Part shown: positions 1 to 64,000 of the stretch, in pieces
Numbering within the stretch: position 1 is the first letter of the stretch
Layout: each line of letters starts with the position of its first letter
Source of the DNA: a virus
DNA length: 64,000 bases
IMG/VR virus record: IMGVR_UViG_3300044733_004754
Strand: one strand, 5' to 3'
The notes under the pieces: model-generated
Told to the model about the DNA's origin: nothing
Databases searched by the model: none
The model's input: the letters and a program-made list of their open reading frames with translations, nothing else
Made by a program: the position numbers and the translations under genes

Positions 1-1
1 A

Positions 2-220
2 GTTAAGTCCCTAAAAGATTTTCAACGAGATGTAGAGAGATTAGCTTTTGAAAAACGTATCGATTTCATGGAAGCCGTCCTGCTTTATTGTGAGCAGACA
101 GGTATGGAAATTGAGACAGCTGGTAGTTTGATTAAGTCGAGTGCAAAAATGAAAGCTCGGATTCAAGATGAAGCCGAGGCACTCAACTACTTCCCTAAAA
201 CAACAAAGCTGCCTTTGTGA
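2..220 (+). CDS. gp33: Late transcription co-activator gp33 (5'-truncated by window edge)
   Basis: Hand translation of frame 2: ...FQRDVERLAFEKRIDFMEAVLLYCEQTGMEIETAGSLIKSSAKMKARIQDEAEALNYFPKTTKLPL*. This is a typical gp33 C-terminus and lies directly upstream of gp59-gp32. Confidence 0.85.
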   Translation, partial: VKSLKDFQRDVERLAFEKRIDFMEAVLLYCEQTGMEIETAGSLIKSSAKMKARIQDEAEALNYFPKTTKLPL

Positions 221-822
221 TGTTTGCGCTACGGATGGACGCGTTCGAAGCATATAAACGCTACCTTGCTCTGAAAAGTCATTTTACCACCGATCGGTAT
301 GACTTCTTCAAGTACAACGGTGCAGTGAAGGCTCAACGTGATAAGTTTGAAACACGTAACGACAAGTACTTTTTTCATAAACTATCAAAACACAAAGATC
401 TAACTAACTTTTTAGTAGCTTTGTTTGTTTATGGTAAACATGATATGTGGATTGGTGATGTCCTTCGTAATGAAGAATCTGATAAGATGTATCGTGAGTG
501 GTTACGTGTGAAGGAATCATTGACATATGTTTTTAAAAATGATATTGAGAAGTTTAATGAGGATCTTATAAGCAGTTTTGTGGTGACCGATGGTCAACAT
601 CCCCACGCTCTTAAACTTTTACTGCGAAAAGAAATTCACATTGAAACATTTATTATTATGAACGACATCCTTAGGTTCAGTCCTATGTGGAACCGCGAGA
701 TTAAAGAACAGGCTGTGTGGCCTGATGTGAGGAAGAAGTGTAAGAAGTATTTTCCTTTCATGCAATATGACAAAGACCAACTCAAAAAAGTTGTTGTTGA
801 CCGTTTTAATGTTAGTCTGTAA
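220..822 (+). CDS. gp59: Helicase loader gp59
   Basis: AYKRYLALKSHFTTDRYDFFKYNG...FETRNDKYFF motif; gp33-gp59-gp32 synteny. Start is at 220 (TGATG overlap) or 235. Confidence 0.88.
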   Translation: MFALRMDAFEAYKRYLALKSHFTTDRYDFFKYNGAVKAQRDKFETRNDKYFFHKLSKHKDLTNFLVALFVYGKHDMWIGDVLRNEESDKMYREWLRVKESLTYVFKNDIEKFNEDLISSFVVTDGQHPHALKLLLRKEIHIETFIIMNDILRFSPMWNREIKEQAVWPDVRKKCKKYFPFMQYDKDQLKKVVVDRFNVSL

Positions 823-894
823 GATAAATATCTGTATCGTTATGATACTGTGGACACGCAAATACAAATCACACTTTTATACAAGGAAATACAC

Positions 895-1803
895 ATGACA
901 ATCGATTTCAAAGCCCTCAAAAAAGCTAGCGCCACCTCTCTGCAAACGGCTCAGAGCGCTGTTGAAAAGCTAGCAACTCCCTCAACCAAGCCTCAAGACG
1001 ACGATCGTTTTTGGCGACCCACTGTGGACAAAGCTGGTAATGGTTACGCTGTTATTCGTTTCCTTCCTGCGCCTGCTGGTGAGGACGTTCCGTTTGTTCG
1101 ACTGTTCGATCACGCGTTCCAAGGTCCTGGTGGTTGGTTGATTGATGGGTGTCTCACCACCATTAACGAGAAATGCCCAGTGTGCGAGCACAATAGTGCT
1201 TTGTGGGCAACTGGTTCGAAAGAGAACCAAGACTCTGTACGTAAACAGAAGCGCAAGTTGTCCTTTATCAGCAACATCTATGTTGTGAAAGATCCTTCCA
1301 ATCCCGAAAACGAAGGGCGTGTCTTCTTGTTTAAGTATGGCAAGAAGATCTTTGATAAACTTAATGCAGCAATGAATCCTGAATTTGAGGATGAAGATTC
1401 AGTTAATCCGTTTGATTTCTGGACGGGTGCTAACTTCAAGCTCAAAATTCGTAAAGTTGAAGGCTATCAGAATTACGACAAGTCTGAGTTTGATACTCCG
1501 GAGCCTCTTTTGTCTGATGATGATGAGCTCGAGGCTATTTGGAAGCGTGAATACTCTTTGCAGCCGTTCCTGGATAAGTCAAACTATAAGTCGTATGACG
1601 ATATCAAGAATCGTCTGAATAAAGTATTGTCGCTTGCTATGGCACCTGCAGCTAAGTCTAATGCTTTTGAAGATGAAGCACCTGTTATGCGTGCAGCAGC
1701 TCCGAAACCTGCTCCTACGAAAGCTCCGAAGGCGGACTTGCCATGGGACGAACAGGAAGATGAAGACATGCTCCTATTCCAGAAGCTGGCTAGTGACGAC
1801 TAA
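895..1803 (+). CDS. gp32: Single-stranded DNA-binding protein gp32
   Basis: DDRFWRP..DKAGNGYAVIRFLPAP, CPVCE, FKYGKKIFDK and NYDKSEF motifs; acidic C-terminal tail; AAGGA RBS before ATG 895. Confidence 0.95.
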   Translation: MTIDFKALKKASATSLQTAQSAVEKLATPSTKPQDDDRFWRPTVDKAGNGYAVIRFLPAPAGEDVPFVRLFDHAFQGPGGWLIDGCLTTINEKCPVCEHNSALWATGSKENQDSVRKQKRKLSFISNIYVVKDPSNPENEGRVFLFKYGKKIFDKLNAAMNPEFEDEDSVNPFDFWTGANFKLKIRKVEGYQNYDKSEFDTPEPLLSDDDELEAIWKREYSLQPFLDKSNYKSYDDIKNRLNKVLSLAMAPAAKSNAFEDEAPVMRAAAPKPAPTKAPKADLPWDEQEDEDMLLFQKLASDD

Positions 1804-4688
1804 GCACCAACTGCACCTATAAACTCAGCGCGCCCTTGCGGTCCATTAGAGGCTGCAAGGGCTTGCGTTGTATTATGTGCAACGATAATTGTTGGTGAAA
1901 CTGTTGTTTTTTGTTTTGCAGCGTTAACAGCTGTCGATGCTTGTGCAAGCTGTGTTCCGGTTTCATTTTGTTGAGGTACGATTGTGTTCATGCTAATATC
2001 CGTACCTGATTTAATCATACTAACGATTTTTGGTGCACGTCTGCCGACTTGTTTGTACCAATCACTGTCTATCATTTCAACAGAAGCTGTATCGAAATCG
2101 CCAGCTTTCAAAGCTGCTGTCGCTTTTGGAAATTTAATATACCAGTTGTTTCCCATATTGAAAGCCAAGTCAATAAGAGCAGCACGGCCTGTTTGATTAG
2201 CTTTATCATATCCAGGTCCTCGCACTGCACCTGCCTTATGCTTGAGGTAGTCTTTGGCAAATAGAGCCATAACCTCATCATCAGAAAATTGTCTGTTCCA
2301 TTGGGGAGGAAGGCTTCTACCATCACCAATAAGATGACCAACACCTATCGTCCATAGTCCTTGGCTGTCCTTATAGGGTGTATTCCTTACCCCTTCGTGA
2401 TCCATAATCATTGCCATTATAGGTTTGTCGTCTGACGTTATTCCAGACAATGGAGCAAGATTGATCGGCGAAGGAGGATTGACGGGTGGTGTGTAATACT
2501 CGTCAGGTGGCTGAGTGTTAATTAATTGTTGTTGTTGCTGGCTTCTTCGCTGAGCTCTTCGCTCACGAGCTGTTGGCGCATTGACGTTAATGGAAGACTG
2601 CTTCAACCAGCTAGCAAATCCAATCTTTTTAATGAGTTCATAATCATTTTTCCATGATGAAAGGATTTCTTCTTTTGACTTATTCCACGAGTCCTTCATT
2701 TGTTGCTTCAACAATTCCCATTCTTCGTCAACGATTTTGACCACCTCGAGCCATCGAGGGCCACTGATCATTCCGCCCGGGTTTTCTGGGTCAATGTTGG
2801 GATCTACGCCAAAATGTTCTTCATATGTTTCAAGTCGTATACGTGGAAGAAGTGTGACAGCTGTCACACCAAACAACGTTGGGTCGAACGTTTCTCCTAT
2901 ACTGATTGCGGCTTGTGTAATCTGTCCTCTCACCAATTCCCAAGCAGCAAAACCTAAACCTACGGCAAGACCAATGAACGGTAGTTTCTTAGCTACAGCT
3001 GCACCAGCCGCCCTGGCAAGTTTATTTCGAGCAATGATACTAATGGCCTTTTTCGCTTCATTACCAATTGGAGCTACTACTCTTGTTTGCTGTACTGGTG
3101 GCGCTGTAATACGTGTAGGTTCTGGTGTAGGAGCCGCAGGTGGTGGTGTAAGAGGTTTTGGAGGTTCAGGTGATGGTGATGGTGTAGGTGTAGGCGTAGG
3201 AGGTTTTGGAGCTTCAGGTGCTGGCGTTATTCGTTTGCTTTCGGATTCTCTGACTGCTTGAGCTAAAGCAAGACGCCTAGCTTCACTTGCATACTCTGCG
3301 TTTACTCGTTTGTAGTCTGCGTCGTTTGCAATCCTTGCTTTCTCAGCTTCAACCTTTGCTCGTTCCGCATTCACTCTCTCTGCTTCTGTTGCAGCAGCTT
3401 TAAGTCTTTCATCAGCGAGTTTTTCTTGACGTCTTAATTCTGCAGATCTCTCTACATAGCTCTTATCAAAAGTATCTCTAAGTTTCCCAAATTCTTGTCT
3501 TTGTTTCTCGAGCGCATCAATCTCAATTTTTAGTTGAGCAGCGCGAGCTTCATTGGCCGTTGCAGCAGCTTTACTTACCTGCTCGGCTTTTGCCGTATCT
3601 GCGTTTAGACGAGCTCGTTGTGTTTCCACATCGGCTTGGGCAGCTTGAACTCTTGCGCGTTCCGTTTCAATATTACGGCGGTCAGCATCGACAGCAGCTC
3701 TTTCTGTCTGTAACCTCTTTTGTTCTGCTTCAACTTTTTGTTGTTCTGTTTTTATTCTTTTTTGTTCTTCAGCCTGTTGAGCAGCAACTTTTTTTCGTTG
3801 TTCTTCAATTGCATTTGCACGTGCTTCTGCTTCAGCTTTAAGTTTTTTGTATCTTTCTTCAGCAGCTGCCTTCTCGGCGGATAGTTTTCTTTGCTCGGCT
3901 TGTAATTTTCTTTGCTCAGCATCTAAAGCCGCTTGCCTACGAGCAATTTCACGATTTATTGCAGCCTGTCTTGCTGCTTGTTGTGCGGAAGGACCCCTTC
4001 CAACCCCAGCTTTGCCGCGAGCTCTACTCTCTTGTAGAACTCTATTTGATATTCTCCGTGCTTCTTGAGGTGATGCACCGTTCCTTAGAGCTCTATTGTA
4101 TGCACGTTGAGAGGCAGCTCGCGCACGTCTCTCTGTTTGAGCTGGGGTTGGACCACGACGTTGACCCGGTGGTTTGGGAACAGGTCTTCCACCAGGAGGT
4201 CTGCCAGGGGGTCTACGAGGAGGCCTACGTGGTGTTCTTTTTGGTGGACCTTTTGTTGGTTTTTTGCGACCAAGTAAGTTGAAAAAGTTATCGAAAAAGC
4301 CTCCAACATCGTCATTGTCTTCTTTTAATTGTTGATTAACTTTTTTAACCGACGATGGACTAATTTTTATTTTCTTCTTTTTCTTACGAAGATCATCTAT
4401 TTCTTTCAGAACCTTATCTGTCTCTTCTTGTAGTGTAACCTGTGCACCCATTGCCTGAGCAAGGATCTGTACATTTTTTGATATGAGGATGAAGTGTTTT
4501 TCTATGCTTGATAAAGATGCACGAGTTGTACGAAGTTGAGTTGTTACTTCCTCGATATACTCAACGCGTTTCTTTGTTCTTTCTGCGCGCTCTTTTTTTA
4601 AACGCGCTTCACGTAGCACGTCACCAAATGAACCAAGACTTTGTTCAAATTTTTCGCGGAGAGCCTCTTTCAATACGCTAGTTGCCAT
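1800..4688 (-). CDS. Tape-measure/baseplate-hub-like protein with C-terminal T4-type (GH24) lysozyme domain
   Basis: Long Ala/Glu/Arg coiled coil and Pro-rich linkers. C-terminal HEGVRNTPYKDSQGLWTIGVGH has the E-x8-D-x5-T spacing of T4 lysozyme, followed by ALIDLAFNMG and WYKQVGRRA. Lies downstream of gp26/gp51. Confidence 0.7.
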   Translation of the reverse strand: MATSVLKEALREKFEQSLGSFGDVLREARLKKERAERTKKRVEYIEEVTTQLRTTRASLSSIEKHFILISKNVQILAQAMGAQVTLQEETDKVLKEIDDLRKKKKKIKISPSSVKKVNQQLKEDNDDVGGFFDNFFNLLGRKKPTKGPPKRTPRRPPRRPPGRPPGGRPVPKPPGQRRGPTPAQTERRARAASQRAYNRALRNGASPQEARRISNRVLQESRARGKAGVGRGPSAQQAARQAAINREIARRQAALDAEQRKLQAEQRKLSAEKAAAEERYKKLKAEAEARANAIEEQRKKVAAQQAEEQKRIKTEQQKVEAEQKRLQTERAAVDADRRNIETERARVQAAQADVETQRARLNADTAKAEQVSKAAATANEARAAQLKIEIDALEKQRQEFGKLRDTFDKSYVERSAELRRQEKLADERLKAAATEAERVNAERAKVEAEKARIANDADYKRVNAEYASEARRLALAQAVRESESKRITPAPEAPKPPTPTPTPSPSPEPPKPLTPPPAAPTPEPTRITAPPVQQTRVVAPIGNEAKKAISIIARNKLARAAGAAVAKKLPFIGLAVGLGFAAWELVRGQITQAAISIGETFDPTLFGVTAVTLLPRIRLETYEEHFGVDPNIDPENPGGMISGPRWLEVVKIVDEEWELLKQQMKDSWNKSKEEILSSWKNDYELIKKIGFASWLKQSSINVNAPTARERRAQRRSQQQQQLINTQPPDEYYTPPVNPPSPINLAPLSGITSDDKPIMAMIMDHEGVRNTPYKDSQGLWTIGVGHLIGDGRSLPPQWNRQFSDDEVMALFAKDYLKHKAGAVRGPGYDKANQTGRAALIDLAFNMGNNWYIKFPKATAALKAGDFDTASVEMIDSDWYKQVGRRAPKIVSMIKSGTDISMNTIVPQQNETGTQLAQASTAVNAAKQKTTVSPTIIVAHNTTQALAASNGPQGRAEFIGAVGA

Positions 4689-4690
4689 TA

Positions 4691-6301
4691 TTAGCTCACC
4701 ATCATACTGCTCGGAGCAGAATCAAAAGTTGTTCCTTCATCGAGTGACCCTCTATCGGCTATTGGGGAAGGAATAGGTGCTGGATCACGTTGTTCGTTTA
4801 ATACTGATGCATCGGAAGACTGAATAACTTGTGGTGTTGGTACATCAGTACGTACCGCATTCACAAGATTATTTAACATCATTGTCATATTGGAGATAGT
4901 CGAACCCGTGTCAATGTTTTGAGGCTGTATTTGATTTACAGCTTGGTTAAACATATTCTGAAAGGTAGGAGGTGCTTCTAATGGAGCACTTACGGGTTGT
5001 CCTGAACCAAACAAACCAGACAAATTAGGTGGTAATGGTGATGTGTTTTCTTTAAAATCACCTCGATCCGATGATGTCGTCGATTGATTCATTAAATCAT
5101 TAAATGAACTCGAGGTAGAGCTAGACAACATCGGTTGTCGTTCTGGTCTTACTTCCGATGATTGTTGAGTGGTATACCTTTCCTCTTGCTGTGGCCGTAC
5201 CTGCTCTGGTGTAACAGGTGCAGCACCGCCGATATCATTCATCGGACTAGGCTGAGCCTGTATTGTATCGGATGTGTCCTCAAATGCTCTAACACCGAGT
5301 GTGTTATTTCTTATTGGTTGAGGTATGTCGATAGGTTGTGGTGATGGAGGTGTATATGGCTCACCATAAGTGGAAGGAGTGGCTGTTACAGCAACAGGAG
5401 GAGGTGTCGAAACAAGTGTTGGAGCAGGCGGTGGAGCTGATGGTATTTCTACAGGCTGCGGTCCAGGAGCTGTGCCCTGCATGTCTGTCGCGGCTTGACC
5501 TAGATCAACAGCGCCTTCTTGAGGTTCTAAAGTTGGTGGAGGGGGTGGCTCGTTTACTGGTGGAGATGGTGGGGTACCCATCATACTCGTTGCAGCATCA
5601 CCGTAATCTAACGAAATATCTTCCCCTTCTTCATCCCCACTGTATGTACTTACTAATCCTTGTTCGGTATTATATGATACGGATTCTGGCGCACCCTGCT
5701 CGTTGGCTGTTAACATAGCAGGTGTCAGAGCAGCTGTTGTTACTGCTACAGCACCTGTCGAGAGAGCAGCACTTGCTGCGCTGGCAAGTAAAAACTTACC
5801 AATATTCGCTAAACCACTTTTTATTATTGAACGTGTTTTGTTTGTGCCTCTTAGCAATGAGCCGAGAATGCCACCCTTCGTATCATCGGTACCTGTATCG
5901 GTGCCTCCAGCAGACGCCTTTTTTACTACTTCAGCTTCAACGGCTCTTTCTTCATTATCTTCTTCTTCAACAGCTGCCTTTTCCTTGGAAAGTCTTTCTT
6001 TTTGAAACTTGAGTGCGTCTTCCATGCGTGCTACGTGCTTTGACCACACAGCAGCTATGTTGAAAATATTATCGGAAATGTTAACAACAATTGGCTCTAT
6101 TCTAACAATTGTTGTGTTTATATTGGTTTGAACGTTTTGTTGCTCGGCTAAAGCGGAAGAAACAGGATCGTCTTCTTCTTTTTTAAGAACCCGCTTTGAT
6201 ATAGCTTGACCTATAGTACCTGAACCAAAAAATCCTGTTATGATTTTTTGCTTAGCGACTTTCTTTAGTTCAGCAGATATTTCTGACGCATACGAAGCCA
6301 T
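4691..6301 (-). CDS. Putative tape-measure/hub-associated protein (gp29-like position), Pro/Ser/Thr-rich
   Basis: 536-aa ORF coupled to gp51 by a TAATG overlap; helical N-terminus and low-complexity C-terminal half. Function inferred from position only. Confidence 0.45.
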   Translation of the reverse strand: MASYASEISAELKKVAKQKIITGFFGSGTIGQAISKRVLKKEEDDPVSSALAEQQNVQTNINTTIVRIEPIVVNISDNIFNIAAVWSKHVARMEDALKFQKERLSKEKAAVEEEDNEERAVEAEVVKKASAGGTDTGTDDTKGGILGSLLRGTNKTRSIIKSGLANIGKFLLASAASAALSTGAVAVTTAALTPAMLTANEQGAPESVSYNTEQGLVSTYSGDEEGEDISLDYGDAATSMMGTPPSPPVNEPPPPPTLEPQEGAVDLGQAATDMQGTAPGPQPVEIPSAPPPAPTLVSTPPPVAVTATPSTYGEPYTPPSPQPIDIPQPIRNNTLGVRAFEDTSDTIQAQPSPMNDIGGAAPVTPEQVRPQQEERYTTQQSSEVRPERQPMLSSSTSSSFNDLMNQSTTSSDRGDFKENTSPLPPNLSGLFGSGQPVSAPLEAPPTFQNMFNQAVNQIQPQNIDTGSTISNMTMMLNNLVNAVRTDVPTPQVIQSSDASVLNEQRDPAPIPSPIADRGSLDEGTTFDSAPSSMMVS

Positions 6302-6435
6302 TATTGTTGCTGGAGCCTTTGTTGTTCATTTTTCAGATGTTCTTTGAGCATATCACCATAAAGATCACGTTCAAATGGATAAAGGTTTTCAAGCTCGAGT
6401 ATCGAATATTTATGATGCTGAACCATCGCGAACAT
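6301..6435 (-). CDS. gp51: Baseplate hub assembly catalyst gp51-like (below ORF-track cutoff; probably also the C-terminal part of a gp26 frameshift product)
   Basis: Hand translation MFAMVQHHKYSILELENLYPFERDLYGDMLKEHLKNEQQRLQQQ*. QHHKYS..ELEN..P.ERD.Y is the gp51 signature. The frame stays open upstream (HIGLSHNSIANYYQF). Confidence 0.8.
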   Translation of the reverse strand: MFAMVQHHKYSILELENLYPFERDLYGDMLKEHLKNEQQRLQQQ

Positions 6436-6467
6436 AAACTGGTAGTAGTTCGCTATACTGTTGTGGC

Positions 6468-7178
6468 TCAGCCCAATGTGAAAAAATCAGTTAGTGTCCT
6501 AAGTACAATCTTAACAACCCGGCCCTTAGAGTTTGTGTACTGAATTTCATGTTGTATACGTGGCATTGCATCAATAAATTCTTGTATCTGCTGGTATGCA
6601 TTGACGGGTAATGATTCAACAAACTCAAATAACTCTTCTTTCGAATACGTACGAGGATCGTGTTCAACACCCTCAGCACAGATCTTATCAATACATGATT
6701 GGATAATGAAGAAATTGAAATCAACACCCTCGCTGATACTTTCCGCATCGTTAATCAGGTTCACCCTTGGATGACGAATTTTCAAAGACACCTGATCGCT
6801 GATACTAATCTCGTTACTAACTTCTTTTGGGTATGTGACTTCTACGCTTTCAAGATCAACCTCAACATCATAAAGCTGCTCATCTTCATTGTCACGGTAC
6901 GTTAATTTTATAACGTTCTGAACTGATTTTGATCTTAGTTTGATAAAAAAGTATTCAAGATCGTACGTGGTGAAATCATCAATATTGATACCCAAACTCA
7001 ATATGCAATTGGCAACCACCTGCTTCACTGCACGAAGAATATCGGTTTGTTCGCCACTTGCTTGGGCAATCAGAAGGATCTTTTCTTCTTTAACCAAAAA
7101 AGGTCTGTATTGTACAATCTGCTTTGTCGAAGGCAAAGTCAGCGTAAACGTTGGGTGCTGTATCACCGGTAAGCCCAT
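6468..7178 (-). CDS. gp26: Baseplate hub assembly protein gp26
   Basis: LP...PTF.LTLPS....YRPFLVKEEKILLIA, D.EY.F.KLRSKSV and L..L.DFF motifs; GGAG RBS before ATG 7178. Confidence 0.88.
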   Translation of the reverse strand: MGLPVIQHPTFTLTLPSTKQIVQYRPFLVKEEKILLIAQASGEQTDILRAVKQVVANCILSLGINIDDFTTYDLEYFFIKLRSKSVQNVIKLTYRDNEDEQLYDVEVDLESVEVTYPKEVSNEISISDQVSLKIRHPRVNLINDAESISEGVDFNFFIIQSCIDKICAEGVEHDPRTYSKEELFEFVESLPVNAYQQIQEFIDAMPRIQHEIQYTNSKGRVVKIVLRTLTDFFTLG

Positions 7179-7194
7179 AATCAACTCCTATTAT

Positions 7195-8043
7195 TTAACG
7201 AAATATACCAGATGCATTACTCAGCGTAGTTGAAGAAGCAAGAGCATCCTGAATACTGCGTGGCTTGCGAATTGTTCTAAGCGCTTGCACAGCTGTTGTA
7301 AGTTTAACCAGCTTTTGCAGTGTGCTGAGTTTGCCGATGTTTGTATTGCTACTACCTTGAAATGGCTGTTTAACGTTGAGTAGCTCGGCATGCATAAAAC
7401 AGAATGTGATCCCGAATTGCATGTAACCGTCGGTATCTTTCCATGAAAGTGACACGTCAGGAACAATTTTAGGAAATGCATTGTAAAGTCTATACTCTAA
7501 AATCTTATCGTTTTGCTCGTTGTATGTTGTTATATCGATATCAGCTTTGTAATTTTCCTTAAACTCAACTTCATATGGTGCAAGACCAGTTGCACTAGAT
7601 TGACGTGATGAATTTATTTGACCATCGCCGTTAACAATCCCGTGCATCCATCCATAGAAAAACTTGTAAATTTCACCAGCACCATCACCAATGAAATTAA
7701 GAGTAATGTCATTGAACTGCATTGAATATGGGACGTTTTCGGTCGGTCCAATACCAAATCTCTTTATACTGTCGTCTGTTTGGATGCTGATTGCTGGTAG
7801 CTGAGCACCTTCTGCAAATAGAGAAATCTTTTGAACAGTGGCCGTTGACTTTTCATCCCCTTGCATTATTTTTGGAAAGGGGATCATTACATCAAAAAGA
7901 TTTGTCCGACTGACGGACGAATTACGAATCTCTGTAAGGAAGCTGTTATATCGCCCCGTAGGCCCAGATTGCTTTTTTCCAAAAAGCGATTTGAGTGTTG
8001 CTAATGTACCAAGCGCGTTTAATCCCGTGTTCAGTAGACTCAT
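7195..8043 (-). CDS. gp54: Baseplate tail-tube initiator gp54 (gp19-like fold)
   Basis: SRTNLF.V, E...LPA, PY...FNDITLNF and Y.L.NAFP.....V.LSW tube-family motifs; lies between gp2 and gp26. Confidence 0.65.
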   Translation of the reverse strand: MSLLNTGLNALGTLATLKSLFGKKQSGPTGRYNSFLTEIRNSSVSRTNLFDVMIPFPKIMQGDEKSTATVQKISLFAEGAQLPAISIQTDDSIKRFGIGPTENVPYSMQFNDITLNFIGDGAGEIYKFFYGWMHGIVNGDGQINSSRQSSATGLAPYEVEFKENYKADIDITTYNEQNDKILEYRLYNAFPKIVPDVSLSWKDTDGYMQFGITFCFMHAELLNVKQPFQGSSNTNIGKLSTLQKLVKLTTAVQALRTIRKPRSIQDALASSTTLSNASGIFR

Positions 8044-8618
8044 TATTTTACCATATCCCTTGAATTACGCCAGACAGTCTCTTTTCTACGTTTTTGGAAT
8101 CTTTCAAGTGGTAGAAACAGAGCGGTGTTCCATTGTTCAGCAGGAATCCACAGGAATCTGCTTCTTACATGACTATTTAGATAGTGCTTGACGCATGGTT
8201 CAAAGTATTTGAACTTCGAAGACGAGCTTAGTATTTGATATGATATTTTTAGTTTGGTAGTATCGTCGTAGACCTTATTGTTTGCAAGATCGAGAAGGCT
8301 ATCCATTAAACGAGCTCTTAGAATATGTGGTAGGTAATGTAAGTTGAGTCCATAAAAACCACCATCTACTCGTTGGAACGGAAAAATTAGAGGGAACTTG
8401 TCATAATATGGTAGTTGATCCTTTGTTTTTGGATCATAATAAAACAAGTACATTCTACCTATTGCTATTCTTGAAACAAGGCGTGTATTACCATCAATCA
8501 GTTGTCTGGGATTACGAACGTTGGCAGCCTGTTCCTGCAACCAGTTCTGTGCATTTTGTTGCGTCTGCGCCGCGTTGGTGTTTCCTTGGAGAACACCATA
8601 AAATGTATTGGTTGCCAT
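8043..8618 (-). CDS. gp2: DNA end protector protein gp2
   Basis: GRMYLFYYDPKTKDQLPYYDKFPLIFP, GLNLHYLP, CVKHYL and LPLERF motifs. Confidence 0.92.
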   Translation of the reverse strand: MATNTFYGVLQGNTNAAQTQQNAQNWLQEQAANVRNPRQLIDGNTRLVSRIAIGRMYLFYYDPKTKDQLPYYDKFPLIFPFQRVDGGFYGLNLHYLPHILRARLMDSLLDLANNKVYDDTTKLKISYQILSSSSKFKYFEPCVKHYLNSHVRSRFLWIPAEQWNTALFLPLERFQKRRKETVWRNSRDMVK

Positions 8619-9061
8619 TATATCTGCTTAATTCCTAATTCGTGTTCCGTTAAGATCATAAACTTCCATTTTCTGTCTTCGCAATATGCTGTAGCAGCTT
8701 GCCATTTAGCACTGTTCACACCCCACGTATACACTTCTCTTAAGTATTGTTTGGTCTTTTTTTGTTGTGGAATAGGAGGCTTCACCTCCTTTGCAGGCTT
8801 TATTTCAACAACGATAGTTTCTTGATGGCCGTCTTTGTTTTTCTTTTTTATCTTAAAGTCAGGAAAGTATCTATGAATTTTATTATCGAGAGGAGAGCGG
8901 TAAGGTATTATTAACTCCTCACTGGACCATTCAATTATGTCCTTGTGAGCGTCTAAATACCTCATAAACTTTAACTCCCAACTACTTCGATAGACGATGT
9001 TAGAGGGATCGCCCCTGTATTTCGTGGGGTTAGTTGGTTTGAAAAGACCTTTATAGCTCAT
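8618..9061 (-). CDS. gp4: Head completion nuclease gp4 (TnsA-like PD-(D/E)xK)
   Basis: YKGLFKP.NP.KYRGD...IVYRSSWE, WSSEE..IPY.SP, HRYFPDF, VEIKP and N.AKW.AA motifs. Confidence 0.92.
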   Translation of the reverse strand: MSYKGLFKPTNPTKYRGDPSNIVYRSSWELKFMRYLDAHKDIIEWSSEELIIPYRSPLDNKIHRYFPDFKIKKKNKDGHQETIVVEIKPAKEVKPPIPQQKKTKQYLREVYTWGVNSAKWQAATAYCEDRKWKFMILTEHELGIKQI

Positions 9062-9066
9062 AGGAC

Positions 9067-9074
9067 TATTTATA
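9067..9074 (-). promoter_or_regulatory. T4-type late promoter TATAAATA for the gp4-gp2-gp54-gp26 operon
   Basis: Plus-strand TATTTATA at 9067-9074 is the exact consensus on the minus strand, 5 nt before the gp4 ATG. Confidence 0.8.
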
Positions 9075-10156
9075 TGTTAGATTCAATATCCAGCGGGTTA
9101 AGCAGTGCCGGCTCGGCTTTGCAAGGAGGCGTTCAATCAGCTTTTAGCTCCGCATCGTCGCTAGCAGAAAAAGTTGGCGTGCAGGACATTGCAGGTGGTA
9201 TCAAAGATGGCTTTGGGAAAGCCTCTGATGCAATAGGTGGGATATTTAAAAAAGCGCCATCTGTAAAAGCAGATACATCATTCCCATCGTCCACGTTGCC
9301 TCGTGCTGCAACACGTAGAGAAGAAACACCACAGTTTGTAGCGCCTGTTCCAGGTACACCGCTTATCTACCCAGTGGATATGAAGTATTATACAAAGTTT
9401 ACGTTTTATCAGTATAAACGTATCATTGCTACTGAGGCACCAAAACAATTGCCCACATCCACAATTGTTTTACCAATGCCATCAAATTTAAGTGAGTCGT
9501 TCAATGTTACTTATGATACACCTGAACTTGGAGCTATAGGTGGTGCAGCAACAGAAGCAGCTATAAGAGCAGCACAAACAATTCAAAATGAATCCGGTTT
9601 TATAAACAAGATCGTTCAAGGTGCTGCCAGTGCTGCTGGTACAGCAACTGCAGCTGGTATTGGTAGTGCTGTTGGTTTAACAGCATCGTTGAATATTTTG
9701 AAGAATGCAAAGATCCAAACCGGTGGTGATATTGTTAAAAAAGTAACAGGTCTTACCCCAAACCCTTTTATTGCTACGATTTTTAAAAATGTGCAAATGC
9801 GTTCACATCAATTTAGTTATCGTTTTGCACCTAATAATTTGAAAGAGTTGCAAACAGTAAAAGCTATAATAAAGCAATTAAAGCTAAGAATGCTACCGGA
9901 TTTTTTGGAAGGTAGCTTAGATATGGCTTTCACCTTCCCTGACACGTGTGAAATAGCTTTTGGTCCGGCTAGCAATCCACCATATAAGATAAAAAGAAGC
10001 GTGCTCAAGGATATGAGTGTAAATTACTCACCAAACGGGCCAGCTTTTTTTAAGACCGGTGATCCTGTAATTGTTGAAATTACTCTCTCTTTTATTGAAG
10101 TCGAACCCTACACGAGAAGAGACGAAGCCGATCCAAAATCAACAAGTCCGATTTGA
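9074..10156 (+). CDS. gp48: Baseplate tail-tube cap gp48
   Basis: LPMPSNL.ESF...Y, NPF...IF..V.MR.H.F.Y.FAP.N..E, P.TC.I and V.Y.P.G motifs; divergent from gp4 and upstream of gp53. Confidence 0.8.
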   Translation: MLDSISSGLSSAGSALQGGVQSAFSSASSLAEKVGVQDIAGGIKDGFGKASDAIGGIFKKAPSVKADTSFPSSTLPRAATRREETPQFVAPVPGTPLIYPVDMKYYTKFTFYQYKRIIATEAPKQLPTSTIVLPMPSNLSESFNVTYDTPELGAIGGAATEAAIRAAQTIQNESGFINKIVQGAASAAGTATAAGIGSAVGLTASLNILKNAKIQTGGDIVKKVTGLTPNPFIATIFKNVQMRSHQFSYRFAPNNLKELQTVKAIIKQLKLRMLPDFLEGSLDMAFTFPDTCEIAFGPASNPPYKIKRSVLKDMSVNYSPNGPAFFKTGDPVIVEITLSFIEVEPYTRRDEADPKSTSPI

Positions 10157-10168
10157 ACAGGTAATACA

Positions 10169-11014
10169 ATGGCATCATATTTTAAATATTTTCCCAGTTT
10201 ATTACATAGCAACACAGTTGCTACAAATATCATAACACGTATCCGGTTCGAAGAAAGTGTTAGAAAGAACGTTGTCGCTTTTTTCCCACATGTCGTTGAA
10301 GAAGGCCAACGCCCAGATCAGATAGCTGAAGGCTATTACGGGGATCCTTCTTATGACTGGGTTGTGTACCTCACAAATAATATTATTGATCCATTCCACC
10401 AATGGCCAAAAACGCAGCAAATCTTTGATGACTTCATTGTGTCGAAGTATGGATCGAGCGAAATCGCTCAGCAGCAAACAGCCTTTTACAGAGTAAATTA
10501 TGATAATGATGATAGAGTGCTTTCAACGTCTGCATATGCGGCTTTGAGCTCGATTCAAAAGCAGTATTGGACGCCAATATTGAATCAGAATAACATTATC
10601 ATTAACTATCAGAGAAAAGAGATAGAAGATGCTATTGAGACAAACAAGGTAGTGTCTCTTGTTGGTGCCTTTGGTAGCGTTAGTGAAGGTACCATAATAA
10701 AACAATCATCAACTGTCAAGGGCACTGTGAGTTTTGCGAACAGCACTAATATAGTAATTAAGCACGTATCGGGTACATGGGCTGCTAACACTCCTATTAC
10801 GACTGTTTTAACTAATACGTCGGTGACCGCAAATATCACTTCTGTCTCTACTATTGCATCCAGTCTAGATGCGGACGAAGTCAGTTATTGGTCGCCTGTA
10901 AGTATGTTTGATGTAGAGTTTGAGACGAATGAGTCTCTACGTCATATTGAGCTAGTTATACCCTCGTACATTGATGTAATCGAAAAGGATATGAGAGGAC
11001 TGCTCAAGGTATGA
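10169..11014 (+). CDS. gp53: Baseplate wedge subunit gp53
   Basis: YFKYFP, GQRPDQIA..YYGDP..DWVV.L.N.I.DP..QWP (LysM-like) and E...NE..R.I motifs. Confidence 0.85.
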   Translation: MASYFKYFPSLLHSNTVATNIITRIRFEESVRKNVVAFFPHVVEEGQRPDQIAEGYYGDPSYDWVVYLTNNIIDPFHQWPKTQQIFDDFIVSKYGSSEIAQQQTAFYRVNYDNDDRVLSTSAYAALSSIQKQYWTPILNQNNIIINYQRKEIEDAIETNKVVSLVGAFGSVSEGTIIKQSSTVKGTVSFANSTNIVIKHVSGTWAANTPITTVLTNTSVTANITSVSTIASSLDADEVSYWSPVSMFDVEFETNESLRHIELVIPSYIDVIEKDMRGLLKV

Positions 11015-12255
11015 TTCGAACGCCTTATGAAACTGGTGATTTCCATCTGAGATCACTAACCATATCAACAAGCGACGGTAAGGGAGCAGTCGTTGGTGTT
11101 GATCAAATTGTCACAATTGACATATACGAAGACTTAATGAAACCGACCTTATACGCTGTACTGGTTTTAATGGATACGGTCGGCTTTATTGAAAAATTGC
11201 CCATAATAGGCGAAGAAAAGATTGAGATAGAAGTTGAGACACCCGGTATAAGCTCTCCGGCAACATTTAAGTTCCGCTGTTTTAAAGTTTCAAACATACA
11301 TCCACTGGACACGAGTAAGGGAGTAACATACTTTCTCCATTGTGTCAGTGAGGAGCATTTACGGAACGGTCATGTTAAAAGAGATTTCATGACTGGCTTA
11401 GTAAGTGACATGGTTGAGCGAATAGTTACAAGAGATTTAGCCACAGAGAAACCTTTCTTTTTTGATACCACAAAAGGAATTGAAACGCTTGTGTTCCCTA
11501 ATTTAAAACCTCTTGCGTCGATCGATTTCTTACGACAGAGAGCGGTCAGTGCTGAGGACCCAGTGTCTCCATATGTTTTCTTTGAGAACCAGTACGGCTT
11601 TAATTTCTCGACCCTGAGAGGCCTTTTTAAAAAGGGCTTATCAAAAGTTGAATCAGAAAATAGAGTGTTTAACTACAAACAGAATCCTATGTCGTCGCCT
11701 GAACGTCAAGCTGAGTCATTCAGAGCGATTGTTGATTATCAAAATGTTTACAGCGGTGAAACGGCTAGGAATCTTTCTAAAGGTGTCTATAAAAACGTAA
11801 CTGGTATCTTTGATCTCGCAACAAAAAAATTTGAGACACAGGAATTTATTCTTCAAGATAAGTTTGAGCTGCTAGCAGCAGACACAACAAAAACAATACC
11901 TAACACCTCCGAGTGGCTTAGTACTTTTGGATCAGAAGTACAACGACGTTTTTTAAGTGTAAGAGATGGATCAAAGCCTCAAGTTTATTTCAATAATGTG
12001 ATCGGAGCAAAAAATTCTTTCGTGTTGTTAATGAATAGTGACATAACACGTGTAAAAGTACCAGGAGATACAGGACTGGCGGTCGGTCAAGTGGTAAAAC
12101 TGGAAATGCCTGTTTTAGATGGTATGACTGGTCGTAAAAATTTCGATGAAGTAACAACTGGATCGTATTTAATCTTGCGTCTTCGACATATGTTCTCTTT
12201 AACACAGAAAAAGAAGCATTTCATTGTGTTTGATTGCGCGCAGATAGGAAGATAA
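11011..12255 (+). CDS. Baseplate hub protein (gp27/VgrG-N-like)
   Basis: I.IYED...P, LPIIGEE.I.I, YVFFEN..GF.F, V.GD..L.VG and G.YLI..LRH motifs; directly before gp5. Confidence 0.6.
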   Translation: MIRTPYETGDFHLRSLTISTSDGKGAVVGVDQIVTIDIYEDLMKPTLYAVLVLMDTVGFIEKLPIIGEEKIEIEVETPGISSPATFKFRCFKVSNIHPLDTSKGVTYFLHCVSEEHLRNGHVKRDFMTGLVSDMVERIVTRDLATEKPFFFDTTKGIETLVFPNLKPLASIDFLRQRAVSAEDPVSPYVFFENQYGFNFSTLRGLFKKGLSKVESENRVFNYKQNPMSSPERQAESFRAIVDYQNVYSGETARNLSKGVYKNVTGIFDLATKKFETQEFILQDKFELLAADTTKTIPNTSEWLSTFGSEVQRRFLSVRDGSKPQVYFNNVIGAKNSFVLLMNSDITRVKVPGDTGLAVGQVVKLEMPVLDGMTGRKNFDEVTTGSYLILRLRHMFSLTQKKKHFIVFDCAQIGR

Positions 12256-13038
12256 ATGACTACAAGATTTTTAGGCGAAGAGGGATTTCAGTGGTTCATA
12301 GGTGTCGTTGAGGACAGAGAAGATCCTGAGAAACGAGGACGAGTAAAGGTTCGTGTTCATGGATTGCATGATGAGAACAAGGCACGTCTACCAACGTCAG
12401 GCTTACCTTGGGCCACGGTTATATTACCGGCTATCAGTGCAAGCCTTAAACAGGTTGGTATATCCGCTACAGGTCTACAAGTAGGATCCACTGTACTTGG
12501 TTTTTTCTTGGACGGAAAAGAAGCAAATGTACCAGTTATTTTTGGATCAATACCAGGTATAGGTGATATACCACAGCTTGCAGCCGACAAACCTTTGATA
12601 AACAAACAACCACTTGGGCCTGAGCCTGTCTCTGCTTTCGCAGCAAAACATCCCTATAACAAAGTCGTTGTAACAGAATCTGGTCACGTATTCGAAGTTG
12701 ATGACACACCCAACGCACAGAGGCTACATAATTATCACAGGTCTGGGACCTATGAGGAAGTGGATGTATCGGGCCGTCGCGTAAATAAGGTGGTGGGGGA
12801 CGACTACGAGATTGTTGCTAAAAATAAAACAATATACATTCAAGGTGATTGGAATATAGAGGTAAGGGGCAACTTCACATTAAATGTGCAAGGGAACATC
12901 GTAATTAATGGTAAGAGTATAAACCTCAATCGAGGAACGAAAGGTGCGGCTAGATTTGGTGATGCTGTGCCTGATTCAGAAATAGACGGCACACAAGGGA
13001 TTGGTGCTGGATCTTCAACAGTGTTTATAGGGAATTGA
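12256..13038 (+). CDS. gp5: Baseplate central spike gp5 (OB fold + short beta-helix, no lysozyme, PAAR-like tail)
   Basis: WFIGVVEDR.DP...GRVKVRV.GLH, LPWA, G..V.GFFLDG and PYN.V..TESGH..E.DDTP...R....HRSGT motifs; ends AARFGD...GSSTVFIG. Confidence 0.88.
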   Translation: MTTRFLGEEGFQWFIGVVEDREDPEKRGRVKVRVHGLHDENKARLPTSGLPWATVILPAISASLKQVGISATGLQVGSTVLGFFLDGKEANVPVIFGSIPGIGDIPQLAADKPLINKQPLGPEPVSAFAAKHPYNKVVVTESGHVFEVDDTPNAQRLHNYHRSGTYEEVDVSGRRVNKVVGDDYEIVAKNKTIYIQGDWNIEVRGNFTLNVQGNIVINGKSINLNRGTKGAARFGDAVPDSEIDGTQGIGAGSSTVFIGN

Positions 13039-13039
13039 A

Positions 13040-13468
13040 ATGGCACTGGTTACAAGAGTAAAAACATCAACACCTGTCCGCCGAAAGCAAGAACTTTATT
13101 CTGATTTTTTTACTGACCTGCTTAGTTTAGATGTAACGCGTGATATCGCTAAGGCTATGAATGAAGACGCTGTTAAGCAGTCGATTCGTAATCTCCTACT
13201 CACAAACAGAGGCGATCGATTGTTTAATAACACGCTAGGAAGCGACATATACTCATTACTGTTTGAGAACAGTAGCCCAGCTTTGGAGCAAACACTATCC
13301 GATTACATTAAGACAACAATAGAAAATTATGAACCACGTGCAGAATTAATCGATGTAGTTGTAGATAGCGAGGCGGATGAACATGAAGTGTTGGTTGTCA
13401 TAAATTTTCGTGTTCTAAATAAGACTGAACCTGTTTCTCTCGAGCTAGTTTTAAATAGGATCCGATAA
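13040..13468 (+). CDS. gp25: Baseplate wedge subunit gp25
   Basis: YSD, NE.AVKQSIRNLLLTN.GDR.F...GS.I..LLFE and I..YEPR motifs. Confidence 0.92.
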   Translation: MALVTRVKTSTPVRRKQELYSDFFTDLLSLDVTRDIAKAMNEDAVKQSIRNLLLTNRGDRLFNNTLGSDIYSLLFENSSPALEQTLSDYIKTTIENYEPRAELIDVVVDSEADEHEVLVVINFRVLNKTEPVSLELVLNRIR

Positions 13469-15256
13469 ATGGCCAATACCAATATTGACTTGGTTGGTTT
13501 AGATTTTACAAGTCTAAAAAACAATCTAAAAACATTCTTAAAGAATAACACATCCTTCAAAGATTTGGATTATGAAGGATCTAATATCAATGTGCTGCTT
13601 GATGTGCTTGCATATAACAGCTACTTAAATGCGTTCTATACAAACATGGTAGCAAGTGAGATGTTTTTAGATAGCGCTCAACTACGCGATAGCATTGTTT
13701 CCCATGCAAAAGAGTTAAACTATGTTCCACGGTCCTTTGTCTCAGCAAAAGCAACAATCGATGTAACAGTGACCCCTGCAGGCAATACATCTTCCGTATT
13801 CATTCCTAAAAATACATCGTTTACATCTCGAGTTGGATCAAACACGTTTACTTTTGTCACAAACGACTCTTATGTTACAGCAGCCAACGGTGCTAGTTTT
13901 GTTCAACGACTGGATTTATATGAAGGGTCTATCAAGACCGAGTCGTTTGTCATTAACTATTCAAACACATCGCAACGATTTGTTCTCTCTAATCCTACAA
14001 TAGACACGGCTTCCTTAGAAGTTGCGGTATATGAGGATAACGGACAGACAACACTAGTTTATACACGTGCAGCAACTCTTTACAACCTTAATGAAACATC
14101 AAGAGTGTTCTTTATACAGGCTGCTCAAAATCAACAATATGAAATTATTTTTGGTGATGGTGTTTTCGGTCGTAAACCGAAGGATGGTTCAACGTTTGTT
14201 GCCAAGTACAGGGCTTGTTCGGGCGAGTTACCGAACGGTGCGCGCGTATTCGATGTAGATGGTCCAATCGATGGACATAGCAACGTTGTTGTTACAACAA
14301 TCGATGAGGCTTCAGGAGGAGCGGTTGCAGAGTCCATTGAATCAATAAGATTCAATGCGCCGCGCTCATTCCAAGCGCAGAATAGAGCCGTTACTGCAAC
14401 TGATTACGAGACGTTACTCAAATCACAATTCTCCGATATACAATCAATAAGCGTGTATGGTGGTGAGGACAGTGACCCGCCCCAGTATGGAAAGGTTTTT
14501 ATTTCAGTCGATGTTGCTCAAGCGGAGGGTGCGCCCGAGTTGCGTAAAAAAGCATACTTTGATTTTATCAAAGATAAAACACCACTTAGTATGCAAGTGA
14601 ATTTTATTGATCCTTTGTTTCTTTATGCTTCGGTTGAAACGACAGTTCAGTTCGATGTTAACATGACGACGAAGACAACGAATGATATTGAAACATTGGT
14701 CAAAGCAGCAATCAGCAACTACAACATTACAAAATTATCTAATTTTAAGAAAACTTTATACTACTCACAATTGGTCAATGCTATTGATAAAGCTGACCCA
14801 AGTATAGTTTCAAATGATACTGTTGTAAAAATGATCGCACGTGTTACACCACCAACGAATGTACCATACCCATTCAGTGTATCCATTAATAATCGAGTTG
14901 TTGCTGAAGAGGGAAAGAAGCTAGAGGTAGATGAAACTCATTATGGACATGGACTAACAAGTTCCTTTTTTACATATGAAGGTAGTAGATGTTCTCTAGT
15001 CGATGATTCGCTAGGAAATGTTCATATAGCTTTGCAAGAGGGTGAAACGATTCGCATCATCAAAAAAGTGGGGACAATCGATTACACCAAAGGCCGAGTT
15101 GTTGTCGAAGAAACATTTGAAGTCAGTGCCTATGAAGGAAATTTCCTTGAGTTGATCTTTAAAACCGTTTCAAAAAATCTCGAAACAAAAAATAATGCCA
15201 TTCTCAGTATTGACAATCTAGATGTTAACGTAACAGCTGTTGGTGTCAAGCAATGA
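13469..15256 (+). CDS. gp6: Baseplate wedge subunit gp6
   Basis: LDF..LK.NLK.FL, D.DYEGS....LLDVLAYN, EMFLDSA.LR.SIVSHAK.LNY.PRS, FGDG.FG, ESI.SI.FNAP..F..QNRAVTA.DY and GGE...PP.YGKV motifs. Confidence 0.95.
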   Translation: MANTNIDLVGLDFTSLKNNLKTFLKNNTSFKDLDYEGSNINVLLDVLAYNSYLNAFYTNMVASEMFLDSAQLRDSIVSHAKELNYVPRSFVSAKATIDVTVTPAGNTSSVFIPKNTSFTSRVGSNTFTFVTNDSYVTAANGASFVQRLDLYEGSIKTESFVINYSNTSQRFVLSNPTIDTASLEVAVYEDNGQTTLVYTRAATLYNLNETSRVFFIQAAQNQQYEIIFGDGVFGRKPKDGSTFVAKYRACSGELPNGARVFDVDGPIDGHSNVVVTTIDEASGGAVAESIESIRFNAPRSFQAQNRAVTATDYETLLKSQFSDIQSISVYGGEDSDPPQYGKVFISVDVAQAEGAPELRKKAYFDFIKDKTPLSMQVNFIDPLFLYASVETTVQFDVNMTTKTTNDIETLVKAAISNYNITKLSNFKKTLYYSQLVNAIDKADPSIVSNDTVVKMIARVTPPTNVPYPFSVSINNRVVAEEGKKLEVDETHYGHGLTSSFFTYEGSRCSLVDDSLGNVHIALQEGETIRIIKKVGTIDYTKGRVVVEETFEVSAYEGNFLELIFKTVSKNLETKNNAILSIDNLDVNVTAVGVKQ

Positions 15257-18200
15257 GACAGATCGAAGAGTTAATATTCCCACTTGTTAAAGCTCAATTT
15301 CCTGACTTCTATCAGGATGAAGGTCCTCGCTTTATTTCTTTTGTTAAGGAATACTATCGATGGATGGAGGCTGAAGGGGAAGCATTAAACGCTTCGCGTA
15401 ACTTACTTGATTATCGAAATATTGATAGTACATCAAGTGATTTCATAAAATATTTTAAGAACAAATACCTGTCCGGCGTACCTCTTTCAACGGAAGCAAA
15501 CACACAGCTCGTTATTAAGCATGCTCTTGATATCTACAAAGCCAAAGGAACAGAACGAGGTGTACAGCTTCTAATTCAGGGACTTTTCAATGAAGAATCA
15601 AGAGTTGTTTTTCCCGGTCAAGATATTTTTAAAACGTCAGACGGCGTCTGGATTAAGCCCACGTACCTCGAGCTGACGGTCAAAGAAAGAACACAAAGTT
15701 TTGTTGGTCAGGAAATTGTAGGTTCACGGAGTGGTGCTAAGGCATTTCTAGAAAGTATTGTAACCAAACGACTTGCAGGCAAGTACCAACAAGTTGCTTA
15801 TCTGAGTAGTGTTAGAGGTAACTTTGAAACCGGCGAGCTCATAACGACGACATCAAACACATCCTTTGAAAACGCGCCTACTGTAATAGGTTCAATGACT
15901 TCACTTACCGTAATCGATGGTGGTGCTAATTTTGCTGTTGGTGATATTTTTGAGGTAACATCAACAAACGGTAAACAAGGCAAAGCACGTGTAACTGAGG
16001 TTTCAAATGAAACCGGACGTGTCACTTTCATATATGTTGATGCATTTACAAGTGGTGGTTGGGGATATAGCATTGACCATGCAAACGTTATCGTATCGGA
16101 TAAAGTCCTAACTCTCACCAACATTGTTAACGCCAATGGGTTGATTACCGACTTCAGTCAATTTGAAACCGTCACACAACCCTTAGCTAATATTGGGTAT
16201 AGTACGGCGAGAGGGAACAATTATCATTTCAATGTTGGTAACATCATAGAGAATTACAATTCTAACGGTGATGTTGTTGCTAACGCTGTTATAGCAGTCA
16301 CAAGCAAAACTACAAACGCCGTTGGATGGATTATTGTAGTGCCCAATGTTGGTAATATAGCCGCTCAAGACACAACATTTGCTGTGAGATCACAAGATCC
16401 CGATGAATCATCGTTTAATCCATCAACGATCGGATTTGCTGAAAATACTTATACATCTGTTTATAGTAAGACATACTCTAATCTATTTACGGGTAGTTTT
16501 TCTCAAGAATTCACTTCGATATACACTTCTGATTATACTGGCGTATATGGTACGGTATACAGTTCTACTTATACACAAGGGTATTCTAGCACATACAGCA
16601 GAGTCTTCACTTCCGATTCTTACCTAGGCAATTACTCTAAAACATTTACGAGCGAAGTATACACAGGTACCTATAGTAGGGTGTTTACAACTAGTGGAAC
16701 AACAAACTTTTCCGGTTCATACCTACAATATTTTATCGTTACAACACCATACACAGGGTCTGCTTATACAACAGCCTTTACCGGTGCATATACAGCTGTA
16801 GGCTTCACAGGCTTATACAATCTGACATACACAGGAAATTATACTAGAACCTTCACCAGCGAATTTCAGGGTACGCTAGTACCTGGTTTTTACACGGGTA
16901 CCTACTCAGGGTCTTATGCTGGATCATATGTGGGGTACTTTACTGGTACACGTGTAACTCCGTTTGGTAATATTCCTTACAGCACAACATATATTAACTA
17001 TTTTCTGGGATCGTATGTAGGTGGGTATCAAGGTGTGTATCAATCCGCGTATCAAAATCCATATAGCGGAGCAACGTTTGCTGCAAATGTAAACTCTTAT
17101 AACTTACCTAATTATGTAAGCAATTTCTCAAGGGCCTATACGGGTGGCTTTATTTCATATCCTGTTTATACGGGCTTGAAATCGTTACCTTATGGTGGTG
17201 TTCCGGGTGTTACAGAAGGTTATGTTGGAGCTGGATATACCGGAGCCTATATTACATCATATTCGTCCATATACAGTGGTGCATATGGTGGTGATTCGTT
17301 CTCGAGAATTTTCACAGGACTGTATCAGCTCGGATCATTCACAGGAAACTTTACCTCAACATTTACCGGTAATTTTTCTGGTTCGTACGGAACAGCATAT
17401 ACAGGCACTTACAGTGATACGTTCACAAATGATTATGTGGGTAGTTTTTCACGAACATTTCAAGGCAACTTCACAACAAGCTACACAACAAGCTACACAG
17501 GATTATACAATGTCTTTTCTGGTGCTTACACGAGCACGTATTCGCAAGCATTTACTGCATTTACAGGTGCATACACAGGATTCACGGGTAGCTATAGTTT
17601 AGCTTTCAGTGGTAATTACAATGCTTTTTCTGGTCAATACCTTAGTTTCTCACTGTCATTTAGTGGATACAGTTCAGCTTTTAGCGGCGTATATAATAAT
17701 TCATTCACCAGTGGGTATGGTGGGTATACAGGCATCTTTACAAGAACTTACACCAGCGCACAAGGAACAGCAAACGGCGTCATAGTTCAATATTTCAGCA
17801 AAGCATATACAGGGTTATATGCAGGTTCTGATTATACAAGTGCTTTCAATGGTTACACGAGAACATTTACCGTAACACTTGCTGGTGCGTTTACAAGTTC
17901 GTATAGTGGTCAATTTACAGGCGCTTACATAGGGTATACAGGAACGTATCTGGCTCGAACATATACGGGTAGCTATGGTGCTTACAGTGGAGCGTATCAA
18001 GACTCACTGTTCACGGGTAGTTATGGATTTTTCACAGGTGCTTTTGGATCAGCCTACACGGGTCTCTTTATAGGTAGCGGTAGCACCCGAATAAACACAT
18101 TAACTGCACATGAATTCAGTAATAATGATATTGTTCGTTACCATGTCATGCCAGGTAATACATACATTCCTGAGCTGTCAATAGGTGCTGCATATTACAT

Positions 18201-20697
18201 AGTAAACGCTGTACCAGGTTCAACGAGCTTATACTTGTCTCATACACCTGGTGGTGCCCCAATATCCCTTACCAGAGGGTCAAACGAAACAGGTCACAGG
18301 CTGATACGTACCTTGGGTACTGCTGTCATTACGTTCTATGGGGATAGGACAGCTACAGGTAATGTTAATGGCTCAAATACATCCACGCTCGTTTACTCCT
18401 TCAATGCACAAACATCTGTGTCAAGTGCTGGCGACACAATAACAATACCGAGCCATCAGCTTGAAAACAATTACGTTATCTCTTACAGTGTCAGTGCAGG
18501 TAACACACAACTCGATGGGCTAATTAATACCACAAAGTACTATGTTGTTAACACAACTGCATCCACTATCCAATTATCTGCTACCAGAGGTGGATCGCCT
18601 TTAGGTATATCAGCAAGCAATAGAAGCGAAAATGGGCATTTCATAACACACACAACAGGATTCGTGGGTGTTGTTGATATATCAGTCAACGGATTCGTTG
18701 CATCAGCTCAAACCTACATTCGTGGGTCGACGAGTAACACAACAGCCTCTGTGGCGAACGTAAGTACAGGATCAGGAGCTGGTTTTAGTATCGGTCTTTT
18801 AACGGATACAGAGAGTGTCCTACTATCACCCGACTTTATTGATGGAAAAAATACAGGTAATGTGAAGTTTAGCGAAATAAAACTTAACGGTATTGGCTCT
18901 AATGTTACCGCTGGTGGATATGGAACGGCAGCTACATTTAATGGTAATACGGATATTACAGAAGGAGCAAATGGTACTGGCGTTTTGTTACCATCACGTG
19001 TTGAATTCAATGCTTTATCAGGTGTTAACAACACGACTAATATTATTACCATTAGTTCGCCAGCTAAACACATCTTTAGTAACAACGAGCAAGTAAACTA
19101 TCTTGTTACACCTGGTAACACGGCTGTTACTGGCCTGGCAAACAACACCAATTATTATATTGTCAATGCAGTTGCAGGATCAACTACGTTACAGTTGTCG
19201 CTTACTTCTGGCGGTTCGCCAATTGACATAACAGCCACTGCCAACGAAGTTGGGCATTCACTTACACGACAGGCCACAACTGGATCAAATAACAGTATAG
19301 CCTTGAGCACAGCTGTCAATTATTTGCCGAACAGTGCTGTGCATTACAGTCTAAGCGCAGCGAACACATCTATCGATGGCCTTACACCTAACACCGTGTA
19401 TTATATCGATCAATCAAATGCAACACATATAACGTTGAAGGATTCACCGACAGGACTACGTATTAATATCCTTAAAGGACCAACCGAATCGGGGCACACG
19501 TTGTTTGGTCCTCTGAGAATAATTACGGGTGCAAACTCAACATACGATAATGTTGGTTCAGGCGAAGAAATATTCCGTGGTCTTGGTTTTATCAAATTCC
19601 CTGGAACAAATCTTGATACGATTCTTCTTGACGCTCTTCGTTTTGACAGTACCACTATAGGATCTATAGCTTCGTTGGTTTCTATTAACCCAGGAGCTGA
19701 TTATAATGTTGATCCGTTTGTAACCGTTGTTGATACGTTTGTTGTTGGATACGACAGTCGTGATTATGTTATGCAAATTAACAATACAGTTGGTGCATTT
19801 GTTGTTGGTGAGCAGATACAACAGTCATATAGCAACGTAGCAACACAACTAACCGTTACAGGATTCACAGGCACAGCTGCAAACGGTGTTGGGACTTCAA
19901 CGTTTGTTATAAATGAGTTTGTATATCAAAGTAATTCAACAGCAAACGTAGCAGCATCTGGATTTGTCGTTGAAGCTGCAATAAGTGCTGGCTCTGGAAC
20001 ATTAAAAATTAAAAATGTAACGGGCACGTTTGTAAATAATGCGCCGTCCTACCCTCTGAAGGGGTTGTCGTCAGGATCAACATCTAATGTTACACTTGTG
20101 ACGCCAACAACACTTGCAACTACTGCTAGGGCACTTGTTAAATCAGCAAACTCATCGGTCCTCAAATTAAAGCGTATCAATTTAGAAAACACCTTCCTCG
20201 ATGGTAATCCGATTATAGGTCGTTCATCCGGTGCAACAGCAAACGTTGTTGGTGTTGTTGAGGATGCAAACGCTGTGCCTGTTGGTTTAAATGCATCAAT
20301 AGAGGCCAACGTTCAAACAGCGAATAATGTTGTGAAAAAACTTGCTGTTGCTGATTCGGGTTTTGGATATCTTGATCGTGAACCAGTTACTTTAACGATG
20401 TCTAACTCAGCGTTCAGCGTGACTGCTGTTGTTGAGCTTGGTAAACAAGGCGTTGGGCAGGGATATTATGGTTCTACAAGAGGATTTTTAAGTGATGATA
20501 AGAAACTGCAGGATGGTGAATTTTATCAGGAATACAGTTATGAAGTACAAACAAAGGTACCGTTTGATAGATATTTCGATGTCTTGAAAAGAGTTACACA
20601 CGTAGCTGGAACAAAAGCATTTGGTAGAGTTATTTCTCTTTCGCTGGCAAACTTAGAAATGACCGCTATAAATACTATCGAAACCTCGAACACTTAA
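15253..20697 (+). CDS. gp7: Baseplate wedge initiator gp7-like, enlarged by a YTG-repeat insert and H..F.N..V.Y...YY.V repeat domains
   Basis: N-terminus QFP.F....GP.FI.F.K.YY, Y..KGT and P..DIFK.SDG; C-terminus G.LS....LQD..FYQEYSYE...H.AG.K.FG; lies between gp6 and gp8. Confidence 0.75.
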   Translation: MRQIEELIFPLVKAQFPDFYQDEGPRFISFVKEYYRWMEAEGEALNASRNLLDYRNIDSTSSDFIKYFKNKYLSGVPLSTEANTQLVIKHALDIYKAKGTERGVQLLIQGLFNEESRVVFPGQDIFKTSDGVWIKPTYLELTVKERTQSFVGQEIVGSRSGAKAFLESIVTKRLAGKYQQVAYLSSVRGNFETGELITTTSNTSFENAPTVIGSMTSLTVIDGGANFAVGDIFEVTSTNGKQGKARVTEVSNETGRVTFIYVDAFTSGGWGYSIDHANVIVSDKVLTLTNIVNANGLITDFSQFETVTQPLANIGYSTARGNNYHFNVGNIIENYNSNGDVVANAVIAVTSKTTNAVGWIIVVPNVGNIAAQDTTFAVRSQDPDESSFNPSTIGFAENTYTSVYSKTYSNLFTGSFSQEFTSIYTSDYTGVYGTVYSSTYTQGYSSTYSRVFTSDSYLGNYSKTFTSEVYTGTYSRVFTTSGTTNFSGSYLQYFIVTTPYTGSAYTTAFTGAYTAVGFTGLYNLTYTGNYTRTFTSEFQGTLVPGFYTGTYSGSYAGSYVGYFTGTRVTPFGNIPYSTTYINYFLGSYVGGYQGVYQSAYQNPYSGATFAANVNSYNLPNYVSNFSRAYTGGFISYPVYTGLKSLPYGGVPGVTEGYVGAGYTGAYITSYSSIYSGAYGGDSFSRIFTGLYQLGSFTGNFTSTFTGNFSGSYGTAYTGTYSDTFTNDYVGSFSRTFQGNFTTSYTTSYTGLYNVFSGAYTSTYSQAFTAFTGAYTGFTGSYSLAFSGNYNAFSGQYLSFSLSFSGYSSAFSGVYNNSFTSGYGGYTGIFTRTYTSAQGTANGVIVQYFSKAYTGLYAGSDYTSAFNGYTRTFTVTLAGAFTSSYSGQFTGAYIGYTGTYLARTYTGSYGAYSGAYQDSLFTGSYGFFTGAFGSAYTGLFIGSGSTRINTLTAHEFSNNDIVRYHVMPGNTYIPELSIGAAYYIVNAVPGSTSLYLSHTPGGAPISLTRGSNETGHRLIRTLGTAVITFYGDRTATGNVNGSNTSTLVYSFNAQTSVSSAGDTITIPSHQLENNYVISYSVSAGNTQLDGLINTTKYYVVNTTASTIQLSATRGGSPLGISASNRSENGHFITHTTGFVGVVDISVNGFVASAQTYIRGSTSNTTASVANVSTGSGAGFSIGLLTDTESVLLSPDFIDGKNTGNVKFSEIKLNGIGSNVTAGGYGTAATFNGNTDITEGANGTGVLLPSRVEFNALSGVNNTTNIITISSPAKHIFSNNEQVNYLVTPGNTAVTGLANNTNYYIVNAVAGSTTLQLSLTSGGSPIDITATANEVGHSLTRQATTGSNNSIALSTAVNYLPNSAVHYSLSAANTSIDGLTPNTVYYIDQSNATHITLKDSPTGLRINILKGPTESGHTLFGPLRIITGANSTYDNVGSGEEIFRGLGFIKFPGTNLDTILLDALRFDSTTIGSIASLVSINPGADYNVDPFVTVVDTFVVGYDSRDYVMQINNTVGAFVVGEQIQQSYSNVATQLTVTGFTGTAANGVGTSTFVINEFVYQSNSTANVAASGFVVEAAISAGSGTLKIKNVTGTFVNNAPSYPLKGLSSGSTSNVTLVTPTTLATTARALVKSANSSVLKLKRINLENTFLDGNPIIGRSSGATANVVGVVEDANAVPVGLNASIEANVQTANNVVKKLAVADSGFGYLDREPVTLTMSNSAFSVTAVVELGKQGVGQGYYGSTRGFLSDDKKLQDGEFYQEYSYEVQTKVPFDRYFDVLKRVTHVAGTKAFGRVISLSLANLEMTAINTIETSNT
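16447..18070 (+). repeat. Coding tetrapeptide repeat tract ([YF]-[TS]-G-x) within gp7
   Basis: Translation shows about 540 aa of YTGx/FTGx/YSRx units. Confidence 0.85.
20667..20674 (+). promoter_or_regulatory. Late promoter TATAAATA upstream of gp8
   Basis: Exact consensus about 30 nt before the gp8 ATG. Confidence 0.75.
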
Positions 20698-20705
20698 CAG
20701 TAAAG

Positions 20706-22469
20706 ATGACAACACAACTTATTACCAATTATTTTCGTCTCCATAATGTTAATCAATTTAAGGAGTCGATAAACGAAACAGCAAACAGTGTTTATTATGT
20801 GTTTGCAGCTCGACATATACCATATGCAGGTGGAGATGGTACTGTTGCTAGCATTACCAATAGCGTCGAAGAAACGATGACCAATCCGTATGAAGAAATG
20901 GTTTTTGGTAAAAGAGTCTCAGCGAATGATGTCGCCGTAATGATAACTAGGTATGTGTGGACATCTAATACACAGTATTCTGCATACCGAAGTAATGAAG
21001 ACCTCAACGACAAACAGTTTTTTGTATATGTCGACGAAGGGTCCTCATATAGTGTGTTCAAGTGTTTGGATAATAACGGTAACGCCTACTCAACATATGC
21101 ACCTTCTATTAGTGAAACTTCGCCCGATGATGAGTATTATGCAACCAATGATGGGTATCAGTGGAAGTTCATGTATTCGATTACTCCTACACAGTTTGAC
21201 AAATTTGCAACTTCAGATTTAATACCTGTATTTGCAAACACCCAAGTTGTAGGCAATGCAGTCTCTGGCGCTATTGAAGTTATAGGTGTTACTTTCAAAG
21301 GATCCAATTACAACACAACGTTGAGTGGTATATTTGAGTCGGACGATGTTCGTATTGGTGGTGATTCAACCCTGTATTACATAGCTAATAGTGCATCATC
21401 AGCGAATAACTTCTATACAGGTAGTTATGTTTACTTAACAGCTGGAACAGGAGCTGGGCAGGGTAGGCGTATTGTCGATTATTATGTTATAGGTGGTTCA
21501 AAAACGATTGTCATTAACGAACCATTTACAGTTAACCCTGTCGGTGGTACAGAATATGAAATTACACCTGCTGTTGTTATAGAGGGTGATGGAAATTACG
21601 CGGAAGCTCGGGCTATTGTTAACACAACATCTTCTAATTCAATATCACGAATAGAAATTATCAACCGAGGTAGTGGTTATACGTGGGCTACAGCAACTGT
21701 CACTGGTAACACAGGAGGCATATCGAATAATGCATCTCTACGTGTTGACAGGGGACCTAAAGGTGGACACGGTTCAAATCCTGAATATGAACTTGTGGGT
21801 ACGGCTTTAGGGATAAGTGTTACTTTTGCAAACAATGAGGTTGGCACCATACCGACAGAGAACGATTACAGGACTTTTGGTTTGTTAAAAGATCCACTTT
21901 ATGCTAATGTTGTATGCACACTTACGTCACCAAATGGTTCTTTCACGGTCGGTGAGCTTGTAACACAAAATGTTTCGAATGCGTCTGGCTATGTTACAGA
22001 GTGGGATACTATTAGTACCTTGTCCTTGACGAATGTTAGCGGGGTTTTCGTTACTTCGCAAGTTGTAACTGGTGCTACTTCGGATGCTGAAGGCACAGTG
22101 AGTACGTATCAAATAAACGGACAAGCAAAGAATTTCAATACATTCGATCAGCGTTATCGTTATACCTTTTTACCAATTGGCGGTACCTTTCAACAAGATG
22201 AAGTTGTATATCAAACAGATATACAACTTGCAAATGCTATTTTCCACAGCAACACGTCAACAAACCTATATGTAACACACGTCAAAGGTGTGCTAAATAC
22301 AGGTAACACTTTGATAGGGATCAATTCAACAGCAACGGCAAATTTATTGTTTGCCTATGCACCTGATCTAGTTAAACATTCTGGTGAAGTAGTGTATGTA
22401 GAAAATGAGACACCAATCACGCGATCCAATTCTCAATCAGAAACCATCAAGCTAATTTTGCAGTTTTGA
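20706..22469 (+). CDS. gp8: Baseplate wedge subunit gp8 (with insertions)
   Basis: R..W...T.Y..Y, V.KCLDN, T.DGY.WKFMY, GHGSNP..EL, ENDYR.FGL.KDP and SGEV.Y.EN..PI.R...Q.E.IKLILQF motifs. Confidence 0.85.
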   Translation: MTTQLITNYFRLHNVNQFKESINETANSVYYVFAARHIPYAGGDGTVASITNSVEETMTNPYEEMVFGKRVSANDVAVMITRYVWTSNTQYSAYRSNEDLNDKQFFVYVDEGSSYSVFKCLDNNGNAYSTYAPSISETSPDDEYYATNDGYQWKFMYSITPTQFDKFATSDLIPVFANTQVVGNAVSGAIEVIGVTFKGSNYNTTLSGIFESDDVRIGGDSTLYYIANSASSANNFYTGSYVYLTAGTGAGQGRRIVDYYVIGGSKTIVINEPFTVNPVGGTEYEITPAVVIEGDGNYAEARAIVNTTSSNSISRIEIINRGSGYTWATATVTGNTGGISNNASLRVDRGPKGGHGSNPEYELVGTALGISVTFANNEVGTIPTENDYRTFGLLKDPLYANVVCTLTSPNGSFTVGELVTQNVSNASGYVTEWDTISTLSLTNVSGVFVTSQVVTGATSDAEGTVSTYQINGQAKNFNTFDQRYRYTFLPIGGTFQQDEVVYQTDIQLANAIFHSNTSTNLYVTHVKGVLNTGNTLIGINSTATANLLFAYAPDLVKHSGEVVYVENETPITRSNSQSETIKLILQF

Positions 22470-22479
22470 GAGATAACAC

Positions 22480-25400
22480 ATGCCATTAGAAAAATCCCTT
22501 AATGTAAGTCCTTATTACGATGATTTTAATGAAGAGAAGGACTTTTACAGAATATTATTCAAGCCTGGTGTTGCTGTTCAGACTCGAGAACTAAATCAAC
22601 TTCAAGCGCTTCTACAAAATCAAGTTGAACGTTTTGGTAGTCACGTATTTAAATCTGGCACAATATTAAGCGGCGTAAATTTTAACTATCTAACAGCATA
22701 CCCTTATGCAAAGATACTAGATGTGCAAACGGATGGTCAGCCTTCATTACCAGCAGGATATGTTAACTATTTTGTTAAGTCAAATTTAAATCTAACAGCA
22801 CGGGTTGTTGATTACAAAGATGGTCTAGAAGCAAGCAATCCTGATCTTAAAACAATTTATCTTAGATACACGAATAGTTCGGATCCAGACCCCGCCGCTT
22901 CAAGTATCATATACTCAGCATTTCAACCTAATGAACAGCTAACTGTTTTTGGTGAGGATTATCCATTATTCAAAATTAATGTTATTAGTGGTGGTGTTGG
23001 TTTTTCTAACTCGGATACAATTGTAGTTCAAAGTGCTCTACAACTAGCTAACGTGACGGGAACGTTCACGAACGGTGAAGTTATTACACAATCGACGACG
23101 CTTGCTAAAAGTGTTATTAAGGCAATAAACACGACGGCTATAGCAAACACAACTATTCTTAGTATCGCACCTCTCACGGCTGATTTAACCAATACTAGCG
23201 TCAATTCGGCGGCATGGACCTTCACAGCACCTTATACGGTTACAGGCAACACTTCAGGTGCAACCGCTAATGTGGTTGGCTTAATAGGTTCGGGTGCTAC
23301 AGCTCTGTTAACCACGGACACGAGTGGTATTATTCAATCTGTATCGCTGAGCGATGTTGGTGAGGACTATACCTTTCTGCCATGGGTAACTGTTAAAACA
23401 TCCAATGCCACTGCTACCGTGGCGAGTTTAGATCTTGTAGCGCAAAATTACAAAGCTAAGATTACTGTAGCAAACACAACTGTAAACGCTGTTGGTACAG
23501 GATATGCATTTGGTGTATCAGAAGGTATTATATACCAGAAAGGACACTTCCTCCGAGTAGAGAAGCAGTCTATTATTATAGACAAATATACGACAACACC
23601 AAACAATATTGTTGTTGGTTTTAAGACTACAGAAGGATATGTTGATAGTAATGAGGACGAAACGCTTCTCGATAACGCATCGGGGGCGCCTAACTATACA
23701 GCACCGGGGGCAGATAGACTGCTGTTGACACCGGTTCTGACAACCTTGACGTCGGAACAAGCTGCAGCAAATATCGACTTTTTTGCTTTAGCAGAGTGGA
23801 AATCGGGTCTACCATTTAAAGAAAACCGTACAACAGTATATACAACAATAGGTGATGAACTAGCTCGTAGGACTTACGAAACGCATGGTAATTACATCAT
23901 AGATCGTTTCAACGTCACAACAAAAGAAAAGGCAACAACAAACACGACACATTTTGATGTTGTTGTTGATCCAGGTACAGCCTATATTGAAGGGTACAGA
24001 ATAGCGACGAAATACAACAACTATATCAATGTTGCTCGCTCTTCAACAACAACGGACTTATCATCTCAATCTATAACAGTTAATTATGGCAATTACACAA
24101 TTGTAAAAGAACTTGTTGGTGTTTTTAACTTTAAGGCTGGAGCATCTGTATCTTTATATGATACAACAAAACAGCTAATAACCAATAGCACGAATACCAC
24201 GTTGACTGTTACAAATGGAACAATTACGCCAGCTGGTAATTCTATAGGAACAGCAAGACTTCGTTCCTTGGTTCTTGATACAGGCGATCCTGGAACAGCC
24301 GAAGCAACGTATAGGATGTATCTCTTTGATATTGACATGGACTCGGGATATTCATTCCGTGACGTCAAAAGCATTTATTCTAACGATGGACAAGACGGTA
24401 TTGCAGATGTAGTACGAGTTCAGGATGCTACAATCAATGCGAACGTTGCACAGCTGTATGATGTTTCACGAAATCAGTTAGTGTTTTCAATTGAAGCCGG
24501 GGCTGTTGAGTCATTAGAAAACATTTCGTACATTTATAGAACTGTTTCAGACAACGATCGGCTAGTAACAACATCAGGCACAGTACAAATAGGACCACTG
24601 AACGCGGGATTCACATTTCCATACAGCGGAACGCTATCAGCAACACAAGAAAAAGATTTTGTTGTGATACCAACAGAGCCTTTTCAAGCCGCTGCGAATA
24701 TTACAGGCACAAGCATAAGTGTGTATGCAAACGGGTTGATCGAAGGAACAGGTACTACATTCATAGCCGATCTTGCACCAGGTGATTTTATCAAGTGTGC
24801 CAATTCATCAGCTACTGCTTATTTTCAGATTAAATCAATTGCAAACAACACTCAAGCGCAGCTAACAACAGCAGCAACAGCAATGACTGCTGGTAATACA
24901 TACCTATATTTCCCTGCGCTATATCCTATATCACTATCGCGTACATCACGAAGTATTAGTATTACCGGTGGTGCTAGCACTGCTACAGTCAATTTAGGTG
25001 TTTCAGCAAACGTTGAAGCAAACGCGATTGTTGTCTATAACGTAAAGACAGCAAACGTTTCACCGGTGTCGAAAACAATTAATCGTGATGTGCTTGTTAA
25101 GATTCATACAGCAAACAATGATGGTAGTAACACAGGACCGTGGTCATTAGGATTACCTGGTGTTGTTCGTCTAAAAAATGTATACCTTGGTAATTCGACC
25201 AATGTAGGAACAACTACTAATACGACAGTATCTGATGTTACGAAATATTTCGTTGTAGATCCTGTTGAAGATGAGAACGCTTATAGATTGTCTCAACTTA
25301 AATTAAAAAATGTACCCTCTACACTGGCTGTCAATACAAATCAGCTCATACTTGCGAAAGTTGATGTACTGACACAGGCGTCTCGAGGACTTGTTGCTAT

Positions 25401-26493
25401 TGGTTCTTACGATATAAATGATACGGCCAACCTTGCTAGTTCTTCAAACACAATTAACACGTTAGAGATACCTGAACTCTTTACGACTCAAGGTAAATAT
25501 GTTGACCTACGTAATGCCTTTGATTTTCGTCCATATGGTACAACCACTGCTAATGTTACGGCAACATTAGGTTCAGCAAGTACAAACCCATCAGGCGCAT
25601 TCGCTTTAAGCAATACAGAATTGTATATTCCAGCACCTGATTCAACAATAACGTTTGATGCTACATACTACAATAAACGTAAAGACCGTGTTGTTGTAAC
25701 AAGTAACGGGTCCTTTGTTGTTTTACAGGGTACGCCTGATCTTAATAATCCGAAAGCCCCTGAGCAACCAGATCACTCGGTTACAATAGGTGTTTTAAGT
25801 GTTCCTGCATATCCCTCACTGCCTTCAATTTTAAACTCTCAGACAACAGAGTTTGCTGGTAAAGAGCTTGCTTCACAAGATACGCTTCTAACTGAAAGAC
25901 TTAGCAGCTCATTAGTGACGGTTGATACAGTAAAAAATATCAATGATGCACAGCACCGCGTTTACACGATGAAAGATATTGGTTTGCTTGATCGTCGTCT
26001 AAACACAATTGAAAGCACCGTGAGTTTATCAGCTATTGAGCAAAAGATAAAAGAGTTAACAATTCCAAGTAGCATAACAATAACAACAAACAGATTTAAG
26101 AACGCTTTCTTTGTTGACCAGTTTAGTGATTACACCAAATCTGATTCAACCCATCGCGAATTTAAAGCAAGTGTTTCGCCCGAACGTGGAATTTTGCAAC
26201 CAAAGATCAATCAACTAAATATTGAGTCTGAGTTTGATTTGACGCATTCAAATACAGCAGCTTGTGTTACGAATGGGCTCGCTATGTTACCGTACACTTC
26301 GGAAACACTGATTAATCAAAACATAAAGAATATTGTTCTTAACGGTGATGGACAAGAAGTAAGGTTTATAGGGTCAGGATCAATTTCACCTCCATCTTTC
26401 TCTGTGAAATTGCGTGGTGAACGTATCATTCAAGAAGATGCTCCACCACCACCGCCACCTCCACCAAGTAGGCCGTGGTGGAAATTCTGGTAA
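22480..26493 (+). CDS. Large virion structural protein, DUF4815/VrlC-like N-terminal part
   Basis: LNVSPYYDDF....FYRILFKPG..VQ.RELNQLQ..LQ.Q.E.FG, L.DNA.G..NY.APGADR, LARRTYE..G.Y, YTM.DIG.L..R and RFKN.FFVD.F motifs. Confidence 0.8.
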   Translation: MPLEKSLNVSPYYDDFNEEKDFYRILFKPGVAVQTRELNQLQALLQNQVERFGSHVFKSGTILSGVNFNYLTAYPYAKILDVQTDGQPSLPAGYVNYFVKSNLNLTARVVDYKDGLEASNPDLKTIYLRYTNSSDPDPAASSIIYSAFQPNEQLTVFGEDYPLFKINVISGGVGFSNSDTIVVQSALQLANVTGTFTNGEVITQSTTLAKSVIKAINTTAIANTTILSIAPLTADLTNTSVNSAAWTFTAPYTVTGNTSGATANVVGLIGSGATALLTTDTSGIIQSVSLSDVGEDYTFLPWVTVKTSNATATVASLDLVAQNYKAKITVANTTVNAVGTGYAFGVSEGIIYQKGHFLRVEKQSIIIDKYTTTPNNIVVGFKTTEGYVDSNEDETLLDNASGAPNYTAPGADRLLLTPVLTTLTSEQAAANIDFFALAEWKSGLPFKENRTTVYTTIGDELARRTYETHGNYIIDRFNVTTKEKATTNTTHFDVVVDPGTAYIEGYRIATKYNNYINVARSSTTTDLSSQSITVNYGNYTIVKELVGVFNFKAGASVSLYDTTKQLITNSTNTTLTVTNGTITPAGNSIGTARLRSLVLDTGDPGTAEATYRMYLFDIDMDSGYSFRDVKSIYSNDGQDGIADVVRVQDATINANVAQLYDVSRNQLVFSIEAGAVESLENISYIYRTVSDNDRLVTTSGTVQIGPLNAGFTFPYSGTLSATQEKDFVVIPTEPFQAAANITGTSISVYANGLIEGTGTTFIADLAPGDFIKCANSSATAYFQIKSIANNTQAQLTTAATAMTAGNTYLYFPALYPISLSRTSRSISITGGASTATVNLGVSANVEANAIVVYNVKTANVSPVSKTINRDVLVKIHTANNDGSNTGPWSLGLPGVVRLKNVYLGNSTNVGTTTNTTVSDVTKYFVVDPVEDENAYRLSQLKLKNVPSTLAVNTNQLILAKVDVLTQASRGLVAIGSYDINDTANLASSSNTINTLEIPELFTTQGKYVDLRNAFDFRPYGTTTANVTATLGSASTNPSGAFALSNTELYIPAPDSTITFDATYYNKRKDRVVVTSNGSFVVLQGTPDLNNPKAPEQPDHSVTIGVLSVPAYPSLPSILNSQTTEFAGKELASQDTLLTERLSSSLVTVDTVKNINDAQHRVYTMKDIGLLDRRLNTIESTVSLSAIEQKIKELTIPSSITITTNRFKNAFFVDQFSDYTKSDSTHREFKASVSPERGILQPKINQLNIESEFDLTHSNTAACVTNGLAMLPYTSETLINQNIKNIVLNGDGQEVRFIGSGSISPPSFSVKLRGERIIQEDAPPPPPPPPSRPWWKFW

Positions 26494-26506
26494 GGATAAG
26501 TGTTAA

Positions 26507-26986
26507 ATGGCAATACAAACAAATTTATTTTTTACGACCCGCGACCAGGTTTTTACGGTAACAGTCTATGGGCTGAGACCTTTAACAAGACATTATTGTT
26601 TTTTTGAACGTAAACTTGTTCCGACAACTCAAATAAAACCTTTAAATGGAAATTTAGGCGAGTCAATTATTACCGATGAAAACGGATCTGTAACATTTGA
26701 CTTCTATTATCAAAGTGGAGCTTCTCTCGCTGCGACAACTGTTGCGGAAGCTCAACGGTTTGCTGCATCTATTGCAGGTACAAAGGAAATTATTGTTAGC
26801 AACATCGGTTCGTCTACGTTAGATGCAGGATACGAAAATACATCGGATTCTTTCTTTACAACACAAATCCAAATTTCTGTTTTTATTCCGTCAGATAATG
26901 AGTTTGAGACTATAAACAAACCCTATGTACCGCCGCCGCCTCCTCCTATTACAGACGCGGGATACGATCAACCTCAAGGATGGTAA
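26507..26986 (+). CDS. Virion structural protein, middle segment of split VrlC-like protein
   Basis: F...V.GL.P.TR.Y.FF and ITDENG...F.F motifs, which normally lie inside the single large protein; poly-Pro C-terminus. Confidence 0.55.
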   Translation: MAIQTNLFFTTRDQVFTVTVYGLRPLTRHYCFFERKLVPTTQIKPLNGNLGESIITDENGSVTFDFYYQSGASLAATTVAEAQRFAASIAGTKEIIVSNIGSSTLDAGYENTSDSFFTTQIQISVFIPSDNEFETINKPYVPPPPPPITDAGYDQPQGW

Positions 26987-27006
26987 TTAATAATAAAAGG
27001 TAATAA

Positions 27007-29043
27007 ATGAGTTACGATCTAGGACAAACATTTTACGTAGACAAAGCAGCAGTTCAAAATGCTGAAATGTGTTTTATTACATCTATTGGTTTGTTTTTTA
27101 AAACAAAACCTGTTCAGGGTAAAACAGTAAGTGGTATAGAATCACCAGGCGTTACCATTGCTTTGTGTAGTGTTAAAGAGGATGGGACACCCAATATAGG
27201 TAGTTCACCAATAGACATATCTCGCAAAGAATATGCGGATATATCCGTCAGCACGACAGGCTCTACAGAAACAACATTTACATTTGCTAAACCATTATGT
27301 ATTGATACGGACCGAACCTATTGTTTCCTTATAGCCTTTGACGGTAATGACACAGGGTATGAAATATTTGCAAATAAGTCTGGTAAACTAGCTGTTTCCT
27401 CGACGTCAATCACACAAGTTTCATCTGGTATTGTTGACGGAAATGCCTACAAGATAACGAACGGCAATGTTCTTACTCCTTTGACTGACACGGATATCAC
27501 ATTCAAAGTTAAAGTAGCCAAATTTACTGAACTTACAAAAACAATAAAAATTAATAATCGTCCCTATGAGTTTCTAACCGTTTCCGGTGTCACGGGAACT
27601 TTCAAGGGTGGTGAAGAAGTTTACGGTCAAGGTGCGTTTGTAGGAAACGTTCATATTACTCAAACGACAACTCTCATCGGTAACGGTACAACATTTACTT
27701 CCACACTAACAGTGGGCAATAAAATTAAGATTGAAAGTGCTAACGGTGGTTTAGTTAACATTCGCGTTGTAAATTCTATTACCAATGCAACACATTTGGT
27801 GATGGATCGCCCAGGAAGTTTTATTGACACTGCAGCAACATGTAACACAGGACCAACAGGTTTTCTTTATGAATACGATCCAATAAATGATTTGATGGTG
27901 ATTCAGGATTCAGACTCTACGTCTGACAGTAACAAAAATTGGGGCGATTCGAGCGTTGTTATAGGTGTGGATTCAAGAGCTTCAGCAAATATAACTAGTG
28001 TAGCAAATACACGTGTTAACAATATTATACCTAACTATACGGCTACAACACCTCCACAAACATCGCTGTCGCTTACGACTAATTTTGCTAACACAAGTGG
28101 AGGGGTGAGCTCCACGAGGAAAGTAACAGCAAAGCTCGGTAAGCGAGTGTTCATTAATACGTATGACGCAATGCTGGCTTCTAGGACCCGTGAAGTCAAG
28201 GCAGCTACGCCTTTCAAATCGTTTGAAGGTGAACTCCTATTGACAACATCCAATCCTTATTCTAGTCCCTTCGTACGTGAAAATGATTTGGATTTATTTG
28301 TAGAAAGATATAGCGTTAACAATAATACAGCAAACGAATCATCAAACAGAGGGTCTGCTTCAGCTCGTTACATTGGAAATCAAGTAACGTTAACAAATAA
28401 TCAATTTGCTGAAGATATGAAAATTTATCTCAAAGCATTTAAGCCTTCAAATACTGATATTCAGGTGTACGTTAAATTTTATAATACAACAGATATTGAA
28501 TCATTTGACATGAAGAGCTGGACAGAATTATCGTTAAATTCAACTTCGGTAAGTATAACATCAAATCCTTCAAACATTGATGACTTTAAAGATTTAGGGT
28601 TTGATGTACCGTTTTATCCACCAGGCACGCAAATCACAGGTAATTTTGCTGTCAACGCAAATGGTTTAATCCAAGGGTCATCAGGTACAGTAAGTAGCAA
28701 CGTAGCTGTAGGGGATGTTGTTCGGGTATATCATCCAGCTAATGCTAGCATCTACGTTGTAGATTCAGTGGTCGCAACTAATTCTTCTTCTTTAACCTTG
28801 TCGAGAGGGATCTCAAATACAACTATTACAGACCTACAATCGGGGTTCTATGTAGACAAAGCTACAGACAAAGAGGTTGCTTTCCTGGATAAACAAAATT
28901 TCAACACATTAACATATTTTAATAGTTCATTATCTAAGTTCAAGACATACAACGCCTTTGCTGTAAAAATTGTGTTATTGTCTTCAGATAATACAAATAT
29001 ACCATTCGTTGATGATCTACAGGCTGTAGCGGTGTCAGCGTGA
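27007..29043 (+). CDS. Virion structural protein, C-terminal segment of split VrlC-like protein
   Basis: Starts DLGQTF...FITSI.LFF..K; T.F.F..P, D..F....A.F, A.Y....V.L....AED.K.YL and F..FA.KIVL.S.....P...DL.A.A motifs. Confidence 0.65.
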   Translation: MSYDLGQTFYVDKAAVQNAEMCFITSIGLFFKTKPVQGKTVSGIESPGVTIALCSVKEDGTPNIGSSPIDISRKEYADISVSTTGSTETTFTFAKPLCIDTDRTYCFLIAFDGNDTGYEIFANKSGKLAVSSTSITQVSSGIVDGNAYKITNGNVLTPLTDTDITFKVKVAKFTELTKTIKINNRPYEFLTVSGVTGTFKGGEEVYGQGAFVGNVHITQTTTLIGNGTTFTSTLTVGNKIKIESANGGLVNIRVVNSITNATHLVMDRPGSFIDTAATCNTGPTGFLYEYDPINDLMVIQDSDSTSDSNKNWGDSSVVIGVDSRASANITSVANTRVNNIIPNYTATTPPQTSLSLTTNFANTSGGVSSTRKVTAKLGKRVFINTYDAMLASRTREVKAATPFKSFEGELLLTTSNPYSSPFVRENDLDLFVERYSVNNNTANESSNRGSASARYIGNQVTLTNNQFAEDMKIYLKAFKPSNTDIQVYVKFYNTTDIESFDMKSWTELSLNSTSVSITSNPSNIDDFKDLGFDVPFYPPGTQITGNFAVNANGLIQGSSGTVSSNVAVGDVVRVYHPANASIYVVDSVVATNSSSLTLSRGISNTTITDLQSGFYVDKATDKEVAFLDKQNFNTLTYFNSSLSKFKTYNAFAVKIVLLSSDNTNIPFVDDLQAVAVSA

Positions 29044-29273
29044 AATATCGTCCAGATACAAGCGACTCTAATTATATTCGAGATCCTCTGTCCAAAGCTG
29101 TTCTAAATATTGATATGGCAGGATATGAACGGTTCAAAACGGAACGAGACTTCATACTAAGGCAGCAACAACTTGAAAATAGTGTGCATGATCTTAAAAA
29201 AGATTTGAATGAATTTAAAGACTTAATTAAACAGTTAATTAACGGAAACACAAATGGCAAGACCAATAGCTAA
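29040..29273 (+). CDS. Small coiled-coil hypothetical protein following the VrlC-like genes
   Basis: YIRD..SKAVLN.D...Y...K then coiled coil; overlaps both neighbours. Confidence 0.6.
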   Translation: MKYRPDTSDSNYIRDPLSKAVLNIDMAGYERFKTERDFILRQQQLENSVHDLKKDLNEFKDLIKQLINGNTNGKTNS

Positions 29274-31326
29274 TGTTGTTATATCTACGGATTCATTTGC
29301 AACGTGGATTGGTATTACTAATCGGATAGCGGACACTATTACGACGCAGGCCTTAACAGCAAACAACACCGCTAATGGGGCTAATGTTTCTGGTAATTCA
29401 CAACTAATAGGTATTTTTGCTGCAAACACTATAGCTGCTGGTACAACCCTACGTGGTGGTACAGTTAACGCATCGGCTAATTTAAATCTAACATCAAATG
29501 CTTACTTTACAGGAAGTAATACGGCATTTGCTAGTAACGTTGCCGTTTACAATTCGACAGGATATTTTTACTCAAATACTCAAACGTTTTACATAGCTGG
29601 TACATTTGCCAATGTAACCGCAAATAGCTACTTTAATTCTAACTTCTTTATTGCTAACACGGTCATAAACCGTATACAAGGTGGTGGGTTTCAAGTAACC
29701 TCAAACACGTTACTTTCTTCAGCCAACGTATTTGTTAACGCAGCAGCAACCACCATACAAAACGGTCAAGCAACAATAACATCTAACGTCTCTATTGAGA
29801 ATGCAAATACCAATATTAATGCAACAGCTTTTGGTGTTCAAGGTGTTAGCACTATAACAGGTAATACTACATTAAAAGGCAATACATCTACTAATAGTAT
29901 TCAGCTCACTGGCAATTCGACTGTAACCGCTTTGACGGTAAGTGTCAACAGCACTTCTGTTGCAGGTAATTTGGCTGTGACAAATGCTACTTCGTTATCC
30001 AATACGTTATCTGTTACTGGCAACACAACGATATCAAATACATTAGCTGTTACTGGTAATGTGACGTTTTCTAATACATTATTTGTTGTTGGTGCAGCTA
30101 CACTATCAAATACATTAGCCGTGACAAATGCAGTAACTTTGTCGAACACGTTGTTGACGGTAGGTAATGTAACGTTTTCGAATACATTAGCTGTAACCGG
30201 TGCTGTCACAATGTCTAATACGCTAGCCGTGACAAATGCAGCTACGTTTTCAAATACAATATCCGTTACTGGTAATGCTACTTTTTCAAACACAATATCT
30301 GTTACGGGCGCTGCAACACTTTCAAATACACTGGCAGTGACAAATGCGGCAACATTATCTAACACACTGTCTGTTACTGGTAATGCTACGTTCTCAAACA
30401 CAATAGCTGTTACAGGTAATGTAACGTTTTCAAACACGCTAGTCGTAACTGGTGCTGTAACGTTATCAAATACATTAGCTGTAACTGGTACTGGGACGGT
30501 GAATGGTGCATTCACGGTTAACAATACAGCTTCTGTAGGCAACACAACGATAACAGGATTCGTTAACGTATCATCAACAGCAAATGTTGGTGGTAATGTA
30601 AATTTAAGAGGTACCCTCACTGTTAATGGTGCTGTGACAGTACCTAATACATTAGCTGTAGGAAATACTAGTGTTACTGGTTTTGTGTCTGTGACGCAGA
30701 CATTGGGTGTAACTAACGCTGCTACTTTCTCCAACACACTAGCGGTCACGGGTAACGTAACGTTTTCTAATACGTTAGCGGTTACAGGTGCAACGACTTT
30801 ATCTAATACGTTAGCTGTTACAGGTAATGCGACGTTCTCAAATACAATAGCTGTCACTGGTAACGCAACATTCTCAAATACGATATCTGTAGCCGGTAAT
30901 ACTACGCTATCAAATACACTAGCCGTAACAGGTGCTACGACTCTATCGAACACACTCAGTGTTGCTGGTAATACAACACTCCAAACAGATCTTGAATTGT
31001 GCGTTGTATCGACTACACTTAATACAGTCACTGTAACTCCACAAGATGTATTGGTGTTAACAAAGCCTGTGGGATATAGAGCTGCAAAAATAACTGCAGC
31101 AGTGACGAGTCAAAGCGGTGCCAATGTATCAACACAGGAAATGATCCTTGCACATTCAGCTTCTGCTAATGATGTAACATTAACAATTTATGGTACAGTA
31201 GCTGCTCCAGCAACATCTAATCTGGGTAGTTTTTCTGCCGCTATAAATACAACAGCACTGGCACTAAAGTTTCATCAAACAGGTGCTAGTTCGCTTGTAA
31301 AAATGTTCATTCAGTTTATCAAATAA
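29254..31326 (+). CDS. Tail fibre-like protein with 12-aa SNTLAVTGNATF repeats
   Basis: DSF.TW...TN N-terminal motif; more than 20 tandem 12-aa units. Confidence 0.65.
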   Translation: MARPIANVVISTDSFATWIGITNRIADTITTQALTANNTANGANVSGNSQLIGIFAANTIAAGTTLRGGTVNASANLNLTSNAYFTGSNTAFASNVAVYNSTGYFYSNTQTFYIAGTFANVTANSYFNSNFFIANTVINRIQGGGFQVTSNTLLSSANVFVNAAATTIQNGQATITSNVSIENANTNINATAFGVQGVSTITGNTTLKGNTSTNSIQLTGNSTVTALTVSVNSTSVAGNLAVTNATSLSNTLSVTGNTTISNTLAVTGNVTFSNTLFVVGAATLSNTLAVTNAVTLSNTLLTVGNVTFSNTLAVTGAVTMSNTLAVTNAATFSNTISVTGNATFSNTISVTGAATLSNTLAVTNAATLSNTLSVTGNATFSNTIAVTGNVTFSNTLVVTGAVTLSNTLAVTGTGTVNGAFTVNNTASVGNTTITGFVNVSSTANVGGNVNLRGTLTVNGAVTVPNTLAVGNTSVTGFVSVTQTLGVTNAATFSNTLAVTGNVTFSNTLAVTGATTLSNTLAVTGNATFSNTIAVTGNATFSNTISVAGNTTLSNTLAVTGATTLSNTLSVAGNTTLQTDLELCVVSTTLNTVTVTPQDVLVLTKPVGYRAAKITAAVTSQSGANVSTQEMILAHSASANDVTLTIYGTVAAPATSNLGSFSAAINTTALALKFHQTGASSLVKMFIQFIK
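29960..30980 (+). repeat. 36-bp coding tandem repeat (SNTL[AS]VTG[NA][AV]T[FL])
   Basis: Periodic translation with degenerate DNA copies. Confidence 0.85.
31242..31249 (+). promoter_or_regulatory. Possible late promoter TATAAATA inside the 690-aa gene
   Basis: Exact consensus about 85 nt upstream of the 31335 ORF; intragenic, so it may be chance. Confidence 0.45.
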
Positions 31327-31334
31327 GGTAAGTA

Positions 31335-33128
31335 ATGGCTGATACGTCAAGCAATGTTCAATTCAAGGTTGAAAATGGTCTCCTTGTTTTAGGTACCGCA
31401 AATGTTGCTGGACCAGCAGTGTTCAATGCCAACGTTGACATTAACGGGTCATATCTTTCTGTTACGGCAAATCTTCAAAGTAGCCTGGTTCCATTAAATA
31501 ACACCTATTCACTTGGTAACGCAACATCGCGCTGGGCGTTGAGCGCAATGGGCGGTAGTTTTGTTGACAGTGTTTCAGTTACTAACACCTTATCAACAGG
31601 TAATACAACAATAACCGGTTTCGTCAACGTATCATCCACAGCAAATATTGGTGGTGCAGCGACATTGAGAGGCACGCTAACGGTAAATGGTGCTGTAACT
31701 ATTGCCAATACTCTAGCTACAGGTAATACATCCATAACAGGTACACTGGCTGCTAATAATACAACTATAACAGGGTTTGTTAATGTATCATCAACAGCAA
31801 ATATCGGTGGTGCCACGTCGTTAAGAAGTACGTTGGTTGTAAACGGTGCTGTAACTATTGCCAATACTCTAGCTACAGGTAATACATCCATAACAGGGTT
31901 TGCAACAGTATCCACAACCCTTACTGTTACAGGAGCGACAACACTTTCCAATACTCTTTCTGTAACAGGAAACACCACTCTTTCGAACACGCTAGCTGTT
32001 ACTGGTAATACATCTCTCTCTAATAGTTTAATCGTAACTGGTAATACGACCTTATCAAATACACTGGCTGTAACTGGTAACGTCGTTCTATCGAACACAT
32101 TAGCTGTAACTGGTAATGTGACGTTTTCTAATACGTTAGCGGTTACAGGTAATACCACTTTTTCAAACACTATTAATATTGCCGGTATCACAACCTTACG
32201 TAGCGCTGCCAATGTAGTTGGAGCAGCTGCAGCCTTCAATGCATTGACGGGTGTTGCAAACACGACGGAGTTCATCACCACAACGGCAGCACATGGCTTT
32301 AGTAATGGTGATCTGGTTCAGTACATTGTATCGACTGGTAATACAGCTGTAACAGGTCTTGCAAATGGAACAAGTTACTACGTGGTTGAGGCGAATTCAA
32401 CTGCATTCAAGTTATCCTCGTCGTATGGTGGATCAGTCATAAATCTAACCGCCAGTGTTAGTGAAGTTGGACATACTCTTACACCCCAACGAATTGTTCT
32501 ATCAACGAATGGTAATATTGATAGTTCGTTAGGATTAGCTAACGTTGGCTCTTTACGTGTATTAGGGACCGCTGTTGTAAACGGTGCAGTAACGCTAGCT
32601 AGTACGTTAGGTGTTACTGGAGCAGCAACATTTTCAAACACAATATCCGTAACAGGTAATGCGACCCTGTCAAACACGCTTGCTGTTACTGGTGCAACGA
32701 CACTATCAAATACACTTGTTGTTTCGGGTAACGCAACATTTGACACAGATTTGCTTTTCATTGATGCAGTAAACAACAGAATTGGATTCAAGAACACATC
32801 ACCAAGCTCAACCGATCTAATAACTATATCAGGTAATACTGTACTTACTGGTTTAAGTGCAGCTATTCGTTTCCTATCGTCAAACGCAACACATAATGCG
32901 TCTATTACAATAGCCGGTAACACAACAAATACACGTACGACGTTTACTACATACGAAGCGAACGCAACAGCAAGTGATGGTGGTTTTATTTTCCAGGCAG
33001 CAAACGGAACAACAACCACATCTGTTCTAGCTTTTAATCAAACTGAGCTAAAGTATAAAACTGGTAATGTTGCACATGCAGGAAATTTTGGGATTTACGA
33101 TGTAAGCGGTACGCGGCTAGGACCATGA
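31335..33128 (+). CDS. Tail fibre-like protein with 12-aa repeats and one gp7-type repeat domain
   Basis: FKVENGL N-terminus, VP..NTYSLG..T.RW, SNTLAVTGN repeats, HGFSNGDLVQY...YYVV domain and FID..NNRIG. Confidence 0.65.
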   Translation: MADTSSNVQFKVENGLLVLGTANVAGPAVFNANVDINGSYLSVTANLQSSLVPLNNTYSLGNATSRWALSAMGGSFVDSVSVTNTLSTGNTTITGFVNVSSTANIGGAATLRGTLTVNGAVTIANTLATGNTSITGTLAANNTTITGFVNVSSTANIGGATSLRSTLVVNGAVTIANTLATGNTSITGFATVSTTLTVTGATTLSNTLSVTGNTTLSNTLAVTGNTSLSNSLIVTGNTTLSNTLAVTGNVVLSNTLAVTGNVTFSNTLAVTGNTTFSNTINIAGITTLRSAANVVGAAAAFNALTGVANTTEFITTTAAHGFSNGDLVQYIVSTGNTAVTGLANGTSYYVVEANSTAFKLSSSYGGSVINLTASVSEVGHTLTPQRIVLSTNGNIDSSLGLANVGSLRVLGTAVVNGAVTLASTLGVTGAATFSNTISVTGNATLSNTLAVTGATTLSNTLVVSGNATFDTDLLFIDAVNNRIGFKNTSPSSTDLITISGNTVLTGLSAAIRFLSSNATHNASITIAGNTTNTRTTFTTYEANATASDGGFIFQAANGTTTTSVLAFNQTELKYKTGNVAHAGNFGIYDVSGTRLGP

Positions 33129-33129
33129 A

Positions 33130-36100
33130 ATGGCAAGACCACTTAGAGCAAGATATGTTACAGCAAGTACAAGTGACGGTGTTCAGGAGATGTCGGATAG
33201 CGACATCAATGACCTTGTTATTCCTAGGATAACCAACTTATTTTACGCTGCATCAAATACATCTGGCTACGGTAACAAACTCGAACTAAGAACTACACCA
33301 CCAACTTGGAATTATGTTACTGGTGGGACTGTTCTTGATGTGTTTCCAACAGCTTTACCGCCCATCGGGACACATCCAGTAACTTCTTCGTCAACAACAT
33401 ACACGTTGTACCAAAATCTTGACACTGCATTGACAACAAACTTTGATCTTATAACCAAACCTGTTAAAACAGAGGCAAGTGGTGGTGTTCAAAAGATTCA
33501 ACAGTTTTCAAACAATGAAATCAGAGATGATATTCATAGTAAAGTTATTGCTGAAATATCTGTTGGGGCACAAGGAGCTTACTGGCTTGGAACTTCACCA
33601 CCAGGAACAGGTACGTGGATTGTTGTATCCTCAATAAACGATACTTTTGTTAACTCGACAAGCAATAGCACGCAAACAACCACATATAATTTGTATCAGC
33701 GCTCTACGAATAGTGGGTATGGTACAAAGAGGCCTTTAAAAGGTACAGCGAACGCTCTTACAGAGATGTCCGATGCTGAAATTGACACAATGACAGCGGC
33801 TATACGTGATTGTATTGCGGCTGGTATTGGTAGATATCAAATATCGACTACATCACCAACGCCTGGTACTTGGGTAGCTCGTGGTTCTTTCACAGATACA
33901 CAGAATGGTATAGAGGATCAATCATATTCCGGTAGTTACTTGGGTACTTTTACAGGTGCGTTCAGTGGCATTTATAATCAAGCATTCACAGGAGCTTATC
34001 AGGGACAGTTTAATCGGGCATTTACAGGTAACTTTATTGATACTTCTAAATTTACTGGTGCATTTGCAGGTGTGTATCAGCAAAATTTTACAGGTATCTA
34101 TTCACGTATTTTTACTCGTGATACAAACACCTCGTTTACGGGTGTTTATCAGAACACATATACAGGTAATTACACAGGTTTATTTGCGGGTGCATACTCA
34201 CAGGTATTCTCCGGTGGATATTTGGGAAGTTATCAAGGCTCTACTTTTACTGGCGGCTTCAACCAGACTTTTGCTGGTACGTATGTGGGAACATTTACAG
34301 GACCATATTCAGGAAATTTCCAGGGCGTAACATATTCAGGCGGATTCAATCAAAATTTTACTGGCGTATATGTAGGGGCGTTTTCAAGACCATATGCTGG
34401 GAACTTCCAAGGTATAACATATTCGGGTGGATATAATCAGACTTTTGCCGGTACGTATGTGGGAACATTCACGGGACCATATTCTGGTTCTTATCAGGGT
34501 ACAATATATCCTGGTGGGTATAATCAGACGTTTGCTGGAACATACAATCAAACGTTTACAGCTCAATACTCAGGGGATTTCCAGGGCGTAACATATTCAG
34601 GCGGTTACAATCAGACTTTCATAGGTGTATACGCAGGATCATTTTCAAGACCATATGCTGGGAATTTTCAAGGTATAACATATTCAGGTAGCTACAATCA
34701 AACCTTTGCCGGTACGTATAATCAAAGTTTTACCGGTGGATTTGTAAATAATTATGCCGGGACCTACTCACAGGCGTTCAGTGCCACGTACGCTGGTGGA
34801 TATGTTGGGGACTTTTCAAGAGCATATACAGGTTCATATCAGAACACATATTCAGGGGCATATGCAAATACGTGGTCTCGAATATTTTCAAGAGCGTGGA
34901 CGGGATCCTATACTGCTGCATATACGGGCGATTATACTGGTGCATATACGAAGGCCTTTGCGCGACTTTTCACAGGAACATATACAGGCGCTTGGATTGG
35001 TAACTACACACGTGGCTTTGTAGGCCTATATGGTTCAACATTCTCAAGAGGCTTCTCCTCCTTTTTCGTGGCCGCGTACACTTCAACGTATGCAGGAACT
35101 TATACAGGTAACTACACACGAGCTTTCACACCATCGTTTCAAGGATCGTATGCACTTCCTTCTGTAGGCTCCTACGATGGGGATTACATAGCAGGTGGAT
35201 TTACTGGGCCTTTCAACATCACGTATTATACAGGTACATATCAGGGCACATATAACAGCTTTTTCACGGGTACGTATGAAGGTGCTTTCTCACGTATATT
35301 TGCCGGTAGTTATGCTGGTACATACCAAGACCCCTATACAATAACATCATTTACGGGGCCATTTGCTGGTACAGGTTATTTTACAGGATCGTACGTTGGC
35401 AATTACCAAGGTAATTTTGGCGCTAGTTATCAAACGACATTCCAGGGATTTTATTCGGGTTTATATACGCAGGCCTTTTTGAGAGCGTGGACGAACGTAT
35501 TTGTATCAAGCTGGACATCACTGTATGCTGGTACATACTCAAGAGCATTTACAGGTGAATATCTCCAAAACTACATTGGATCGTATGAAGGAACATTCAG
35601 TAGAGAGTTCTCAGCCCCATATCAGGGATCATATGAGAATAGTTGGTCAAGAATATTTACTGGTGATTGGACGGGGGGTTTTAGTACTAATTACACTGGT
35701 GGGTATGTTAATTTTTGGACAGGGTCTTACACGAGTACATATTCCAGGGTTTTTTCGGGAGCTTATACTGGTGTAATTACATACACGGGTGGGTTTGTTG
35801 GGTTATATGCAAATACGTGGGCAGGCAGTTACACAGGACAATTTACTGGTGGCTATACTAGGGCGTTCACGGGTGACTATACGGCTACTTGGTCAGGATC
35901 CTATACCGGTGCGTACTCACAAAACTTTACCGGTTCGTATACAGGGACCTTTACTGGTGGATATACGGCTACGTGGACCGGTACCTACTCAAGAGTATTC
36001 ACAGGACAGTTTACAGGCGGATATACCGCGGTATTTACTGGTGCTTATACATCAACCTGGACAGGTTCATATGTAGGTTCATACTCACAAAACTTTTCTG

Positions 36101-36678
36101 GTAACTATGTAGGAACATTTACGGGTGCGTATACATCCACTTGGACAGGTTCTTACACCGGATCGTATTCACAAAACTTTACTGGTATATACACAGGCAC
36201 GTTCACAGGGGCATACACGGCTACGTGGACGGGTGTATATTCTGGTGCGTATTCACGAAATTTTACAGGCGCATATACGGGTACATTCAGCGGCAACTAC
36301 ACAGCTACCTTTGCTGGGACGTACACGGGCGGTTATACACGAGCATTTTCTGGTACATACGCTGGTAACTACACGGGCGGGTTTATTGGTCAGTGGACAG
36401 GAGTATACAGCCGTATATTCACTGGTTTATATACCGGCGCGTTCACAGGCGTTTTTATTGGTAACTTTACAGGTAGTTATGTTGGGACATATTCACGTAT
36501 ATTTACGGGTGCATATACTGGTTTGTTCACTGGCTCATATTCTGGAGCATATACGGGTGCTTTCAGTGGTAACTATGCTAATAATTTTACACGATTATTT
36601 ACAGGGGCATACTCGGGTCTAACCGTCACCGGTACAACGACGACGACTACATATACATTATGGGTTAGAACAGCTTGA
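33130..36678 (+). CDS. YTG-repeat filament/fibre protein A (1182 aa)
   Basis: Three ~95-aa N-terminal repeats (RPL...QEMS..[DE]I...GTW), about 900 aa of [YFW]-x-G-x repeats, C-terminus TLWVRTA. Confidence 0.7.
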   Translation: MARPLRARYVTASTSDGVQEMSDSDINDLVIPRITNLFYAASNTSGYGNKLELRTTPPTWNYVTGGTVLDVFPTALPPIGTHPVTSSSTTYTLYQNLDTALTTNFDLITKPVKTEASGGVQKIQQFSNNEIRDDIHSKVIAEISVGAQGAYWLGTSPPGTGTWIVVSSINDTFVNSTSNSTQTTTYNLYQRSTNSGYGTKRPLKGTANALTEMSDAEIDTMTAAIRDCIAAGIGRYQISTTSPTPGTWVARGSFTDTQNGIEDQSYSGSYLGTFTGAFSGIYNQAFTGAYQGQFNRAFTGNFIDTSKFTGAFAGVYQQNFTGIYSRIFTRDTNTSFTGVYQNTYTGNYTGLFAGAYSQVFSGGYLGSYQGSTFTGGFNQTFAGTYVGTFTGPYSGNFQGVTYSGGFNQNFTGVYVGAFSRPYAGNFQGITYSGGYNQTFAGTYVGTFTGPYSGSYQGTIYPGGYNQTFAGTYNQTFTAQYSGDFQGVTYSGGYNQTFIGVYAGSFSRPYAGNFQGITYSGSYNQTFAGTYNQSFTGGFVNNYAGTYSQAFSATYAGGYVGDFSRAYTGSYQNTYSGAYANTWSRIFSRAWTGSYTAAYTGDYTGAYTKAFARLFTGTYTGAWIGNYTRGFVGLYGSTFSRGFSSFFVAAYTSTYAGTYTGNYTRAFTPSFQGSYALPSVGSYDGDYIAGGFTGPFNITYYTGTYQGTYNSFFTGTYEGAFSRIFAGSYAGTYQDPYTITSFTGPFAGTGYFTGSYVGNYQGNFGASYQTTFQGFYSGLYTQAFLRAWTNVFVSSWTSLYAGTYSRAFTGEYLQNYIGSYEGTFSREFSAPYQGSYENSWSRIFTGDWTGGFSTNYTGGYVNFWTGSYTSTYSRVFSGAYTGVITYTGGFVGLYANTWAGSYTGQFTGGYTRAFTGDYTATWSGSYTGAYSQNFTGSYTGTFTGGYTATWTGTYSRVFTGQFTGGYTAVFTGAYTSTWTGSYVGSYSQNFSGNYVGTFTGAYTSTWTGSYTGSYSQNFTGIYTGTFTGAYTATWTGVYSGAYSRNFTGAYTGTFSGNYTATFAGTYTGGYTRAFSGTYAGNYTGGFIGQWTGVYSRIFTGLYTGAFTGVFIGNFTGSYVGTYSRIFTGAYTGLFTGSYSGAYTGAFSGNYANNFTRLFTGAYSGLTVTGTTTTTTYTLWVRTA
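33920..36615 (+). repeat. Coding tetrapeptide tract with 87-bp x6 (34234-34755) and 84-bp x6 (35878-36381) super-repeats
   Basis: Gln codons at 34234, 34321, 34408, 34495, 34582, 34669; Trp codons at 35890, 35974, 36058, 36142, 36226. Confidence 0.9.
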
Positions 36679-36684
36679 GAAAAA

Positions 36685-39600
36685 ATGCCACTTCGTCCGT
36701 TATACTATAATACATCGTTATCCGGATTACAGGAGATGTCCAATACGGACATCGATGGATATATTTCAAATGTAATAGGTTCTGATTTTGCTTCGACAGA
36801 AGATATTGGATCTCTCATCGTGCAGGATCCAGGTGATCCGGTTCCTGCAAATTCTACCTCCATTGGTACATGGGTTGATACACGCTACGATCAACAAATA
36901 GGTGACCATCCTGTTTCAGAAGCGAATCTTGTTTATTCAAACACAACCATTTATCAAAGATTGGGTGGTGGACCATTAACGGACCCTTCAATGGTACGAC
37001 CTATTTGCTGGAATGATACGCTTGATGGCGTACAGCAAATGGCGAATACGGATATTGACACAACCATTATTGCGAAGGCCGTTTCTTATATTGTCAATGG
37101 TGGTGTCGGTTCATATGTCCTGCAGCCGTCTGCACCAGTAACTGGTACGTGGGTTGTGAGAGGGCGATTGCAGAATACTGAACGTCCATACTTTGCCAAT
37201 GAAACATTTCTCTGGCAAAAAACGTCTGAAAGTCCAAGCGGCTCTATAAAGCCTTTGAAATGGAGTACTAATGCTTTACGTGAGATGTCAAATAACGACA
37301 TCAAAACCTTGACACATAGAGCAAGAAATTACATCGCCAATACAGGTATAGGCACCTATCAATTATCCACAACCACCCCGTCATCAGGCGGAACGTGGGT
37401 TGAGGCGGGTACGGGATTCAATGATACCCGTCAAGAAATAAGACCTCAAACTTATAATGCTCAAGTGTATACAGCAACTTTTTCTGGTGTATATACACGG
37501 GCTTTTGTTGGCAAGTATCAAGGTAGTTTTACTGGTTTGTATGGGATACCATACACACGTGAATTCACAGGTACATTCGCAGATACGTTTACCGGGGCTT
37601 TCAATCAGCAATTCACCGGAGCTTTTTCTAGCGGATATGCAACAACGTACACGGGTACGTTTAATCAGCAGTTCACTGGACAATTCACTGGCGCTTATAC
37701 TGGTGGTTATACAGGAACATTTACCGGTGCTTACACGGGCGGATATACAGGTGCATTCACTGGTGTATATTCGGCGCCTTATGTGGGTAGCTTCACTGGT
37801 GTATATGTAGGGACGTTTAATCAGCAGTTTACTGGCGCGTTCAGTGGTGTTTATCTAGGGACATATCAACAAAATTTCACTGGTGATTATGTTGGTGGCT
37901 TTACAGGTGCATTCAGCGGTGCTTATGCTCAAGCATTTACGGGTGCATATAGTTCAATCTTTACAGCAGCATATAGCGGTTCGTTTACAGGCCAGTTTTC
38001 GGGTTTATACACAGGCGCTTTCACGGGTGTATATGTAGGAAGTTACGTGGGGAAATTCACAGGCGCATATACGGCTATCTATAGTAGATTGTTTACAGGG
38101 GACTACACAGGTATTTATACTGGTGCATATAGTCAGAACTTCACCGGTGCCTTTACTGGTCAATTCAATCAAGTGTTTACAGGTACGTTCGCTGGTGGTT
38201 ATGCAGGAACGTTTAACCAAGTATTTACGGGCACATTTGCAGGTACTTACAGTAGCCTGTTCTCTGCAATATACACAGGCAACTACACTGGTATATACAG
38301 CCAAGCGTTTACAGGTGCATTCACGGGTATTTTTAATCAGGCTTTCACAGGTAACTTTGTTGGTAATTATGTTGGTAACTATCAGCAAACATTTACGGGA
38401 GCTTTTGCAGGAACATACAGCAGTTTATTCACGGGAAGCTACACAGGTAACTACACAGGATTATATAACCAAGTATTTACAGGAACGTTTGCTGGAACAT
38501 ATAGCCAAGTATTTTCGGGTAGCTATACCGGTAATTACACGGGATTATATAACCAAGTTTTTACAGGTACTTTTGCGGGAACATATAGTAGATTATTCAC
38601 AGGAAGCTATACAGGCAATTACACAGGCATATACAATCAAATATTCACAGGTACCTTCGCAGGCACTTACAGTAGATTATTCACGGGAAGCTATACAGGT
38701 AATTACACTGGCATATACAATCAAGTATTTACAGGTGCGTTTGTAGGAAATTATGCCGGGTCGTTTACTGGTTCGTTTGCTGGTGGATACACAGGTGCTT
38801 TTTCCGGTTCATACACAGGCGCTTACACAGGAATTTATGCAGGTTCATATGTAGGAAATTACCAGGGAAACTTTACTGGTTCATTTGCAGGAACATATAG
38901 TAGATTATTTATAGGTTCGTATTCGGGTGGGTACACACGTGCATTCACAGGAGCTTACACAGGAATTTATTCGGGCGGGTACGTAGGCTCCTTCACGGGT
39001 TTGTACTCCGGTGGGTATGTAGGTTCTTTCACAGGTATTTACTCAGGCGGATACACGAGAGCTTTCTCGGGATCATACACTGGATCATATACTGGAACAT
39101 ACGCCGGAACGTACACAGGTTTGTATTCAGGTGGGTATGTCGGATCGTTTACGGGCATATACTCAGGCGGATACACGAGGGCTTTCTCGGGATCATACAC
39201 TGGATCATATACTGGAACATACGCCGGAACGTATACAGGCATATATGCTGGTGGATATGTGGGGTATTTTACGGGCATATACTCAGGCGGATACACGAGA
39301 GCTTTCTCGGGATCATACACTGGATCATATACTGGAACATACGTAGGAACGTATACAGGCATATATGCTGGTGGGTATGTGGGGTATTTTACTGGAATAT
39401 ACTCTGGTGGGTATACAAGAGCTTTCTCAGGATCATATACTGGATCATATACTGGAACATACGCCGGAACGTATACGGGTTTGTATTCAGGTGGTTATGT
39501 CGGATACTTTACAGGCATATATTCAGGTGGTTATGTTGGATACTTTACAGGAATATATGGTGGCACGTACAGTAGGTTATTCACAGGTGCCTACGCGGGT

Positions 39601-42600
39601 GGATATATTGGGTACTTCACAGGAATATATGGCGGTACGTATAGTAGATTATTCACAGGCGCCTACGCGGGTGGGTATGTTGGTTACTTTACAGGAATAT
39701 ATGGTGGTACATATAGTAGATTATTTACAGGTACATACTCTGGAAGTTATCAAGGCAATTTCACGGGGCTCTATTCAGGTACATATAGTAGATTATTTAC
39801 TGGCAGCTATACAGGATTATATTCCGGAAACTTTCAGGGTAACTTTACAGGTGCTTTTGCTGGTACGTATAGTCGATTGTTTACGGGTTTATATACAGGA
39901 TCATACTCTCGTGGGTTCACGCGGGTCTTCATCGGGACTTATCAAAGAGGGTTCATAGGGTCATATGCAGGTAGCTTCAATAATACATTCACACCAACAT
40001 TTGCTGGAGCTTACGCTCGGGCCTTTATTGGAGTTTATGCAGGATCGTACCAAAACCCATTCACTGGAATATATTTCACTGGTTATTACACTGGTTTTTA
40101 CATTAATTTTTTTACAGGAACTTATCAGGGAGCGTTCACGCGTTTGTTCACAGGGGCATATACAGGCGTTTATCAAGATCCTTACGTCATTTTAACTTTT
40201 ACGGGGCCATTTGCTGGTCCAGGTTTTTTCGCGGGTACCTATGGGGGTTCTTATGTAGGTGTGTTTGGCGCCTCATATAGTAGGCTATTTACAGGCTTTT
40301 ATTCAGGATCATATACTGGTGATTTTACGGGAGCGTTTGCTCGGGTGTTCACAGCAACATGGACAGGGTCCTATGCAGGATCTTATCAAGGCAACTTTAC
40401 AGGAAGTTTTGCGGGTACGTATAGTAGATTGTTTACTGGGCAGTATTCTGGCGCTTATGCAGGATCCTATCAGGGTAACTTCACAGGTACTTTTGCTGGT
40501 ACGTATAGTAGATTATTTACGGGTACGTACTCGGGCAACTACCAAGGCAACTTCTCCGGGATATATGCAGGATCATATGCACAGACGTTTACTGGAATAT
40601 ACTCCGGCAATTACCAAGGCAACTTTTCCGGAACATATGCGGGTGCATATGCACAGACTTTCACAGGAATATATTCCGGCAATTATCAAGGCAACTTCTC
40701 AGGAACATATGCAGGAGCATATGCACAAACATTTACAGGTGCATATGCAGGGGCATATGCTCAAACATTTACAGGTACTTACGCAGGCGGATATACAGGC
40801 TATTATTCTGGCGCCTATGCTGGTACATATTCGGGTGCATTCAATCAAACATTTACAGGTGCATATGCAGGGGCATATGCTCAAACATTTACAGGTACTT
40901 ACGCAGGCGGATATACAGGCTATTATTCTGGGGCATATGCTGGAACGTATTCGGGCTCATTTAACCAGACATTTACGGGTGCATTTGCAGGGGCATATGC
41001 TCAAACATTTACAGGTACTTACGCAGGCGGATATACAGGCTATTATTCTGGCGCTTATGCTGGTACATACTCAGGAGCATTTAACCAGACATTTACAGGT
41101 GCATTCGCCGGTGTATATCAACAAACCTTTACGGGTACGTATTCAGGTGGATATATTGGATACTATTCTGGCGCTTATGCTGGTACATACTCAGGAGCAT
41201 TTAACCAGACATTTACAGGTGCATTCGCTGGTGTATATCAACAAACATTTACCGGTTCTTACTCGGGTACATATCAGCAAACGTTTACAGGTGGGTATGC
41301 AGGGACATATTCAGGGTCTTATAATCAGACATTTACAGGCGCTTTTTTAGGTAGTTATGAAAGTTCTTTCACTGGATTTTATTCAGGTGCCTATAGTAGA
41401 TTATTCACTGGTAGCTACACAGGTGCGTATACTGGAATATATGTGGGTTCCTATGTTGGTACATTTAATCAAACATTTACGGGTAGTTTTGCAGGCACAT
41501 ATTCAAGAGTATTTTCGGGATTATATTCCGGTGGCTACACGGGTGCATTTACTGGAATATATGCCGGTGCTTATGTTGGCAACTTCCAAGGCAATTTCAC
41601 AGGTAACTACTCTGGTGGCTACACAGGTGCATTTACTGGAATATATGCTGGTGCTTATGTTGGCAACTTCCAAGGCAACTTCACAGGAAATTATTCAGGT
41701 GGATATACAGGAACATTTTCGGGAATATATGCTGGTAGTTATGTAGGAGGGTATCAGGGCAACTTCACAGGAAATTATTCAGGCGGATATACCGGCACAT
41801 TTACTGGTGTATATGCAGGCGCTTATGTTGGAAGCTATCAAGGGAATTTCACTGGAAGTTTTATTGGTGGCTACACACGTGTGTTCTCGGGCACATATTC
41901 CGGTGTATATACGGGTGTTTACACAGGTCAATTTACAGGGATATACTCAACGTTATTTACAGGTGCATTCAGTGGGATATACGCAGGCGGATATGGTGGG
42001 AGTTTTCTAGGAAACTTCTCAGGGCTGTATTCGGGCGGATACACAGGAGCGTTTACAGGTATTTACACAGGTATCTACACAGGTGGGTATACTGGCACCT
42101 TTACTGGAGCATACTCAACACAGTTTACAGGTACATTTACAGGTGGATATGCAGGCACGTATGCCGGTGCCTACCAAGGCAACTTCACAGGCGTGTTCCA
42201 AGGTACGTACCAACAATCATTTACAGGTAATTACACCGGCATATACAGCCAAGCATTTAGTGGTACATATAACCAAGCATTCACAAGAAACTTTACTTTT
42301 GATTATACCGGTACGTTTTCGGGACCATATGTAGGATTTTTCACTGGAAGTTATTCACAAGTCTTCAGTAGATTTTTTACAGGATCATATACGGGTCAGT
42401 TCACAGGCGCTTATTCGGGCATATACAGTCAAGCCTTTACAGGTGCGTTCTCTGGCAATTATACAGGTATCTACAGTCAAGCATTCACAGGTGCTTACAC
42501 GGGTATATTCAATCAAACATTCACTGGCGATTTCGTAGGAAAATTTAATCAAACCTTCAGCGGTATTTTCATTGGTTCCTATAATCAACAATTCACTGGT

Positions 42601-43113
42601 GCTTTTAGTGGTGGGTATACGGCGGTGTATACTGGCGCTTACAGTCAAGCCTTTACTGGTACATTCAGCGGCATTTATACTGGTCAGTTTTCTGGTGCGT
42701 ACACGGGAGCATTTGGTTCATTGTTTACAGGAGTATACAGCCGTATATTCACTGGATCTTATTCGAGCGCATTCACAGGCCAGTTTAACCAATCGCCTGT
42801 TTACACGAGCGTGTATTCAAGACCATATGCTGGCGTGTATGGTCAGACGTTTAGTAGTACGACATATCCAGGTGCGTTTTATGCACAAGCGTTTACAGGA
42901 GAGTACACAGGATCGTATACAGGAACCTCTATCTTTGGGTTCACAAGTAGTTTTTCTAAAGCATTTACTAGTTTGTTAGGTTCTTTTTCATCGTTATTTA
43001 CAGGACTATATACTAACATAACAGGGCAATATCTAGCAGCTTGGTCGGGGTTGACAATAATGTCAACGCCGGAAACAATTCAAACACTTAAACTTTGGGT
43101 ACGAACAGCATGA
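36685..43113 (+). CDS. YTG-repeat filament/fibre protein B (2142 aa), paralogue of A
   Basis: Same three N-terminal repeats, about 1860 aa of tetrapeptide repeats, C-terminus KLWVRTA. Confidence 0.7.
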   Translation: MPLRPLYYNTSLSGLQEMSNTDIDGYISNVIGSDFASTEDIGSLIVQDPGDPVPANSTSIGTWVDTRYDQQIGDHPVSEANLVYSNTTIYQRLGGGPLTDPSMVRPICWNDTLDGVQQMANTDIDTTIIAKAVSYIVNGGVGSYVLQPSAPVTGTWVVRGRLQNTERPYFANETFLWQKTSESPSGSIKPLKWSTNALREMSNNDIKTLTHRARNYIANTGIGTYQLSTTTPSSGGTWVEAGTGFNDTRQEIRPQTYNAQVYTATFSGVYTRAFVGKYQGSFTGLYGIPYTREFTGTFADTFTGAFNQQFTGAFSSGYATTYTGTFNQQFTGQFTGAYTGGYTGTFTGAYTGGYTGAFTGVYSAPYVGSFTGVYVGTFNQQFTGAFSGVYLGTYQQNFTGDYVGGFTGAFSGAYAQAFTGAYSSIFTAAYSGSFTGQFSGLYTGAFTGVYVGSYVGKFTGAYTAIYSRLFTGDYTGIYTGAYSQNFTGAFTGQFNQVFTGTFAGGYAGTFNQVFTGTFAGTYSSLFSAIYTGNYTGIYSQAFTGAFTGIFNQAFTGNFVGNYVGNYQQTFTGAFAGTYSSLFTGSYTGNYTGLYNQVFTGTFAGTYSQVFSGSYTGNYTGLYNQVFTGTFAGTYSRLFTGSYTGNYTGIYNQIFTGTFAGTYSRLFTGSYTGNYTGIYNQVFTGAFVGNYAGSFTGSFAGGYTGAFSGSYTGAYTGIYAGSYVGNYQGNFTGSFAGTYSRLFIGSYSGGYTRAFTGAYTGIYSGGYVGSFTGLYSGGYVGSFTGIYSGGYTRAFSGSYTGSYTGTYAGTYTGLYSGGYVGSFTGIYSGGYTRAFSGSYTGSYTGTYAGTYTGIYAGGYVGYFTGIYSGGYTRAFSGSYTGSYTGTYVGTYTGIYAGGYVGYFTGIYSGGYTRAFSGSYTGSYTGTYAGTYTGLYSGGYVGYFTGIYSGGYVGYFTGIYGGTYSRLFTGAYAGGYIGYFTGIYGGTYSRLFTGAYAGGYVGYFTGIYGGTYSRLFTGTYSGSYQGNFTGLYSGTYSRLFTGSYTGLYSGNFQGNFTGAFAGTYSRLFTGLYTGSYSRGFTRVFIGTYQRGFIGSYAGSFNNTFTPTFAGAYARAFIGVYAGSYQNPFTGIYFTGYYTGFYINFFTGTYQGAFTRLFTGAYTGVYQDPYVILTFTGPFAGPGFFAGTYGGSYVGVFGASYSRLFTGFYSGSYTGDFTGAFARVFTATWTGSYAGSYQGNFTGSFAGTYSRLFTGQYSGAYAGSYQGNFTGTFAGTYSRLFTGTYSGNYQGNFSGIYAGSYAQTFTGIYSGNYQGNFSGTYAGAYAQTFTGIYSGNYQGNFSGTYAGAYAQTFTGAYAGAYAQTFTGTYAGGYTGYYSGAYAGTYSGAFNQTFTGAYAGAYAQTFTGTYAGGYTGYYSGAYAGTYSGSFNQTFTGAFAGAYAQTFTGTYAGGYTGYYSGAYAGTYSGAFNQTFTGAFAGVYQQTFTGTYSGGYIGYYSGAYAGTYSGAFNQTFTGAFAGVYQQTFTGSYSGTYQQTFTGGYAGTYSGSYNQTFTGAFLGSYESSFTGFYSGAYSRLFTGSYTGAYTGIYVGSYVGTFNQTFTGSFAGTYSRVFSGLYSGGYTGAFTGIYAGAYVGNFQGNFTGNYSGGYTGAFTGIYAGAYVGNFQGNFTGNYSGGYTGTFSGIYAGSYVGGYQGNFTGNYSGGYTGTFTGVYAGAYVGSYQGNFTGSFIGGYTRVFSGTYSGVYTGVYTGQFTGIYSTLFTGAFSGIYAGGYGGSFLGNFSGLYSGGYTGAFTGIYTGIYTGGYTGTFTGAYSTQFTGTFTGGYAGTYAGAYQGNFTGVFQGTYQQSFTGNYTGIYSQAFSGTYNQAFTRNFTFDYTGTFSGPYVGFFTGSYSQVFSRFFTGSYTGQFTGAYSGIYSQAFTGAFSGNYTGIYSQAFTGAYTGIFNQTFTGDFVGKFNQTFSGIFIGSYNQQFTGAFSGGYTAVYTGAYSQAFTGTFSGIYTGQFSGAYTGAFGSLFTGVYSRIFTGSYSSAFTGQFNQSPVYTSVYSRPYAGVYGQTFSSTTYPGAFYAQAFTGEYTGSYTGTSIFGFTSSFSKAFTSLLGSFSSLFTGLYTNITGQYLAAWSGLTIMSTPETIQTLKLWVRTA
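37450..43050 (+). repeat. Coding tetrapeptide tract with 84/120/72-bp then 72/120/84-bp super-repeat blocks
   Basis: 120-bp units start at 39061, 39181, 39301, 39421 and at 40741, 40861, 40981, 41101. 72-bp units start at 39541, 39613, 39685 and at 40531, 40603, 40675. 84-bp units start at 38461, 38545, 38629 and at 41521, 41605, 41689, 41773. Confidence 0.9.
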
Positions 43114-43553
43114 AACGAACTATTGTAAATCCGCATTGGGTAAACAATGCAAGAACAGTTATCTCTGCTGAATTTCATTATGATGACGGTAGGGTAGCGC
43201 AGGCAACGATTTCCGAGTCGGATGTTACTAATCCAGACCTTGTTGAAATTAAATCAAAATTTACGGACGAGCAACTTGAAGCTAACACGCGTAAAAAAAT
43301 TCAAGAGATCAATGCCGAGCGTGAGCGTAAGCATCAGGAAGAATTGGCTAAGGCTCAACGAAAACAACAAGAAGAATTGTTTGCAGCTAAGCTAAGAATT
43401 TTTGAGATCGACGCCATTAAAGAATCAGATAATCGAGTGCTCAAAGCAAAGATAAGAAAGTCAAAGAGTGATGTTGAGGCTATGGCGTGGGCCTCGGCTT
43501 TGTTGCTTGATATAGCCCAAAAGGAAATAGCAACAAATTCAACGGCGGAGTAA
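43110..43553 (+). CDS. Hypothetical protein, possible fibre assembly chaperone
   Basis: ATGA overlap with filament gene B; NP.W.N..RT.I N-terminus resembling tail-fibre assembly proteins; coiled-coil C-terminal half. Confidence 0.45.
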   Translation: MKRTIVNPHWVNNARTVISAEFHYDDGRVAQATISESDVTNPDLVEIKSKFTDEQLEANTRKKIQEINAERERKHQEELAKAQRKQQEELFAAKLRIFEIDAIKESDNRVLKAKIRKSKSDVEAMAWASALLLDIAQKEIATNSTAE

Positions 43554-43555
43554 AA

Positions 43556-44290
43556 ATGAATATTCGTAATGGTTTTTTAATTGTTGCATCACAACTCAAA
43601 GAGTATCTAGATTCGGCAAATTATCTGGCGAGTAGTATAAAAGACTACTATCCCGAAGCACACATCACTCTTTTTGTAACTCCAAAGCTAGAGCAATATG
43701 CTGACCGCAGTGCCTTTGATCTAGTTATATCTGAGGATGTTCCGAACCATGTGCGTACAAAGTTGTACGCTCTCTCCAGAACACCATACACTGAGCTTAC
43801 TGTTTATGTTGATGCAGATATGGAGTGCATGCACTCTGATGTCTCGAATATTTGGGATGAAATGCCTGAGGATTGTGACCTCCTGATTACAAAAATACGT
43901 CCCTATAACGGTAAAGAGGATCGTTGGCCGGGAGGTGCGACGATACCTCAAGGCCGTATGATATATCATGGTGGTTTTTTTATGTACAGATCAAACCCAC
44001 AAACACTTGAGTTTATGCGTAGGTGGTGGGAGGATTATAAATTACAAAGAAGTGAACCATGGCCTTATCCTGAAGAAGAGTGTAGGAAGTCCTTTGCTCA
44101 ATGGGATCAATTTACTTTTTGGAAACTTTTAGCTGTTGACAAGCTAGATGTTAAGGTAGGTGTTTTTGATGATGATGCAAGATGGAATTTTGTAAATGGT
44201 TATTATCCAAAAGAAGCCAAAAAAGAGATCGTTTTTTGGCACCACACTATTCCTTCTAAGCACGAAAATATAGGGATCAAAGCTAAATGA
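43556..44290 (+). CDS. Putative GT-A fold glycosyltransferase
   Basis: A..SIK...P...ITLF, K..AL..TPY...VYVDAD (DxD), Y.GGFFMY and WDQF motifs. Confidence 0.65.
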   Translation: MNIRNGFLIVASQLKEYLDSANYLASSIKDYYPEAHITLFVTPKLEQYADRSAFDLVISEDVPNHVRTKLYALSRTPYTELTVYVDADMECMHSDVSNIWDEMPEDCDLLITKIRPYNGKEDRWPGGATIPQGRMIYHGGFFMYRSNPQTLEFMRRWWEDYKLQRSEPWPYPEEECRKSFAQWDQFTFWKLLAVDKLDVKVGVFDDDARWNFVNGYYPKEAKKEIVFWHHTIPSKHENIGIKAK

Positions 44291-44919
44291 AAGAAATTCA
44301 AATAAACAATAAAGAACTTAAACAAATTTTAAATGATTGGTTAGAGGTTCTTTTGAGAGCAGATCGTTCGAAATATCCCTATCAAGCAGGCGTGGGTAAA
44401 ACTGGATTAGTGACTCCAGAGTATGCATGTAGTATGGAATACTTGCAACACATGCAAAGTAAAAAAGTAGACGGATTCCCAGAAACAACACATGGTGTTG
44501 ATCTAATGAGGTTTCGACCACCACACCAATCCCTTGCCGACGCTTTGGTAAAGCTAGACTACGATCTACTCAATTGGTCTGGATCGCGCAACAATGCGGT
44601 TAAGATGCTCTATCCTAAAGGCGGGTATATGGGCTGGCATCATAATGCAAACGCGCCCGGTTATAACATTCTTTTATCATGGTCTGAAAAAGGTACAGGT
44701 TTCTTTCGTTACCAAGATCCAATAACAAAAGAGATTGTCACGATGCAGGACACGCCTGGGTGGACGTGTAAAGTTGGATATTATGGACCATGGCATGAGC
44801 CGGATCGAATCTACTGGCACTGCGCAAGCGCACATGAAGAAGAGCGGGTAACGCTAGGGTATATCATTCCTCATGAAGGGATGTGGAATAATATGTGCGA
44901 TGATATTCAGTCAGCGTAA
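44287..44919 (+). CDS. Putative cupin / 2OG-Fe(II) oxygenase-like protein
   Basis: YP.GGYMGWHHN...YWHC....R.TLGY jelly-roll pattern; Asn at the usual HxD acidic position. Confidence 0.5.
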   Translation: MKEIQINNKELKQILNDWLEVLLRADRSKYPYQAGVGKTGLVTPEYACSMEYLQHMQSKKVDGFPETTHGVDLMRFRPPHQSLADALVKLDYDLLNWSGSRNNAVKMLYPKGGYMGWHHNANAPGYNILLSWSEKGTGFFRYQDPITKEIVTMQDTPGWTCKVGYYGPWHEPDRIYWHCASAHEEERVTLGYIIPHEGMWNNMCDDIQSA

Positions 44920-45647
44920 TATTTTCTAAAGAAGTGTTCGTAGTGTTTGGGTAGGGTTGGACCGTTAAAAAGTATCACAGGTATTTTTTTAACGGTCTCA
45001 ACAAACTTACTTTCTCTATATGCTTTTTGGACTGGGTCGTACAACGCATTCTCTTCAATGTCTACGCCGTAAAGAAAAGAATAAAATTTTCTTGTTGGAA
45101 AATATCCAATATTCACGTTGATATTTTCTTTCTCATAAAACAAAAAAGAGTCCATACCCCATCTATATTTGTTCATAAATGATTCAGGATCTCTAGATAC
45201 AAACTCCCAAATTTTTTGTGGTTTGTTTTCTTGCCACGTCATGCAACTACTGTTAAACGGATGGTGAAATATTGGGAAACCATAGTCCCATTTTGGTCTC
45301 CACTCTGCTTCAATTAGTGTTAGCTCATTATGATTAAAAGCAGTGATGTCGTTAATGTCGTGTTTAATGACAACATCGAGATCAAAAAAAATACGATCAC
45401 CAGTTGGTAGTTGATCGTTTACTTGCTCACTGAACAGAAACATCTTATTGTAGACGACGATATCAAACTCGTTTTCAACATATTCAATGATATTGATACC
45501 ATGTGAAATCCCTTCGGGATTGTCCGTGTAGCAGAACATCTTGAATGGTCTTGCTATGTTCTTGCGGCACATCCTAAATAAGTTATTGACCATAGAGCTA
45601 GGGTATTTCGTACCAACTTTAACACATAAAATAGTGAGCATTTCCAT
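44907..45647 (-). CDS. Putative GT-A fold glycosyltransferase
   Basis: ILCVK.GTKY....V..L..M...N....F.C.TD, NK..LF, FFDLDVVI (DxD), FNSS.M.W and F.G motifs. Confidence 0.7.
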   Translation of the reverse strand: MEMLTILCVKVGTKYPSSMVNNLFRMCRKNIARPFKMFCYTDNPEGISHGINIIEYVENEFDIVVYNKMFLFSEQVNDQLPTGDRIFFDLDVVIKHDINDITAFNHNELTLIEAEWRPKWDYGFPIFHHPFNSSCMTWQENKPQKIWEFVSRDPESFMNKYRWGMDSFLFYEKENINVNIGYFPTRKFYSFLYGVDIEENALYDPVQKAYRESKFVETVKKIPVILFNGPTLPKHYEHFFRKYYAD

Positions 45648-46248
45648 GGATATTCAATATCTAACAAAAATTTCAGATGTTTTAAGGAAGGGTGTGTCTA
45701 CAGGGTTAAATGTGTTTGATTTCGCTAATTCATTCAGTCAAACACAACTCGAATCAAAAAAATGGTTGGTTGAAGAATTAAGTAAAGTTTCATTCAAGAA
45801 ACAACCCACCATACTTATATTGGGTGGATGGTACGGAAGCTATCTTGTTCCACTGCTACGGCAGCATGTAAAACCTGATCACATATATTTCAATGATATC
45901 GACAGATCGTGTTTAGACGTTGCAAAAGAGTTACATACCAGATACAAAGAAGATAGAAGTATAAGTTTCCACCATTTTGATGCTACAGCAATGTTTCATC
46001 ATTTTGATGCTGATATCGTTATAAACACTTCATGTGAGCACATGGAGCAGTACGAGGAGATGTTGAAGGAGGGCCAAGATACGTTATTCGTACTGCAGTC
46101 GTGTGATGAGGAAAGTGACCCGGGTCACGTAAACGTTTCCAAATCAACACAAGATTTTTTACACAAAGTTGGGTTAACGCGCGTATACATGCAGTCGAGA
46201 AAGAACCTTGGACACAAAAACAGGTTTTTGATCATAGGTAAACAATAG
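45646..46248 (+). CDS. Putative class I SAM-dependent methyltransferase
   Basis: SK.WL, ILILGGWYG (motif I), DID, DIVINTSCEHM, LQS, H.N and RF..IG motifs. ATG 45646 preferred over the ORF-track start. Confidence 0.7.
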   Translation: MDIQYLTKISDVLRKGVSTGLNVFDFANSFSQTQLESKKWLVEELSKVSFKKQPTILILGGWYGSYLVPLLRQHVKPDHIYFNDIDRSCLDVAKELHTRYKEDRSISFHHFDATAMFHHFDADIVINTSCEHMEQYEEMLKEGQDTLFVLQSCDEESDPGHVNVSKSTQDFLHKVGLTRVYMQSRKNLGHKNRFLIIGKQ

Positions 46249-46260
46249 CATAAGTGTTTT

Positions 46261-46268
46261 TATAAATA
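46261..46268 (+). promoter_or_regulatory. Late promoter TATAAATA
   Basis: Exact consensus in the intergenic gap before 46292. Confidence 0.8.
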
Positions 46269-46291
46269 CACAAAAACAGAGAATTCTACTC

Positions 46292-46618
46292 ATGGCCATA
46301 AAAGCAAATTTGATAATTGATCAAGGGACAGATTATCAAACAGATATAACACTTACGGACCTTGATGATAATGTTGTTAACTTGTCCGGGTATACAGCTA
46401 ATGCCCAGATAAGAAAGTCATACACTTCGTCAAACGCTGTCAGTTTTTCTGTAACGCTTGGTGAAAATACTGGTATTGTGACGTTATCGTTAACCGATAC
46501 ACAAACAGCCAATATCACACCTGGAAGGTATTTGTATGATGTTCTCTTAACATCAAACAATATAACATCGAGAATTGTAGAAGGTATAGTTACCGTAACG
46601 CCAGGAGTAACGAGATGA
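46292..46618 (+). CDS. Small virion structural protein (BppU N-terminal-like adaptor)
   Basis: NL.IDQG.D, L.GYT..AQIRK, G...LSL...QT....GRY.YDV and R.VEG..TV.PGVT motifs. Confidence 0.65.
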   Translation: MAIKANLIIDQGTDYQTDITLTDLDDNVVNLSGYTANAQIRKSYTSSNAVSFSVTLGENTGIVTLSLTDTQTANITPGRYLYDVLLTSNNITSRIVEGIVTVTPGVTR

Positions 46619-46839
46619 GTGCAGGGATAAAAGTGCGACTTTCGGGTGGTGCTATTAGTCCGGCTGGAACCGTAACAATTAAAAATACAATTCAATCTGA
46701 AGTAAATAGAAGAATAGACCAGCTGTTAGACGTGGTGGCTGATACTGCAAACACTGCTGCAGGAAGCACTCTTGTTTATGATCCATTAACAGACAAATAT
46801 GTCGTAAAATTATTAGACTTAGACGGGGGTAGTTTCTAA
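46615..46839 (+). CDS. Small structural hypothetical protein ending LDGGSF
   Basis: L.DV......GSTLVYD...DKY motif; coupled to both neighbours. Confidence 0.55.
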   Translation: MSAGIKVRLSGGAISPAGTVTIKNTIQSEVNRRIDQLLDVVADTANTAAGSTLVYDPLTDKYVVKLLDLDGGSF

Positions 46840-48765
46840 ATGGCAAATTTAATTCAAATTAAACGAAGTGAAACGACAGCAATACCAACTTCACTGGAAG
46901 ACGGCGAGTTAGCCTATACTAGTAATGGTGAAGTACTATTTATTGGTAGCAATGGTGTCGTTATTCCTATTGGTGGTCAACGGGTTCCTGGTGTTTTAAC
47001 GGCTAACCAAGCTCTTGTTGTTAACTCTTCAAGTTCTATTGACTCTATCAAGGTCGCAAACCTTGTACCGACAAAGATTTATGCAAATGGTTCCCATGGT
47101 AGTGTGGGCCAGGTTCTTGTGTCTGATGGTGCAAATGTGTTTTGGGGTACAGGCACAGCTGGCACTAATACAACCATTCAGTTTAACGACTCTGGTACAG
47201 CAAACGGTATTGCAGCATTTACGTTTAATAAAGATACGAATACAATGTTTGTATCTGGCGCTATTACTGTTGGCTCAAATGTCATTACAAATACTTCTAC
47301 TATTAGTATCGGTAACAGTACAGTTAACACGACCGCCAATTCGTCTGAGCTTCGTGTAAATGGTACTATAGTTAATAGTTCTATTGTCCAGGTTGCTGGA
47401 CAATTCCGAGGCTATACAGCTAACGTCAGTACAAGTATTGAAGTTGGTTCAAATGTGTTTGTCAACACATCGACTATATCCGTTGGTAATTCAACAGTCA
47501 ACACGCAGATAACCGGTTCACGTATACTGGTTGGTGGTGCCGATGATAGTTCCAATGTCACTTCAGGTGCGGTTGTTATTGATGGTGGTTTAGGTGTTGG
47601 TAAGAGAATAAACACAAAAGAACTAGCTGTTGGTAACACAACTGTTTATTCGTCTGCAAATGGTACGACAATTGTAACACAAGACGTGTTAGCAACAGGT
47701 ACTGTGAATGCGACAGTTTTGAGTGTCGGCGGTTCGGTTGTAGGTAACAACAGCGGTATCTTTACATCAGGTGTTGTCAACGGTGATATTGTCCAGGTCG
47801 GTTCTAACTTTAGAGCCAACACAACACAAACATCTGTTGGAACGTTCTTAACTGTTGCTGGTAATGCAGTTGTTAATGGTCAGCTCACAGTTAACAACAC
47901 AGCTGCTCTTGGTAACACAACCATCACCGGTTTTGCAAATGTTTCAACATCGTTGAATGTAACTGGTGCAGCAACAGTCAATGGTGCCTTGACGGTTAAC
48001 AACACAGCGGCTGTTGGTAACACAACAATAACAGGTTCGTTAGGCACAACAGGTGCAGCAACAGTCAATGGTGCGTTTACTGTTAACAATACAGCAAGTG
48101 TTGGTAATACAACAATCACAGGCTCGGCTAATGTAACAGGTCACCTACAAGCTAATTCTTTGAGTGTTGGTGACACAACAATCAGTGGTAACCTAACCGT
48201 TACAGGCACACTTACAACCGTCAGTGCCAATAATATCAGCATCACCGATTCAATGATCCAGCTGGCATCTAACAATACAACAACAGATGTGCTGGACATC
48301 GGTTTGTTTGGTAGTTATGAAGCCGGTGATAGTGGTAACCATGAACATACTGGTTTCTTCAGAGATGCAAGTGATTCGGGTGTTTGGAAACTGTTCGAGG
48401 GACTAGAAGTCTCCCCTACCACAACCGTCGATACAGGTAATAATACTTTTGAATTTGCAACGTTGCAAACATTCTTGAAAACGGGTGGTGCAGGTTTAAC
48501 AGGTTTAATAGCAAACTCAACAACTATTGCTTTAACTGCAAACAGTACATTGAATGTTGCGATCGTTGCTAACACATTGACACTATCAACAGCTCTTGCT
48601 GGTAATTCTGGTGGTACTGGTCTTGCAAGTTATACAGCTGAAGATATCCTTGTTGCAAACAGCACAAATGGCTTTAGAAAACTTGCACTGGGTACAGCAG
48701 GTCATGTATTACAAAGTAATGGTACAGCATTGATTTATTCAACATTGGACGGTGGTTCGTTCTAA
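46840..48765 (+). CDS. Tail fibre/whisker-like protein with Mtd-N-like start
   Basis: IQIKRS.....P..L.DGELAY; IQFND.G; GNLTV.GT.TTV.....I.D..I.L; H.GFFRDASD; ends LDGGSF. Confidence 0.65.
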   Translation: MANLIQIKRSETTAIPTSLEDGELAYTSNGEVLFIGSNGVVIPIGGQRVPGVLTANQALVVNSSSSIDSIKVANLVPTKIYANGSHGSVGQVLVSDGANVFWGTGTAGTNTTIQFNDSGTANGIAAFTFNKDTNTMFVSGAITVGSNVITNTSTISIGNSTVNTTANSSELRVNGTIVNSSIVQVAGQFRGYTANVSTSIEVGSNVFVNTSTISVGNSTVNTQITGSRILVGGADDSSNVTSGAVVIDGGLGVGKRINTKELAVGNTTVYSSANGTTIVTQDVLATGTVNATVLSVGGSVVGNNSGIFTSGVVNGDIVQVGSNFRANTTQTSVGTFLTVAGNAVVNGQLTVNNTAALGNTTITGFANVSTSLNVTGAATVNGALTVNNTAAVGNTTITGSLGTTGAATVNGAFTVNNTASVGNTTITGSANVTGHLQANSLSVGDTTISGNLTVTGTLTTVSANNISITDSMIQLASNNTTTDVLDIGLFGSYEAGDSGNHEHTGFFRDASDSGVWKLFEGLEVSPTTTVDTGNNTFEFATLQTFLKTGGAGLTGLIANSTTIALTANSTLNVAIVANTLTLSTALAGNSGGTGLASYTAEDILVANSTNGFRKLALGTAGHVLQSNGTALIYSTLDGGSF

Positions 48766-48781
48766 ATGAAAAAGGATTGTT

Positions 48782-49159
48782 ATGGAAGCAGATTTGGTAA
48801 ATGCGTTCGTTGAGAAACAGCGTGATACGATAAATGAATTTGTAGCAAAGAATGTAATGTTGGAGGCGCGGCTTGTTGTAGTTGAGAAGAAGCTACAACA
48901 AGCTGCTGACCTTAGTGATAAGATTGCTGATGGTGAGCTTCAGTTGAGGCTAATGAAAACACAAAACGAATCGATGTCGGTTATAATCGATAAGCAAAAA
49001 CAAAAAGAAAAAGAATTAAAAGAAAAGACTGATCAGCTCCAGGAAAAAAACGAACAGCTTCAGAAACTTGTAGATCAACTTACCAATGAAAAAGAAGCCC
49101 ACAGACAAAAAGCAGAAGCTCTTCGTAAAAAAGCTGAAGAGTTAATGCAAAACAACTAA
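48782..49159 (+). CDS. Coiled-coil hypothetical protein
   Basis: Heptad-rich 125-aa ORF with AAGGA RBS. Confidence 0.6.
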   Translation: MEADLVNAFVEKQRDTINEFVAKNVMLEARLVVVEKKLQQAADLSDKIADGELQLRLMKTQNESMSVIIDKQKQKEKELKEKTDQLQEKNEQLQKLVDQLTNEKEAHRQKAEALRKKAEELMQNN

Positions 49160-49167
49160 AGTTAAAA

Positions 49168-49857
49168 ATGTCACAAATCATTCAAGTTAAACGAACAGAC
49201 GTTGCCGGTCGTACACCAAATACGACAAATGTTGCTAATGATCAGTACATTTATGAAGGGGAATTGGCCCTCAACATGGCCGATAGGAGACTTTTTACCT
49301 CCAACGGATCTGTAGTTATCGAGGTCGGTGCAAATTTAACCAGCTTAAATGTCGTGGGTGGTACAACTGTTAATGGTACACTTACCATCAACAATACTGC
49401 AAGTATCGGGAACACAACTATTACTGGTTTTGCTAATGTATTGAGCAACTCATCTGTTGGTTTACGAGTATCAAGAAGTGATTTTGGTTCCCAATACATT
49501 GATATCAAGTCATATTCAACCGGACATTTATTAACATTTCAAGCTGCATCTACTAACCCAAAATCTGTTTACTTTAATATAGATGTTAATGGTAACACAG
49601 CTGCTGATACCCGTTACCTGCTTCAAATTGACAGTGTTGAAAAGTTTAAAGTTAATTCATCCATAGTAGCAGTCAATAATGATTTAACGGTTACTGGTTT
49701 TGCTAATGTAACATCTGCAATACAAGTCGGTTCTATGTTCGTTGCAAATAGTACGATGGTGAAAATAACAAGTGACGATAAGTTAACATTCAATAATGGC
49801 ACAACACAGAACACCGCGTTCCGTGTGTATAACGAGAGTGGTACACGTATAGCCTAA
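49168..49857 (+). CDS. Short fibre-like protein with Mtd-N-like start
   Basis: IQVKRT.V.GR.P...GELALN.AD..LFT; shares the GNTTITGFANV module with other fibre genes. Confidence 0.6.
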   Translation: MSQIIQVKRTDVAGRTPNTTNVANDQYIYEGELALNMADRRLFTSNGSVVIEVGANLTSLNVVGGTTVNGTLTINNTASIGNTTITGFANVLSNSSVGLRVSRSDFGSQYIDIKSYSTGHLLTFQAASTNPKSVYFNIDVNGNTAADTRYLLQIDSVEKFKVNSSIVAVNNDLTVTGFANVTSAIQVGSMFVANSTMVKITSDDKLTFNNGTTQNTAFRVYNESGTRIA

Positions 49858-49879
49858 ATAGTTCCAAAAGGAGAAGTGT

Positions 49880-50623
49880 ATGGCTGTACCAACCACACGA
49901 GCAGGGTTCAAAGAATATTGTCTCCGTGCTCTAGGCAAACCTGTTATTGAGATTAACGTTGATGACGATCAAGTAGAGGATCGTATTGATGAATCCCTTC
50001 GTTATTATTGGGATTACCATTTCGATGGTACAGAAAAGGTTTATTATAAGCACGCCATAACCGCTCAAGATAAAGAAAACAAATACATCACATTGCCTGA
50101 AAATATCATAGGTGCTGTCCGTGTGTTCCCTATTGGCGATCCATCAATTCGTTCAGACGACTTGTTTAATATAAGATATCAAATTGCTCTCAATGACCTC
50201 TATACATTAACAGCATATTCAATGATTCCCTATTACATGGCAATGCAACATCTAGCCCTGATTTCGGAGTTTTTAGTTGGACAACAACCGATCAGATACA
50301 GCCGTCACCGTGATCGTCTACACGTTGATACTAAGTGGGATAATTATAATGTTGGAGATTATCTTCTAGTTGAAGCATATGAAGTTTTAGACCCGGACAC
50401 ATTCTCAGAAGTTTGGTCTGATAGATGGCTACAAAATTACTGTACACAAAAGATTAAGTATCAATGGGGTGCTAATCTAACTAAATTCATTGGAATGCAG
50501 TTGCCAGGTGGCGTACAATTCAATGGTGAAAAGATTATGAACGATGCAAAAGATGAAATAGAGAAGATGGAAAAGGATATGATCCTTAATTATTCTCTGC
50601 CTGTTGCGGACATGATGGGATAA
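49880..50623 (+). CDS. gp13: Neck protein gp13
   Basis: YCLR.LG.PVIEINVDDDQ.EDRID, YHFDG and K.QWG.NL.KF.G.QLPGGV motifs. Confidence 0.92.
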   Translation: MAVPTTRAGFKEYCLRALGKPVIEINVDDDQVEDRIDESLRYYWDYHFDGTEKVYYKHAITAQDKENKYITLPENIIGAVRVFPIGDPSIRSDDLFNIRYQIALNDLYTLTAYSMIPYYMAMQHLALISEFLVGQQPIRYSRHRDRLHVDTKWDNYNVGDYLLVEAYEVLDPDTFSEVWSDRWLQNYCTQKIKYQWGANLTKFIGMQLPGGVQFNGEKIMNDAKDEIEKMEKDMILNYSLPVADMMG

Positions 50624-50624
50624 C

Positions 50625-51371
50625 ATGGCAACAAACTTCTTCTTCAATAATTTTACAAGTAGCCAGGAACAAACGTTACTTGAAGATTTAATTATTGAAT
50701 CGATAAAGATTCACGGTGTTGATGTAATTTATCTACCTCGTAGCACAGGTACTGTTGATGCTGTTTTCAATGAAGATATAACACGTAGTTATGTTGCTGC
50801 TGTACCTATTGAGATGTATGTGAAGAATGTTGAGGGATTTGCAGGGGATGGTGACTTTCTCTCTAAGTTTAATTTAGAAATACGTGATCAGATAACGTTC
50901 ACGGTTGCATTTCGCACATTCGCCAATGAAGTAATTGCTGCGGATACGACGACAGGGGATGCTACGAGAGACAGGCCGTTGGAAGGCGATCTGATTTATT
51001 TTCCATTCAATAAAAAAATATTTGAGATACGTTTTGTTGAACATGAATCAGTGTTCTACCAATTGGGTTCTTTACAGATGTATGATCTCAAGTGCGAGTT
51101 ATTCGAATACAACAACGAGTACTTTGGTACGGGTGTACCAGATGTTGATCGCTTAATGTATAACTACTCTCTTGGTTCGGAACTGTATGGAATCAAAACA
51201 GAGAATAGCTATCTCATCACAACAGAGGATGGGTATCCGTTACTACAAGAGGAATTCGACAGTAACGATCATGAAAACGATCCCTTATCCCAGAACGAGG
51301 AAATTGAAACAGTGGCTGATGGTATCATTGACTTTACAGAACGCGATCCTTTTAGTGAGGGTACGTACTAA
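50625..51371 (+). CDS. gp14: Neck protein gp14
   Basis: EQ.L.EDL..ESI...G.DV.YLPR, SKF.LEIRD, RP.EGDLIYFP, FYQLG and DF.E..PF motifs. Confidence 0.92.
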   Translation: MATNFFFNNFTSSQEQTLLEDLIIESIKIHGVDVIYLPRSTGTVDAVFNEDITRSYVAAVPIEMYVKNVEGFAGDGDFLSKFNLEIRDQITFTVAFRTFANEVIAADTTTGDATRDRPLEGDLIYFPFNKKIFEIRFVEHESVFYQLGSLQMYDLKCELFEYNNEYFGTGVPDVDRLMYNYSLGSELYGIKTENSYLITTEDGYPLLQEEFDSNDHENDPLSQNEEIETVADGIIDFTERDPFSEGTY

Positions 51372-52180
51372 TGTTCGGTCATGTTTATTATCATAGCTTG
51401 ATACGGAAATATGTGGCCGTGTTCGGTACACTATTTAACGACGTGTACCTGAATCGTTACGATACAGACTCAGATATGAGAACATCCATTAAAGTACCTA
51501 TCACATATGGACCACGTGAAAAGGTGCTTGCACGGGCATTGGCTGATCCAGATTTGAATAGAATGCCTTCTATAACATTACCACGAATGACGTTCGAAAT
51601 GACGTCATTGCAATATGCATCAAATCGTAAGCTAAACACAATTGGTAAGAGGGTTGTAAAAGATACAACCGATCCAAATCAGTTGAAGTACCAATACAAT
51701 CCTGTTCCTTATGATATAAGTTTTACATTGTCTGTCATTACAAAGAATGCCGACGAAGGTGCTAACATAGTTGAGCAGATACTACCTTTTTTTACACCAG
51801 AGTGGACGACTTCTGTCGAACTGATACCAGAAATGGATTATGTCGCTGACATCCCTGTTGTTCTCGATAGAGTTAGTTGTATGGATGAATATGAGGGGGA
51901 TTTTTTAAACAGACGCGCAATTATTTGGACGTTAGATTTTACTATGAAGGTTTACATTCTAGGTCCAATAAGAAAGCAAGGTATTATCAAGTTTGCAAAT
52001 ACAAACATTTATGACTACACATCTTCACCCAACACTCATCTCTCAAGTGTCGATGTACGACCTGGCCTACTAGCAAATGGTTCACCAACAACCAATAGTG
52101 CTGCGACAGTCTCTATTGACTTAATTGAGTCAGATGATAATTATGGTTATATTGTTACAGTGACTAATCCAAATGAATAA
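51371..52180 (+). CDS. gp15: Tail sheath stabiliser/terminator gp15
   Basis: RK.V..FGTLFN, KVP..YGP..K, LPRM.FE, PVPY and IVEQILP.F.P motifs. Confidence 0.92.
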   Translation: MFGHVYYHSLIRKYVAVFGTLFNDVYLNRYDTDSDMRTSIKVPITYGPREKVLARALADPDLNRMPSITLPRMTFEMTSLQYASNRKLNTIGKRVVKDTTDPNQLKYQYNPVPYDISFTLSVITKNADEGANIVEQILPFFTPEWTTSVELIPEMDYVADIPVVLDRVSCMDEYEGDFLNRRAIIWTLDFTMKVYILGPIRKQGIIKFANTNIYDYTSSPNTHLSSVDVRPGLLANGSPTTNSAATVSIDLIESDDNYGYIVTVTNPNE

Positions 52181-52562
52181 TGACCCCATAGCCAATGCTC
52201 TTGATATAACACCACTTGCACCATCATCGCCAATTATTCAGCGATTTGAAGATAACCAAGTTGTTGATGATTTTGAGTTTGCAAGGACAAATCTAATTAA
52301 TGCCATTGAGCAAGGGCAGACTGCGTTGGCTGATATTGTAACGGTCGCAGGCATGTCCCAACATCCTAGGGCATATGAGGTTGTTGCAACTTTGTTGAAA
52401 ACTGTTGCAGATGCAAACAAGGACTTACTTGAATTGCAAAAACGAAAGAAAGACTTGACTGGTATTGGACCTGCCCCAACAACAGTGAATAATAACTTAT
52501 TTGTTGGTAGTACGGCAGAACTCCAGCAACTAATAAAGAAACAAAATGAGCAAGCTGGGTGA
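52173..52562 (+). CDS. gp16: Terminase small subunit gp16
   Basis: DFEFAR.NL...I..G, HPRAYEV and NNNLFVGST.ELQ motifs. Confidence 0.9.
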   Translation: MNNDPIANALDITPLAPSSPIIQRFEDNQVVDDFEFARTNLINAIEQGQTALADIVTVAGMSQHPRAYEVVATLLKTVADANKDLLELQKRKKDLTGIGPAPTTVNNNLFVGSTAELQQLIKKQNEQAG

Positions 52563-54219
52563 TTCGTATCTAGGTAATCAAAATTTAAAAAGATCAAATG
52601 TAAAAATTGCTTGGACACCTGATCAAGTTCGGGAGTGGTTGAGGTGTGCTCAAGATCCTGTTTACTTTGTTGAGACCTATGTTAAGATTGTTAATATAGA
52701 TAAAGGTCTTGTTAATTTTAACTTGTATGATTATCAACGTAATATTGTTGAGACTGCCGTTGAGGATCGTTTTGTAATATGTAAGATGCCGCGTCAGTGC
52801 GGTAAGACAACCACAATCGTAGGTGTTATGTTGTGGTATGTTTTGTTCCATCAGAACTATAGCGTAGCTATCCTTGCTCATAAGCTCCAACAAGCTCGTG
52901 AAATACTTTCACGTATACAACTTGCATATGAACATTTACCAAAGTGGATTCAGCAAGGTATTGTTGAATGGAACAAAGGTAATCTTGAGCTTGAAAACGG
53001 ATCTAAAATCCTAGCTTCTGCAACATCATCGTCAGCTATACGAGGTGGATCGTTCAACTTAGTTTATTTGGATGAGTTTGCGTTCGTTGAAAACAATATG
53101 CAAGAAGACTTTTTTGCATCTGTGTATCCTACTATTTCATCAGGCACTACTTCCAAAGTACTAATCACATCCACACCCAACGGTTTGAATATGTTCTACA
53201 AACTATGGGTAGACAGCGAGGAAGGCAAGAACGACTACACGCGTATCGACGTTCACTGGAGTCAAATGCCGGGTCGTGATGAGAAGTGGAAACAAGAAAC
53301 GATACGCAATACATCTGAAGATCAGTTCCGCGTCGAGTTCGAGTGTGAATTCATTGGTTCATCGCATACATTGATAAGTGCAACAAAGCTAAGAGTTTTA
53401 AGATCAATTCAACCAATTTTAAGTAATCCTGATACACGAATTTATGCGCAGCCTATTGCAGGCAGACAATATTTTACAGTTGTTGATACAGCACGGGGTG
53501 TGGAGGGCGATTATTCTGCGTTTATTGTTTTTGATGTATCGGAGCTTCCGTATCGTATTGTTGCTACGTATAAGAATAATATGGTTTCACCTCTGTTGTA
53601 TCCAAATATTGTTTTCCAGCTTTCAAAACATTACAACAACGCTTATGTACTTGTTGAGACAAATGATATTGGTGAACAGATTGCAAACATACTCCAACAC
53701 GATCTGGAATATGAAGGCATTCTTACGACAGTTAATAATGGTCGTAGCGGCCAAGTAATATCACCTGGGTTTGGGCAACAAACAAGACTTGGTGTTCGAA
53801 CAACAAAAGCCGTCAAACGTATTGGTTGTATGGGACTGAAGACACAGGTTGAGTCAGATAAACTCATCATTAACGATGACCGCGTCTTGTATGAATTGTT
53901 TCGTTTTGTAAATATTGGTGAGAGTTACGAAGCGGAGGAAGGTCATGATGACCTAGTGATGTGTTGTGTTCTATTTGCGTGGGCAATGGGACAAACATAT
54001 GTCAAGGAATTAACAAGTGTTGATTTACGACAGAAGTTAGAAGAAGAAACAGAGACCGCGCTAGAAGAAAGTATGATGCCTATCGGTATTATTGATAGAG
54101 GCGAAGCTGCAGACCTGTTAGTAGTTGCAACAAAGAAGAACGACGATTCATGGATTTTTGCTGGCGATGATGACTTTGACGCACGAATGATGTCAAAGCA
54201 TGAAGCCGCGTTCCACTAA
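52546..54219 (+). CDS. gp17: Terminase large subunit gp17
   Basis: YLGN.NLK, Walker A PRQCGKTT, Walker B LVYLDEFAF, STPNG.N.F, D.ARG...DYS and HDDLVM motifs; no intein or intron evident. Confidence 0.96.
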   Translation: MSKLGDSYLGNQNLKRSNVKIAWTPDQVREWLRCAQDPVYFVETYVKIVNIDKGLVNFNLYDYQRNIVETAVEDRFVICKMPRQCGKTTTIVGVMLWYVLFHQNYSVAILAHKLQQAREILSRIQLAYEHLPKWIQQGIVEWNKGNLELENGSKILASATSSSAIRGGSFNLVYLDEFAFVENNMQEDFFASVYPTISSGTTSKVLITSTPNGLNMFYKLWVDSEEGKNDYTRIDVHWSQMPGRDEKWKQETIRNTSEDQFRVEFECEFIGSSHTLISATKLRVLRSIQPILSNPDTRIYAQPIAGRQYFTVVDTARGVEGDYSAFIVFDVSELPYRIVATYKNNMVSPLLYPNIVFQLSKHYNNAYVLVETNDIGEQIANILQHDLEYEGILTTVNNGRSGQVISPGFGQQTRLGVRTTKAVKRIGCMGLKTQVESDKLIINDDRVLYELFRFVNIGESYEAEEGHDDLVMCCVLFAWAMGQTYVKELTSVDLRQKLEEETETALEESMMPIGIIDRGEAADLLVVATKKNDDSWIFAGDDDFDARMMSKHEAAFH

Positions 54220-54237
54220 AATTAGAATCCCCAAAAT

Positions 54238-54245
54238 TATAAATA
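54238..54245 (+). promoter_or_regulatory. Late promoter TATAAATA upstream of gp18
   Basis: Exact consensus, intergenic. Confidence 0.85.
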
Positions 54246-54298
54246 CCATCGATTATCTTAATCTTTACAAATAAAAAACCTCAGAGGGGAGAATAGTC

Positions 54299-56413
54299 AT
54301 GCCATTTCAAGTCAGTCCTGGCGTAAACGTCACTGAAATTGACCTAACAACGGTCGTCCCCGCAGTATCTACAACCGAAGGTGCCCTTGCCGGCGTGTTT
54401 CGTTGGGGTCCTGTCGGTACTCGTGTGTTGGTTGATTCAGAGATCAATTTAGTTGCTAGATTCGGAAAGCCTACAAATCATAACGCAGAAACATTTTTTA
54501 CAGCAGCAAATTTTCTTGCGTATGGAAATAAACTGTACCTAACACGTGTCGCAAACACGACATCTACGAATTCCAATACTGTCTGTCGTAACGCTATTGC
54601 CAATTCAGCAAACGTTTCGGACTGGTCGGATGCCAATGGCGACACATCAACAGATAATGCGTTATATGTTGTTAAGAATGAAGATTACTGGGACGCAGAA
54701 TCAGATACTATTCAGACGTCTGGTGACACAGATGTCAAGTATATTGCTAGATGGCCAGGTAAGCTAGGTAATTCGTTGAAAATTTCTGTTTGCCCAAGCT
54801 CTGATGCCTATTCAAAAATATATGATCTTGCAAACAACGGTACAGCAGACTACATCAGCGCTGTAAGTAATGTTGCTTTTGTTATTGGTAGCAACAGCGC
54901 AACTGTTTCTATTACTGTTGGTTCTAGTGGAACGATTGCAAATACAGTCGGATATGCAACAACAATCTCCAGCGGTATCACGGTTGGTGATATTGTTGAA
55001 GCAGGAAACAGTACTGTCGGAATCCAATATATGCGTGTAACAAATGTTGGCGCGGTTTCAAACTCAGCCACGGTTGCATCGTTTGCAGTATCGTTTGAGG
55101 ACGTATATGGGTTATCTCAAAACGTCAGCTCGAGCACGTTGACACGTAAGTGGGAATATTGGAACGCTGTTGATACAGCACCTGGTCAATCGACCTATCA
55201 GGCCTCGTTTGGTAACACAAGCGCGGATGACGAACTGCATGTTATCGTTGCGGACGAAGACGGTGAATTCACAGGTGTTCCAGGTACAATCCTGGAAGTG
55301 TTCCGTAGTGTATCTCGAGCAAGTGATGCAAAAACAGAAGATGGATCTGCAAACTATTATAAAACAGTTATCGATCAGTCGTCTGCTTACATCTGGGTTC
55401 TGAATCATCTAACTGGTGCAGCGAACGGAACAGCAGCAACACTTGCTGATCCAACAGCAACAAAACCTGTCACGCTTTCTTTCCAAGGTGGTCGTGACGG
55501 CGATACAGAAGCAGGTATTTCAGTTGGTATTATACTAGGTGGTTATGATCTTTATTCATCTGCTGAAGATGTTGATGTATCGTTGATTCTGACGGGTAAG
55601 TCGAAGGGCGGTACACATGGTGAACAGATTGCTAATTACTTAATCGACAATGTTGCCGAAAAGCGTAAGGATTGCGTTGTGTTTGTGTCTCCACAAAAAG
55701 ACGATGTAGTCAACAACGCTGGAGATGAGGCGGATGATGTTGTTGAGTTCCGTAACGTGTTGCGTAGCACATCTTATGCGGTTCTAGACTCGGGTTACAA
55801 ATATCAATACGACAAATACAACGACATCTATCGTTGGATTCCGCTGAACGGTGACACAGCTGGTTTGTGTGTTCGTACAGATGAAACCAGAGATGCGTGG
55901 TTCTCGCCAGCTGGCTTTAACAGAGGCCAAATTAAGAATATCGTTAAGCTAGCATTCAATCCAAGACAAGCTGCTCGTGACATCCTGTATAAGGCTGGTG
56001 TTAACCCTGTTGTTACGTTCCCTGGTCAGGGTACTATTCTGTATGGCGATAAGACGCTGCTTTCGAAACCAAGCGCGTTTGATCGTATCAATGTTCGTCG
56101 CCTCTTCATCGTACTAGAAAAAGCTATTGCGACCGCTGCTAAATTCACATTGTTTGAGTTCAACGATGAATTTACACGAGCACAGTTCCGTAATCTTGTA
56201 GAACCGTTCCTACGTGATGTTCAAGGTCGTCGTGGCATTTATGATTTCAAAGTCGTATGCGACACTACGAATAATACAGGTGAAGTTATCGACCGTAATG
56301 AATTTATAGGTGACATCTATATTAAGCCAGCTCGTAGTATTAACTTTATCCAGCTCAACTTTATTGCAGTAAGAACGGGTGTTGAGTTCTCCGAAGTCGT
56401 CGGTCAGTTTTAA
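54299..56413 (+). CDS. gp18: Tail sheath protein gp18
   Basis: SPGV...EIDLT, F.WGP, WFSPAG.NRG, FDRINVRRLF, FEFND.FTR and KP.RSINFI.LNF.A motifs. Confidence 0.96.
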   Translation: MPFQVSPGVNVTEIDLTTVVPAVSTTEGALAGVFRWGPVGTRVLVDSEINLVARFGKPTNHNAETFFTAANFLAYGNKLYLTRVANTTSTNSNTVCRNAIANSANVSDWSDANGDTSTDNALYVVKNEDYWDAESDTIQTSGDTDVKYIARWPGKLGNSLKISVCPSSDAYSKIYDLANNGTADYISAVSNVAFVIGSNSATVSITVGSSGTIANTVGYATTISSGITVGDIVEAGNSTVGIQYMRVTNVGAVSNSATVASFAVSFEDVYGLSQNVSSSTLTRKWEYWNAVDTAPGQSTYQASFGNTSADDELHVIVADEDGEFTGVPGTILEVFRSVSRASDAKTEDGSANYYKTVIDQSSAYIWVLNHLTGAANGTAATLADPTATKPVTLSFQGGRDGDTEAGISVGIILGGYDLYSSAEDVDVSLILTGKSKGGTHGEQIANYLIDNVAEKRKDCVVFVSPQKDDVVNNAGDEADDVVEFRNVLRSTSYAVLDSGYKYQYDKYNDIYRWIPLNGDTAGLCVRTDETRDAWFSPAGFNRGQIKNIVKLAFNPRQAARDILYKAGVNPVVTFPGQGTILYGDKTLLSKPSAFDRINVRRLFIVLEKAIATAAKFTLFEFNDEFTRAQFRNLVEPFLRDVQGRRGIYDFKVVCDTTNNTGEVIDRNEFIGDIYIKPARSINFIQLNFIAVRTGVEFSEVVGQF

Positions 56414-56441
56414 TAATAAATAAGAACAAAGGAGAACAAAC

Positions 56442-56993
56442 ATGGCATTCAACGTAAATGAAATTAGAAGTCAGCTAACACTGGGGGGAGCACGTGGCTC
56501 CCTTTTCCAGGTGACTTTTAGTAATCCTGCAAATAGTGTTGCTGATATTAAGGTGCCTTTCATGGTACGCGCAGCACAGATTCCTGAATCGACACTAGGT
56601 ACTATCGAAGTGCCTTACTTTGGTCGTAAAGTAAGGCTAGCTGGTGACAGAACTTTCGGTGATTGGTCGGTCACAATTATCAATGATGAAGATTTCCTTA
56701 TTCGTAATGCTATGGAAGAATGGTCAAACAGAATCAATTCGCTAGAGGGTAATTTAAGAGTATTTGGTGCTGCAGCACCGTTACTATATAAATCAACAGC
56801 GGAAGTTACTCAGTTTTCGAAAACCGGTGTTCCTATTCGTTCGTATAAATTTAATGGCATCTATCCTTCGTCTGTTTCGTCAATTGATTTGAACTGGGCC
56901 GACACAGATTCGATTGAAGAGTTTCAGGTTACCTTCCAGTATGACTGGTGGGAAGTGAGTGGCGGTATTACTGGCACAGCCGGTGGCGCCTAA
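56442..56993 (+). CDS. gp19: Tail tube protein gp19
   Basis: GGAR..LF.V, AA..P.S.LG.IEVPY.GR....AGDRTF..W..T..NDEDF and IEEF.VTF.Y motifs. Confidence 0.95.
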   Translation: MAFNVNEIRSQLTLGGARGSLFQVTFSNPANSVADIKVPFMVRAAQIPESTLGTIEVPYFGRKVRLAGDRTFGDWSVTIINDEDFLIRNAMEEWSNRINSLEGNLRVFGAAAPLLYKSTAEVTQFSKTGVPIRSYKFNGIYPSSVSSIDLNWADTDSIEEFQVTFQYDWWEVSGGITGTAGGA

Positions 56994-56994
56994 C

Positions 56995-57027
56995 AGAAGA
57001 TGAGCGACGCCAGTCGCTCTCTTCTTT
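56995..57027 (+). terminator. Stem-loop between gp19 and gp20 (weak terminator or processing/stability hairpin)
   Basis: AGAAGA-t-GAGCGAC-gcca-GTCGCTC-TCTTCT followed by only a short T run. Confidence 0.5.
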
Positions 57028-57039
57028 AATGGAGTAGTT

Positions 57040-58662
57040 ATGGCAAACCTGTTTGGATTTGAGATCCGTCGCAAGGTCGATCCAGAAGTTGAGCAAAAAC
57101 AGCAACCAACTTTTGCACCAGAAGTCACAGATGATGGTGCAGTTGTTGTTGCAGCTGGTGGTGCTTATGGTACATACATTGATTTACAAGGTGCAGCACG
57201 TACAGAGGCTGAGCTTGTTACCAAATACAGAGAAATGTCACAGCACCCAGAAGTGGAGCGTGCTGTTGATGATGTTATTAACGAAGCAATTGTTAATGAT
57301 CCAGACCAAGACACAATCAGTATTGATCTGGAAGAAACAAAACTATCACCCAACATTAAAAAACTAATCACGCAAGAATTTGAAAATGTTCTTGATTTAT
57401 TAAGTTTTGAAAAGACGGGATTTGATCTATTTCGTAGATGGTATGTTGATGGGCGAATGTACTATCACGTTGTGATTGACGTTACAAAACCAGGCGATGG
57501 TATTAAAGAGCTACGGTATATTGACCCACGCAAGCTGCGAAAAGTACGTGAAGTCACCCGCCGCCGGAACAAAAATTCTGTTACCTCACAGACGGAAGTT
57601 GTACAAGAATACTTCATATACAATGAAAAAGGATTCCAGAACAAAGCCGGTGAAGTTGGTACTGCCAGCAATGTTCAAGGATTAAAGATAGCGCTCGACA
57701 GTATTGTTCATGTTACGTCGGGCCTTACCGACACAAACAGTACACTTGTTTTGTCACATCTTCATAAAGCGATAAAACCATTAAATCAACTCAGAGCTTT
57801 AGAAGACGCCACAATCATATACAGAATATCAAGAGCACCAGAGCGTCGTATATTTTATATTGATGTTGGTAACCTGCCAAAAATGAAAGCAGAACAGTAC
57901 CTACGCGATATGATGATTCGTCATAAAAATAAGATCGTATATGACTCATCTACTGGTGAGATACGCGACGACCGTAAATTTATGACGATGTTAGAAGATT
58001 ATTGGTTCCCAAGACGAGAAGGTAGCAGGGGTACAGAGATTTCAACTCTACCGGCTGGTCAAAACCTCGGAGAGTTACAGGACGTCGAATACTTTCAAAA
58101 GAAATTATACGAGTCGTTGAACGTTCCAACATCACGTCTTCAGTCAGACAACACATTTATGTTGGGTAACCAAGACGCTCAGATATCTCGTGATGAGATG
58201 AAATTTGCCAAATTTATTGATAGAGTGAGGACAAGGTTTAATCATTTATTTCTTGAAGCTCTCTCGAAACAATTAGTGTTGAAAAACATAATGACTATCG
58301 AAGAGTGGGAACAGATACAAAATAAAGTCACCTTCAATTATGCGAAGGACAATTTTTATGAAGAGCAGAAGAATGCATTGATTCTTCGCGACCGTCTTAC
58401 TTCTTTGCAGACAATGGAACCATACATTGGTCGATATTTCTCTAATGATTGGGTACGTAAGCATGTTCTGTATCAAACAGAAGATGATATCGATGAGATG
58501 AATAAGCAAGTGAAAAAAGAGATGAAGGATCCCCTATACCAGATGCAGGTAGATACTGAGGGTACTCCTGTGGACAGCGCTCGTCCGCTCGCAAGTACAA
58601 CTGCTCAAGGACCTCAACCTGGTGGAGTCAGTTCCGTAGCTCCTGGTGATCAAAATAACTAA
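57040..58662 (+). CDS. gp20: Portal protein gp20
   Basis: FR.WYVDGR, LR.IDPRK, S.LHKAIKP.NQLR.LEDA..IYR..RAPERRIFYIDVGNLPK and EDYW.PRREG.RGTEI.TLP.GQNLG motifs. Confidence 0.97.
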   Translation: MANLFGFEIRRKVDPEVEQKQQPTFAPEVTDDGAVVVAAGGAYGTYIDLQGAARTEAELVTKYREMSQHPEVERAVDDVINEAIVNDPDQDTISIDLEETKLSPNIKKLITQEFENVLDLLSFEKTGFDLFRRWYVDGRMYYHVVIDVTKPGDGIKELRYIDPRKLRKVREVTRRRNKNSVTSQTEVVQEYFIYNEKGFQNKAGEVGTASNVQGLKIALDSIVHVTSGLTDTNSTLVLSHLHKAIKPLNQLRALEDATIIYRISRAPERRIFYIDVGNLPKMKAEQYLRDMMIRHKNKIVYDSSTGEIRDDRKFMTMLEDYWFPRREGSRGTEISTLPAGQNLGELQDVEYFQKKLYESLNVPTSRLQSDNTFMLGNQDAQISRDEMKFAKFIDRVRTRFNHLFLEALSKQLVLKNIMTIEEWEQIQNKVTFNYAKDNFYEEQKNALILRDRLTSLQTMEPYIGRYFSNDWVRKHVLYQTEDDIDEMNKQVKKEMKDPLYQMQVDTEGTPVDSARPLASTTAQGPQPGGVSSVAPGDQNN

Positions 58663-58677
58663 ATAATTGGAGGAATT

Positions 58678-58956
58678 ATGACTGATAAACAATTTACTAT
58701 TGCAGATATGATTGGAGCCGTAAACGATGAGAGTCCGAGTGGTTTTCAGGCTGCATTCAACTCATTAGTACTTGATAAGATACAAGATGCAATCAGTGCA
58801 AAGAAAGCAGAGATTGCAAGTAATTATTTTAACTACGAAGACGAAACAGAAGAAGAGGAAGACACGGAAGAAGAAACCTCAGACGCTGAAAGTAACGAAG
58901 GAACCGACGATGAAGACACTGAAACAGTTGCTGGAAAAGAAGACGGACAAAGCTGA
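58678..58956 (+). CDS. Prohead core protein (gp67-like), acidic
   Basis: F...V..KI..AI..KK.EIA..YF plus Glu-rich tail; directly after gp20. Confidence 0.6.
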   Translation: MTDKQFTIADMIGAVNDESPSGFQAAFNSLVLDKIQDAISAKKAEIASNYFNYEDETEEEEDTEEETSDAESNEGTDDEDTETVAGKEDGQS

Positions 58957-59788
58957 ACCAACGGCTCCTATTGAGCCTGATTCAGTTACTTCGTACGTTC
59001 CTAAATCAAAGGACGAGAAGCGCTTCATGGACAAGCATGTCGTTCAAAAGATAGACGACGCTAATGGCAATGGAGATGATGTCTTTCGTGGTTCAAACAT
59101 TAAGGCATATGATCGGTCTACGACAAGACATGGTTATAACACCAAACAAGATCAAGCTGTTTATGAGACAAAACAAGTGAAAACTCTAACACAAATTCTC
59201 GGTGAAAAAACTCTTACCCCAGCCGAAATGAAGAAACGCGAAGAAATCGCGAAGGCAATGGAGCGTGAGACACCAGGTATGGATAAGTCGAAGAAAATGG
59301 CTATTGCTACCGCTACTGCAAAGAGAGTGGCTGAAGAAGTTGAGGAACTTGATGAAGCAGCTCGACACGAACAATATGCAACATATCATGCAGGTGTTAA
59401 AGATATGTTGAAAAAAATTGGCACTTACGCTGATGCTCATAAAGAAGCAGCAATGTCGCCAACAGAATATAGTAAAGAAAAAGGCGGCTATATGCATATG
59501 GGTCATGTCTCAGCTATGAAGAGTCTTCACAGATCTCTTCAGGATATGCACGATAATTTACAGAGCGAGGTCGAATATTCGCAGCCACCCAAACCTCTTT
59601 TACCATATACAAACAAATTAAAAGAAGAAGCTGATCTGTTTAATATGTTTGACGACAGTGTTAAAGAACGATTAGAAGCAGTATATGAAGCTGTTGATGA
59701 CGAATGCAAACAGATCATTAACGAGATGCTCAAAGCAGGGGAATATGACGAGCTCGTGAGCATCATCGAGGAGGTTAATAATGGCTGA
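58910..59788 (+). CDS. Putative prohead core/internal head protein
   Basis: ATG 58910 (MKTLKQLLE); charged helical protein between portal and protease, with several x-x-E motifs resembling gp21 sites. Confidence 0.5.
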   Translation: MKTLKQLLEKKTDKAEPTAPIEPDSVTSYVPKSKDEKRFMDKHVVQKIDDANGNGDDVFRGSNIKAYDRSTTRHGYNTKQDQAVYETKQVKTLTQILGEKTLTPAEMKKREEIAKAMERETPGMDKSKKMAIATATAKRVAEEVEELDEAARHEQYATYHAGVKDMLKKIGTYADAHKEAAMSPTEYSKEKGGYMHMGHVSAMKSLHRSLQDMHDNLQSEVEYSQPPKPLLPYTNKLKEEADLFNMFDDSVKERLEAVYEAVDDECKQIINEMLKAGEYDELVSIIEEVNNG

Positions 59789-60023
59789 GACCGTAAAATT
59801 AATTGCCTCTGAGATTTCCGTAACTTCTGCTAATACGATTAGTGGTGCTAGTCTTGTAAGAGTATATGCTTCAGCCAATGCACTTATTACCTTAGCAAAC
59901 ACGGGTGGTACGATAGGTACATGCACAATGCCTGGTGGCACTATCGAATATTTTGTAAAACAACCAGCCGATACTATTGCATCGAACGTCGCAGTTCGGG
60001 CTACTTCAGTAGCATTTACGTAA
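59781..60023 (+). CDS. Small hypothetical protein (beta-rich)
   Basis: 80-aa ORF with GGAGG RBS just before gp21. Confidence 0.55.
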   Translation: MAETVKLIASEISVTSANTISGASLVRVYASANALITLANTGGTIGTCTMPGGTIEYFVKQPADTIASNVAVRATSVAFT

Positions 60024-60032
60024 GGAAAAAAA

Positions 60033-60692
60033 ATGAAGCTGATTACCGAACTTAACGAAGATGTCAAATACCTTATCGAAGAACGTGAAGGTAAGAAAAA
60101 CATGTTCATCGAAGGTATCATTATGCAAGGTAATATTGCAAATAAGAACGGTCGGATGTATAGAATTGAAACACTCGAACGAGAAATGAACAGATATAAC
60201 GAACAATATGTTTCGAAAAACCGAGCCTATGGTGAGTTAGGTCATCCATCTGGTCCGACGCTCAACTTAGAGCGAGCATGCATTATGTTCAAATCTCTTC
60301 GTCGTGAAGGGAATAATATTGTCGGCCGCGCTAAAGTTCTTGACACCCCAATGGGTAACATCGTTAAAGGATTAATTAATGAAGGAGCCAATCTAGGCAT
60401 TTCTTCAAGAGGCATGGGTAGTGTAAAAGAGGGTAAGGACGGAGTTATGGAAGTCCAGGACGATTATTACCTTGCAACAGCTGGTGACATCGTTGCTGAT
60501 CCTTCAGCACCCGAGGCATTTGTGCGAGGTATCATGGAAGGCGTTGAGTGGATTTGGGACAACGGTGTCCTAAAAGCACAAAAGCTCGAGCAGTATAAAG
60601 AAGAGATTAATCGTGGAGCCCGCCGCAAAATATCAGAAGAAACTGCAATTAATTTATTCAAGCAGTTTCTCTCAGAAATTACGAAAAGATGA
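60033..60692 (+). CDS. gp21: Prohead protease gp21
   Basis: MKLITE, N.NGR.Y, A.GELGHP, TP.G.I, G.SSRG.GS and D.VADPSAP.AFV.GI.E motifs. Confidence 0.96.
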   Translation: MKLITELNEDVKYLIEEREGKKNMFIEGIIMQGNIANKNGRMYRIETLEREMNRYNEQYVSKNRAYGELGHPSGPTLNLERACIMFKSLRREGNNIVGRAKVLDTPMGNIVKGLINEGANLGISSRGMGSVKEGKDGVMEVQDDYYLATAGDIVADPSAPEAFVRGIMEGVEWIWDNGVLKAQKLEQYKEEINRGARRKISEETAINLFKQFLSEITKR

Positions 60693-60695
60693 TTT

Positions 60696-60703
60696 TATAA
60701 ATA
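60696..60703 (+). promoter_or_regulatory. Late promoter TATAAATA upstream of gp22
   Basis: Exact consensus, intergenic. Confidence 0.85.
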
Positions 60704-60728
60704 AATAAAAAGTCAAAGGAGCTTTTAA

Positions 60729-61754
60729 ATGACCGTAAAACAAAAACAATTGGATGAAAAGATCCAAACTGGCGGCGGAGCTACTGGAGTTTCTCATACA
60801 GCAGATCCTGTTGCAAAAAATGCAACTCTTCCAGCATCGCATCTAGGCAACGGTGAGAAAATGAACACCACTGCTCACATTGCACCAGGTGAAGGTGAAG
60901 AAGAAACCAGTACCGAGAACAATGTTAAAACAACGAAAGACACAGCTGGTAGTAATAAAGCGTCTGTTGGTATGAAGGGCAGTGCTGCTACCCCTGGCCA
61001 ATCGTATAGCTTTGCTCCCAACAGTGTTAAAGAGGACGTAGAGGCCATGTTTGCTGGTTCAGAACTTTCCGAAGAGTTTAAAGAAAAGGCAGCTGTTATT
61101 TTTGAAGCTGCTGTTACTGCACAAGTAAATGAAGCTGTTGCTGATCTTGAAGAGCAGTATAACACAGCTCTTGCTGAAGAGCTAGCAAAGATTTTCGAAG
61201 ATCTGACAGATAAGATTGATCAGTATATGACCTACACGGTTGAGCAGTGGATGGAAGAGAATCAAGTTGCTATCGAACATTCGCTCCGTACTGAGATCAC
61301 TGAAGAGTTCATTACCAACTTAAAGAGTTTGTTTGAACAAAGCTACATTTCAATTCCTGAAGAGAAGTTTGATGTTGTCGAAGGTATGACAGCTGAAATG
61401 GAAGAAATGAAAGCCGAACTCGATAAGGCAATTGAAGAGAATATGGAGCTTAAAAATGCTCTAATCGAATCTTCACGTAAAGAAATTATTGCTCAGGTTT
61501 CTGAAGGTCTTGCTGCTACACAGTCTGAAAAACTTGTAGCTCTTGCTGAGGGTGTTGAGTTTGATTCTCTTGAGAACTATCGCAAGAAACTAGAGATTGT
61601 CAAAGAGAATTATTTCCCAACCGATAAGCCAGCTAGTGCAAAACAAAATCTTCTTGAACAAATCAATGAAGAGAATGTTGAGCCCGCAAAAGCAACTGTC
61701 AATAGCCCCGTGTCCGCGTACGCCCAAGCTATTTCCAGAACGGTTAAAAAATAA
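60729..61754 (+). CDS. gp22: Prohead scaffold/core protein gp22
   Basis: LSEEFK.KA..IFEAAV, D.Y..Y.VE.WM.EN..A, LK.LF....I.IPEEK and L.E.VEF......KL...KE.YF motifs. Confidence 0.92.
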   Translation: MTVKQKQLDEKIQTGGGATGVSHTADPVAKNATLPASHLGNGEKMNTTAHIAPGEGEEETSTENNVKTTKDTAGSNKASVGMKGSAATPGQSYSFAPNSVKEDVEAMFAGSELSEEFKEKAAVIFEAAVTAQVNEAVADLEEQYNTALAEELAKIFEDLTDKIDQYMTYTVEQWMEENQVAIEHSLRTEITEEFITNLKSLFEQSYISIPEEKFDVVEGMTAEMEEMKAELDKAIEENMELKNALIESSRKEIIAQVSEGLAATQSEKLVALAEGVEFDSLENYRKKLEIVKENYFPTDKPASAKQNLLEQINEENVEPAKATVNSPVSAYAQAISRTVKK

Positions 61755-61758
61755 TCTT

Positions 61759-61766
61759 TATAAATA
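61759..61766 (+). promoter_or_regulatory. Late promoter TATAAATA upstream of gp23
   Basis: Exact consensus, intergenic. Confidence 0.85.
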
Positions 61767-61807
61767 ATTAACATCCAATTAACTAAACCAAAAAGGGGAT
61801 AGAAAAA

Positions 61808-63163
61808 ATGTACCTTAATGAAGAAATTCAAAACAAGTGGGCTCCTGTATTGAACCACGACGATCTTCCTAAGATCGATAATAGCCATAAGCGGTCCGTC
61901 GTGGCACAGTTGCTTGAGAACACAGAAAGAGCTCTTATGGAAGCTGGTGGTCAGGCTCCTGGTAGCCAGTTCCTTGCAGAATCGCCAGTTCCTATCAACT
62001 CGGGTGTGTCTGGTGGTGCTGGTAACATTGCAACTTTCGATCCAGTGCTTATTAGCCTTGTTCGTCGTGCGATGCCTAACCTTATCGCTTATGACATTTG
62101 CGGCGTTCAGCCAATGACTGGCCCCACAGGCCTGATATTTGCAATGCGCTCGCAGTATGGTAACACGACATCTGCAAATGTTGCTGAGACATTCTACAAC
62201 GAAGTTAACACAGAATTCTCGTCTGTTGTGTCCGGTGCAAACACGCTTGGCCTCAAGCAGGTTGGTGGTGTTCCTGGTAACACTTCTGTCACAGCTAACT
62301 TGGCAGAGCAGGGTGTTTACAACTTTGCAAGAGGTATGTCGACGGCACAAGCAGAAGCTCTGGGAACAGATAGCAACACAGCTTTCCCACAGATGGGTTT
62401 CACGATCGACAAAGTTACGGTTACAGCAGTTTCGCGTGCTCTGAAGGCTGAATACACGATGGAACTTGCACAAGACCTTAAAGCAATTCATGGTCTTGAT
62501 GCAGAAACAGAACTCTCCAATATTCTTACTGGTGAGATTCTTGCTGAGATCAACCGTGAAGTTGTTCGTACAATCAACGTCACAGCAAAACAAGGTTGCT
62601 CGTCTGGTACCACAACAGCTGGTATCTTCGACCTTGACGTTGATGCAAACGGCCGTTGGTCGGTTGAGAAGTTCAAAGGTCTGATGTTCCAGATCGAGCG
62701 TGAAGCTAACCAAATCGCCAAAGACACACGTCGTGGCAAAGGTAACATCATCATCTGCTCGAGCGACGTTGCATCTGCTCTTCAGATGGCTGGTGTTCTT
62801 GATTACACGCCTGCTCTTAACAGCAACAACCTCCAAATCGATGACACGGGTAACACGTTCGCTGGTGTTCTGAACGGTCGTATGCGTGTTTATATCGATC
62901 CATATGCAACAGGCAACTATATGACTATCGGCTACAAAGGCTCGAGCGCCTTCGATGCTGGTATCTTCTACTGCCCATATGTTCCTCTCCAAATGGTTCG
63001 TGCTGTTGATCAAGACAGCTTCGCACCAAAGATCGGCTTCAAGACACGTTACGGCATGGTTGCAAATCCGTTTGCACAAGGCCTGACACGTACCAACCTT
63101 GGTGCTATGATCAAAGATAGCAACGTGTACTATCGTCGTACACTTGTTCAAAACCTGCTATAA
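61808..63163 (+). CDS. gp23: Major capsid protein gp23
   Basis: KW.PVL, FDPVLISLVRRAMPNLIAYDICGVQPM.GPTGLIFAMRS, SRALKAEYT.ELAQDLKAIHGLDAE and FYCPYVPLQM..GFKTRYG motifs. Confidence 0.98.
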   Translation: MYLNEEIQNKWAPVLNHDDLPKIDNSHKRSVVAQLLENTERALMEAGGQAPGSQFLAESPVPINSGVSGGAGNIATFDPVLISLVRRAMPNLIAYDICGVQPMTGPTGLIFAMRSQYGNTTSANVAETFYNEVNTEFSSVVSGANTLGLKQVGGVPGNTSVTANLAEQGVYNFARGMSTAQAEALGTDSNTAFPQMGFTIDKVTVTAVSRALKAEYTMELAQDLKAIHGLDAETELSNILTGEILAEINREVVRTINVTAKQGCSSGTTTAGIFDLDVDANGRWSVEKFKGLMFQIEREANQIAKDTRRGKGNIIICSSDVASALQMAGVLDYTPALNSNNLQIDDTGNTFAGVLNGRMRVYIDPYATGNYMTIGYKGSSAFDAGIFYCPYVPLQMVRAVDQDSFAPKIGFKTRYGMVANPFAQGLTRTNLGAMIKDSNVYYRRTLVQNLL

Positions 63164-63191
63164 AAGAAAAACAACAAGGCAGAGTTTTTTC

Positions 63192-63218
63192 AAAGGGGCG
63201 CTTCGGCGCCCCTTTTTT
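63192..63218 (+). terminator. Rho-independent terminator with cUUCGg tetraloop after gp23
   Basis: AAAGGGGCGC-TTCG-GCGCCCCTTT-TTT. Confidence 0.92.
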
Positions 63219-63259
63219 ATTGCATAAATATTTTATAGCACACATATGGAATATACGCA

Positions 63260-63781
63260 ATGACTGCTTTAACCAACCAACCAGAAAACACAAACTTTCT
63301 TTCGCCACTTGGCTACAAGTTGTTGATAAAGAAACTACCTCATGTAAACTTTTTCATCCAAGGCGTAGCTGTTCCGAGTGTTTCTCTAGGAACAGCCGAT
63401 GTTGATACTCCTTTTACAAGAATACCTTTCCCAGGTACTAAACTTACGTTCCAAAATTTAGAAGTGACATTTAAAATTGACGAGGACATGCAGAATTATA
63501 TTGAGGTATTCAACTGGATGAATGAGTTAGGATTCCCTGATAATTTTGCTGAATATCAAGCAATAGCTGCAAAACCTCTATACACTGGTGATGGTATATT
63601 CTCTGACATGACTCTTACCATCCTAACAAGTGCTATGAATCCCAATATTGCTATCGATTTCATAGACTGCTTCCCTGTTGACCTTTCCTCCATAATGTTT
63701 GATAGTACACCTGCCGATGTTGAGTATTTAACAGCTACTATTACTTTTGCTAATAGAAGGTTTAACATAAGAAGATTGTAA
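63260..63781 (+). CDS. gp3: Tail completion / tube terminator gp3
   Basis: NFLSP.G.K, P...FF.Q...VP.VSLG, L.V.F..DED..NY, SD.TL.IL.S and FP..LS motifs; CATAAATA upstream at 63223. Confidence 0.85.
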   Translation: MTALTNQPENTNFLSPLGYKLLIKKLPHVNFFIQGVAVPSVSLGTADVDTPFTRIPFPGTKLTFQNLEVTFKIDEDMQNYIEVFNWMNELGFPDNFAEYQAIAAKPLYTGDGIFSDMTLTILTSAMNPNIAIDFIDCFPVDLSSIMFDSTPADVEYLTATITFANRRFNIRRL

Positions 63782-63782
63782 T

Positions 63783-64000
63783 ATGAAATTTGAAGATATT
63801 ATGAATATGTGGGAACAAGATGCAAAGATGGATCAAACAGAGCTGGGGGAAGAAAGTGTAAAGGTACCTATTCTTCATTATAAGTATTATAAGATACTTG
63901 TTGATGAGGGGCTACTATACAAGAAATGTGAGATTGATTACAAGTCTCTTTACAAACTTAAATTTGAGTACTACATGGGTACTCTCGATAAAGAAACGCT
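63783..64000 (+). CDS. uvsY: Recombination mediator UvsY (3'-truncated)
   Basis: Hand translation MKFEDIMNMWEQDAKMDQTELGEESVKVPILHYKYYKIL...KFEYYMG; gp23-gp3-uvsY synteny. Confidence 0.85.
   Translation, partial: MKFEDIMNMWEQDAKMDQTELGEESVKVPILHYKYYKILVDEGLLYKKCEIDYKSLYKLKFEYYMGTLDKET

What the first reader, a model, noticed from the sequence alone, without database searches (positions are those of the whole stretch)
16400..19520. A YTG module is also plugged into baseplate gp7, at a loop that elsewhere takes a nested domain
Seen: gp7 carries several copies of a unit FN......I...H.[FL].N...V.Y....GNT...[GE]L.....YY.VN......L.LS...GG.P.......E.GH. In the first copy about 540 aa of YTG repeats, including a YQNPY motif like those in A and B, lie between SSFNPSTIG and TRINTLTAHEFSNND. 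Later, ATFNGNTDI... is followed by a complete extra copy (VEFNALSG...GHSLTRQ) before the unit resumes (NNSIALSTAVNYLPNSAVHY). One more copy occurs in the 597-aa fibre (~32230-32485). Known: T4 baseplates contain six gp7 copies. Inference: this loop is an insertion hot-spot, and the baseplate may display six shorter YTG filaments.
Basis: partly seen in the sequence, partly recalled or inferred. Interest (0 to 1): 0.72.

Follow-up and report, generated by a model that had tools for sequence, protein, structure and literature searches.

The report
Repeat filament module inside baseplate gp7
The baseplate wedge protein gp7 of an uncultured T4-like phage carries a 550-residue tract of four-residue Tyr/Phe-Thr/Ser-Gly-x repeats spliced into one loop of a small decoration domain; close relatives that lack the tract, or carry shorter versions, show it is a self-contained add-on of unknown structure, probably a projecting filament.

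Summary
ORF 15253-20697 (1814 aa) lies between gp6 and gp8 homologues and is a gp7-type wedge protein. It carries four copies of a ~90-aa beta-barrel unit, and a fifth copy sits in the 597-aa fibre.

Residues 395-944 are a strict period-4 [YF][TS]Gx tract. The tract lies between the first strand (..SFNPSTIG) and the rest of unit 1.

- P0026 is 94% identical to P0025 and differs by one clean 254-aa indel, which is the tract. In P0026 the flanks read as one contiguous unit.
- Tract sizes of about 140, 255, 380 and 550 aa occur among relatives.
- A 173-aa sub-block (aa 760-932) is present or absent between 92%-identical proteins.
- The "unit inside a unit" at 1225-1420 has an un-nested counterpart in P0037.

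Misassembly is excluded. The exact protein is on 7 contigs, and a 96%-identical relative has no indels and mostly synonymous changes.

"Hot-spot" is only partly right. The tract was gained once at this loop, another clade carries it at the C-terminus, and a second loop can also take a nested unit.

The tract's structure is unresolved, because AF2 failed on it. An out-and-back projection is inferred from topology and has only weak direct support.

This scan had already reported the same repeat in neighbouring genes A and B.

The parts
15253..20697 (+). gp7-type baseplate wedge gene, 1814 aa. Its ATG overlaps the stop codon of gp6.
   Evidence: It lies between the gp6 homologue (13469-15256) and the gp8 homologue (20706-22469). 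PHROG 17744 'baseplate wedge subunit' matches at E 7e-161. hhalign matches it to T4 gp7 at 93% probability.
15253..16407 (+). Conserved N-terminal wedge region, aa 1-385.
   Evidence: It is 38-99% identical across 120 homologues. Pfam PF23786 matches aa 12-150 at 19.4 bits, below the cut-off. The family profile positions 7-199 align to T4 gp7 residues 644-828.
16408..16434 (+). First strand (..SFNPSTIG) of unit 1, aa 386-394.
   Evidence: F388 and N389 are invariant in 34 homologues. This strand is contiguous with the rest of the unit in the insert-less homologues P0026, P0028, P0035 and P0037.
16435..18084 (+). YTG tract, aa 395-944: about 130 [YF][TS]Gx tetrapeptide repeats.
   Evidence: Period 4 is shown. 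It is not a DNA-level tandem array. The aromatic position is kept in 96% of aligned cells, against 30% identity at position +3. The tract is absent as one clean block in P0026.
16435..17529 (+). Tract sub-module 1, aa 395-759.
   Evidence: It is collinear with P0003 and P0006, which end the tract here. Phase breaks are mirror-ordered: arms 400-478 and 670-748, centre 574. None of 300 block shuffles reaches the observed score.
17530..18048 (+). Tract sub-module 2, aa 760-932, an optional block.
   Evidence: It is a single clean indel against P0003 (92% identical overall). P0004 and P0006 differ by the same-sized block (174 aa), and P0011 and P0009 by 146 aa. A non-repeat element, QGTANGVIVQ, lies at its centre.
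18085..18312 (+). Remainder of unit 1, aa 945-1020.
   Evidence: Unit HMM, E 6e-37.
18382..18657 (+). Unit 2, contiguous, aa 1044-1135.
   Evidence: HMM match. AF2 pLDDT is about 90, and the fold is a small beta-barrel.
18658..18918 (+). Conserved middle segment of gp7, aa 1136-1222.
   Evidence: It is conserved in homologues with and without units. AF2 gives low confidence here.
18925..18987 (+). First strand and loop of the outer unit 3, aa 1225-1245 (..ATFNGNTDITEGANGTG..).
   Evidence: It aligns with VAFNANSAVVGGTGAG of the un-nested unit of P0037. AF2 predicts a strand at model residues 186-190.
18988..19278 (+). Inner unit, nested in unit 3, aa 1246-1342.
   Evidence: HMM match. AF2 pLDDT is 82-92. 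VIA-align Z is 8.2 to the UBA1 FCCH barrel.
19279..19512 (+). Remainder of the outer unit 3, aa 1343-1420.
   Evidence: HMM match. It is collinear with P0037 aa 603-676.
19513..20697 (+). Conserved C-terminal gp7 region, aa 1421-1814, plus the stop codon.
   Evidence: It is conserved in all homologues and matched by phiM12, Cr30 and DLP6 gp7.
32220..32498 (+). Fifth copy of the unit, inside the 597-aa fibre (ORF 31335-33128), aa 296-388.
   Evidence: HMM E 1e-25. It sits between 11-residue fibre repeats.
33130..36678 (+). Protein A, 1182 aa, with the same repeat at aa 243-1180.
36685..43113 (+). Protein B, 2142 aa, with the same repeat at aa 239-2125.

Best explanation
This is a real gp7-type baseplate wedge protein. 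Its conserved core is decorated with four small beta-barrel units of about 90 aa each. A self-contained 550-residue [YF][TS]Gx tetrapeptide-repeat tract is spliced into the loop between strand 1 and strand 2 of the first unit. A whole extra unit sits in the same loop of the third unit. These points are shown. In tract-free relatives the host loop is only a few residues long, so the two ends of the tract must lie next to each other. The tract is therefore most likely a projection that leaves the barrel and returns to it. It would be built of two out-and-back sub-modules (aa 395-759 and 760-932) that can be gained or lost separately. This step is inferred. A plausible pairing is an antiparallel ribbon in which YTGx faces itself as Y-G, T-T, G-Y and x-x. 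With one gp7 per wedge, the baseplate would carry six such projections. Their likeliest role is extra, length-tunable contact with the host surface, alongside the giant fibres A and B that use the same repeat. The role is inferred and has not been tested.
For: gp7 identity: the gene lies between gp6 and gp8, PHROG 17744 matches at 7e-161, and hhalign matches T4 gp7 at 93%. A real and selected coding tract: a 96%-identical relative has no indels, with 170 synonymous and 32 non-synonymous codon changes. The exact protein is on 7 contigs. The aromatic position is kept in 96% of aligned cells. Loop insertion: insert-less homologues are contiguous across the site, and P0025 and P0026, 94% identical, differ by one clean 254-aa indel. 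Modularity: tracts of about 140, 255, 380 and 550 aa occur, and the 173-aa block 760-932 is a clean indel in three sub-lineages. Nested unit: P0037 is the un-nested form. AF2 gives pLDDT 80-93 for the units, with the FN strand inside the barrel. Out-and-back topology: no super-period beyond 4 argues against a solenoid. Phase breaks are mirror-ordered around residue 574, close to the midpoint 577 of sub-module 1, and 0 of 300 shuffles reach the score. A non-repeat element lies at the centre of sub-module 2. In A, B and many IMG/VR relatives the same repeat also lies between a base domain and a conserved closing strand. Stoichiometry: (gp6)2-(gp7)1 per wedge (PMC6300606).
Against: AF2 gave no usable model of the tract (mean pLDDT 36), so no fold is shown. 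The mirror signal is significant only in the window's protein and its close relative P0004. It is absent in P0007, P0011, P0015, the 255-aa tracts and sub-module 2. The irregular region (aa 563-660) is not centred on sub-module 1. In another clade the tract is a C-terminal extension, where nothing forces its ends together. No functional data exist. Tract-free relatives are evidently viable, so the tract is dispensable. I had no model coordinates, so I did not see that strand 1225-1229 packs into the outer unit 3.
Confidence: 0.6

Rival explanations
1. The tract is a flexible, low-complexity loop rich in aromatic residues and glycine, like the [G/S]Y[G/S] segments of FUS-type proteins. It would act as a sticky or entropic bristle, not as a defined filament.
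For: AF2 gives pLDDT 36. The composition is T, Y, G and S at about 15% each, with almost no charged residues. The share of non-synonymous changes is higher than in the rest of the gene, 13 of 34 against 19 of 168. The length varies freely from 140 to 550 aa. The language-model recognition score is low.
Against: The strict four-residue phase is kept over hundreds of residues, and the aromatic position is kept in 96% of aligned cells in relatives only 46-50% identical in the tract. Indels are clean blocks, not gradual drift. The window's protein shows a mirror order of phase breaks.
Confidence: 0.22
2. The gp7 tract is a docking site. It pairs repeat-to-repeat with the YTG shafts of fibres A and B and so anchors them to the baseplate.
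For: The two IMG/VR records whose gp7 carries the tract also encode A- and B-type proteins. Three records without the tract have no match to A. The same repeat occurs in only three genes of the window.
Against: Distant phages encode short A-type YTG proteins while their gp7 has no tract, so such fibres attach without it. The three tract-free records are distant relatives, so the co-occurrence is not independent evidence.
Confidence: 0.12
3. The tract is a single-chain beta-solenoid, a stack of coils, that happens to bring its ends together.
For: Short-period repeats often form solenoids, for example pentapeptide and hexapeptide repeats (my own knowledge).
Against: The autocorrelation decays over multiples of 4 with no coil-length super-period. 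Frequent shifts of plus or minus one residue would break a fixed coil. The ends of a solenoid lie at opposite poles, and there is no non-repeat linker long enough to return to a loop of 2-4 residues.
Confidence: 0.05
4. The tract is an assembly artefact or is not translated in this frame.
For: Low-complexity repeats are prone to assembly errors.
Against: The identical 1814-aa protein is on 7 contigs from three sources. A relative with 215 nucleotide differences has the same length and mostly synonymous changes. About 30 homologues carry the tract at the same site. There is no DNA-level tandem array.
Confidence: 0.01

Closest known systems
T4 gp7 and gp7-type 'baseplate wedge initiator' proteins of environmental T4-like phages (phiM12, Cr30, DLP6, cyanophage Bellamy)
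   Same: The gene sits between gp6 and gp8. A profile match to T4 gp7 exists. The N- and C-terminal regions are conserved with phiM12, Cr30 and DLP6 gp7. Strings of the same small barrels occur in cyanophage gp7 models in BFVD.
   Different: phiM12 (1007 aa), Cr30 (767 aa) and DLP6 (1288 aa) gp7 have neither units nor a tract. The part that matches T4 gp7 residues 644-828 is at the N-terminus here, so the order of domains differs from T4. No described gp7 that I found carries a tetrapeptide-repeat tract.
Fibres A and B of the same phage (33130-36678, 36685-43113) and their short relatives in IMG/VR
   Same: They carry the same [YF][TS]Gx repeat. In each case the tract lies between a host domain and that domain's closing strand, and tract length varies widely.
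   Different: The host domain is different: a ~95-aa base module there, a beta-barrel unit of gp7 here. The irregular elements of gp7 do not align with those of A or B. The gp7 tract is shorter and has many more phase breaks.
Small beta-barrels of the EF-Tu domain 2 / UBA1 FCCH type, used as decoration or inserted domains in phage proteins (phi92 endosialidase, tail tube and tail tip proteins)
   Same: The units match these barrels: 9mc4_A Z 8.2, rmsd 2.6 over 81 residues; 4hiz_A Z 6.6; 9n71_B Z 6.8; EF-Tu domain 2 Z 5.7.
   Different: There is no sequence similarity, no Pfam family, and the Z-scores are in the range where only a common arrangement may be shared. A shared fold says nothing about function.
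Needle domain of T4 long tail fibre protein gp37 (my own knowledge; not tested by structure here)
   Same: The chain runs out and comes back, so that both ends of the shaft lie at the same pole.
   Different: gp37 is a trimer with His-x-His iron sites. The gp7 tract has no histidine at all, has a four-residue period, and sits in a protein present once per wedge.

Membership tests
gp7-type baseplate wedge protein (T4 gp7 / TssG lineage) | Gene position between gp6 and gp8 homologues in a baseplate module | tested here: met
   gp48, gp53, gp5, gp25, gp6, this ORF and gp8 lie in that order. phiM12, Cr30 and DLP6 have the same order.
gp7-type baseplate wedge protein (T4 gp7 / TssG lineage) | Profile match to a curated wedge family | tested here: inconclusive
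   Pfam PF23786 scores 19.4 bits against a cut-off of 27 for the window's protein. Many homologues carry PF23786 in the precomputed table. PHROG 17744 matches at E 7e-161.
gp7-type baseplate wedge protein (T4 gp7 / TssG lineage) | Homology to T4 gp7 itself | tested here: met
   hhalign of an 18-sequence family alignment against T4 gp7 gives probability 93% and E 2.8e-7. Family positions 7-199 align to T4 residues 644-828. A sequence profile against PDB chains found nothing.
EF-Tu domain 2 / FCCH-like small beta-barrel (fold level only) | Closed barrel of about 90 aa that superposes on known members | tested here: inconclusive
   The best Z is 8.2 (rmsd 2.6, 81 residues aligned) and many members score Z 5-7. 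Foldseek against PDB gives no hit below E 0.001.
Pentapeptide, hexapeptide or collagen-type short-period repeats | Period of 5, 6 or 3 residues with the family's consensus | tested here: not met
   The period is 4: autocorrelation is 0.58 at lag 4 and negative at lags 3, 5 and 6. There is no Pfam repeat family.
T4 gp37-type needle | His-x-His metal-binding repeats in a trimeric out-and-back shaft | tested here: not met
   No histidine occurs in aa 395-944. Oligomeric state cannot be tested with these tools.
YTG-tract proteins of this phage group (A/B type) | A [YF][TS]Gx tract lying inside a host domain, with the host's strand resuming after it | tested here: met
   In gp7 the unit resumes at aa 945. 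In A, B and their IMG/VR relatives a closing strand Y.LW[VK]R.A follows the tract.

The most novel reading that the evidence does not exclude
The [YF][TS]Gx tract is a new, portable, single-chain filament fold, a long out-and-back ribbon. Phages can splice it into loops or ends of unrelated structural proteins (fibre base, gp7 barrel, gp7 C-terminus) and lengthen or shorten it in blocks. That would give a baseplate six extra adjustable feelers.
Probability: 0.4. Interest if true: 0.8.

Novelty: new variant of a known kind. Interest (0 to 1): 0.6.

Why it matters
Decoration of phage structural proteins by inserted domains is well known. Here the insert is an undescribed four-residue repeat of hundreds of residues, and nature supplies matched pairs of proteins with and without it (P0025/P0026 and P0001/P0003). 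Those pairs make the module directly testable. One can express the host barrel with tracts of 0, 140, 255 or 550 residues and ask what the repeat folds into. The finding also shows that the repeat seen in the two giant fibres next door is a portable module and not a peculiarity of those fibres. In addition, gp7 of environmental T4-like phages turns out to be a scaffold that carries from 0 to 9 barrels in the gp7 homologues examined, some nested. That bears on how host range evolves in uncultured phages.

Tried and rejected
- AF2 of aa 370-1030 with a 34-row alignment gave mean pLDDT 36 and is unusable for the tract.
- A plain mirror count of aromatic positions is uninformative, because long perfect repeats mirror trivially.
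- The refined mirror test with block shuffles is positive only for P0001 and P0004. It is negative for five other tract types and for sub-module 2.
- Sequence searches of the units against PDB and of the family profile against PDB found nothing.
- Pfam has no family for the units or for the A/B base domains.
- Foldseek against PDB gave no hit below E 0.001.
- The ESM Atlas gave only unnamed viral clusters with scores below 0.9.
- BLAST of the tract's irregular elements against A and B found only generic repeat matches, so the shared 'YQNPY' is a motif resemblance and not homology.
- Four literature searches found no description of such a repeat or of gp7 insertions.
- Megablast of 10 kb against the isolate phage collection found no match.
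I therefore could not check whether the phages of P0026 and P0037 still encode fibres A and B.
- I could not read model coordinates, so the packing of strand 1225-1229 into the outer unit 3 rests on the un-nested homologue and not on the model.

Full report
**What is there**

The finding lies inside one ORF, 15253-20697 on the + strand, 1814 aa. Its ATG overlaps the stop codon of the gene before it.
- The upstream gene is a gp6 homologue (Pfam Gp6-like and Baseplate_J; PHROG 219).
- The downstream gene is a gp8 homologue (Pfam Phage-Gp8).
- Further upstream lie gp48-, gp53-, gp5- and gp25-type genes.
- The ORF matches PHROG 17744 'baseplate wedge subunit' at E 7e-161. It matches Pfam PF23786 only weakly, at 19.4 bits against a cut-off of 27.
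- An hhalign comparison of an 18-sequence family alignment with T4 gp7 gives 93% probability. Family positions 7-199 align to T4 residues 644-828, so the conserved part is N-terminal here and the domain order differs from T4.
- The closest isolates are Sinorhizobium phage phiM12, Caulobacter phage Cr30 and Stenotrophomonas phage DLP6. Their gp7 (1007, 767 and 1288 aa) matches only the two ends of this protein.

An HMM built from the units finds four copies in gp7 (aa 945-1020, 1061-1134, 1265-1340, 1346-1419). It also finds, independently, one copy in the 597-aa fibre (E 1e-25).

Residues 395-944 are a strict four-residue repeat:
- Aromatic autocorrelation is 0.58 at lag 4 and negative at lags 1-3.
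- Eighty-six of 131 aromatic spacings are exactly 4.
- The consensus is [YF][TS]Gx.
- There is no histidine in the tract and almost no charged residues.

At DNA level the tract is not a tandem array. Only gp7, A (33130-36678) and B (36685-43113) carry such tracts in the window. The 'YQNPY' link to A and B is only a short motif resemblance.

**Not an artefact**
- The nearest held virus record encodes a gp7 of identical length. It has 215 nucleotide differences, no indel, and 170 synonymous against 32 non-synonymous codon changes.
- The exact 1814-aa protein is recorded on 7 contigs from three sources.
- Across ten homologues the aromatic position of the repeat stays aromatic in 96% of aligned cells, while position +3 is only 30% identical.

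**The flanks are one domain**

A search with the N-terminal 390 residues returned 120 homologues of 1000-2056 aa. They form a natural series.
- Insert-less members read ...SFNASLVG-PSLITTTAAHTFSNN... without interruption.
- Others carry tracts of about 140 aa (P0032), about 255 aa (for example P0012-P0025), about 380 aa (P0003, P0006, P0009, P0010) or about 550 aa, always at that spot.
- P0025 and P0026 are 94% identical over their whole length and differ by a single clean 254-aa indel, which is the tract.
- F388 and N389 are invariant.

AF2 of aa 1040-1430 (mean pLDDT 72; 85-93 in the units) places the FN strand as the first strand of each contiguous unit. The units superpose on small beta-barrels:
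- UBA1 FCCH: Z 8.2, rmsd 2.6 over 81 residues.
- Phage tail-tube decoration (9n71_B): Z 6.8.
- phi92 endosialidase barrel: Z 6.6.
- EF-Tu domain 2: Z 5.7.

In BFVD the best matches are gp7-type proteins of uncultured phages and of cyanophage Bellamy. A profile of the unit finds 4550 representative clusters, with up to 27 copies per protein. Pfam has no name for it.

**The nested unit**

In the window..ATFNGNTDITEGANGTG.. (from aa 1227) is followed by a complete unit (aa 1246-1342) and then by ..NNSIALSTAVNY.. (from aa 1346). P0037 has the same outer unit un-nested: VAFNANSAVVGGTGAG-TNNVITISSAADY.... The same strand 1 to strand 2 loop therefore hosts the tract in unit 1 and a whole unit in unit 3. 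I could not read model coordinates, so this rests on the homologue and not on seeing the strand pack.

**Is it a hot-spot?**

Only in part.
- On a tree of the N-terminal region all loop-inserted tracts fall in one clade (support 98). That clade contains two insert-less members (P0026 and P0037). This implies one gain, two losses and at least three changes between the 380-aa and 550-aa forms.
- A separate clade (P0053-P0066, and P0073) carries the repeat as a C-terminal extension of up to about 780 aa.
- In P0039, P0041 and P0042 a whole unit is nested in a different loop, the GNT loop.

**Internal structure of the tract**
- P0001 and P0003 are 92% identical and differ by one clean 173-aa block, aa 760-932. 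The same-sized block distinguishes P0004 from P0006, and a 146-aa block distinguishes P0011 from P0009.
- The tract is thus two sub-modules, aa 395-759 and aa 760-932.
- A non-repeat element, QGTANGVIVQ, lies at the centre of the second.
- In the first, runs of in-phase repeats are mirror-ordered: 56, 12 and 24 residues from one end, and 60, 12 and 20 from the other.
- The best antiparallel register pairs 400-478 with 670-748 around residue 574. The midpoint of the sub-module is 577. The score is 40, against 29.4 +/- 2.4 in 300 block shuffles, and none reaches it.
- This signal is confined to P0001 and its close relative P0004. It is absent in the other tract types and in sub-module 2, so it is weak support.
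- AF2 of aa 370-1030 failed, with pLDDT 36.

**How it most likely works**

Shown: the tract is a dispensable, self-contained insert, and its two ends must meet at a loop of a few residues.

Inferred: it leaves the barrel and returns as one or two out-and-back projections.
- The lack of any super-period argues against a solenoid.
- A YTGx strand paired antiparallel with itself gives Y-G, T-T, G-Y and x-x neighbours. That would put Tyr over Gly on one face. This is my own reasoning.
- With (gp6)2-(gp7)1 per wedge (PMC6300606) there would be six projections per baseplate.
- As a fully extended ribbon, sub-module 1 could reach about 60 nm. This is an upper bound.

The likeliest role is additional, length-tunable contact with the host surface.

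A docking role for fibres A and B is less likely. The two IMG/VR records with the gp7 tract also have A and B. However, distant phages with short A-type YTG proteins have gp7 without any tract.

**Relation to earlier notes of this scan**

Three earlier reports describe A and B as out-and-back fibres with the tract inserted in a base domain. I reached the same reading of A and B from the sequence before seeing them. I also confirmed the conserved closing strand in IMG/VR relatives. These are not independent evidence for gp7.

**Verdict**

The central inference (loop insertion, with the flanks forming one domain) is strongly supported by natural variants. 'Hot-spot' and 'six filaments' are only partly supported. 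The repeat itself remains structurally unexplained and is, as far as I could find, undescribed.

Noticed in passing
P0053-P0066 and P0073 (homologues): A separate clade of gp7 homologues carries the same [YF][TS]Gx repeat as a C-terminal extension of about 400-780 aa after the conserved ...HVAGT+AFGKV end. It is not in the unit loop.
   Followed up: partly
P0041 aa 385-568 (also P0039 and P0042): A complete unit is nested inside another unit at a second site, the GNT loop (..VIYQIPTVTD[unit]GTALTGLSNN..). The barrel therefore tolerates inserts in at least two loops.
   Followed up: partly
window 15253-15850 compared with T4 gp7 (L006): The N-terminal ~200 aa of this gp7 family align to T4 gp7 residues 644-828, not to its N-terminus. 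This suggests a different order of conserved and peripheral parts than in T4.
   Followed up: no
window 16435-18084 compared with L004: Between the window and its 96%-identical relative, the tract has fewer changed codons (34 of 550) than the N-terminal region (62 of 385). Its non-synonymous share is much higher (13 of 34 against 5 of 62).
   Followed up: no
window 29254-31326 and 31335-33128: Two fibre-like ORFs (690 and 597 aa) are built of 11-residue repeats (..TLSNTLAVTGN..). The second has a barrel unit spliced into the middle of the repeat shaft.
   Followed up: partly
P0129-P0274: The ~90-aa barrel unit has no Pfam family, yet it occurs in 4550 representative clusters. It reaches 27 copies per protein and occurs in proteins of up to 7951 aa. 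Several of the best hits are also gp7-type wedge proteins.
   Followed up: partly
IMG/VR loci L046-L077: Many short relatives of protein A (about 400-850 aa) have the same plan: a base domain, a YTG tract of 80-600 aa, and a conserved closing strand (..Y.FWKR.A or ..YLWV+TA). Three such records have gp7 genes of 1218-2426 aa with no tract.
   Followed up: partly
window 22480-26493: A 1337-aa DUF4815 / VrlC-like protein follows gp8, as in phiM12, Cr30 and DLP6.
   Followed up: no

What the first reader, a model, noticed from the sequence alone, without database searches (positions are those of the whole stretch)
33130..36678. Paralogous shorter filament shows the same symmetry independently
Seen: the N-arm has six 87-bp units (29 aa, seven aromatic-led motifs, FQG[VI]TYSGG.NQ.F...; 34234-34755). 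The C-arm has six 84-bp units (seven tetrapeptides, YT[AS]TW[TS]G...; 35878-36381). Their joint midpoint (~35310) lies between two irregular loops, YALPSVG...GPFNITYY and QDPYTITSFTGPFAGTGYF. The second loop closely matches the centre of protein B. The unit sequences differ from those in B, so the symmetry arose by separate expansions. Inference: a second filament of about half the length with a conserved tip motif that may contact a receptor or partner.
Basis: partly seen in the sequence, partly recalled or inferred. Interest (0 to 1): 0.8.

Follow-up and report, generated by a model that had tools for sequence, protein, structure and literature searches.

The report
Fold-back tyrosine-glycine ribbon phage fibre
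A 1182-residue protein in the tail-gene block of an uncultured T4-like phage most likely runs out about 450 residues, turns, and runs back beside itself as one very long two-stranded ribbon anchored in a small three-lobed base, a fibre design that no described protein family or solved structure covers.

Summary
ORF 33130-36678 (A, 1182 aa) has a three-module base, then about 220 [F/Y/W]-x-G-x tetrapeptides. These include six 29-aa units (aa 369-542) and six 28-aa units (aa 917-1084) on either side of an irregular centre that matches the centre of the 2142-aa neighbour B.

An out-and-back stalk is supported by sequence and comparative evidence:
- The tract interrupts the last hairpin of base module 3.
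- The two arms are 409 and 411 aa, and arm lengths match across relatives.
- Read backwards, the C arm matches the N arm in one register, the flush-ended one. Phe faces Gln or Arg, Tyr faces Gly, and 5 of 6 N-arm bulges face Trp.
- In the closest ortholog, the base and both base-proximal arm segments are conserved while the distal part is replaced.

AlphaFold2 gave no usable model of A. A 409-aa relative folds with a confident base and a low-confidence hairpin that turns at the tract midpoint.

The tip motif is shared by A and B under purifying selection. A orthologs lack it, and B orthologs keep only part of it. The symmetry centre is about aa 718-721, not 727.

The function as an adsorption fibre is inferred, and the oligomeric state is unknown. 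This scan has already flagged the same design in other phage genomes, so this is a further case, not a first.

The parts
33130..36678 (+). Gene A: 1182-aa fold-back fibre protein. AGGA sits 8 nt upstream of the ATG, and the start lies 1 nt after the stop of the upstream gene.
33130..33924 (+). Base, aa 1-265: three tandem modules of about 90 aa (RPL..G.QEM..DI..G.Y.L...P..GTW...D). Module 3 lacks its last strand here.
   Evidence: Module alignment. The homologous base of a 409-aa relative folds with pLDDT above 90. The best structural matches are beta-prism domains, Z 5.6-7.2.
33925..35151 (+). N arm (outward strand), aa 266-674: 101 tetrapeptides
34234..34755 (+). Six 29-aa units in the N arm: 7 tetrapeptides plus one bulge residue at FQG[VI]T
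35152..35403 (+). Distal tip, aa 675-758: irregular loop 1 (674-700), a short regular block and the QDPY loop
35281..35301 (+). Inferred apex turn, GAFSRIF (aa 718-724), homologous to B GAFTRLF at the centre of B's mirror register
   Evidence: Inferred
35326..35382 (+). QDPYTITSFTGPFAGTGYF motif (aa 733-751) on the return strand just past the apex
35254..35427 (+). Tip core shared with B (A 709-766 = B 1140-1197): 66% amino-acid identity, 63% DNA identity, 38% identity at third codon positions
35404..36612 (+). C arm (return strand), aa 759-1161: 102 tetrapeptides
35878..36381 (+). Six 28-aa units in the C arm (YT[AS]TW[TS]G...). The Trp tetrapeptide of each unit faces an N-arm bulge.
36613..36675 (+). 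C-terminal segment SGLTVTGTTTTTTYTLWVRTA, which supplies the missing last strand of base module 3
   Evidence: Modules 1 and 2 end in TTYTLYQ and TTYNLYQ. L1177, W1178, R1180 and A1182 are invariant in 12 relatives. The homologous strand has pLDDT 91-96.
36685..43113 (+). Gene B: 2142-aa paralog with the same plan, repeat blocks in palindromic order and the same pairing rule

Best explanation
A is a virion fibre protein built from a single chain. Its first 265 residues form three tandem modules that pack into a compact three-lobed, beta-prism-like base. The last beta-hairpin of the third module is drawn out enormously. The chain runs outward for about 450 residues, turns near aa 718-724, and returns antiparallel to itself. 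Its final 21 residues complete the base.

The stalk is a two-stranded ribbon of [F/Y/W]-x-G-x tetrapeptides. An aromatic residue on one strand lies across from position 3 of a tetrapeptide on the other strand. Tyr lies across from Gly, Phe across from Gln or Arg, and the Trp of each C-arm unit across from a one-residue bulge in the N arm. This complementarity fixes the register, so length can change only when both arms gain or lose matching units.

The irregular, Pro-containing tip is shared with the twice-as-long paralog B. It is the likely contact site for a host-surface ligand, and the base docks the fibre on the tail or baseplate.

Shown here: the topology constraint, arm-length matching, the mirror register, and the pattern of modular divergence. 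Inferred: beta-ribbon geometry, a length of roughly 150 nm if straight, the monomeric state, the attachment site and a role in adsorption.
For: (1) Topology. Modules 1 and 2 end in TTY.LYQ strands. Module 3 lacks that strand, and the protein's C-terminus TTYTLWVRTA supplies it. In the AlphaFold2 model of a 409-aa relative, the base and the C-terminal strand have pLDDT above 90. The tract strands are ordered 259-279/379-407, 287-293/367-373 and 315-327/330-343, so the turn falls at the tract midpoint.
(2) Arm lengths. A has 409 and 411 aa, B has 906 and 897 aa. Relatives show 37/37, 89/89, 113/113, 125/125, 128/127, 133/133 and 207/208. Spearman rho is 0.76. Nine of 30 pairs agree within 2 aa, which no one of 10,000 permutations reached (maximum 6).
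(3) Mirror register in A. Phe/Tyr identity correlates in reversed order with r = 0.59 at shift -1. The next-best shift gives 0.31 and the best direct-order shift 0.45. Non-Gly position 3 facing Phe peaks at shift 0, the flush-ended register. It ranks first of 81 shifts (phi 0.29, z 3.7, Fisher 5e-5). Gln faces Phe in 15 of 17 cases, Arg faces Phe in 15 of 24, and Gly faces Tyr in 83 of 126. Five of 6 N-arm bulges face Trp. In B, Gln faces Phe 42 of 42 times and Arg faces Phe 28 of 30 times.
(4) The flush register is also the best one in L003_A, P0003, P0009, P0010 and P0033, whose tracts span 92-221 tetrapeptides. All three B orthologs share one offset, -16.
(5) Unit-to-unit DNA similarity among the N-arm units correlates with that among the facing C-arm segments (Mantel r 0.60, exact p 0.004).
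(6) Against the closest ortholog (L001), neighbouring genes are 86-100% identical and A's base 94-100%. Both base-proximal arm segments are conserved (N arm to about aa 348, C arm from about aa 1087), and the distal part is at 20-40%.
(7) Context. A lies in a T4-like structural block downstream of baseplate-wedge genes.
Against: There is no confident structural model of the stalk. Full-length A gave pLDDT about 23 in the tract, with no N-arm/C-arm pairing visible. The relative's hairpin has pLDDT 35-47.

The pairing rule is noisier in A than in B. Only 44 of 76 non-Gly positions face Phe, and 36 of 126 Gly positions also face Phe. Within A alone, the mirror correlation (0.59) is not far above the best direct-order value (0.45), because both arms carry 7-tetrapeptide periodic arrays.

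The +2 steps at aa 302 and 879 have no mirror partner. A bare two-stranded ribbon with one aromatic face and a length of about 150 nm has no precedent and may need partners.

No data show that the protein is in virions or binds anything. Related sequences share ancestry, so the family statistics are not fully independent.
Confidence: 0.7

Rival explanations
1. Each chain still goes out and back, but the functional fibre is an oligomer. It could be a trimer whose six strands form a narrow barrel, as in the T4 gp37 needle, or two ribbons packed aromatic face to aromatic face. The aromatic residues would then be buried and not exposed.
For: All the mirror-register and arm-length evidence fits this equally well. 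One face of the ribbon would carry every Tyr/Phe/Trp (position 1), which favours burial. Low pLDDT of the monomeric stalk is what one would expect if partners are missing. From general knowledge, most phage fibres are trimers.
Against: The base consists of three tandem modules within one chain and folds confidently as a monomer (pTM 0.72). This looks like a built-in pseudo-trimer, not a trimerisation domain. No direct evidence for any oligomer was obtained.
Confidence: 0.2
2. The arms do not pair. The tract is a one-way fibre or solenoid, or a disordered low-complexity region. The equal halves would come from tandem duplication of half the tract.
For: Some short relatives, such as the 409-aa protein of L052, have halves that look like direct repeats. 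In A, the direct-order Phe/Tyr correlation reaches 0.45. AlphaFold2 of A shows no N/C arm pairing (very low confidence).
Against: The two ends of the tract must meet in the base. In B the repeat blocks lie in palindromic order, not direct order, and direct-order correlation is only 0.21 against 0.54 for mirror order. The best mirror register is exactly flush in six proteins of different lengths. The ortholog conserves both proximal arm segments and replaces the distal part as one unit. No DNA-level mechanism produces mirror-order peptides, so mirror order points to selection for pairing.
Confidence: 0.05
3. The fold-back ribbon is real but does not recognise the host. It could be a spacer, a sensor whisker or a decoration that contacts other virion parts, for instance by binding along the longer B filament.
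For: The gene sits where T4 carries wac, between the baseplate/short-fibre genes and the neck genes gp13/gp14 (T4 gene order from my own knowledge). A is about half as long as B and has the same tip, which could also suit an A-B contact.
Against: A and B are the only strongly diverged genes in an otherwise 86-100% identical block. The divergence is concentrated in the distal part, the usual signature of host-recognition modules. Relatives carry globular inserts at or near the tip (P0007) or in one arm (the L001 B-like protein), as receptor-binding fibres do.
Confidence: 0.1

Closest known systems
Needle domain of the T4 long-tail-fibre tip, gp37 (PDB 2XGF; recalled from my own knowledge, not tested here)
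   Same: The chain leaves a collar domain, runs to a distal tip, turns and returns. The collar is made from sequence before and after the needle, and the tip carries the receptor-binding site.
   Different: gp37 is an intertwined homotrimer with a needle of about 50 residues per pass, held by His-x-His iron sites. A has about 450 residues per pass, a four-residue aromatic/Gly repeat, no His motifs, a single-chain three-module base and no detectable sequence similarity. BFVD Foldseek listed a T4 protein 37 fragment only at E 0.014 and TM 0.08.
Beta-prism domains with a protruding hairpin: perforin-2/MPEG1 P2 domain (6sb1), Plu-MACPF C-terminal domain (2qp2), Mp2Ba1 (8b6v), MABP domain of MVB12B (3tow)
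   Same: These are the four best structural matches to the confidently modelled base of the relative (Z 7.2, 7.0, 6.2, 5.6; 110-123 residues aligned). They share a three-lobed pseudo-symmetric beta arrangement. From my own knowledge, the P2 domain also extends one hairpin to touch a membrane.
   Different: The Z scores lie in the range where only a common strand arrangement may be shared. Identity is 6-10%. The base here adds one helix per module, and the extended hairpin is hundreds of residues long.
Antiparallel coiled-coil arms of SMC and Rad50 proteins (from my own knowledge)
   Same: A globular base is formed by the N and C termini, with two long arms that run out and back. The arm lengths stay matched in evolution, and a special apex (hinge or zinc hook) closes the arms.
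   Different: Those arms are alpha-helical coiled coils with heptad repeats. Here the repeat is four residues long, rich in Gly, Thr and aromatics, and is predicted as beta-strand.
Uncharacterised relatives: 193 clusters at 50% identity in metagenomes, 132 IMG/VR loci, and CDS0201 (3347 aa, 'hypothetical protein') of Phage C48C1, Kyanoviridae, OQ984149.1
   Same: They have the same base, the same insertion point, the same tetrapeptide tract and the same C-terminal ..LW[VIL]R.A strand.
   Different: Tract length ranges from none to over 3000 aa. Many carry globular inserts at or near the tip or in one arm. None has a name, a Pfam or PHROG family, or a structure.

Membership tests
Unnamed phage family: three-module base plus tetrapeptide fold-back tract (defined here from relatives) | N-terminal M.RPL... 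base made of three tandem modules of about 90 aa | tested here: met
   Module alignment. phmmer with A 1-265 finds 193 representative clusters, 114 of them at E <= 1e-10.
Unnamed phage family: three-module base plus tetrapeptide fold-back tract (defined here from relatives) | C-terminal ..SGLTV..T.TLW[VIL]R.A strand that completes module 3 | tested here: met
   L1177, W1178, R1180 and A1182 are invariant in 12 sequences. The same ending occurs in 38 locus-encoded proteins.
Unnamed phage family: three-module base plus tetrapeptide fold-back tract (defined here from relatives) | [F/Y/W]-x-G-x tract with equal arms and a mirror register | tested here: met
T4 gp37-type long-tail-fibre tip | Sequence similarity to gp37 or related distal fibre proteins | tested here: not met
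   No Pfam, PHROG or PDB sequence match.
T4 gp37-type long-tail-fibre tip | Homotrimer with interleaved strands and His-x-His metal sites | tested here: inconclusive
   The tract of A contains no His (sequence). The oligomeric state is unknown.
MABP / MACPF-associated beta-prism domains | Three-fold pseudo-symmetric beta-prism fold | tested here: inconclusive
   The four top VIA-align matches are all of this fold, but Z is only 5.6-7.2. Foldseek against the PDB found nothing at E <= 0.001.
Collagen-like or polyglycine-II fibre repeats | Gly at every third residue | tested here: not met
   The period is 4. Gly occupies position 3 of the tetrapeptide in 63% of units and aromatics occupy position 1 in 100%.
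Fixed-turn beta-solenoids (pentapeptide-repeat, antifreeze-type helices) | Constant number of residues per turn | tested here: not met
   Higher-order unit lengths in A and B are 24, 28, 29 and 40 aa, with only the 4-residue period in common.

The most novel reading that the evidence does not exclude
A and its relatives form a new class of fibrous protein. The fibre would be a single polypeptide folded into one beta-hairpin hundreds of residues long, about 150 nm for A and about 300 nm for B. Its register would be written in a residue-pairing code (Tyr-Gly, Phe-Gln/Arg, Trp-bulge). Its length would evolve through compensating repeat expansions on the two strands, much as an RNA stem evolves. 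It would sit on a single-chain pseudo-trimeric base that takes the place of the usual trimeric fibre root.
Probability: 0.5. Interest if true: 0.9.

Novelty: new variant of a known kind. Interest (0 to 1): 0.78.

Why it matters
Phage fibres decide which cells a phage can attach to, and every well-studied fibre is a trimer built from a handful of folds. If the reading is right, this protein is a fibre built on a different principle. One chain would pair with itself over hundreds of residues according to a simple, readable rule. Length would be set by matched repeat numbers, and the tip could be exchanged as a cassette.

That would matter in three ways:
- It would give structural biology a new fibrous fold, and protein design a natural, length-programmable beta ribbon.
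- It would explain a large group of unnamed proteins in T4-like phages, mostly known from uncultivated viral contigs. These comprise 193 clusters at 50% identity and 132 viral loci.
- It predicts filaments about 1 nm wide that routine negative-stain microscopy could easily miss.

The pairing rule makes the model directly testable by cross-linking or by matched versus unmatched deletions.

Tried and rejected
- AlphaFold2 of full-length A with a 12-sequence alignment gave mean pLDDT 36 and about 23 in the tract. It is not usable for or against pairing.
- A three-copy complex job on the 313-aa relative P0042 returned no verdict (score 0.00, controls not run). It is not counted either way.
- Pfam and PHROGs on A and B gave nothing. 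PDB sequence search gave nothing. Foldseek against the PDB and BFVD gave nothing at E <= 0.001. The ESM Atlas returned only unnamed viral clusters.
- Against 50,697 GenBank phage records, megablast of the gene and tblastn of the base found no match. Only a short relative used as query found Phage C48C1.
- The window's own assembly is not held, and the nearest record, G001, has no copy.
- Five literature searches found no description of such a repeat or fibre.
- Residue-level mutual information over all registers was dominated by the 2- and 4-residue periodicity and was dropped. Counting the partners of Arg alone gave several equivalent registers. The tetrapeptide-level shift scan replaced both.
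- A strict regular expression for the whole tip motif matched only A and B. The looser [QLE][ND]P[FY] motif occurs in 11 of 89 relatives, always within 62 residues of the tract midpoint.
- Recent gene conversion between the A and B tips was rejected. Third-position identity is 38%, and identical codons for identical residues are 17 of 38, against a background of 37%.
- Compensatory substitutions between A and its L001 ortholog could not be tested, because too few informative changes occur in the conserved proximal stalk.
Full report
**Context.** The window is the structural block of a T4-like myovirus. It carries baseplate-wedge homologues at 13469-22469, large terminase at 52546, sheath at 54299, portal at 57040 and major head protein at 61808. 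The head protein is 62-70% identical to those of Stenotrophomonas phage DLP6, Sinorhizobium phiM12 and cyanophages. Gene A (33130-36678, 1182 aa) and gene B (36685-43113, 2142 aa) lie between the baseplate genes and the neck genes, in one operon-like run.

**The observation.** It is correct.
- Aromatic residues in A are spaced exactly four apart in 201 successive steps.
- Position 1 of the tetrapeptide is always Tyr, Phe or Trp. Position 2 is mostly Thr or Ser, and position 3 is Gly in 63% of units, otherwise mostly Arg or Gln.
- Tandem Repeats Finder reports the 87-bp array at 34260-34719 and part of the 84-bp array at 36033-36187.
- At protein level the six 29-aa units (aa 369-542) and six 28-aa units (aa 917-1084) are plain, with mean identities of 63% and 61%.
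- The 29th residue of each N-arm unit is a +1 register step.
- The irregular stretches lie at aa 674-700 and 733-751.
- The segment A 709-766 matches B 1140-1197 at 66% identity, against 28 +/- 11% for in-register arm segments.
- A's units resemble each other (71-83%) far more than anything in B (52-57%), so the arrays expanded separately.

**The ends of the tract must meet.** The first 265 residues are three tandem modules. Modules 1 and 2 end in a strand TTY.LYQ. Module 3 lacks that strand, and the very C-terminus of the protein, TTYTLWVRTA, supplies it. A 409-aa relative (L052) was folded with a 50-sequence alignment. Its base, including this C-terminal strand, has pLDDT above 90 and pTM 0.72. 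The tract appears as strand pairs 259-279/379-407, 287-293/367-373 and 315-327/330-343, so the turn falls at the tract midpoint, but with pLDDT of only 35-47. The four best structural matches to that model are all beta-prism domains (2qp2, 8b6v, 3tow, 6sb1; Z 7.2-5.6). That level may reflect only a shared strand arrangement, and Foldseek found nothing.

**Arm lengths are matched across the family.** The base alone finds 193 clusters at 50% identity and 132 IMG/VR loci. Phage C48C1 (Kyanoviridae) encodes a 3347-aa member annotated as hypothetical.
- In complete proteins, the first and last regular blocks are often identical in length: 37/37, 89/89, 113/113, 125/125, 128/127, 133/133 and 207/208.
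- A has 409/411 and B has 906/897.
- Spearman rho is 0.76. Nine of 30 pairs agree within 2 aa, which no one of 10,000 permutations reached.

**The arms match in mirror order, in one register.** A lead from earlier notes of this scan prompted a test that I ran independently. I parsed both arms into tetrapeptides, 101 in the N arm and 102 in the C arm.
- Phe-versus-Tyr identity correlates between the N arm and the reversed C arm with r = 0.59 at shift -1. The next-best shift gives 0.31 and the best direct-order value is 0.45.
- The rule 'non-Gly at position 3 faces Phe' peaks at shift 0, the flush-ended register. It ranks first of 81 shifts (phi 0.29, z 3.7, Fisher 5e-5).
- In that register Gln faces Phe 15 of 17 times, Arg faces Phe 15 of 24 times, and Gly faces Tyr 83 of 126 times.
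- Five of the six N-arm bulges face the single Trp tetrapeptide of a C-arm unit.
- B obeys the same rule more strictly: Gln to Phe 42 of 42, Arg to Phe 28 of 30, phi 0.48. Its blocks lie in palindromic order, 84/120/72 | 72/120/84 bp.
- Across the family, the best mirror register is exactly flush in A, L003_A, P0003, P0009, P0010 and P0033, whose tracts span 92-221 tetrapeptides. All three B orthologs share an offset of -16.

No DNA-level process produces mirror-order peptides, so the pattern points to selection for physical pairing.

**Co-evolution of the arrays.** DNA similarity among the six N-arm units correlates with that among the facing C-arm segments (Mantel r 0.60, exact p 0.004). Units 2 and 5 are the closest pair on both arms. 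There are only six units, so this is suggestive and not decisive.

**Modular divergence.** In the closest relative (L001), neighbouring genes are 86-100% identical, but A is about 50% and B about 56% identical. Within A the base is 94-100% identical. Both base-proximal arm segments are conserved, the N arm to about aa 348 and the C arm from about aa 1087. Everything distal is at 20-40%. The replaced portion is therefore the outer part of a hairpin, bounded at roughly mirror positions.

**The tip.** The mirror register puts the centre near aa 718-721 (GAFSRIF), which is homologous to the centre of B's register. The two irregular loops then face each other just below the apex.
- The A/B tip core is 66% identical in protein but 63% in DNA, with 38% at third codon positions. 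The similarity is therefore old and maintained by selection, not by recent conversion.
- A orthologs in L001 and L003 carry different tips. B orthologs keep only YQGAFTR[IL]F...QDPY.
- A looser [QLE][ND]P[FY] motif occurs in 11 of 89 relatives, always within 62 residues of the tract midpoint.

**What is not shown.**
- AlphaFold2 gave no usable model of A's stalk.
- The oligomeric state is open. A three-copy job gave no verdict.
- Presence in the virion, attachment site and ligand are all inferred from gene position and from the divergence pattern.
- The lengths of about 150 nm (A) and 300 nm (B) assume a straight beta ribbon at 3.3-3.4 Å per residue.

**Novelty.** I found no Pfam, PHROG or PDB match and no paper. 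Other agents in this scan have reported the same design in other phage genomes. This finding is therefore a further, independently analysed case. Its particular features are regular bulge-to-Trp pairing, and a tip shared by two fibres of one phage.

Noticed in passing
window 43095-46248: Five small genes directly after B. They show only weak Pfam similarity, below the curated cut-offs: sugar-binding SBD_N, nucleotide-diphospho-sugar transferase and methyltransferase. The first three are conserved at 86-91% identity in L001. They may modify or help assemble the Thr/Ser/Tyr-rich fibres.
   Followed up: partly
L001:13148-19417 (B-like protein, aa 650-826): The B ortholog of the closest relative carries a globular insert of about 176 aa in its N arm, about 390 residues from the base. 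The window's B lacks it. It looks like a lateral domain hung on one strand of the stalk.
   Followed up: no
L081:1-10044 (Phage C48C1, OQ984149.1, CDS0201): A deposited Kyanoviridae genome encodes a 3347-aa member of the family, with the same base, tetrapeptide tracts, several globular inserts and the ending TYTLYVRVA. It is annotated only as a hypothetical protein.
   Followed up: partly
L052, L053, L055, L059, L076 and about 20 other IMG/VR loci: Short family members of 409-460 aa are common in uncultivated viral contigs. In L053 the gene lies about 760 bp downstream of a 2134-aa ORF, with a 171-aa ORF between them. In L052, +2 insertions (TGAKAY, TGTSAY) on one arm face +2 insertions on the other.
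   Followed up: partly
window 22480-29043: A 1337-aa ORF and a 678-aa ORF both match PHROG 358 and 877 (unknown function, with traces of tail-fibre similarity). They are probably further fibre or baseplate-periphery proteins.
   Followed up: no
window 49168-49857: A 229-aa ORF is similar to the N-terminal part of long-tail-fibre distal subunits (PHROG 19966, E 3e-11). It may be a truncated or adaptor-like fibre piece just upstream of the neck genes.
   Followed up: no
window 36685-43113 (B, aa about 2034-2120): B's return arm runs 16-18 tetrapeptides beyond the flush register and becomes irregular near the base. The same -16 offset appears in both B orthologs, so B seems to have an extra base-proximal element that A lacks.
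   Followed up: partly

Follow-up and report, generated by a model that had tools for sequence, protein, structure and literature searches.

The best structural matches to the proteins described here (Z 5.6-7.6) are beta-prisms of the MABP type, which include the MABP (or P2) domain of perforin-2/MPEG1, the C-terminal domains of Plu-MACPF and Mpf2Ba1, and the MABP domain of MVB12B. These domains are compact with an approximate threefold arrangement, and they are found in pore-forming toxins or in ESCRT. MPEG1 has a prism hairpin that is described as "extraordinary elongated" and bears the binding tip (PMC6753088). Pentapeptide-repeat proteins, collagen-like phage fibres, and the adenovirus triple beta-spiral are comparable in another way: they are long, elongated, low in complexity, and strictly periodic, and they change in length by tandem duplication. 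In the needle of the T4 long tail fibre protein gp37 (PDB 2XGF), each chain reaches the distal tip and returns, and the receptor-binding tip lies mid-sequence. The needle is an intertwined homotrimer with His-x-His iron sites. PMC6957217 mentions both the needle and these iron sites.

The window analyzed here is a 64,000-nucleotide stretch of viral DNA (IMG/VR record IMGVR_UViG_3300044733_004754). Two of its genes, P0001 (33130..36678, 1182 aa) and P0002 (36685..43113, 2142 aa), are present in the list of open reading frames and their translations exactly as a preliminary description had given them; they and all other features below lie on the plus strand. P0001 and P0002 are probably paralogous structural proteins of an uncultured, T4-like aquatic myovirus, with a putative function as fibres. 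Judging from sequence and structure models, it is likely that the long repeat tract of each protein is an insertion in a hairpin of the third blade of an N-terminal base, that the two ends of the tract are joined in this base, and that the chain runs out and back.

The base would resemble the MABP-type prisms in fold but shows no sequence similarity to them. Neither P0001 nor P0002 matched a Pfam family at E<=0.01, the curated MABP/beta-prism model included, P0001 matched no PHROG family, a profile of the family found no sequence relative in the PDB, and a Foldseek structure search found nothing. Unlike those of the prisms, the blades of P0001 and P0002 are ~85-100 aa long, contain an extra alpha-helix, and are recognizable as sequence repeats. 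Here the insert in the hairpin is up to 1865 aa long (a 3347-aa member exists), versus a few tens of residues in the prisms, and the context is a phage tail module. The out-and-back chain would be a feature shared with the gp37 needle, but P0001 and P0002 differ from it in a repeat period that is strictly 4, a predicted beta-prism holding the two ends together, and arms ~5-10 times longer, as read here from sequence and models. Their tetrapeptides, which start with an aromatic residue and have Gly in third place, contrast with periods of 5, 3, or 15 in pentapeptide-repeat, collagen-like, and triple beta-spiral proteins, none of which is known to anchor its tract at both ends in a single hairpin of a globular domain or to carry super-repeats in mirror order. 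To our knowledge, no architecture of this kind has been described.

The base begins with three tandem homologous units of ~85-100 aa at the N-terminus of both proteins, the third of which is without its last strand. In P0001, AlphaFold2 (AF2) predicts E5-9, E15-20, H23-43, E51-54, E62-73, and E86-96 in unit 1 (33130..33453, aa 1-108) and E111-117, E120-125, H128-144, E151-154, E163-174, and E181-191 in unit 2 (33454..33726, aa 109-199). The N-terminal part of unit 3 (33727..33915, aa 200-262) is predicted to form E203-205, E210-212, H215-230, E236-239, and E248-274, the last of these being a beta4 that continues into the tract. The base of P0002 (36685..37440; units at aa 1-103, 104-187, and 188-252) is 37% identical to that of P0001, and its unit 3 likewise ends early, after GTW..F.DT. 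Units 1 and 2 finish with the strands TTYTLYQN and TTYNLYQR in P0001 and NTTIYQR and ETFLWQK in P0002. In hhalign comparisons of family sub-alignments, the units matched each other with E-values of 1.6e-16 (units 1 and 2), 2.1e-24 (units 2 and 3), and 1e-14 (units 1 and 3), and unit 3 matched only positions 1-67 of the 89-position unit-2 profile.

Where is the last strand of unit 3? A candidate lies at the extreme C-terminus, ~900 aa (P0001) and ~1870 aa (P0002) beyond unit 3, where the proteins end in TTYTLWVRTA and QTLKLWVRTA. The C-terminal stem and putative last strand of blade 3 occupy 36604..36675 in P0001 (aa 1159-1182, ..SGLTV..TYTLWVRTA; AF2 E1153-1180) and 43039..43110 in P0002 (aa 2119-2142, ..SGLTI..QTLKLWVRTA), and both fit the pattern G.T[VI]..(8-12 aa)..L[WY]x[RK]xx immediately ahead of the stop codon. 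The C-terminal profile aligned to positions 69-83 of the unit-2 profile over 15 columns (pairwise P 0.002, probability 13.6%), so that unit 3 and the C-terminus tile this profile without overlap. When a PSSM made from the last strand of unit 2 was scanned across all sequence downstream of unit 3, the C-terminus was the top site in both P0001 (17.9 bits; next site -0.1) and P0002 (11.4 bits; next site 0.2). The preliminary description had reported three copies of the unit in both proteins, the first two ending in the strands listed above and the third halting after GTW..F.DT, with its strand reappearing at the C-terminus. The hhalign E-values (1e-14 to 2e-24), the strands read in the translations, and the complementary alignment ranges together with a PSSM margin of 11-18 bits bear out each of these points.

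Further evidence comes from structure models; strand pairing was deduced from the predicted secondary structure and pLDDT together with the alignment ranges and covariation. The AF2 model of P0045, a 329-aa homologue, has a mean pLDDT of 87.6 and a pTM of 0.80. Its base and residues 310-329 reach a pLDDT of 94-98, and strands 231-247 and 301-327 lie on either side of a low-confidence tract. The model superposed over residues 1-329 on three viral clusters of the ESM Atlas with TM 0.68-0.75. In the model of full-length P0001, the base has a pLDDT of 84-97 and the last 22 residues 87-97, despite 900 low-confidence residues between them. Two long strands were predicted, E248-274 and E1153-1180, the C-terminal one with pLDDT values of 90/97/87. 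Across the two models, the C-terminal peptide has a pLDDT of 90-98 and forms a long strand matching the exit strand of unit 3.

Structural comparison by VIA-align placed only MABP-type beta-prisms in the top ranks for P0045: 8b6v_A at Z 7.5 (rmsd 3.9, 118 residues aligned, model 35..329), 2qp2_A at Z 7.0, 3tow_A at Z 5.7, and 6sb1_A at Z 5.6, with the first chain outside this group at Z<=3.1. The P0001 model matched 8b6v_A (Z 7.6, model 47..1182) and 3tow_A (Z 6.8, model 46..1182), and the prism alignments of both models reach the last residue. These are middling matches (Z 5.6-7.6, all below 8; rmsd 3.7-5.7; 109-125 residues aligned), and they suggest that the base resembles an MABP-type prism, in which the three units would be the blades of one pseudo-threefold domain. 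The preliminary description had spoken of base domains; the homology of the repeats stands, but they look like three blades of one beta-prism and not like three separate domains.

Covariation also connects the two ends of the tract. In an MI-APC analysis of 125 sequences, the top three pairs of variable columns and 5/9 top pairs fell on one anti-diagonal joining aa 250-273 with 1176-1156. The enrichment is significant by a hypergeometric test (p 2e-5 to 2e-6) for a band picked post hoc. In P0001 numbering, the covarying pairs include 250-1176, 259-1170, 262-1167, and 273-1156. This pattern supports an antiparallel ladder between strand 248-274 and strand 1153-1180. AF2 itself draws on covariation, and the P0045 and P0001 models and the MI-APC ladder are not fully independent. 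The proposal of the preliminary description that the N- and C-termini fold into one base is supported by the pLDDT of 90-98, the prism alignments that run to the last residue, and this ladder.

These observations can be combined into a model. Three beta-beta-alpha-beta-beta-beta units would pack into a compact, pseudo-threefold, MABP-like beta-prism. Blades 1 and 2 would each end in a short hairpin made of their final two strands. The penultimate strand of blade 3 (aa 248-274 in P0001) would exit the prism and run into a tract of [YFW]-[TSA]-G-x repeats. Near the tract's midpoint, a conserved irregular element with prolines would turn the chain back, and the final ~25 residues (..SGLTV..LWVRTA) would pair antiparallel with the outgoing strand, giving blade 3 its missing strand. 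If the C-terminal residues complete blade 3 in this way, the entire tract sits as an insert in the tip of a single beta-hairpin, with both of its ends fixed in the base. The evidence supports placing the insert at the tip of blade 3's final hairpin (beta4-beta5), which is already elongated in every member of the family.

The tract spans 33916..36603 in P0001 (aa 263-1158; [YFW]-[TSA]-[G/R/Q]-x tetrapeptides) and 37441..43038 in P0002 (aa 253-2118). The spacing from one aromatic residue to the next is exactly 4 in 90% of cases, and the autocorrelation of aromatic residues has its maxima at lags of 4, 8, and 12 and nowhere else. This period, along with the lack of a Pfam match, does not fit a pentapeptide-repeat protein. 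Neither tract contains a His-x-His motif or any His (that of P0001 also has no Cys), and the metal sites by which a gp37-type needle would be recognized are absent. In P0002, super-repeats are arranged in mirror order, with periods of 28, 40, and 24 outbound and 24, 40, and 28 returning; the period labels agree by 89% about a centre at aa 1149-1153. An irregular element, the candidate turn or tip, lies at 35209..35529 in P0001 (aa ~694-800; QDPY at 733, FTGPFAG, prolines at 694, 735, and 744) and at 40051..40377 in P0002 (aa ~1123-1231; QNPF at 1123, QDPY at 1164, FTGPFAGPG). The two elements are 59% identical over 107 ungapped residues, compared with 37% for the base. The mirror centre falls at 727-731 in P0001 versus the irregular motif at 733, at 1149-1153 in P0002 versus 1123/1164, and in homologues, which as orthologues do not count as independent samples, at 1209-1213 versus 1209 (L001_2) and at 979-983 versus 1000 (L002_2). 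Among members with 1-3 prolines in the tract, 25/48 prolines lie at 0.4-0.6 of its length, and P0013 has 8 + 8 proline-bearing 13-mers placed symmetrically about a central element. The arms of P0001 are unequal if the turn is at QDPY (~470 vs 413 aa). The mirror-ordered super-repeats and the conserved proline-bearing centre, both read from sequence, support an out-and-back path.

What shape would such a tract take? The P0001 tract has a pLDDT of 25-60 in AF2, and at aa 790-1010 the model draws a low-confidence, solenoid-like stack of short strands and no two-stranded ribbon. One possibility, which we regard as unlikely but worth keeping in mind, is that the ends meet in the base and the tract itself forms a compact beta-solenoid, several of them, or a multi-layer sheet, giving a shorter and thicker projection. 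The strands at aa 790-1010 are a regular 6 residues long with alternating steps of 8 and 12 residues, and LRR proteins and right-handed beta-helix proteins matched this region in VIA-align (Z 7-9.6). However, its pLDDT is only 45-63 and the rmsd of the matches is 5-7 A, and a solenoid gives no reason for periods in mirror order or for a conserved element at the midpoint. The alternation of aromatic residues and glycine with period 4 fits, from what is generally known of beta-sheets, the cross-strand pairing of aromatic over glycine in an antiparallel ribbon. In the ribbon reading, the arms would be paired along their full length and would, at full extension, reach ~150 nm and ~300 nm at most, and the central element would be the distal, host-facing tip with a putative role in host binding.

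The preliminary description had argued that a shared base makes the tract go out and return. That both ends lie in the base holds, but the return is necessary only if the blade is closed within one chain. Alternatively, the C-terminal strand might complete blade 3 of another chain, producing an antiparallel dimer of extended tracts with a base at each end, or head-to-tail polymers. An antiparallel homodimer would account equally well for the super-repeats in mirror order and for the beta4/beta5 covariation ladder, and an exposed edge strand in blade 3 would take up a strand donated by a second chain. Such a swap is nevertheless improbable. Members with estimated inserts of ~5-20 aa keep the stem and the last strand, which is most simply read as a tight hairpin formed by one chain; in the monomer AF2 models, the blade closes in-chain at a pLDDT of 90-98; and the proline-bearing irregular element at the centre of the tract is what a turn would call for. 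Closure is most simply placed within one chain. It is very improbable that the C-terminal peptide is instead an independent docking, assembly, or chaperone signal whose likeness to a strand is coincidental, next to a short and self-sufficient unit 3: conserved C-terminal peptides of phage fibre proteins often do serve assembly and the hhalign match of the C-terminus is short, but it tiles the unit-2 profile with unit 3, stands out in the PSSM scan, is set beside the unit-3 strand with high confidence by AF2 in two different proteins, is taken in to its last residue by the prism alignments, and is joined to unit 3 by the covariation ladder.

A profile search recovered 348 clusters at E<=1e-3. 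The C-terminal pattern ..L[WYF]x[RK]xx is present in 128/156 sequences examined, the remaining 28 of which look truncated, and open reading frames on viral contigs carry this motif right up to the stop codon. Complete members have an insert of an estimated ~5-20 aa to 1865 aa between unit 3 and the C-terminal strand. The search with the base-domain profile for short-insert homologues, as the preliminary description had proposed, found P0060 (291 aa), P0085 (287 aa), and P0061 and P0077 (296 aa each), all with the C-terminal strand. A member of 3347 aa has the same ends and is encoded by the deposited genome of the Kyanoviridae phage C48C1, the sole deposited phage genome found to encode a family member, where it is annotated as a hypothetical protein. 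These proteins would define a large unannotated family without a Pfam, PHROG, or PDB relative, and with a simple rule: the first ~250 and the last ~25 residues make up one domain, and the part in between is a projection of variable length. The rule would show annotators which genes are complete and where the host-facing tip probably lies, and it places a topological constraint on any model of the tetrapeptide tract.

We propose tentatively, at somewhat less than even odds, that the tract is an undescribed kind of filament: a two-stranded, antiparallel aromatic-over-glycine beta-ribbon of a single chain, extending over hundreds of residues (~150 and ~300 nm) and clamped by a pseudo-threefold beta-prism, with a conserved tip in mid-sequence and a length tuned by matched tandem duplications in both arms. 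In other words, a single polypeptide would build a beta-hairpin hundreds of nanometres long whose two arms expand together. This idea is testable, and the natural series of insert lengths offers a ready set of constructs for structural work.

P0001 and P0002 are located in a baseplate/fibre module, as seen from the gene neighbourhood. Genes like those for gp48, gp53, gp5, gp6, gp7, and gp8 and fibre-like genes lie upstream, and terminase and sheath genes lie downstream. The base may dock to the fibre/baseplate network. The gene immediately upstream (31335..33128) encodes a 597-aa fibre-like protein with repeats of the "SNTLxVTGN" type that matches PHROG structural and tail-fibre families, and its stop is 2 nt ahead of the P0001 start; L010 has a similar fibre-like gene in the equivalent position. 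In phage C48C1, the genes that precede the homologue are annotated as "tail fiber protein" and as "tail assembly chaperone". Downstream of P0002, two genes (43556..44919) encode a glycosyltransferase-like protein of 244 aa and a protein of 210 aa, with a weak Pfam match to Nucleotid_trans. They are also found 3' of the homologue in L010, with 42% and 34% identity.

The base of P0001 and P0002, two neighbouring paralogous fibre-like proteins, consists of three homologous units located at aa 1-108, 109-199, and 200-262 in P0001 and at aa 1-103, 104-187, and 188-252 in P0002. The units have in common [RK]P[LVI], a ..QEMS..[DE]I.. helix, an IG.Y strand, P..GTW, and D/N-T. The last strand of units 1 and 2 is of the T.Y.L[YW]Q[RKN] type, and unit 3 ends after GTW..F.DT. 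The strand missing from unit 3 aligns with the extreme C-termini of the proteins (..TTYTLWVRTA in P0001 and ..QTLKLWVRTA in P0002), which lie beyond a long tract of tetrapeptide repeats. Evidence for homology among the units comes from hhalign comparisons of unit profiles cut out as sub-alignments of a 45-sequence family alignment (E 1.6e-16 for units 1 and 2, 2.1e-24 for units 2 and 3, and 1e-14 for units 1 and 3). Of the 89 positions in the unit-2 profile, unit 3 covered only 1-67 and the C-terminal profile covered 69-83; together they tile a complete unit. When a PSSM built on the last strand of unit 2 was run over all residues past unit 3, the C-terminus scored 17.9 bits in P0001 (next site -0.1) and 11.4 bits in P0002 (next site 0.2). 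These two margins alone were used, because the family-wide figure of 124/126 is partly circular, the complete proteins having been chosen by a C-terminal regular expression. The tiling and the PSSM margins confirm the preliminary description, which had proposed three units, the third of which finds its last strand at the C-terminus.

A profile of both bases, searched against 1.84 billion representatives, identified 348 clusters with E<=1e-3, 57 of them with E<=1e-30, with lengths of ~150 to 2142 aa. The C-terminal motif ..G.T[VI]..L[WYF]x[RK]xx was present in 128 of 156 sequences; the remaining 28 stop within the base or tract and look truncated. In viral contigs, a stop codon lies immediately 3' of the motif. 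The distance from GTW..DT of unit 3 to the C-terminal strand forms a continuous length series across the family: the insert is estimated at 5-20 aa for the shortest complete proteins (e.g. P0060, P0085, P0063, P0061, and P0077), spans 40-130 aa in many others, and extends to 895 and 1865 aa in the window's two proteins. The profile search thus found homologues with short inserts, and these retain the C-terminal strand; such natural homologues took the place of a tract-deleted construct.

Close relatives occur as pairs in two other loci, L001 (10001-13141, 1046 aa, and 13148-19417, 2089 aa) and L002 (10001-12862, 953 aa, and 12869-18259, 1796 aa). The P0001 base is 98% and 75% identical to its relatives in L001 and L002, the tracts of L001 and the window are 62% and 76.5% identical over the whole-protein alignment, and tract lengths differ, indicating that the tract evolves much faster than the base. 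Between P0001 and its L001 orthologue the tracts, at 62% identity, align too ambiguously to reveal paired indels. Queried with sequences from the window itself, the phage collection gave no blastn or tblastn match, nor did the nearest genome record, G001. The sole match in that collection was a weak one, from P0045 (a 329-aa family homologue) to Kyanoviridae phage C48C1. This member (L023 1-10044, OQ984149.1 141011-151054) is a 3347-aa 'hypothetical protein' with three units and the end ..TYTLYVRVA, and comes after genes annotated 'tail fiber protein' and 'tail assembly chaperone'. Its tract has Arg-rich variants (YSRxRxS) and, at aa ~1800-3200, several non-repetitive proline-containing stretches, which could represent embedded globular domains.

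Structure prediction places the C-terminal peptide in the base. Strand pairing is read from model secondary structure and pLDDT, the ranges of structural alignments, and covariation. AlphaFold2 modelled P0045 with a mean pLDDT of 87.6 and a pTM of 0.80 (67-sequence alignment), every unit as E-E-H-E-E-E. Unit 3 sends a long strand (231-247) out of the base, residues 250-294 have pLDDT <50, and a long strand returns at 301-327 with pLDDT 94-98. Residues 1-329 of P0045 superpose on three ESM Atlas clusters of hypothetical viral proteins with TM 0.68-0.75. In full-length P0001 (45-sequence alignment), aa 1-270 have pLDDT 84-97, the tract 25-60, and aa 1161-1182 pLDDT 90, 97, and 87. Strands E248-274 and E1153-1180 are counterparts of the short hairpins E62-73/E86-96 in blade 1 and E163-174/E181-191 in blade 2. 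Complex prediction of P0001 aa 1-275 with aa 1146-1182 scored 0.87, against 0.70 for one unrelated-peptide control, and is given no weight either way.

Covariation was computed as mutual information with APC correction on the aligned unit-3 segment and last 34 residues of 125 complete members. The top three variable-column pairs, and five of the nine best, share one anti-diagonal: 250-1176, 259-1170, 260-1171, 262-1167, and 273-1156 in P0001 numbering (i+j 1426 to 1431). This agrees with the AlphaFold2 strands, whose ends give 248+1180 and 274+1153. For this band, which was picked post hoc, the hypergeometric test gives p of 2e-5 to 2e-6.

Foldseek found no match to the base in PDB and BFVD at E<=0.001, and the family profile has no sequence relative in PDB. 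In a VIA-align fold search of 48,161 chains, the top four hits of P0045 were MABP-type prism domains: Mpf2Ba1 (8b6v_A, Z 7.5, rmsd 3.9, 118 aligned, model 35..329), Plu-MACPF (2qp2_A, Z 7.0), MVB12B MABP (3tow_A, Z 5.7), and perforin-2 P2 (6sb1_A, Z 5.6). The first chain outside this group had Z<=3.1. The P0001 model aligned likewise with 8b6v_A (Z 7.6, 125 aligned, model 47..1182) and 3tow_A (Z 6.8, model 46..1182). Because the alignments cover all three units up to the last residue, the units look, in these models, like the blades of a single prism with pseudo-threefold symmetry, which the C-terminal strand closes. The middling Z values indicate resemblance to MABP-type prisms, not membership. 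The blade-3 hairpin is ~18-28 aa longer than the blade-2 hairpin even in the shortest members, so the elongated stem is universal. The MABP prism of MPEG1 bears an 'extraordinary elongated' beta-hairpin with a binding tip (PMC6753088), a small-scale precedent. Separately, P0045 aa 122-166 (unit 2, beta3-beta5) matched two baseplate proteins, T4 gp11 (1el6_A, Z 2.3, 45 aligned, 24% identity) and a Klebsiella phage KP1 baseplate-cup chain (9f4b, Z 2.0), too weakly to interpret.

AlphaFold2, the prism alignments, and covariation together support what had been proposed, that the tract is inserted in the third base domain and the C-terminal strand completes it. More precisely, they support a three-bladed base in which the tract is inserted at the tip of blade 3's last hairpin and the C-terminal ..LWVRTA peptide forms that blade's last strand.

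How does the tract run between the two strands? Its motif is [Y/F/W]-[T/S/A]-[G, less often R/Q]-x, and 90% of aromatic spacings are 4. His and Cys are absent and charged residues nearly absent in the tracts of P0001 and P0002. The local super-repeat periods of P0002 are mirror-ordered: outgoing periods of 28/56 (~aa 570-690), 40 (765-930), and 24 (945-1025) are followed by an irregular centre (aa 1110-1210) and returning periods of 24 (1280-1357), 40 (1361-1533), and 28/56 (1625-1810). The best mirror centre, at aa 1149-1153 with 89% agreement, lies between QNPF at 1123 and QDPY at 1164. In P0001, 29-aa units (~390-510) stand opposite 28-aa units (~930-1070), with a mirror centre at 727-731 and QDPY at 733; the arms are unequal if the turn sits exactly at QDPY. 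The orthologues L001_2 (centre 1209-1213, motif 1209) and L002_2 (centre 979-983, motif 1000) differ in tract length yet show the same centre-motif behaviour. The central element is 59% identical between P0001 and P0002 over 107 ungapped residues (base 37%). Among family members whose tract holds one to three prolines, 25 of the 48 prolines fall at fractional tract positions 0.4-0.6, and the family homologue P0013 has eight proline-bearing 13-mers either side of a central element.

The mirror order and the conserved centre support a path out and back. The same mirror order and covariation would be expected of an antiparallel swapped dimer, in which blade 3 would be closed between chains rather than within one. 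Part of the P0001 tract takes the form of a low-confidence, solenoid-like stack in the AlphaFold2 model. That segment of the return arm (aa ~790-1010, window 35500-36160) shows 6-residue strands in alternating 8- and 12-residue steps with pLDDT 45-63 and resembles LRR and beta-helix proteins (Z 7-9.6), and its 20-residue step disagrees with the 28-aa sequence super-repeat there. Partial precedents for the architecture are the elongated MABP hairpin and the T4 gp37 needle, whose chain runs out and back. Literature searches found no description of a P0001/P0002-type architecture; its scale, period-4 aromatic/glycine repeat, and mirror-ordered arms appear undescribed.

Judged by its gene content, the window includes the baseplate and tail-fibre module of a myovirus resembling T4. 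By PHROG matches, gp48-, gp53-, gp5-, gp6-, gp7- (1814 aa), and gp8-like genes lie upstream of P0001 and P0002, several fibre-like genes come after these, and large terminase and tail sheath genes lie downstream. The window's terminase shares 56-58% identity with the terminases of Methylophilales phage Melnitz, Pelagibacter phage HTVC008M, and cyanophage P-RSM6. The P0001 gene (33130-36678, 1182 aa) starts 2 nt past the stop of a 597-aa fibre-like gene, and the P0002 gene (36685-43113, 2142 aa) starts 6 nt past the P0001 stop. Neither protein has a family match in Pfam or PHROGs, and gene context suggests a putative role as virion fibres.

Two upstream ORFs (29254-31326, 690 aa, and 31335-33128, 597 aa) match the same PHROG families and are probably a second repeat-built fibre type beside the tetrapeptide-tract proteins. 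Alignment with an L010 neighbour shows long runs of 12-residue 'TLSNTLAVTGN'-type repeats in the 597-aa protein. Its aa 301-382 (window 32235-32480) form a ~82-aa cassette domain 61% identical to aa 14-95 of the family member P0006, where the cassette is an insertion within unit 1. A similar insertion is visible by eye in P0007-P0009. The cassette looks like a mobile module placed in loops of different fibre proteins.

A 152-aa gene downstream may encode a chaperone. Two genes after P0002 (43556-44290, 244 aa, with a weak Nucleotid_trans match, and 44287-44919, 210 aa) may modify the Thr/Ser/Tyr-rich tract or aid its assembly. They recur in L010 (11802-12536 and 12517-13179, 42% and 34% identical) directly after its single family member, and similar-sized genes occupy the corresponding position in L004 and phage C48C1.

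What the first reader, a model, noticed from the sequence alone, without database searches (positions are those of the whole stretch)
36685..43113. Giant YTG-repeat protein with mirror-ordered super-repeats: a candidate out-and-back beta-hairpin filament
Seen: about 1860 aa of [Y/F]-x-G-x. The higher-order DNA repeat blocks run 84 bp (~38380-38750), 120 bp x4 (39061-39540), 72 bp x3 (39541-~39750), then an irregular centre (QNPFTGIYF...QDPYVILTFTGPFAGPGFF, ~40050-40230), then 72 bp x3 (40531-40746), 120 bp x4 (40741-41220) and 84 bp x4 (41521-41860). Each pair of blocks has a different sequence but the same period and a similar copy number, and all three pairs centre near 40130-40145. The arms are not nucleotide inverted repeats, so the symmetry is at protein level. 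Known: a 4-residue period in a beta strand puts aromatic and Gly residues on one face, and cross-strand aromatic-Gly pairs stabilise antiparallel sheets. Inference: the N- and C-arms pair in register as one long antiparallel ribbon, roughly 300 nm if fully extended at ~0.33 nm per residue, and duplications in one arm were matched in the other. I do not recognise a described phage fibre with this architecture.
Basis: partly seen in the sequence, partly recalled or inferred. Interest (0 to 1): 0.92.

Follow-up and report, generated by a model that had tools for sequence, protein, structure and literature searches.

The report
Giant out-and-back hairpin phage fibre
A 2142-residue protein of a T4-like phage runs about 870 residues out from a small base domain, turns, and comes back in exact register. 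Relatives change the length of both halves together, so this looks like an undescribed way of building a long virus fibre.

Summary

**In the window**
- ORF 36685-43113 (2142 aa) has about 450 [YF]-x-G-x tetrads. The 4-residue register is unbroken over 262-1130 and 1182-2037, around an irregular centre.
- TRF finds 84/120/72 | 72/120/84-bp arrays. All pair midpoints fall at 40128-40142.

**New evidence**
- The Phe/Tyr pattern of the reversed N arm matches the C arm at one offset only: 77.5% here and 87-91% in four orthologues, against a 51-54% background.
- Orthologues of 1792-2142 aa each keep one mirror register. 35 of 45 arrays have a same-period partner at the mirror position.
- In a 120-cluster subfamily the N arm spans 12 length classes (62-116 aa). 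C minus N is the same in 116 of 120.
- One orthologue has a 173-aa globular insert in one arm, and the register resumes after it.
- AlphaFold2 puts the last strand (LWVRTA) back in the third module of a three-module beta-prism base at pLDDT >90. The tract therefore replaces one hairpin turn.

**Limits and status**
- The 3D form is not shown; the tract scores pLDDT <50.
- The family (673 representative proteins, 308-4046 aa) has no Pfam family, PHROG function or paper.
- The scan had already noted this same stretch in another window of the same genome.

The parts
36685..43113 (+). Gene B: 2142-aa fibre protein (P0001)
   Evidence: Open frame. Intact orthologues of 1792-2089 aa in L002, L003, L008, L009 and L010.
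36685..37440 (+). Base: three tandem modules of about 85 aa (aa 1-100, 101-185, 186-252). Each has a helix (..LQEMS..DI..) and ends in a beta-hairpin (GTW.. strand, turn, ..LW.RT strand).
   Evidence: 34% identical to the base of paralogue A, E 1e-29, with an internal repeat detected. The base of homologues folds at pLDDT >90. Top fold matches in both models are the MACPF C-terminal / MABP beta-prism, Z 5.7-8.2.
37468..40074 (+). N (outgoing) arm: 218 [YF]-x-G-x tetrads, aa 262-1130, no register break
38404..38749 (+). 84-bp (28-aa) array x4.1, N arm
   Evidence: TRF. Protein array 564-697 has its mirror image at 1607-1740; the real partner lies at 1604-1731.
38998..39527 (+). 120-bp (40-aa) array x4.4, N arm
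   Evidence: TRF. Protein array 741-963 has its mirror image at 1341-1563; the real partner lies at 1327-1556.
39526..39732 (+). 72-bp (24-aa) array x2.9, N arm
   Evidence: TRF. Protein array 938-1030 has its mirror image at 1274-1366; the real partner lies at 1271-1362.
40075..40227 (+). Irregular aromatic and Pro-containing centre (aa 1131-1181). Holds the mirror centre (aa 1152, nt about 40138) and the QDPY motif at aa 1164. Proposed chain reversal and distal tip.
   Evidence: Register break. About 75 aa are conserved with paralogue A. The lowest orthologue identity lies here.
40228..42795 (+). C (returning) arm: 214 tetrads, aa 1182-2037
40528..40739 (+). 72-bp array x2.9, C arm; partner of 39526-39732
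40729..41262 (+). 120-bp array x4.4, C arm; partner of 38998-39527
41524..41881 (+). 84-bp array x4.3, C arm; partner of 38404-38749
43045..43113 (+). Closing strand (..TLKLWVRTA plus stop) that returns to module 3 of the base
   Evidence: It matches the last hairpin strand of modules 1 and 2. The equivalent strand in homologues is modelled at pLDDT 92-97 (E501-517; E389-413). The C-terminal motif is nearly universal in the family.
33130..36678 (+). Gene A: 1182-aa paralogue (P0002) with the same architecture and a homologous centre
   Evidence: Mirror Phe/Tyr agreement is 78% at centre aa 718, against a tract midpoint of 714.
43095..44919 (+). Three accessory genes that follow family members in four distant genomes: 152-aa K/E-rich protein, 244-aa glycosyltransferase-like protein, 210-aa His-rich protein
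   Evidence: 31-42% identity to the genes in the same position in phage C48C1, L004 and L005. The Pfam Nucleotid_trans hit is just below cut-off.

Best explanation
Gene 36685-43113 encodes a virion fibre of an uncharacterised family that is widespread in aquatic T4-like phages.

Architecture. The first ~250 residues form three tandem modules that together make a pseudo-threefold beta-prism. In the third module the tight turn of the terminal beta-hairpin is replaced by about 1800 residues of [YF]-x-G-x tetrads. The chain runs out for about 870 residues, reverses in a ~50-residue irregular aromatic and Pro-containing tip (aa 1131-1181), and returns in register. The last strand (LWVRTA) then closes the prism. 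The two arms are paired antiparallel along their whole length.

Evolution. Length changes by tandem duplication in one arm followed by an equal duplication at the mirror position in the other.

Shown: the arms are held in mirror register, and both ends of the tract meet in the base.

Inferred:
- The pairing is a two-stranded beta-ribbon, with aromatic and Gly residues on one face and Thr/Ser/Ala on the other. That would be about 290 nm if straight.
- The base docks at the baseplate periphery.
- The variable tip, and lateral domains in relatives, bind the host surface.
For: Mirror order in the window protein
- Three strong array pairs and one weak pair share one centre.
- The Phe/Tyr mirror pattern peaks at a single offset: 77.5% here and 87-91% in L003, L008, L009 and L010, against 51-54% with sd 5-7% at other offsets.

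Paired evolution
- Five orthologues of 1792-2142 aa each keep one register over the full arms. 35 of 45 arrays have a same-period partner at the mirror image, while the set of periods differs between orthologues: 28/40/24, 28/40/52/80, 28/56/84/24 and 28/24/36.
- Window versus L003: deletions total 164 aa in the N arm and 172 aa in the C arm.
- In 120 clusters of the P0182 subfamily, C minus N is constant in 116, across 12 N-arm lengths.
- Distant homologues show 24|24, 20,22|22,20, 27|26 and 22|22 array pairs. Periods that differ by one residue (27|26, and 29|28 in paralogue A) fit a beta-bulge on one strand of an antiparallel pair.

Insert test. L002 has a 173-aa globular insert in the N arm. 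The mirror sum is 2251 before it and 2424 after it, a difference of 173, so the partner residue moves only from 1599 to 1597.

Topology
- The family is conserved at the N terminus and at the last ~20 residues, with tracts from about 45 to about 3700 aa.
- Module 2 has a tight hairpin where module 3 has the tract.
- AlphaFold2 places the C-terminal strand in the base at pLDDT >90 in two models.
- In the second model the tract is two near-continuous strands with one reversal. Strand breaks mirror each other (i+j about 652-654) and place the N-arm PKT unit opposite the C-arm TSA unit, as the duplication pattern requires. This part is low confidence.

Fibre role
- The gene lies between gp6-gp8-like baseplate genes and neck genes in the window, L004 and L005.
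- Conservation is U-shaped. Paralogue A is 97-100% identical to its L002 orthologue at the base and 27-57% in the tract; B is lowest at the centre.
Against: - AlphaFold2 confidence in the tract is below 50 in both models, and one model shows no strands there. The low-confidence tract of the other model resembles a folded-up cupin-like sandwich at Z up to 4.5, so a straight filament is not predicted.
- Residue-level covariation was not significant. Double Phe/Tyr changes between orthologues gave Fisher p 0.3-0.7. Mutual information gave only a weak anti-diagonal enrichment in one of two length classes.
- At the thresholds used, 10 of 45 orthologue arrays and about half of the arrays in distant homologues have no detected partner.
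- Four of 120 subfamily clusters break the length rule.
- There is no experimental evidence that the protein is in the virion.
- A lone two-stranded ribbon hundreds of nm long has no structural precedent that I know of.
Confidence: 0.78

Rival explanations
1. The arms pair as above, but the hairpin is not a straight filament. The ribbon is kinked or wound on itself (jelly-roll-like, or a solenoid made from the hairpin), giving a much shorter and thicker body or rod.
For: A jelly roll is topologically a long hairpin wrapped up, so it satisfies every mirror constraint found here. The low-confidence tract of the P0182 model aligns weakly to cupins, Z 3-4.5. The amphipathic ribbon has one aromatic face, and that face needs burying.
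Against: Array periods range from 16 to 84 aa within and between orthologues. A regular wound structure should need a fixed rung length. Tract length varies about 80-fold in the family, which suits an open-ended rod better than a closed domain. The supporting model has pLDDT 31-47.
Confidence: 0.14
2. The pairing is between chains. Two fully extended molecules lie antiparallel, so the N arm of one pairs with the C arm of the other. Each end carries a domain-swapped base made of the N modules of one chain and the closing strand of the other.
For: It gives the same mirror constraints on arrays, Phe/Tyr pattern and arm lengths.
Against: The shortest members (308-340 aa, tract 45-70 aa) are simple closed domains with a hairpin. 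The centre is the least conserved part and carries a Pro-containing break, as expected of a free tip rather than a mid-filament joint. A two-headed filament has no obvious place on a baseplate.
Confidence: 0.05
3. The arms do not pair. The tract is a parallel beta-solenoid, a string of short local hairpins, or a disordered silk- or resilin-like tether, and the mirror order is coincidence or a by-product of repeat turnover.
For: AlphaFold2 gives no confident structure for the tract. Gly/Tyr-rich tetrapeptide repeats occur in elastomeric proteins (general knowledge).
Against: DNA duplication cannot create protein-level mirror order, and there are no inverted DNA repeats. This reading does not explain single-offset Phe/Tyr mirroring in six proteins, constant C minus N in 116 of 120 clusters, or register resumption after a 173-aa insert.
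Confidence: 0.03

Closest known systems
Tip 'needle' domain of the phage T4 long tail fibre protein gp37 (PDB 2XGF; from my own knowledge, not tested here)
   Same: It belongs to a T4-type phage fibre. The chain runs to the distal tip and folds back, so the receptor-binding tip is not at a chain terminus.
   Different: The gp37 needle is an intertwined trimer of roughly 100 residues per chain with His-bound iron. Here one chain has about 870 residues per arm, a 4-residue repeat, no sequence similarity (no Pfam or PHROG hit) and a three-module base within one chain.
Antigen I/II adhesins of streptococci (from my own knowledge, not tested here)
   Same: A single chain forms an out-and-back stalk. 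Repeats in the outgoing region pair with a matching number of repeats in the returning region, with a domain at the far tip.
   Different: That stalk is an alpha-helix wound with a polyproline-II helix, is about 50 nm long, and belongs to a bacterial surface protein. The composition and period here point to beta-strands, and the tract is up to tens of times longer.
SMC / Rad50 antiparallel coiled-coil arms (from my own knowledge, not tested here)
   Same: A globular head is assembled from the N and C termini. A long intramolecular antiparallel arm has an apex in the middle of the chain, and arm length is constrained on both strands.
   Different: Those arms are alpha-helical coiled coils in ATPases that act on DNA. 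There is no similarity in sequence or function.
C-terminal beta-prism of MACPF proteins and the MABP domain (2QP2, 8B6V, 3TOW, 6SB1)
   Same: This is the best fold match of the base in two independent models: Z 8.2 (rmsd 3.5 A, 114 aligned), 8.1 (3.7 A, 122), 6.8 (3.5 A, 113) and 5.7 (5.0 A, 119), well above the next base matches. [quoted passage not shown]
   Different: Identity is 8-14% and Z is in the tool's grey zone (typical best Z is 7-8 for models without a clear match). Each module here also has a helix. There is no MACPF domain, and the metal-binding motif was not examined. This is a fold resemblance only.
Beta-solenoid and triple-beta-helix or beta-spiral phage fibres (T4 gp5/gp12, adenovirus shaft; from my own knowledge)
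   Same: They are repetitive, Gly-containing, beta-rich fibrous parts of virions.
   Different: Those have a fixed coil or repeat length, run one way from N to C, and are trimers. Here the super-periods vary from 16 to 84 aa and the two halves are mirror-matched.

Membership tests
The YxG-tract beta-prism fibre family defined here (673 representative proteins; no database name) | N-terminal three-module base with the ..PL[KR]..LQEMS.. start | tested here: met
   P0001 aa 1-262 is 34% identical to P0002, E 1e-29. P0002 finds 673 representative proteins with E up to 0.001, 101 of them up to 1e-30.
The YxG-tract beta-prism fibre family defined here (673 representative proteins; no database name) | C-terminal closing strand ..T.[LK]L[WY].R.A | tested here: met
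   P0001 ends LKLWVRTA. The motif is present in most of the 150 listed hits.
The YxG-tract beta-prism fibre family defined here (673 representative proteins; no database name) | Mirror-matched arms between the base and the closing strand | tested here: met
MACPF-associated / MABP beta-prism fold (base domain only) | [quoted passage not shown] | tested here: inconclusive
   The same four chains top the list for two models (Z 5.7-8.2), and there are three sequence modules. Z is in the tool's grey zone, and the models are of homologues, not of P0001 itself.
MACPF-associated / MABP beta-prism fold (base domain only) | Metal-coordinating motif repeated once per sheet (DLN in Mpf2Ba1, PMC10344926) | not tested
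   A ..DT.. motif recurs after each GTW strand, but its position in the model was not examined.
T4-type tail fibre proteins (gp12, gp34-gp37) | Sequence match to the family profiles | tested here: not met
   No Pfam or PHROG family at E up to 0.01 for P0001 or P0002. tblastn of the bases finds no phage record.
T4-type tail fibre proteins (gp12, gp34-gp37) | Homotrimeric, one-way N-to-C fibre | not testable with these tools
   The oligomeric state is unknown.
Beta-solenoid repeat proteins | Constant coil length along the repeat region | tested here: not met
   Only the 4-aa unit is constant. Super-periods of 16-84 aa coexist in one protein and differ between orthologues.
Collagen-like / polyproline-II Gly-rich fibres | Gly at every third residue | tested here: not met
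   Gly and the aromatic residue recur every fourth residue over 432 units.

The most novel reading that the evidence does not exclude
This would be a new class of fibrous protein. A single chain forms a register-locked, two-stranded antiparallel beta-ribbon tens to hundreds of nanometres long (arms from about 20 to about 1850 residues across the family), grown out of one hairpin turn of a beta-prism domain. It evolves by compensated duplications in the two strands and tolerates globular binding domains hung on one strand. It would be the beta-strand counterpart of SMC/Rad50 coiled-coil arms, and a modular, length-tunable scaffold used by many uncultured aquatic T4-like phages to reach their hosts.
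Probability: 0.5. Interest if true: 0.93.

Novelty: categorically new. Interest (0 to 1): 0.9.

Why it matters
**New principle for fibrous proteins.** Long fibres are currently known as coiled coils, collagen, beta-helices or beta-spirals, and amyloid. If the arms form a beta-ribbon, this adds a single-chain out-and-back ribbon whose length is set by paired repeats.

**Clear case of compensatory structural evolution.** The family is large: 673 representative clusters at 50% identity, and 981 close hits for one subfamily alone. It is wholly unannotated. Arm lengths track each other exactly through at least 12 length classes, and rare one-armed intermediates are caught in metagenomes.

**Relevance to phage biology.** The family names a major unknown gene in the baseplate-to-neck region of uncultured aquatic T4-like phages and points to the middle of the gene as the host-binding end. 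It also links three conserved accessory genes, one of them glycosyltransferase-like, to fibre assembly or modification.

**Possible use in protein design.** The tetrad repeat with matched arms may offer a rod of programmable length that accepts lateral domains.

Tried and rejected
- **Centre-motif profile.** A profile of the centre (around QDPY) found it only in A and B, so it cannot anchor the whole family.
- **First search with the P0001 base.** Among proteins of 1178-3749 aa it found nothing. Relatives came from the exhaustive search with P0002 instead.
- **tblastn of the A and B bases against 50,697 phage records.** No match. A distant member finds only phage C48C1, annotated as hypothetical.
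- **G001, the nearest held record.** It is a 29-kb fragment without the gene.
- **Whole-family Phe/Tyr mirror scan at unit level.** It works only where register breaks are few. In members with many breaks the best offset is not distinguishable from noise.
- **First version of the array-partner count.** It used a poor tract midpoint and missed true pairs. It was redone.
- **Covariation.** Double Phe/Tyr changes between orthologues were not significant. Mutual information with APC on 33-42 sequences was dominated by phylogeny.
- **Foldseek of the whole model against the PDB.** Nothing at E up to 0.001.
- **ESM Atlas feature search.** Only unnamed viral clusters, all scoring below 0.9.
- **Complex prediction, two copies of the 415-aa member.** No verdict (score 0.00). 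This is not evidence either way.
- **PDB sequence search of two accessory proteins.** Nothing.
- **Literature searches.** No description of the family.
- **Readings considered and dropped.** A collagen-like or PPII reading fails because the period is 4, not 3. A fixed-coil solenoid fails because the super-periods vary.

Full report
**Context**

The window is the structural region of a T4-like myovirus.
- PHROG matches mark the baseplate hub, gp6-, gp7- and gp8-like wedge proteins (9074-22469), large terminase, sheath, portal, scaffold and major head protein.
- The head protein is at most 70% identical to any isolate, the closest being Stenotrophomonas DLP6 and Sinorhizobium phiM12.
- The finding, gene B (36685-43113, 2142 aa, P0001), follows a 1182-aa paralogue, gene A (33130-36678, P0002). 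It lies between the wedge genes and the head and neck genes.

**Checking the observation**

- N arm: 84 bp x4.1, 120 bp x4.4, 72 bp x2.9.
- C arm: 72 bp x2.9, 120 bp x4.4, 84 bp x4.3.
- Every pair's edge midpoints fall at 40128-40142.

In protein terms an aromatic residue recurs every fourth position without a single slip over aa 262-1130 (218 units) and again over 1182-2037 (214 units). The register breaks only in 1131-1181. No long inverted DNA repeats link the arms.

I added a test that does not depend on the arrays. It compares the choice of Phe or Tyr at the aromatic position, read backwards along the N arm, with the C arm.
- Agreement is 165 of 214 units at one offset (position sum 2304, centre aa 1152).
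- All other offsets give 51% with sd 5% and a maximum of 63%. The best parallel offset gives 68%.
- Aperiodic stretches mirror as well, for example 19 of 20 units.
- In the mirrored table, units with Arg or Gln at the Gly position face units made of small residues, for example YSRL opposite YAGA and YAQT opposite YGGT.

**The tract is an insertion in a hairpin of a base domain**

- The first ~250 residues of A and B are three tandem modules. Each ends in strand GTW.., a short turn, and strand ..LW.RT.
- In module 3 the turn is replaced by the whole tract, and the protein ends ..LWVRTA.
- AlphaFold2 on two homologues (P0016, 519 aa; P0182, 415 aa) models the base and the C-terminal strand at pLDDT >90. 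The last strand pairs back into the base.
- Both models find the same four top fold matches: 2QP2 (Z 8.2, rmsd 3.5 A, 114 aligned), 8B6V (8.1, 3.7 A, 122), 3TOW (6.8, 3.5 A, 113) and 6SB1 (5.7, 5.0 A, 119). These four share one beta-prism fold with a local three-fold axis (PMC10344926).
- The Z values are in the tool's grey zone, so I treat this as a fold resemblance only.

Because both ends of the tract sit side by side in one domain, the tract must go out and come back, or else be compact.

**The family**

- An exhaustive search with P0002 finds 673 representative proteins with E up to 0.001. Lengths run from 308 to 4046 aa.
- Nearly all share the N-terminal start and the C-terminal strand. 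Tracts run from about 45 to about 3700 aa.
- None has a Pfam domain or a name other than 'hypothetical'.
- The only phage record matched is C48C1 (Kyanoviridae), with a 3347-aa hypothetical protein in the same gene order.
- I found no paper on the family.

*Orthologues of B.* Five came from IMG/VR and metagenomes: L002, L003, L008, L009 and L010, 1792-2089 aa and 77-88% identical in the base.

| Protein | Length (aa) | Mirror sum | Phe/Tyr agreement | Unit pairs |
|---|---|---|---|---|
| window | 2142 | 2304 | 77.5% | 213 |
| L003 | 1796 | 1958 | 91.2% | 170 |
| L008 | 1875 | 2033 | 87.2% | 180 |
| L009 | 2082 | 2236 | 89.8% | 206 |
| L010 | 1792 | 1954 | 91.2% | 171 |

Each of these has a single Phe/Tyr mirror peak spanning the whole arms, against a background of 51-54%. 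Lengths differ by up to 350 aa, yet no net unpaired change sits in either arm.
- Window versus L003: deletions total 164 aa in the N arm and 172 aa in the C arm, at mirrored places.
- Measured against each protein's own mirror centre, 35 of 45 arrays have a same-period partner at the mirror image.
- The array sets differ between orthologues: 28/40/24, 28/40/52/80, 28/56/84/24 and 28/24/36. Paired expansions therefore happened repeatedly.

*The apparent exception, L002.* Its N arm carries a 173-aa non-repeat domain with a weak, sub-threshold CBM_4_9 hit. The mirror sum is 2251 before the insert and 2424 after it. The C-arm partner therefore moves only from residue 1599 to 1597. The ribbon register continues past a domain hung on one strand.

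*The P0182 subfamily.* It gave 120 clusters with one recognisable centre motif.
- The N arm takes 12 lengths, from 62 to 116 aa.
- C minus N is identical in 116 of 120.
- One, two or three GAKTY-containing 22-aa units in the N arm face one, two or three VGTSAY-containing units in the C arm.
- Two clusters have one extra N-arm unit (94/89 and 116/111). These look like uncompensated intermediates.

*Distant homologues.* Mirrored arrays appear as 24|24, 20,22|22,20, 22|22 and 27|26. Partner periods that differ by one residue (27|26, and 29|28 in paralogue A) are what a beta-bulge on one strand of an antiparallel pair would give.

**What the structure predictions say**

- For P0016 the tract is unstructured at pLDDT <50.
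- For P0182 it is two near-continuous strands (249-317 and 335-413) with one reversal at 318-334.
- The strand breaks mirror each other (i+j about 652-654). They put the N-arm PKT unit opposite the C-arm TSA unit, which matches the independent duplication evidence.
- pLDDT there is only 31-47, and the 3D shape weakly resembles a folded cupin-like sandwich.
- The pairing topology is therefore supported. The straight 290-nm ribbon (870 residues at 0.33 nm each) is inference.
- The wide spread of super-periods argues against a regular wound structure with a fixed rung length.

**Function**

- Gene position is between gp8-like and neck genes, also in L004 and L005.
- Bases are conserved and tracts are variable. 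Paralogue A against its L002 orthologue is 97-100% identical at both ends and 27-57% in the tract; B is lowest at the centre.
- A relative carries a lateral lectin-like domain.

Together these fit a baseplate-attached adhesion fibre whose distal, host-contacting end is the middle of the chain. Virion location, copy number and oligomeric state are unknown.

**Rivals**

- A compactly wound hairpin: 0.14.
- An inter-chain, domain-swapped antiparallel pair: 0.05.
- No pairing at all: 0.03.

The last cannot explain the mirror statistics.

**Verdict**

The physical form still needs experiment. I know of no described fibre built this way. The closest analogues are out-and-back stalks made of other secondary structure (antigen I/II, SMC/Rad50) and the short fold-back needle of T4 gp37; these comparisons rest on my own knowledge, not on tests run here.

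Noticed in passing
window 33130-36678: Paralogue A (1182 aa) has the same base, closing strand and a homologous ~75-aa centre. Its N arm shifts register by +1 about every 29 aa (six times) while the C arm keeps 28-aa units. Mirror Phe/Tyr agreement is 78% at centre aa 718, against a tract midpoint of 714. Its orthologues are 1046 and 953 aa, with roughly paired deletions (about 125 vs 105 aa, and 77 vs 51 aa).
   Followed up: partly
window 15253-20697 (aa ~395-975 = nt ~16435-18177): The gp7-like baseplate wedge protein (1814 aa) carries a ~580-aa, less regular YxG-type tract (139 units, 27 register breaks) inserted after its N-terminal domain. Homologues with the same start (P0042, P0051, P0056) also carry such tracts. 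The tract is therefore a module used in more than one host domain.
   Followed up: partly
window 43095-44919; also L001 22121-24001, L004 9295-11128, L005 20193-22196: Three genes always follow a family member, whatever its length (415 to 4046 aa). They encode a ~155-aa K/E-rich protein, a ~240-aa glycosyltransferase-like protein with a DADME motif (Pfam Nucleotid_trans just under cut-off), and a ~215-aa His-rich protein. Identity is 31-42% across four distant genomes. They may assemble or modify the fibre; the function was not tested.
   Followed up: partly
L002 ~11960-12480 (aa ~655-825 of the B orthologue): A 173-aa globular domain with Cys residues and a ..WGAQLE.. motif is inserted in the N arm only. 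Its hit to CBM_4_9 is sub-threshold (E 0.004, 18 bits against a cut-off of 25.9).
   Followed up: partly
window 44907-45647 (-) and 45541-46248 (+): Just downstream lie a second glycosyltransferase-like gene on the opposite strand (phrog_1962, E 4e-9) and a methyltransferase-like ORF (Methyltransf_25, sub-threshold). The two ORFs overlap by about 100 nt, so one start may be miscalled.
   Followed up: no
window 29254-31326 and 31335-33128: Two adjacent proteins of 690 and 597 aa hit the same PHROGs of unknown function (36281, 5070, 7964) and a 'structural protein' PHROG (697). They are probably further fibre-like paralogues upstream of A.
   Followed up: no
window 22480-26493 and 27007-29043: A 1337-aa and a 678-aa protein match the first half (positions 98-1082) and the last part (1807-2054) of the same 2056-position PHROG (phrog_358). 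This may be a split or rearranged giant structural gene.
   Followed up: no
proteins P0031, P0043, P0052, P0104, P0145: Another class of metagenomic proteins has the YxG tract at the N terminus and a different, conserved C-terminal domain ending ..FKFKA. The tract therefore also occurs outside the beta-prism base.
   Followed up: no
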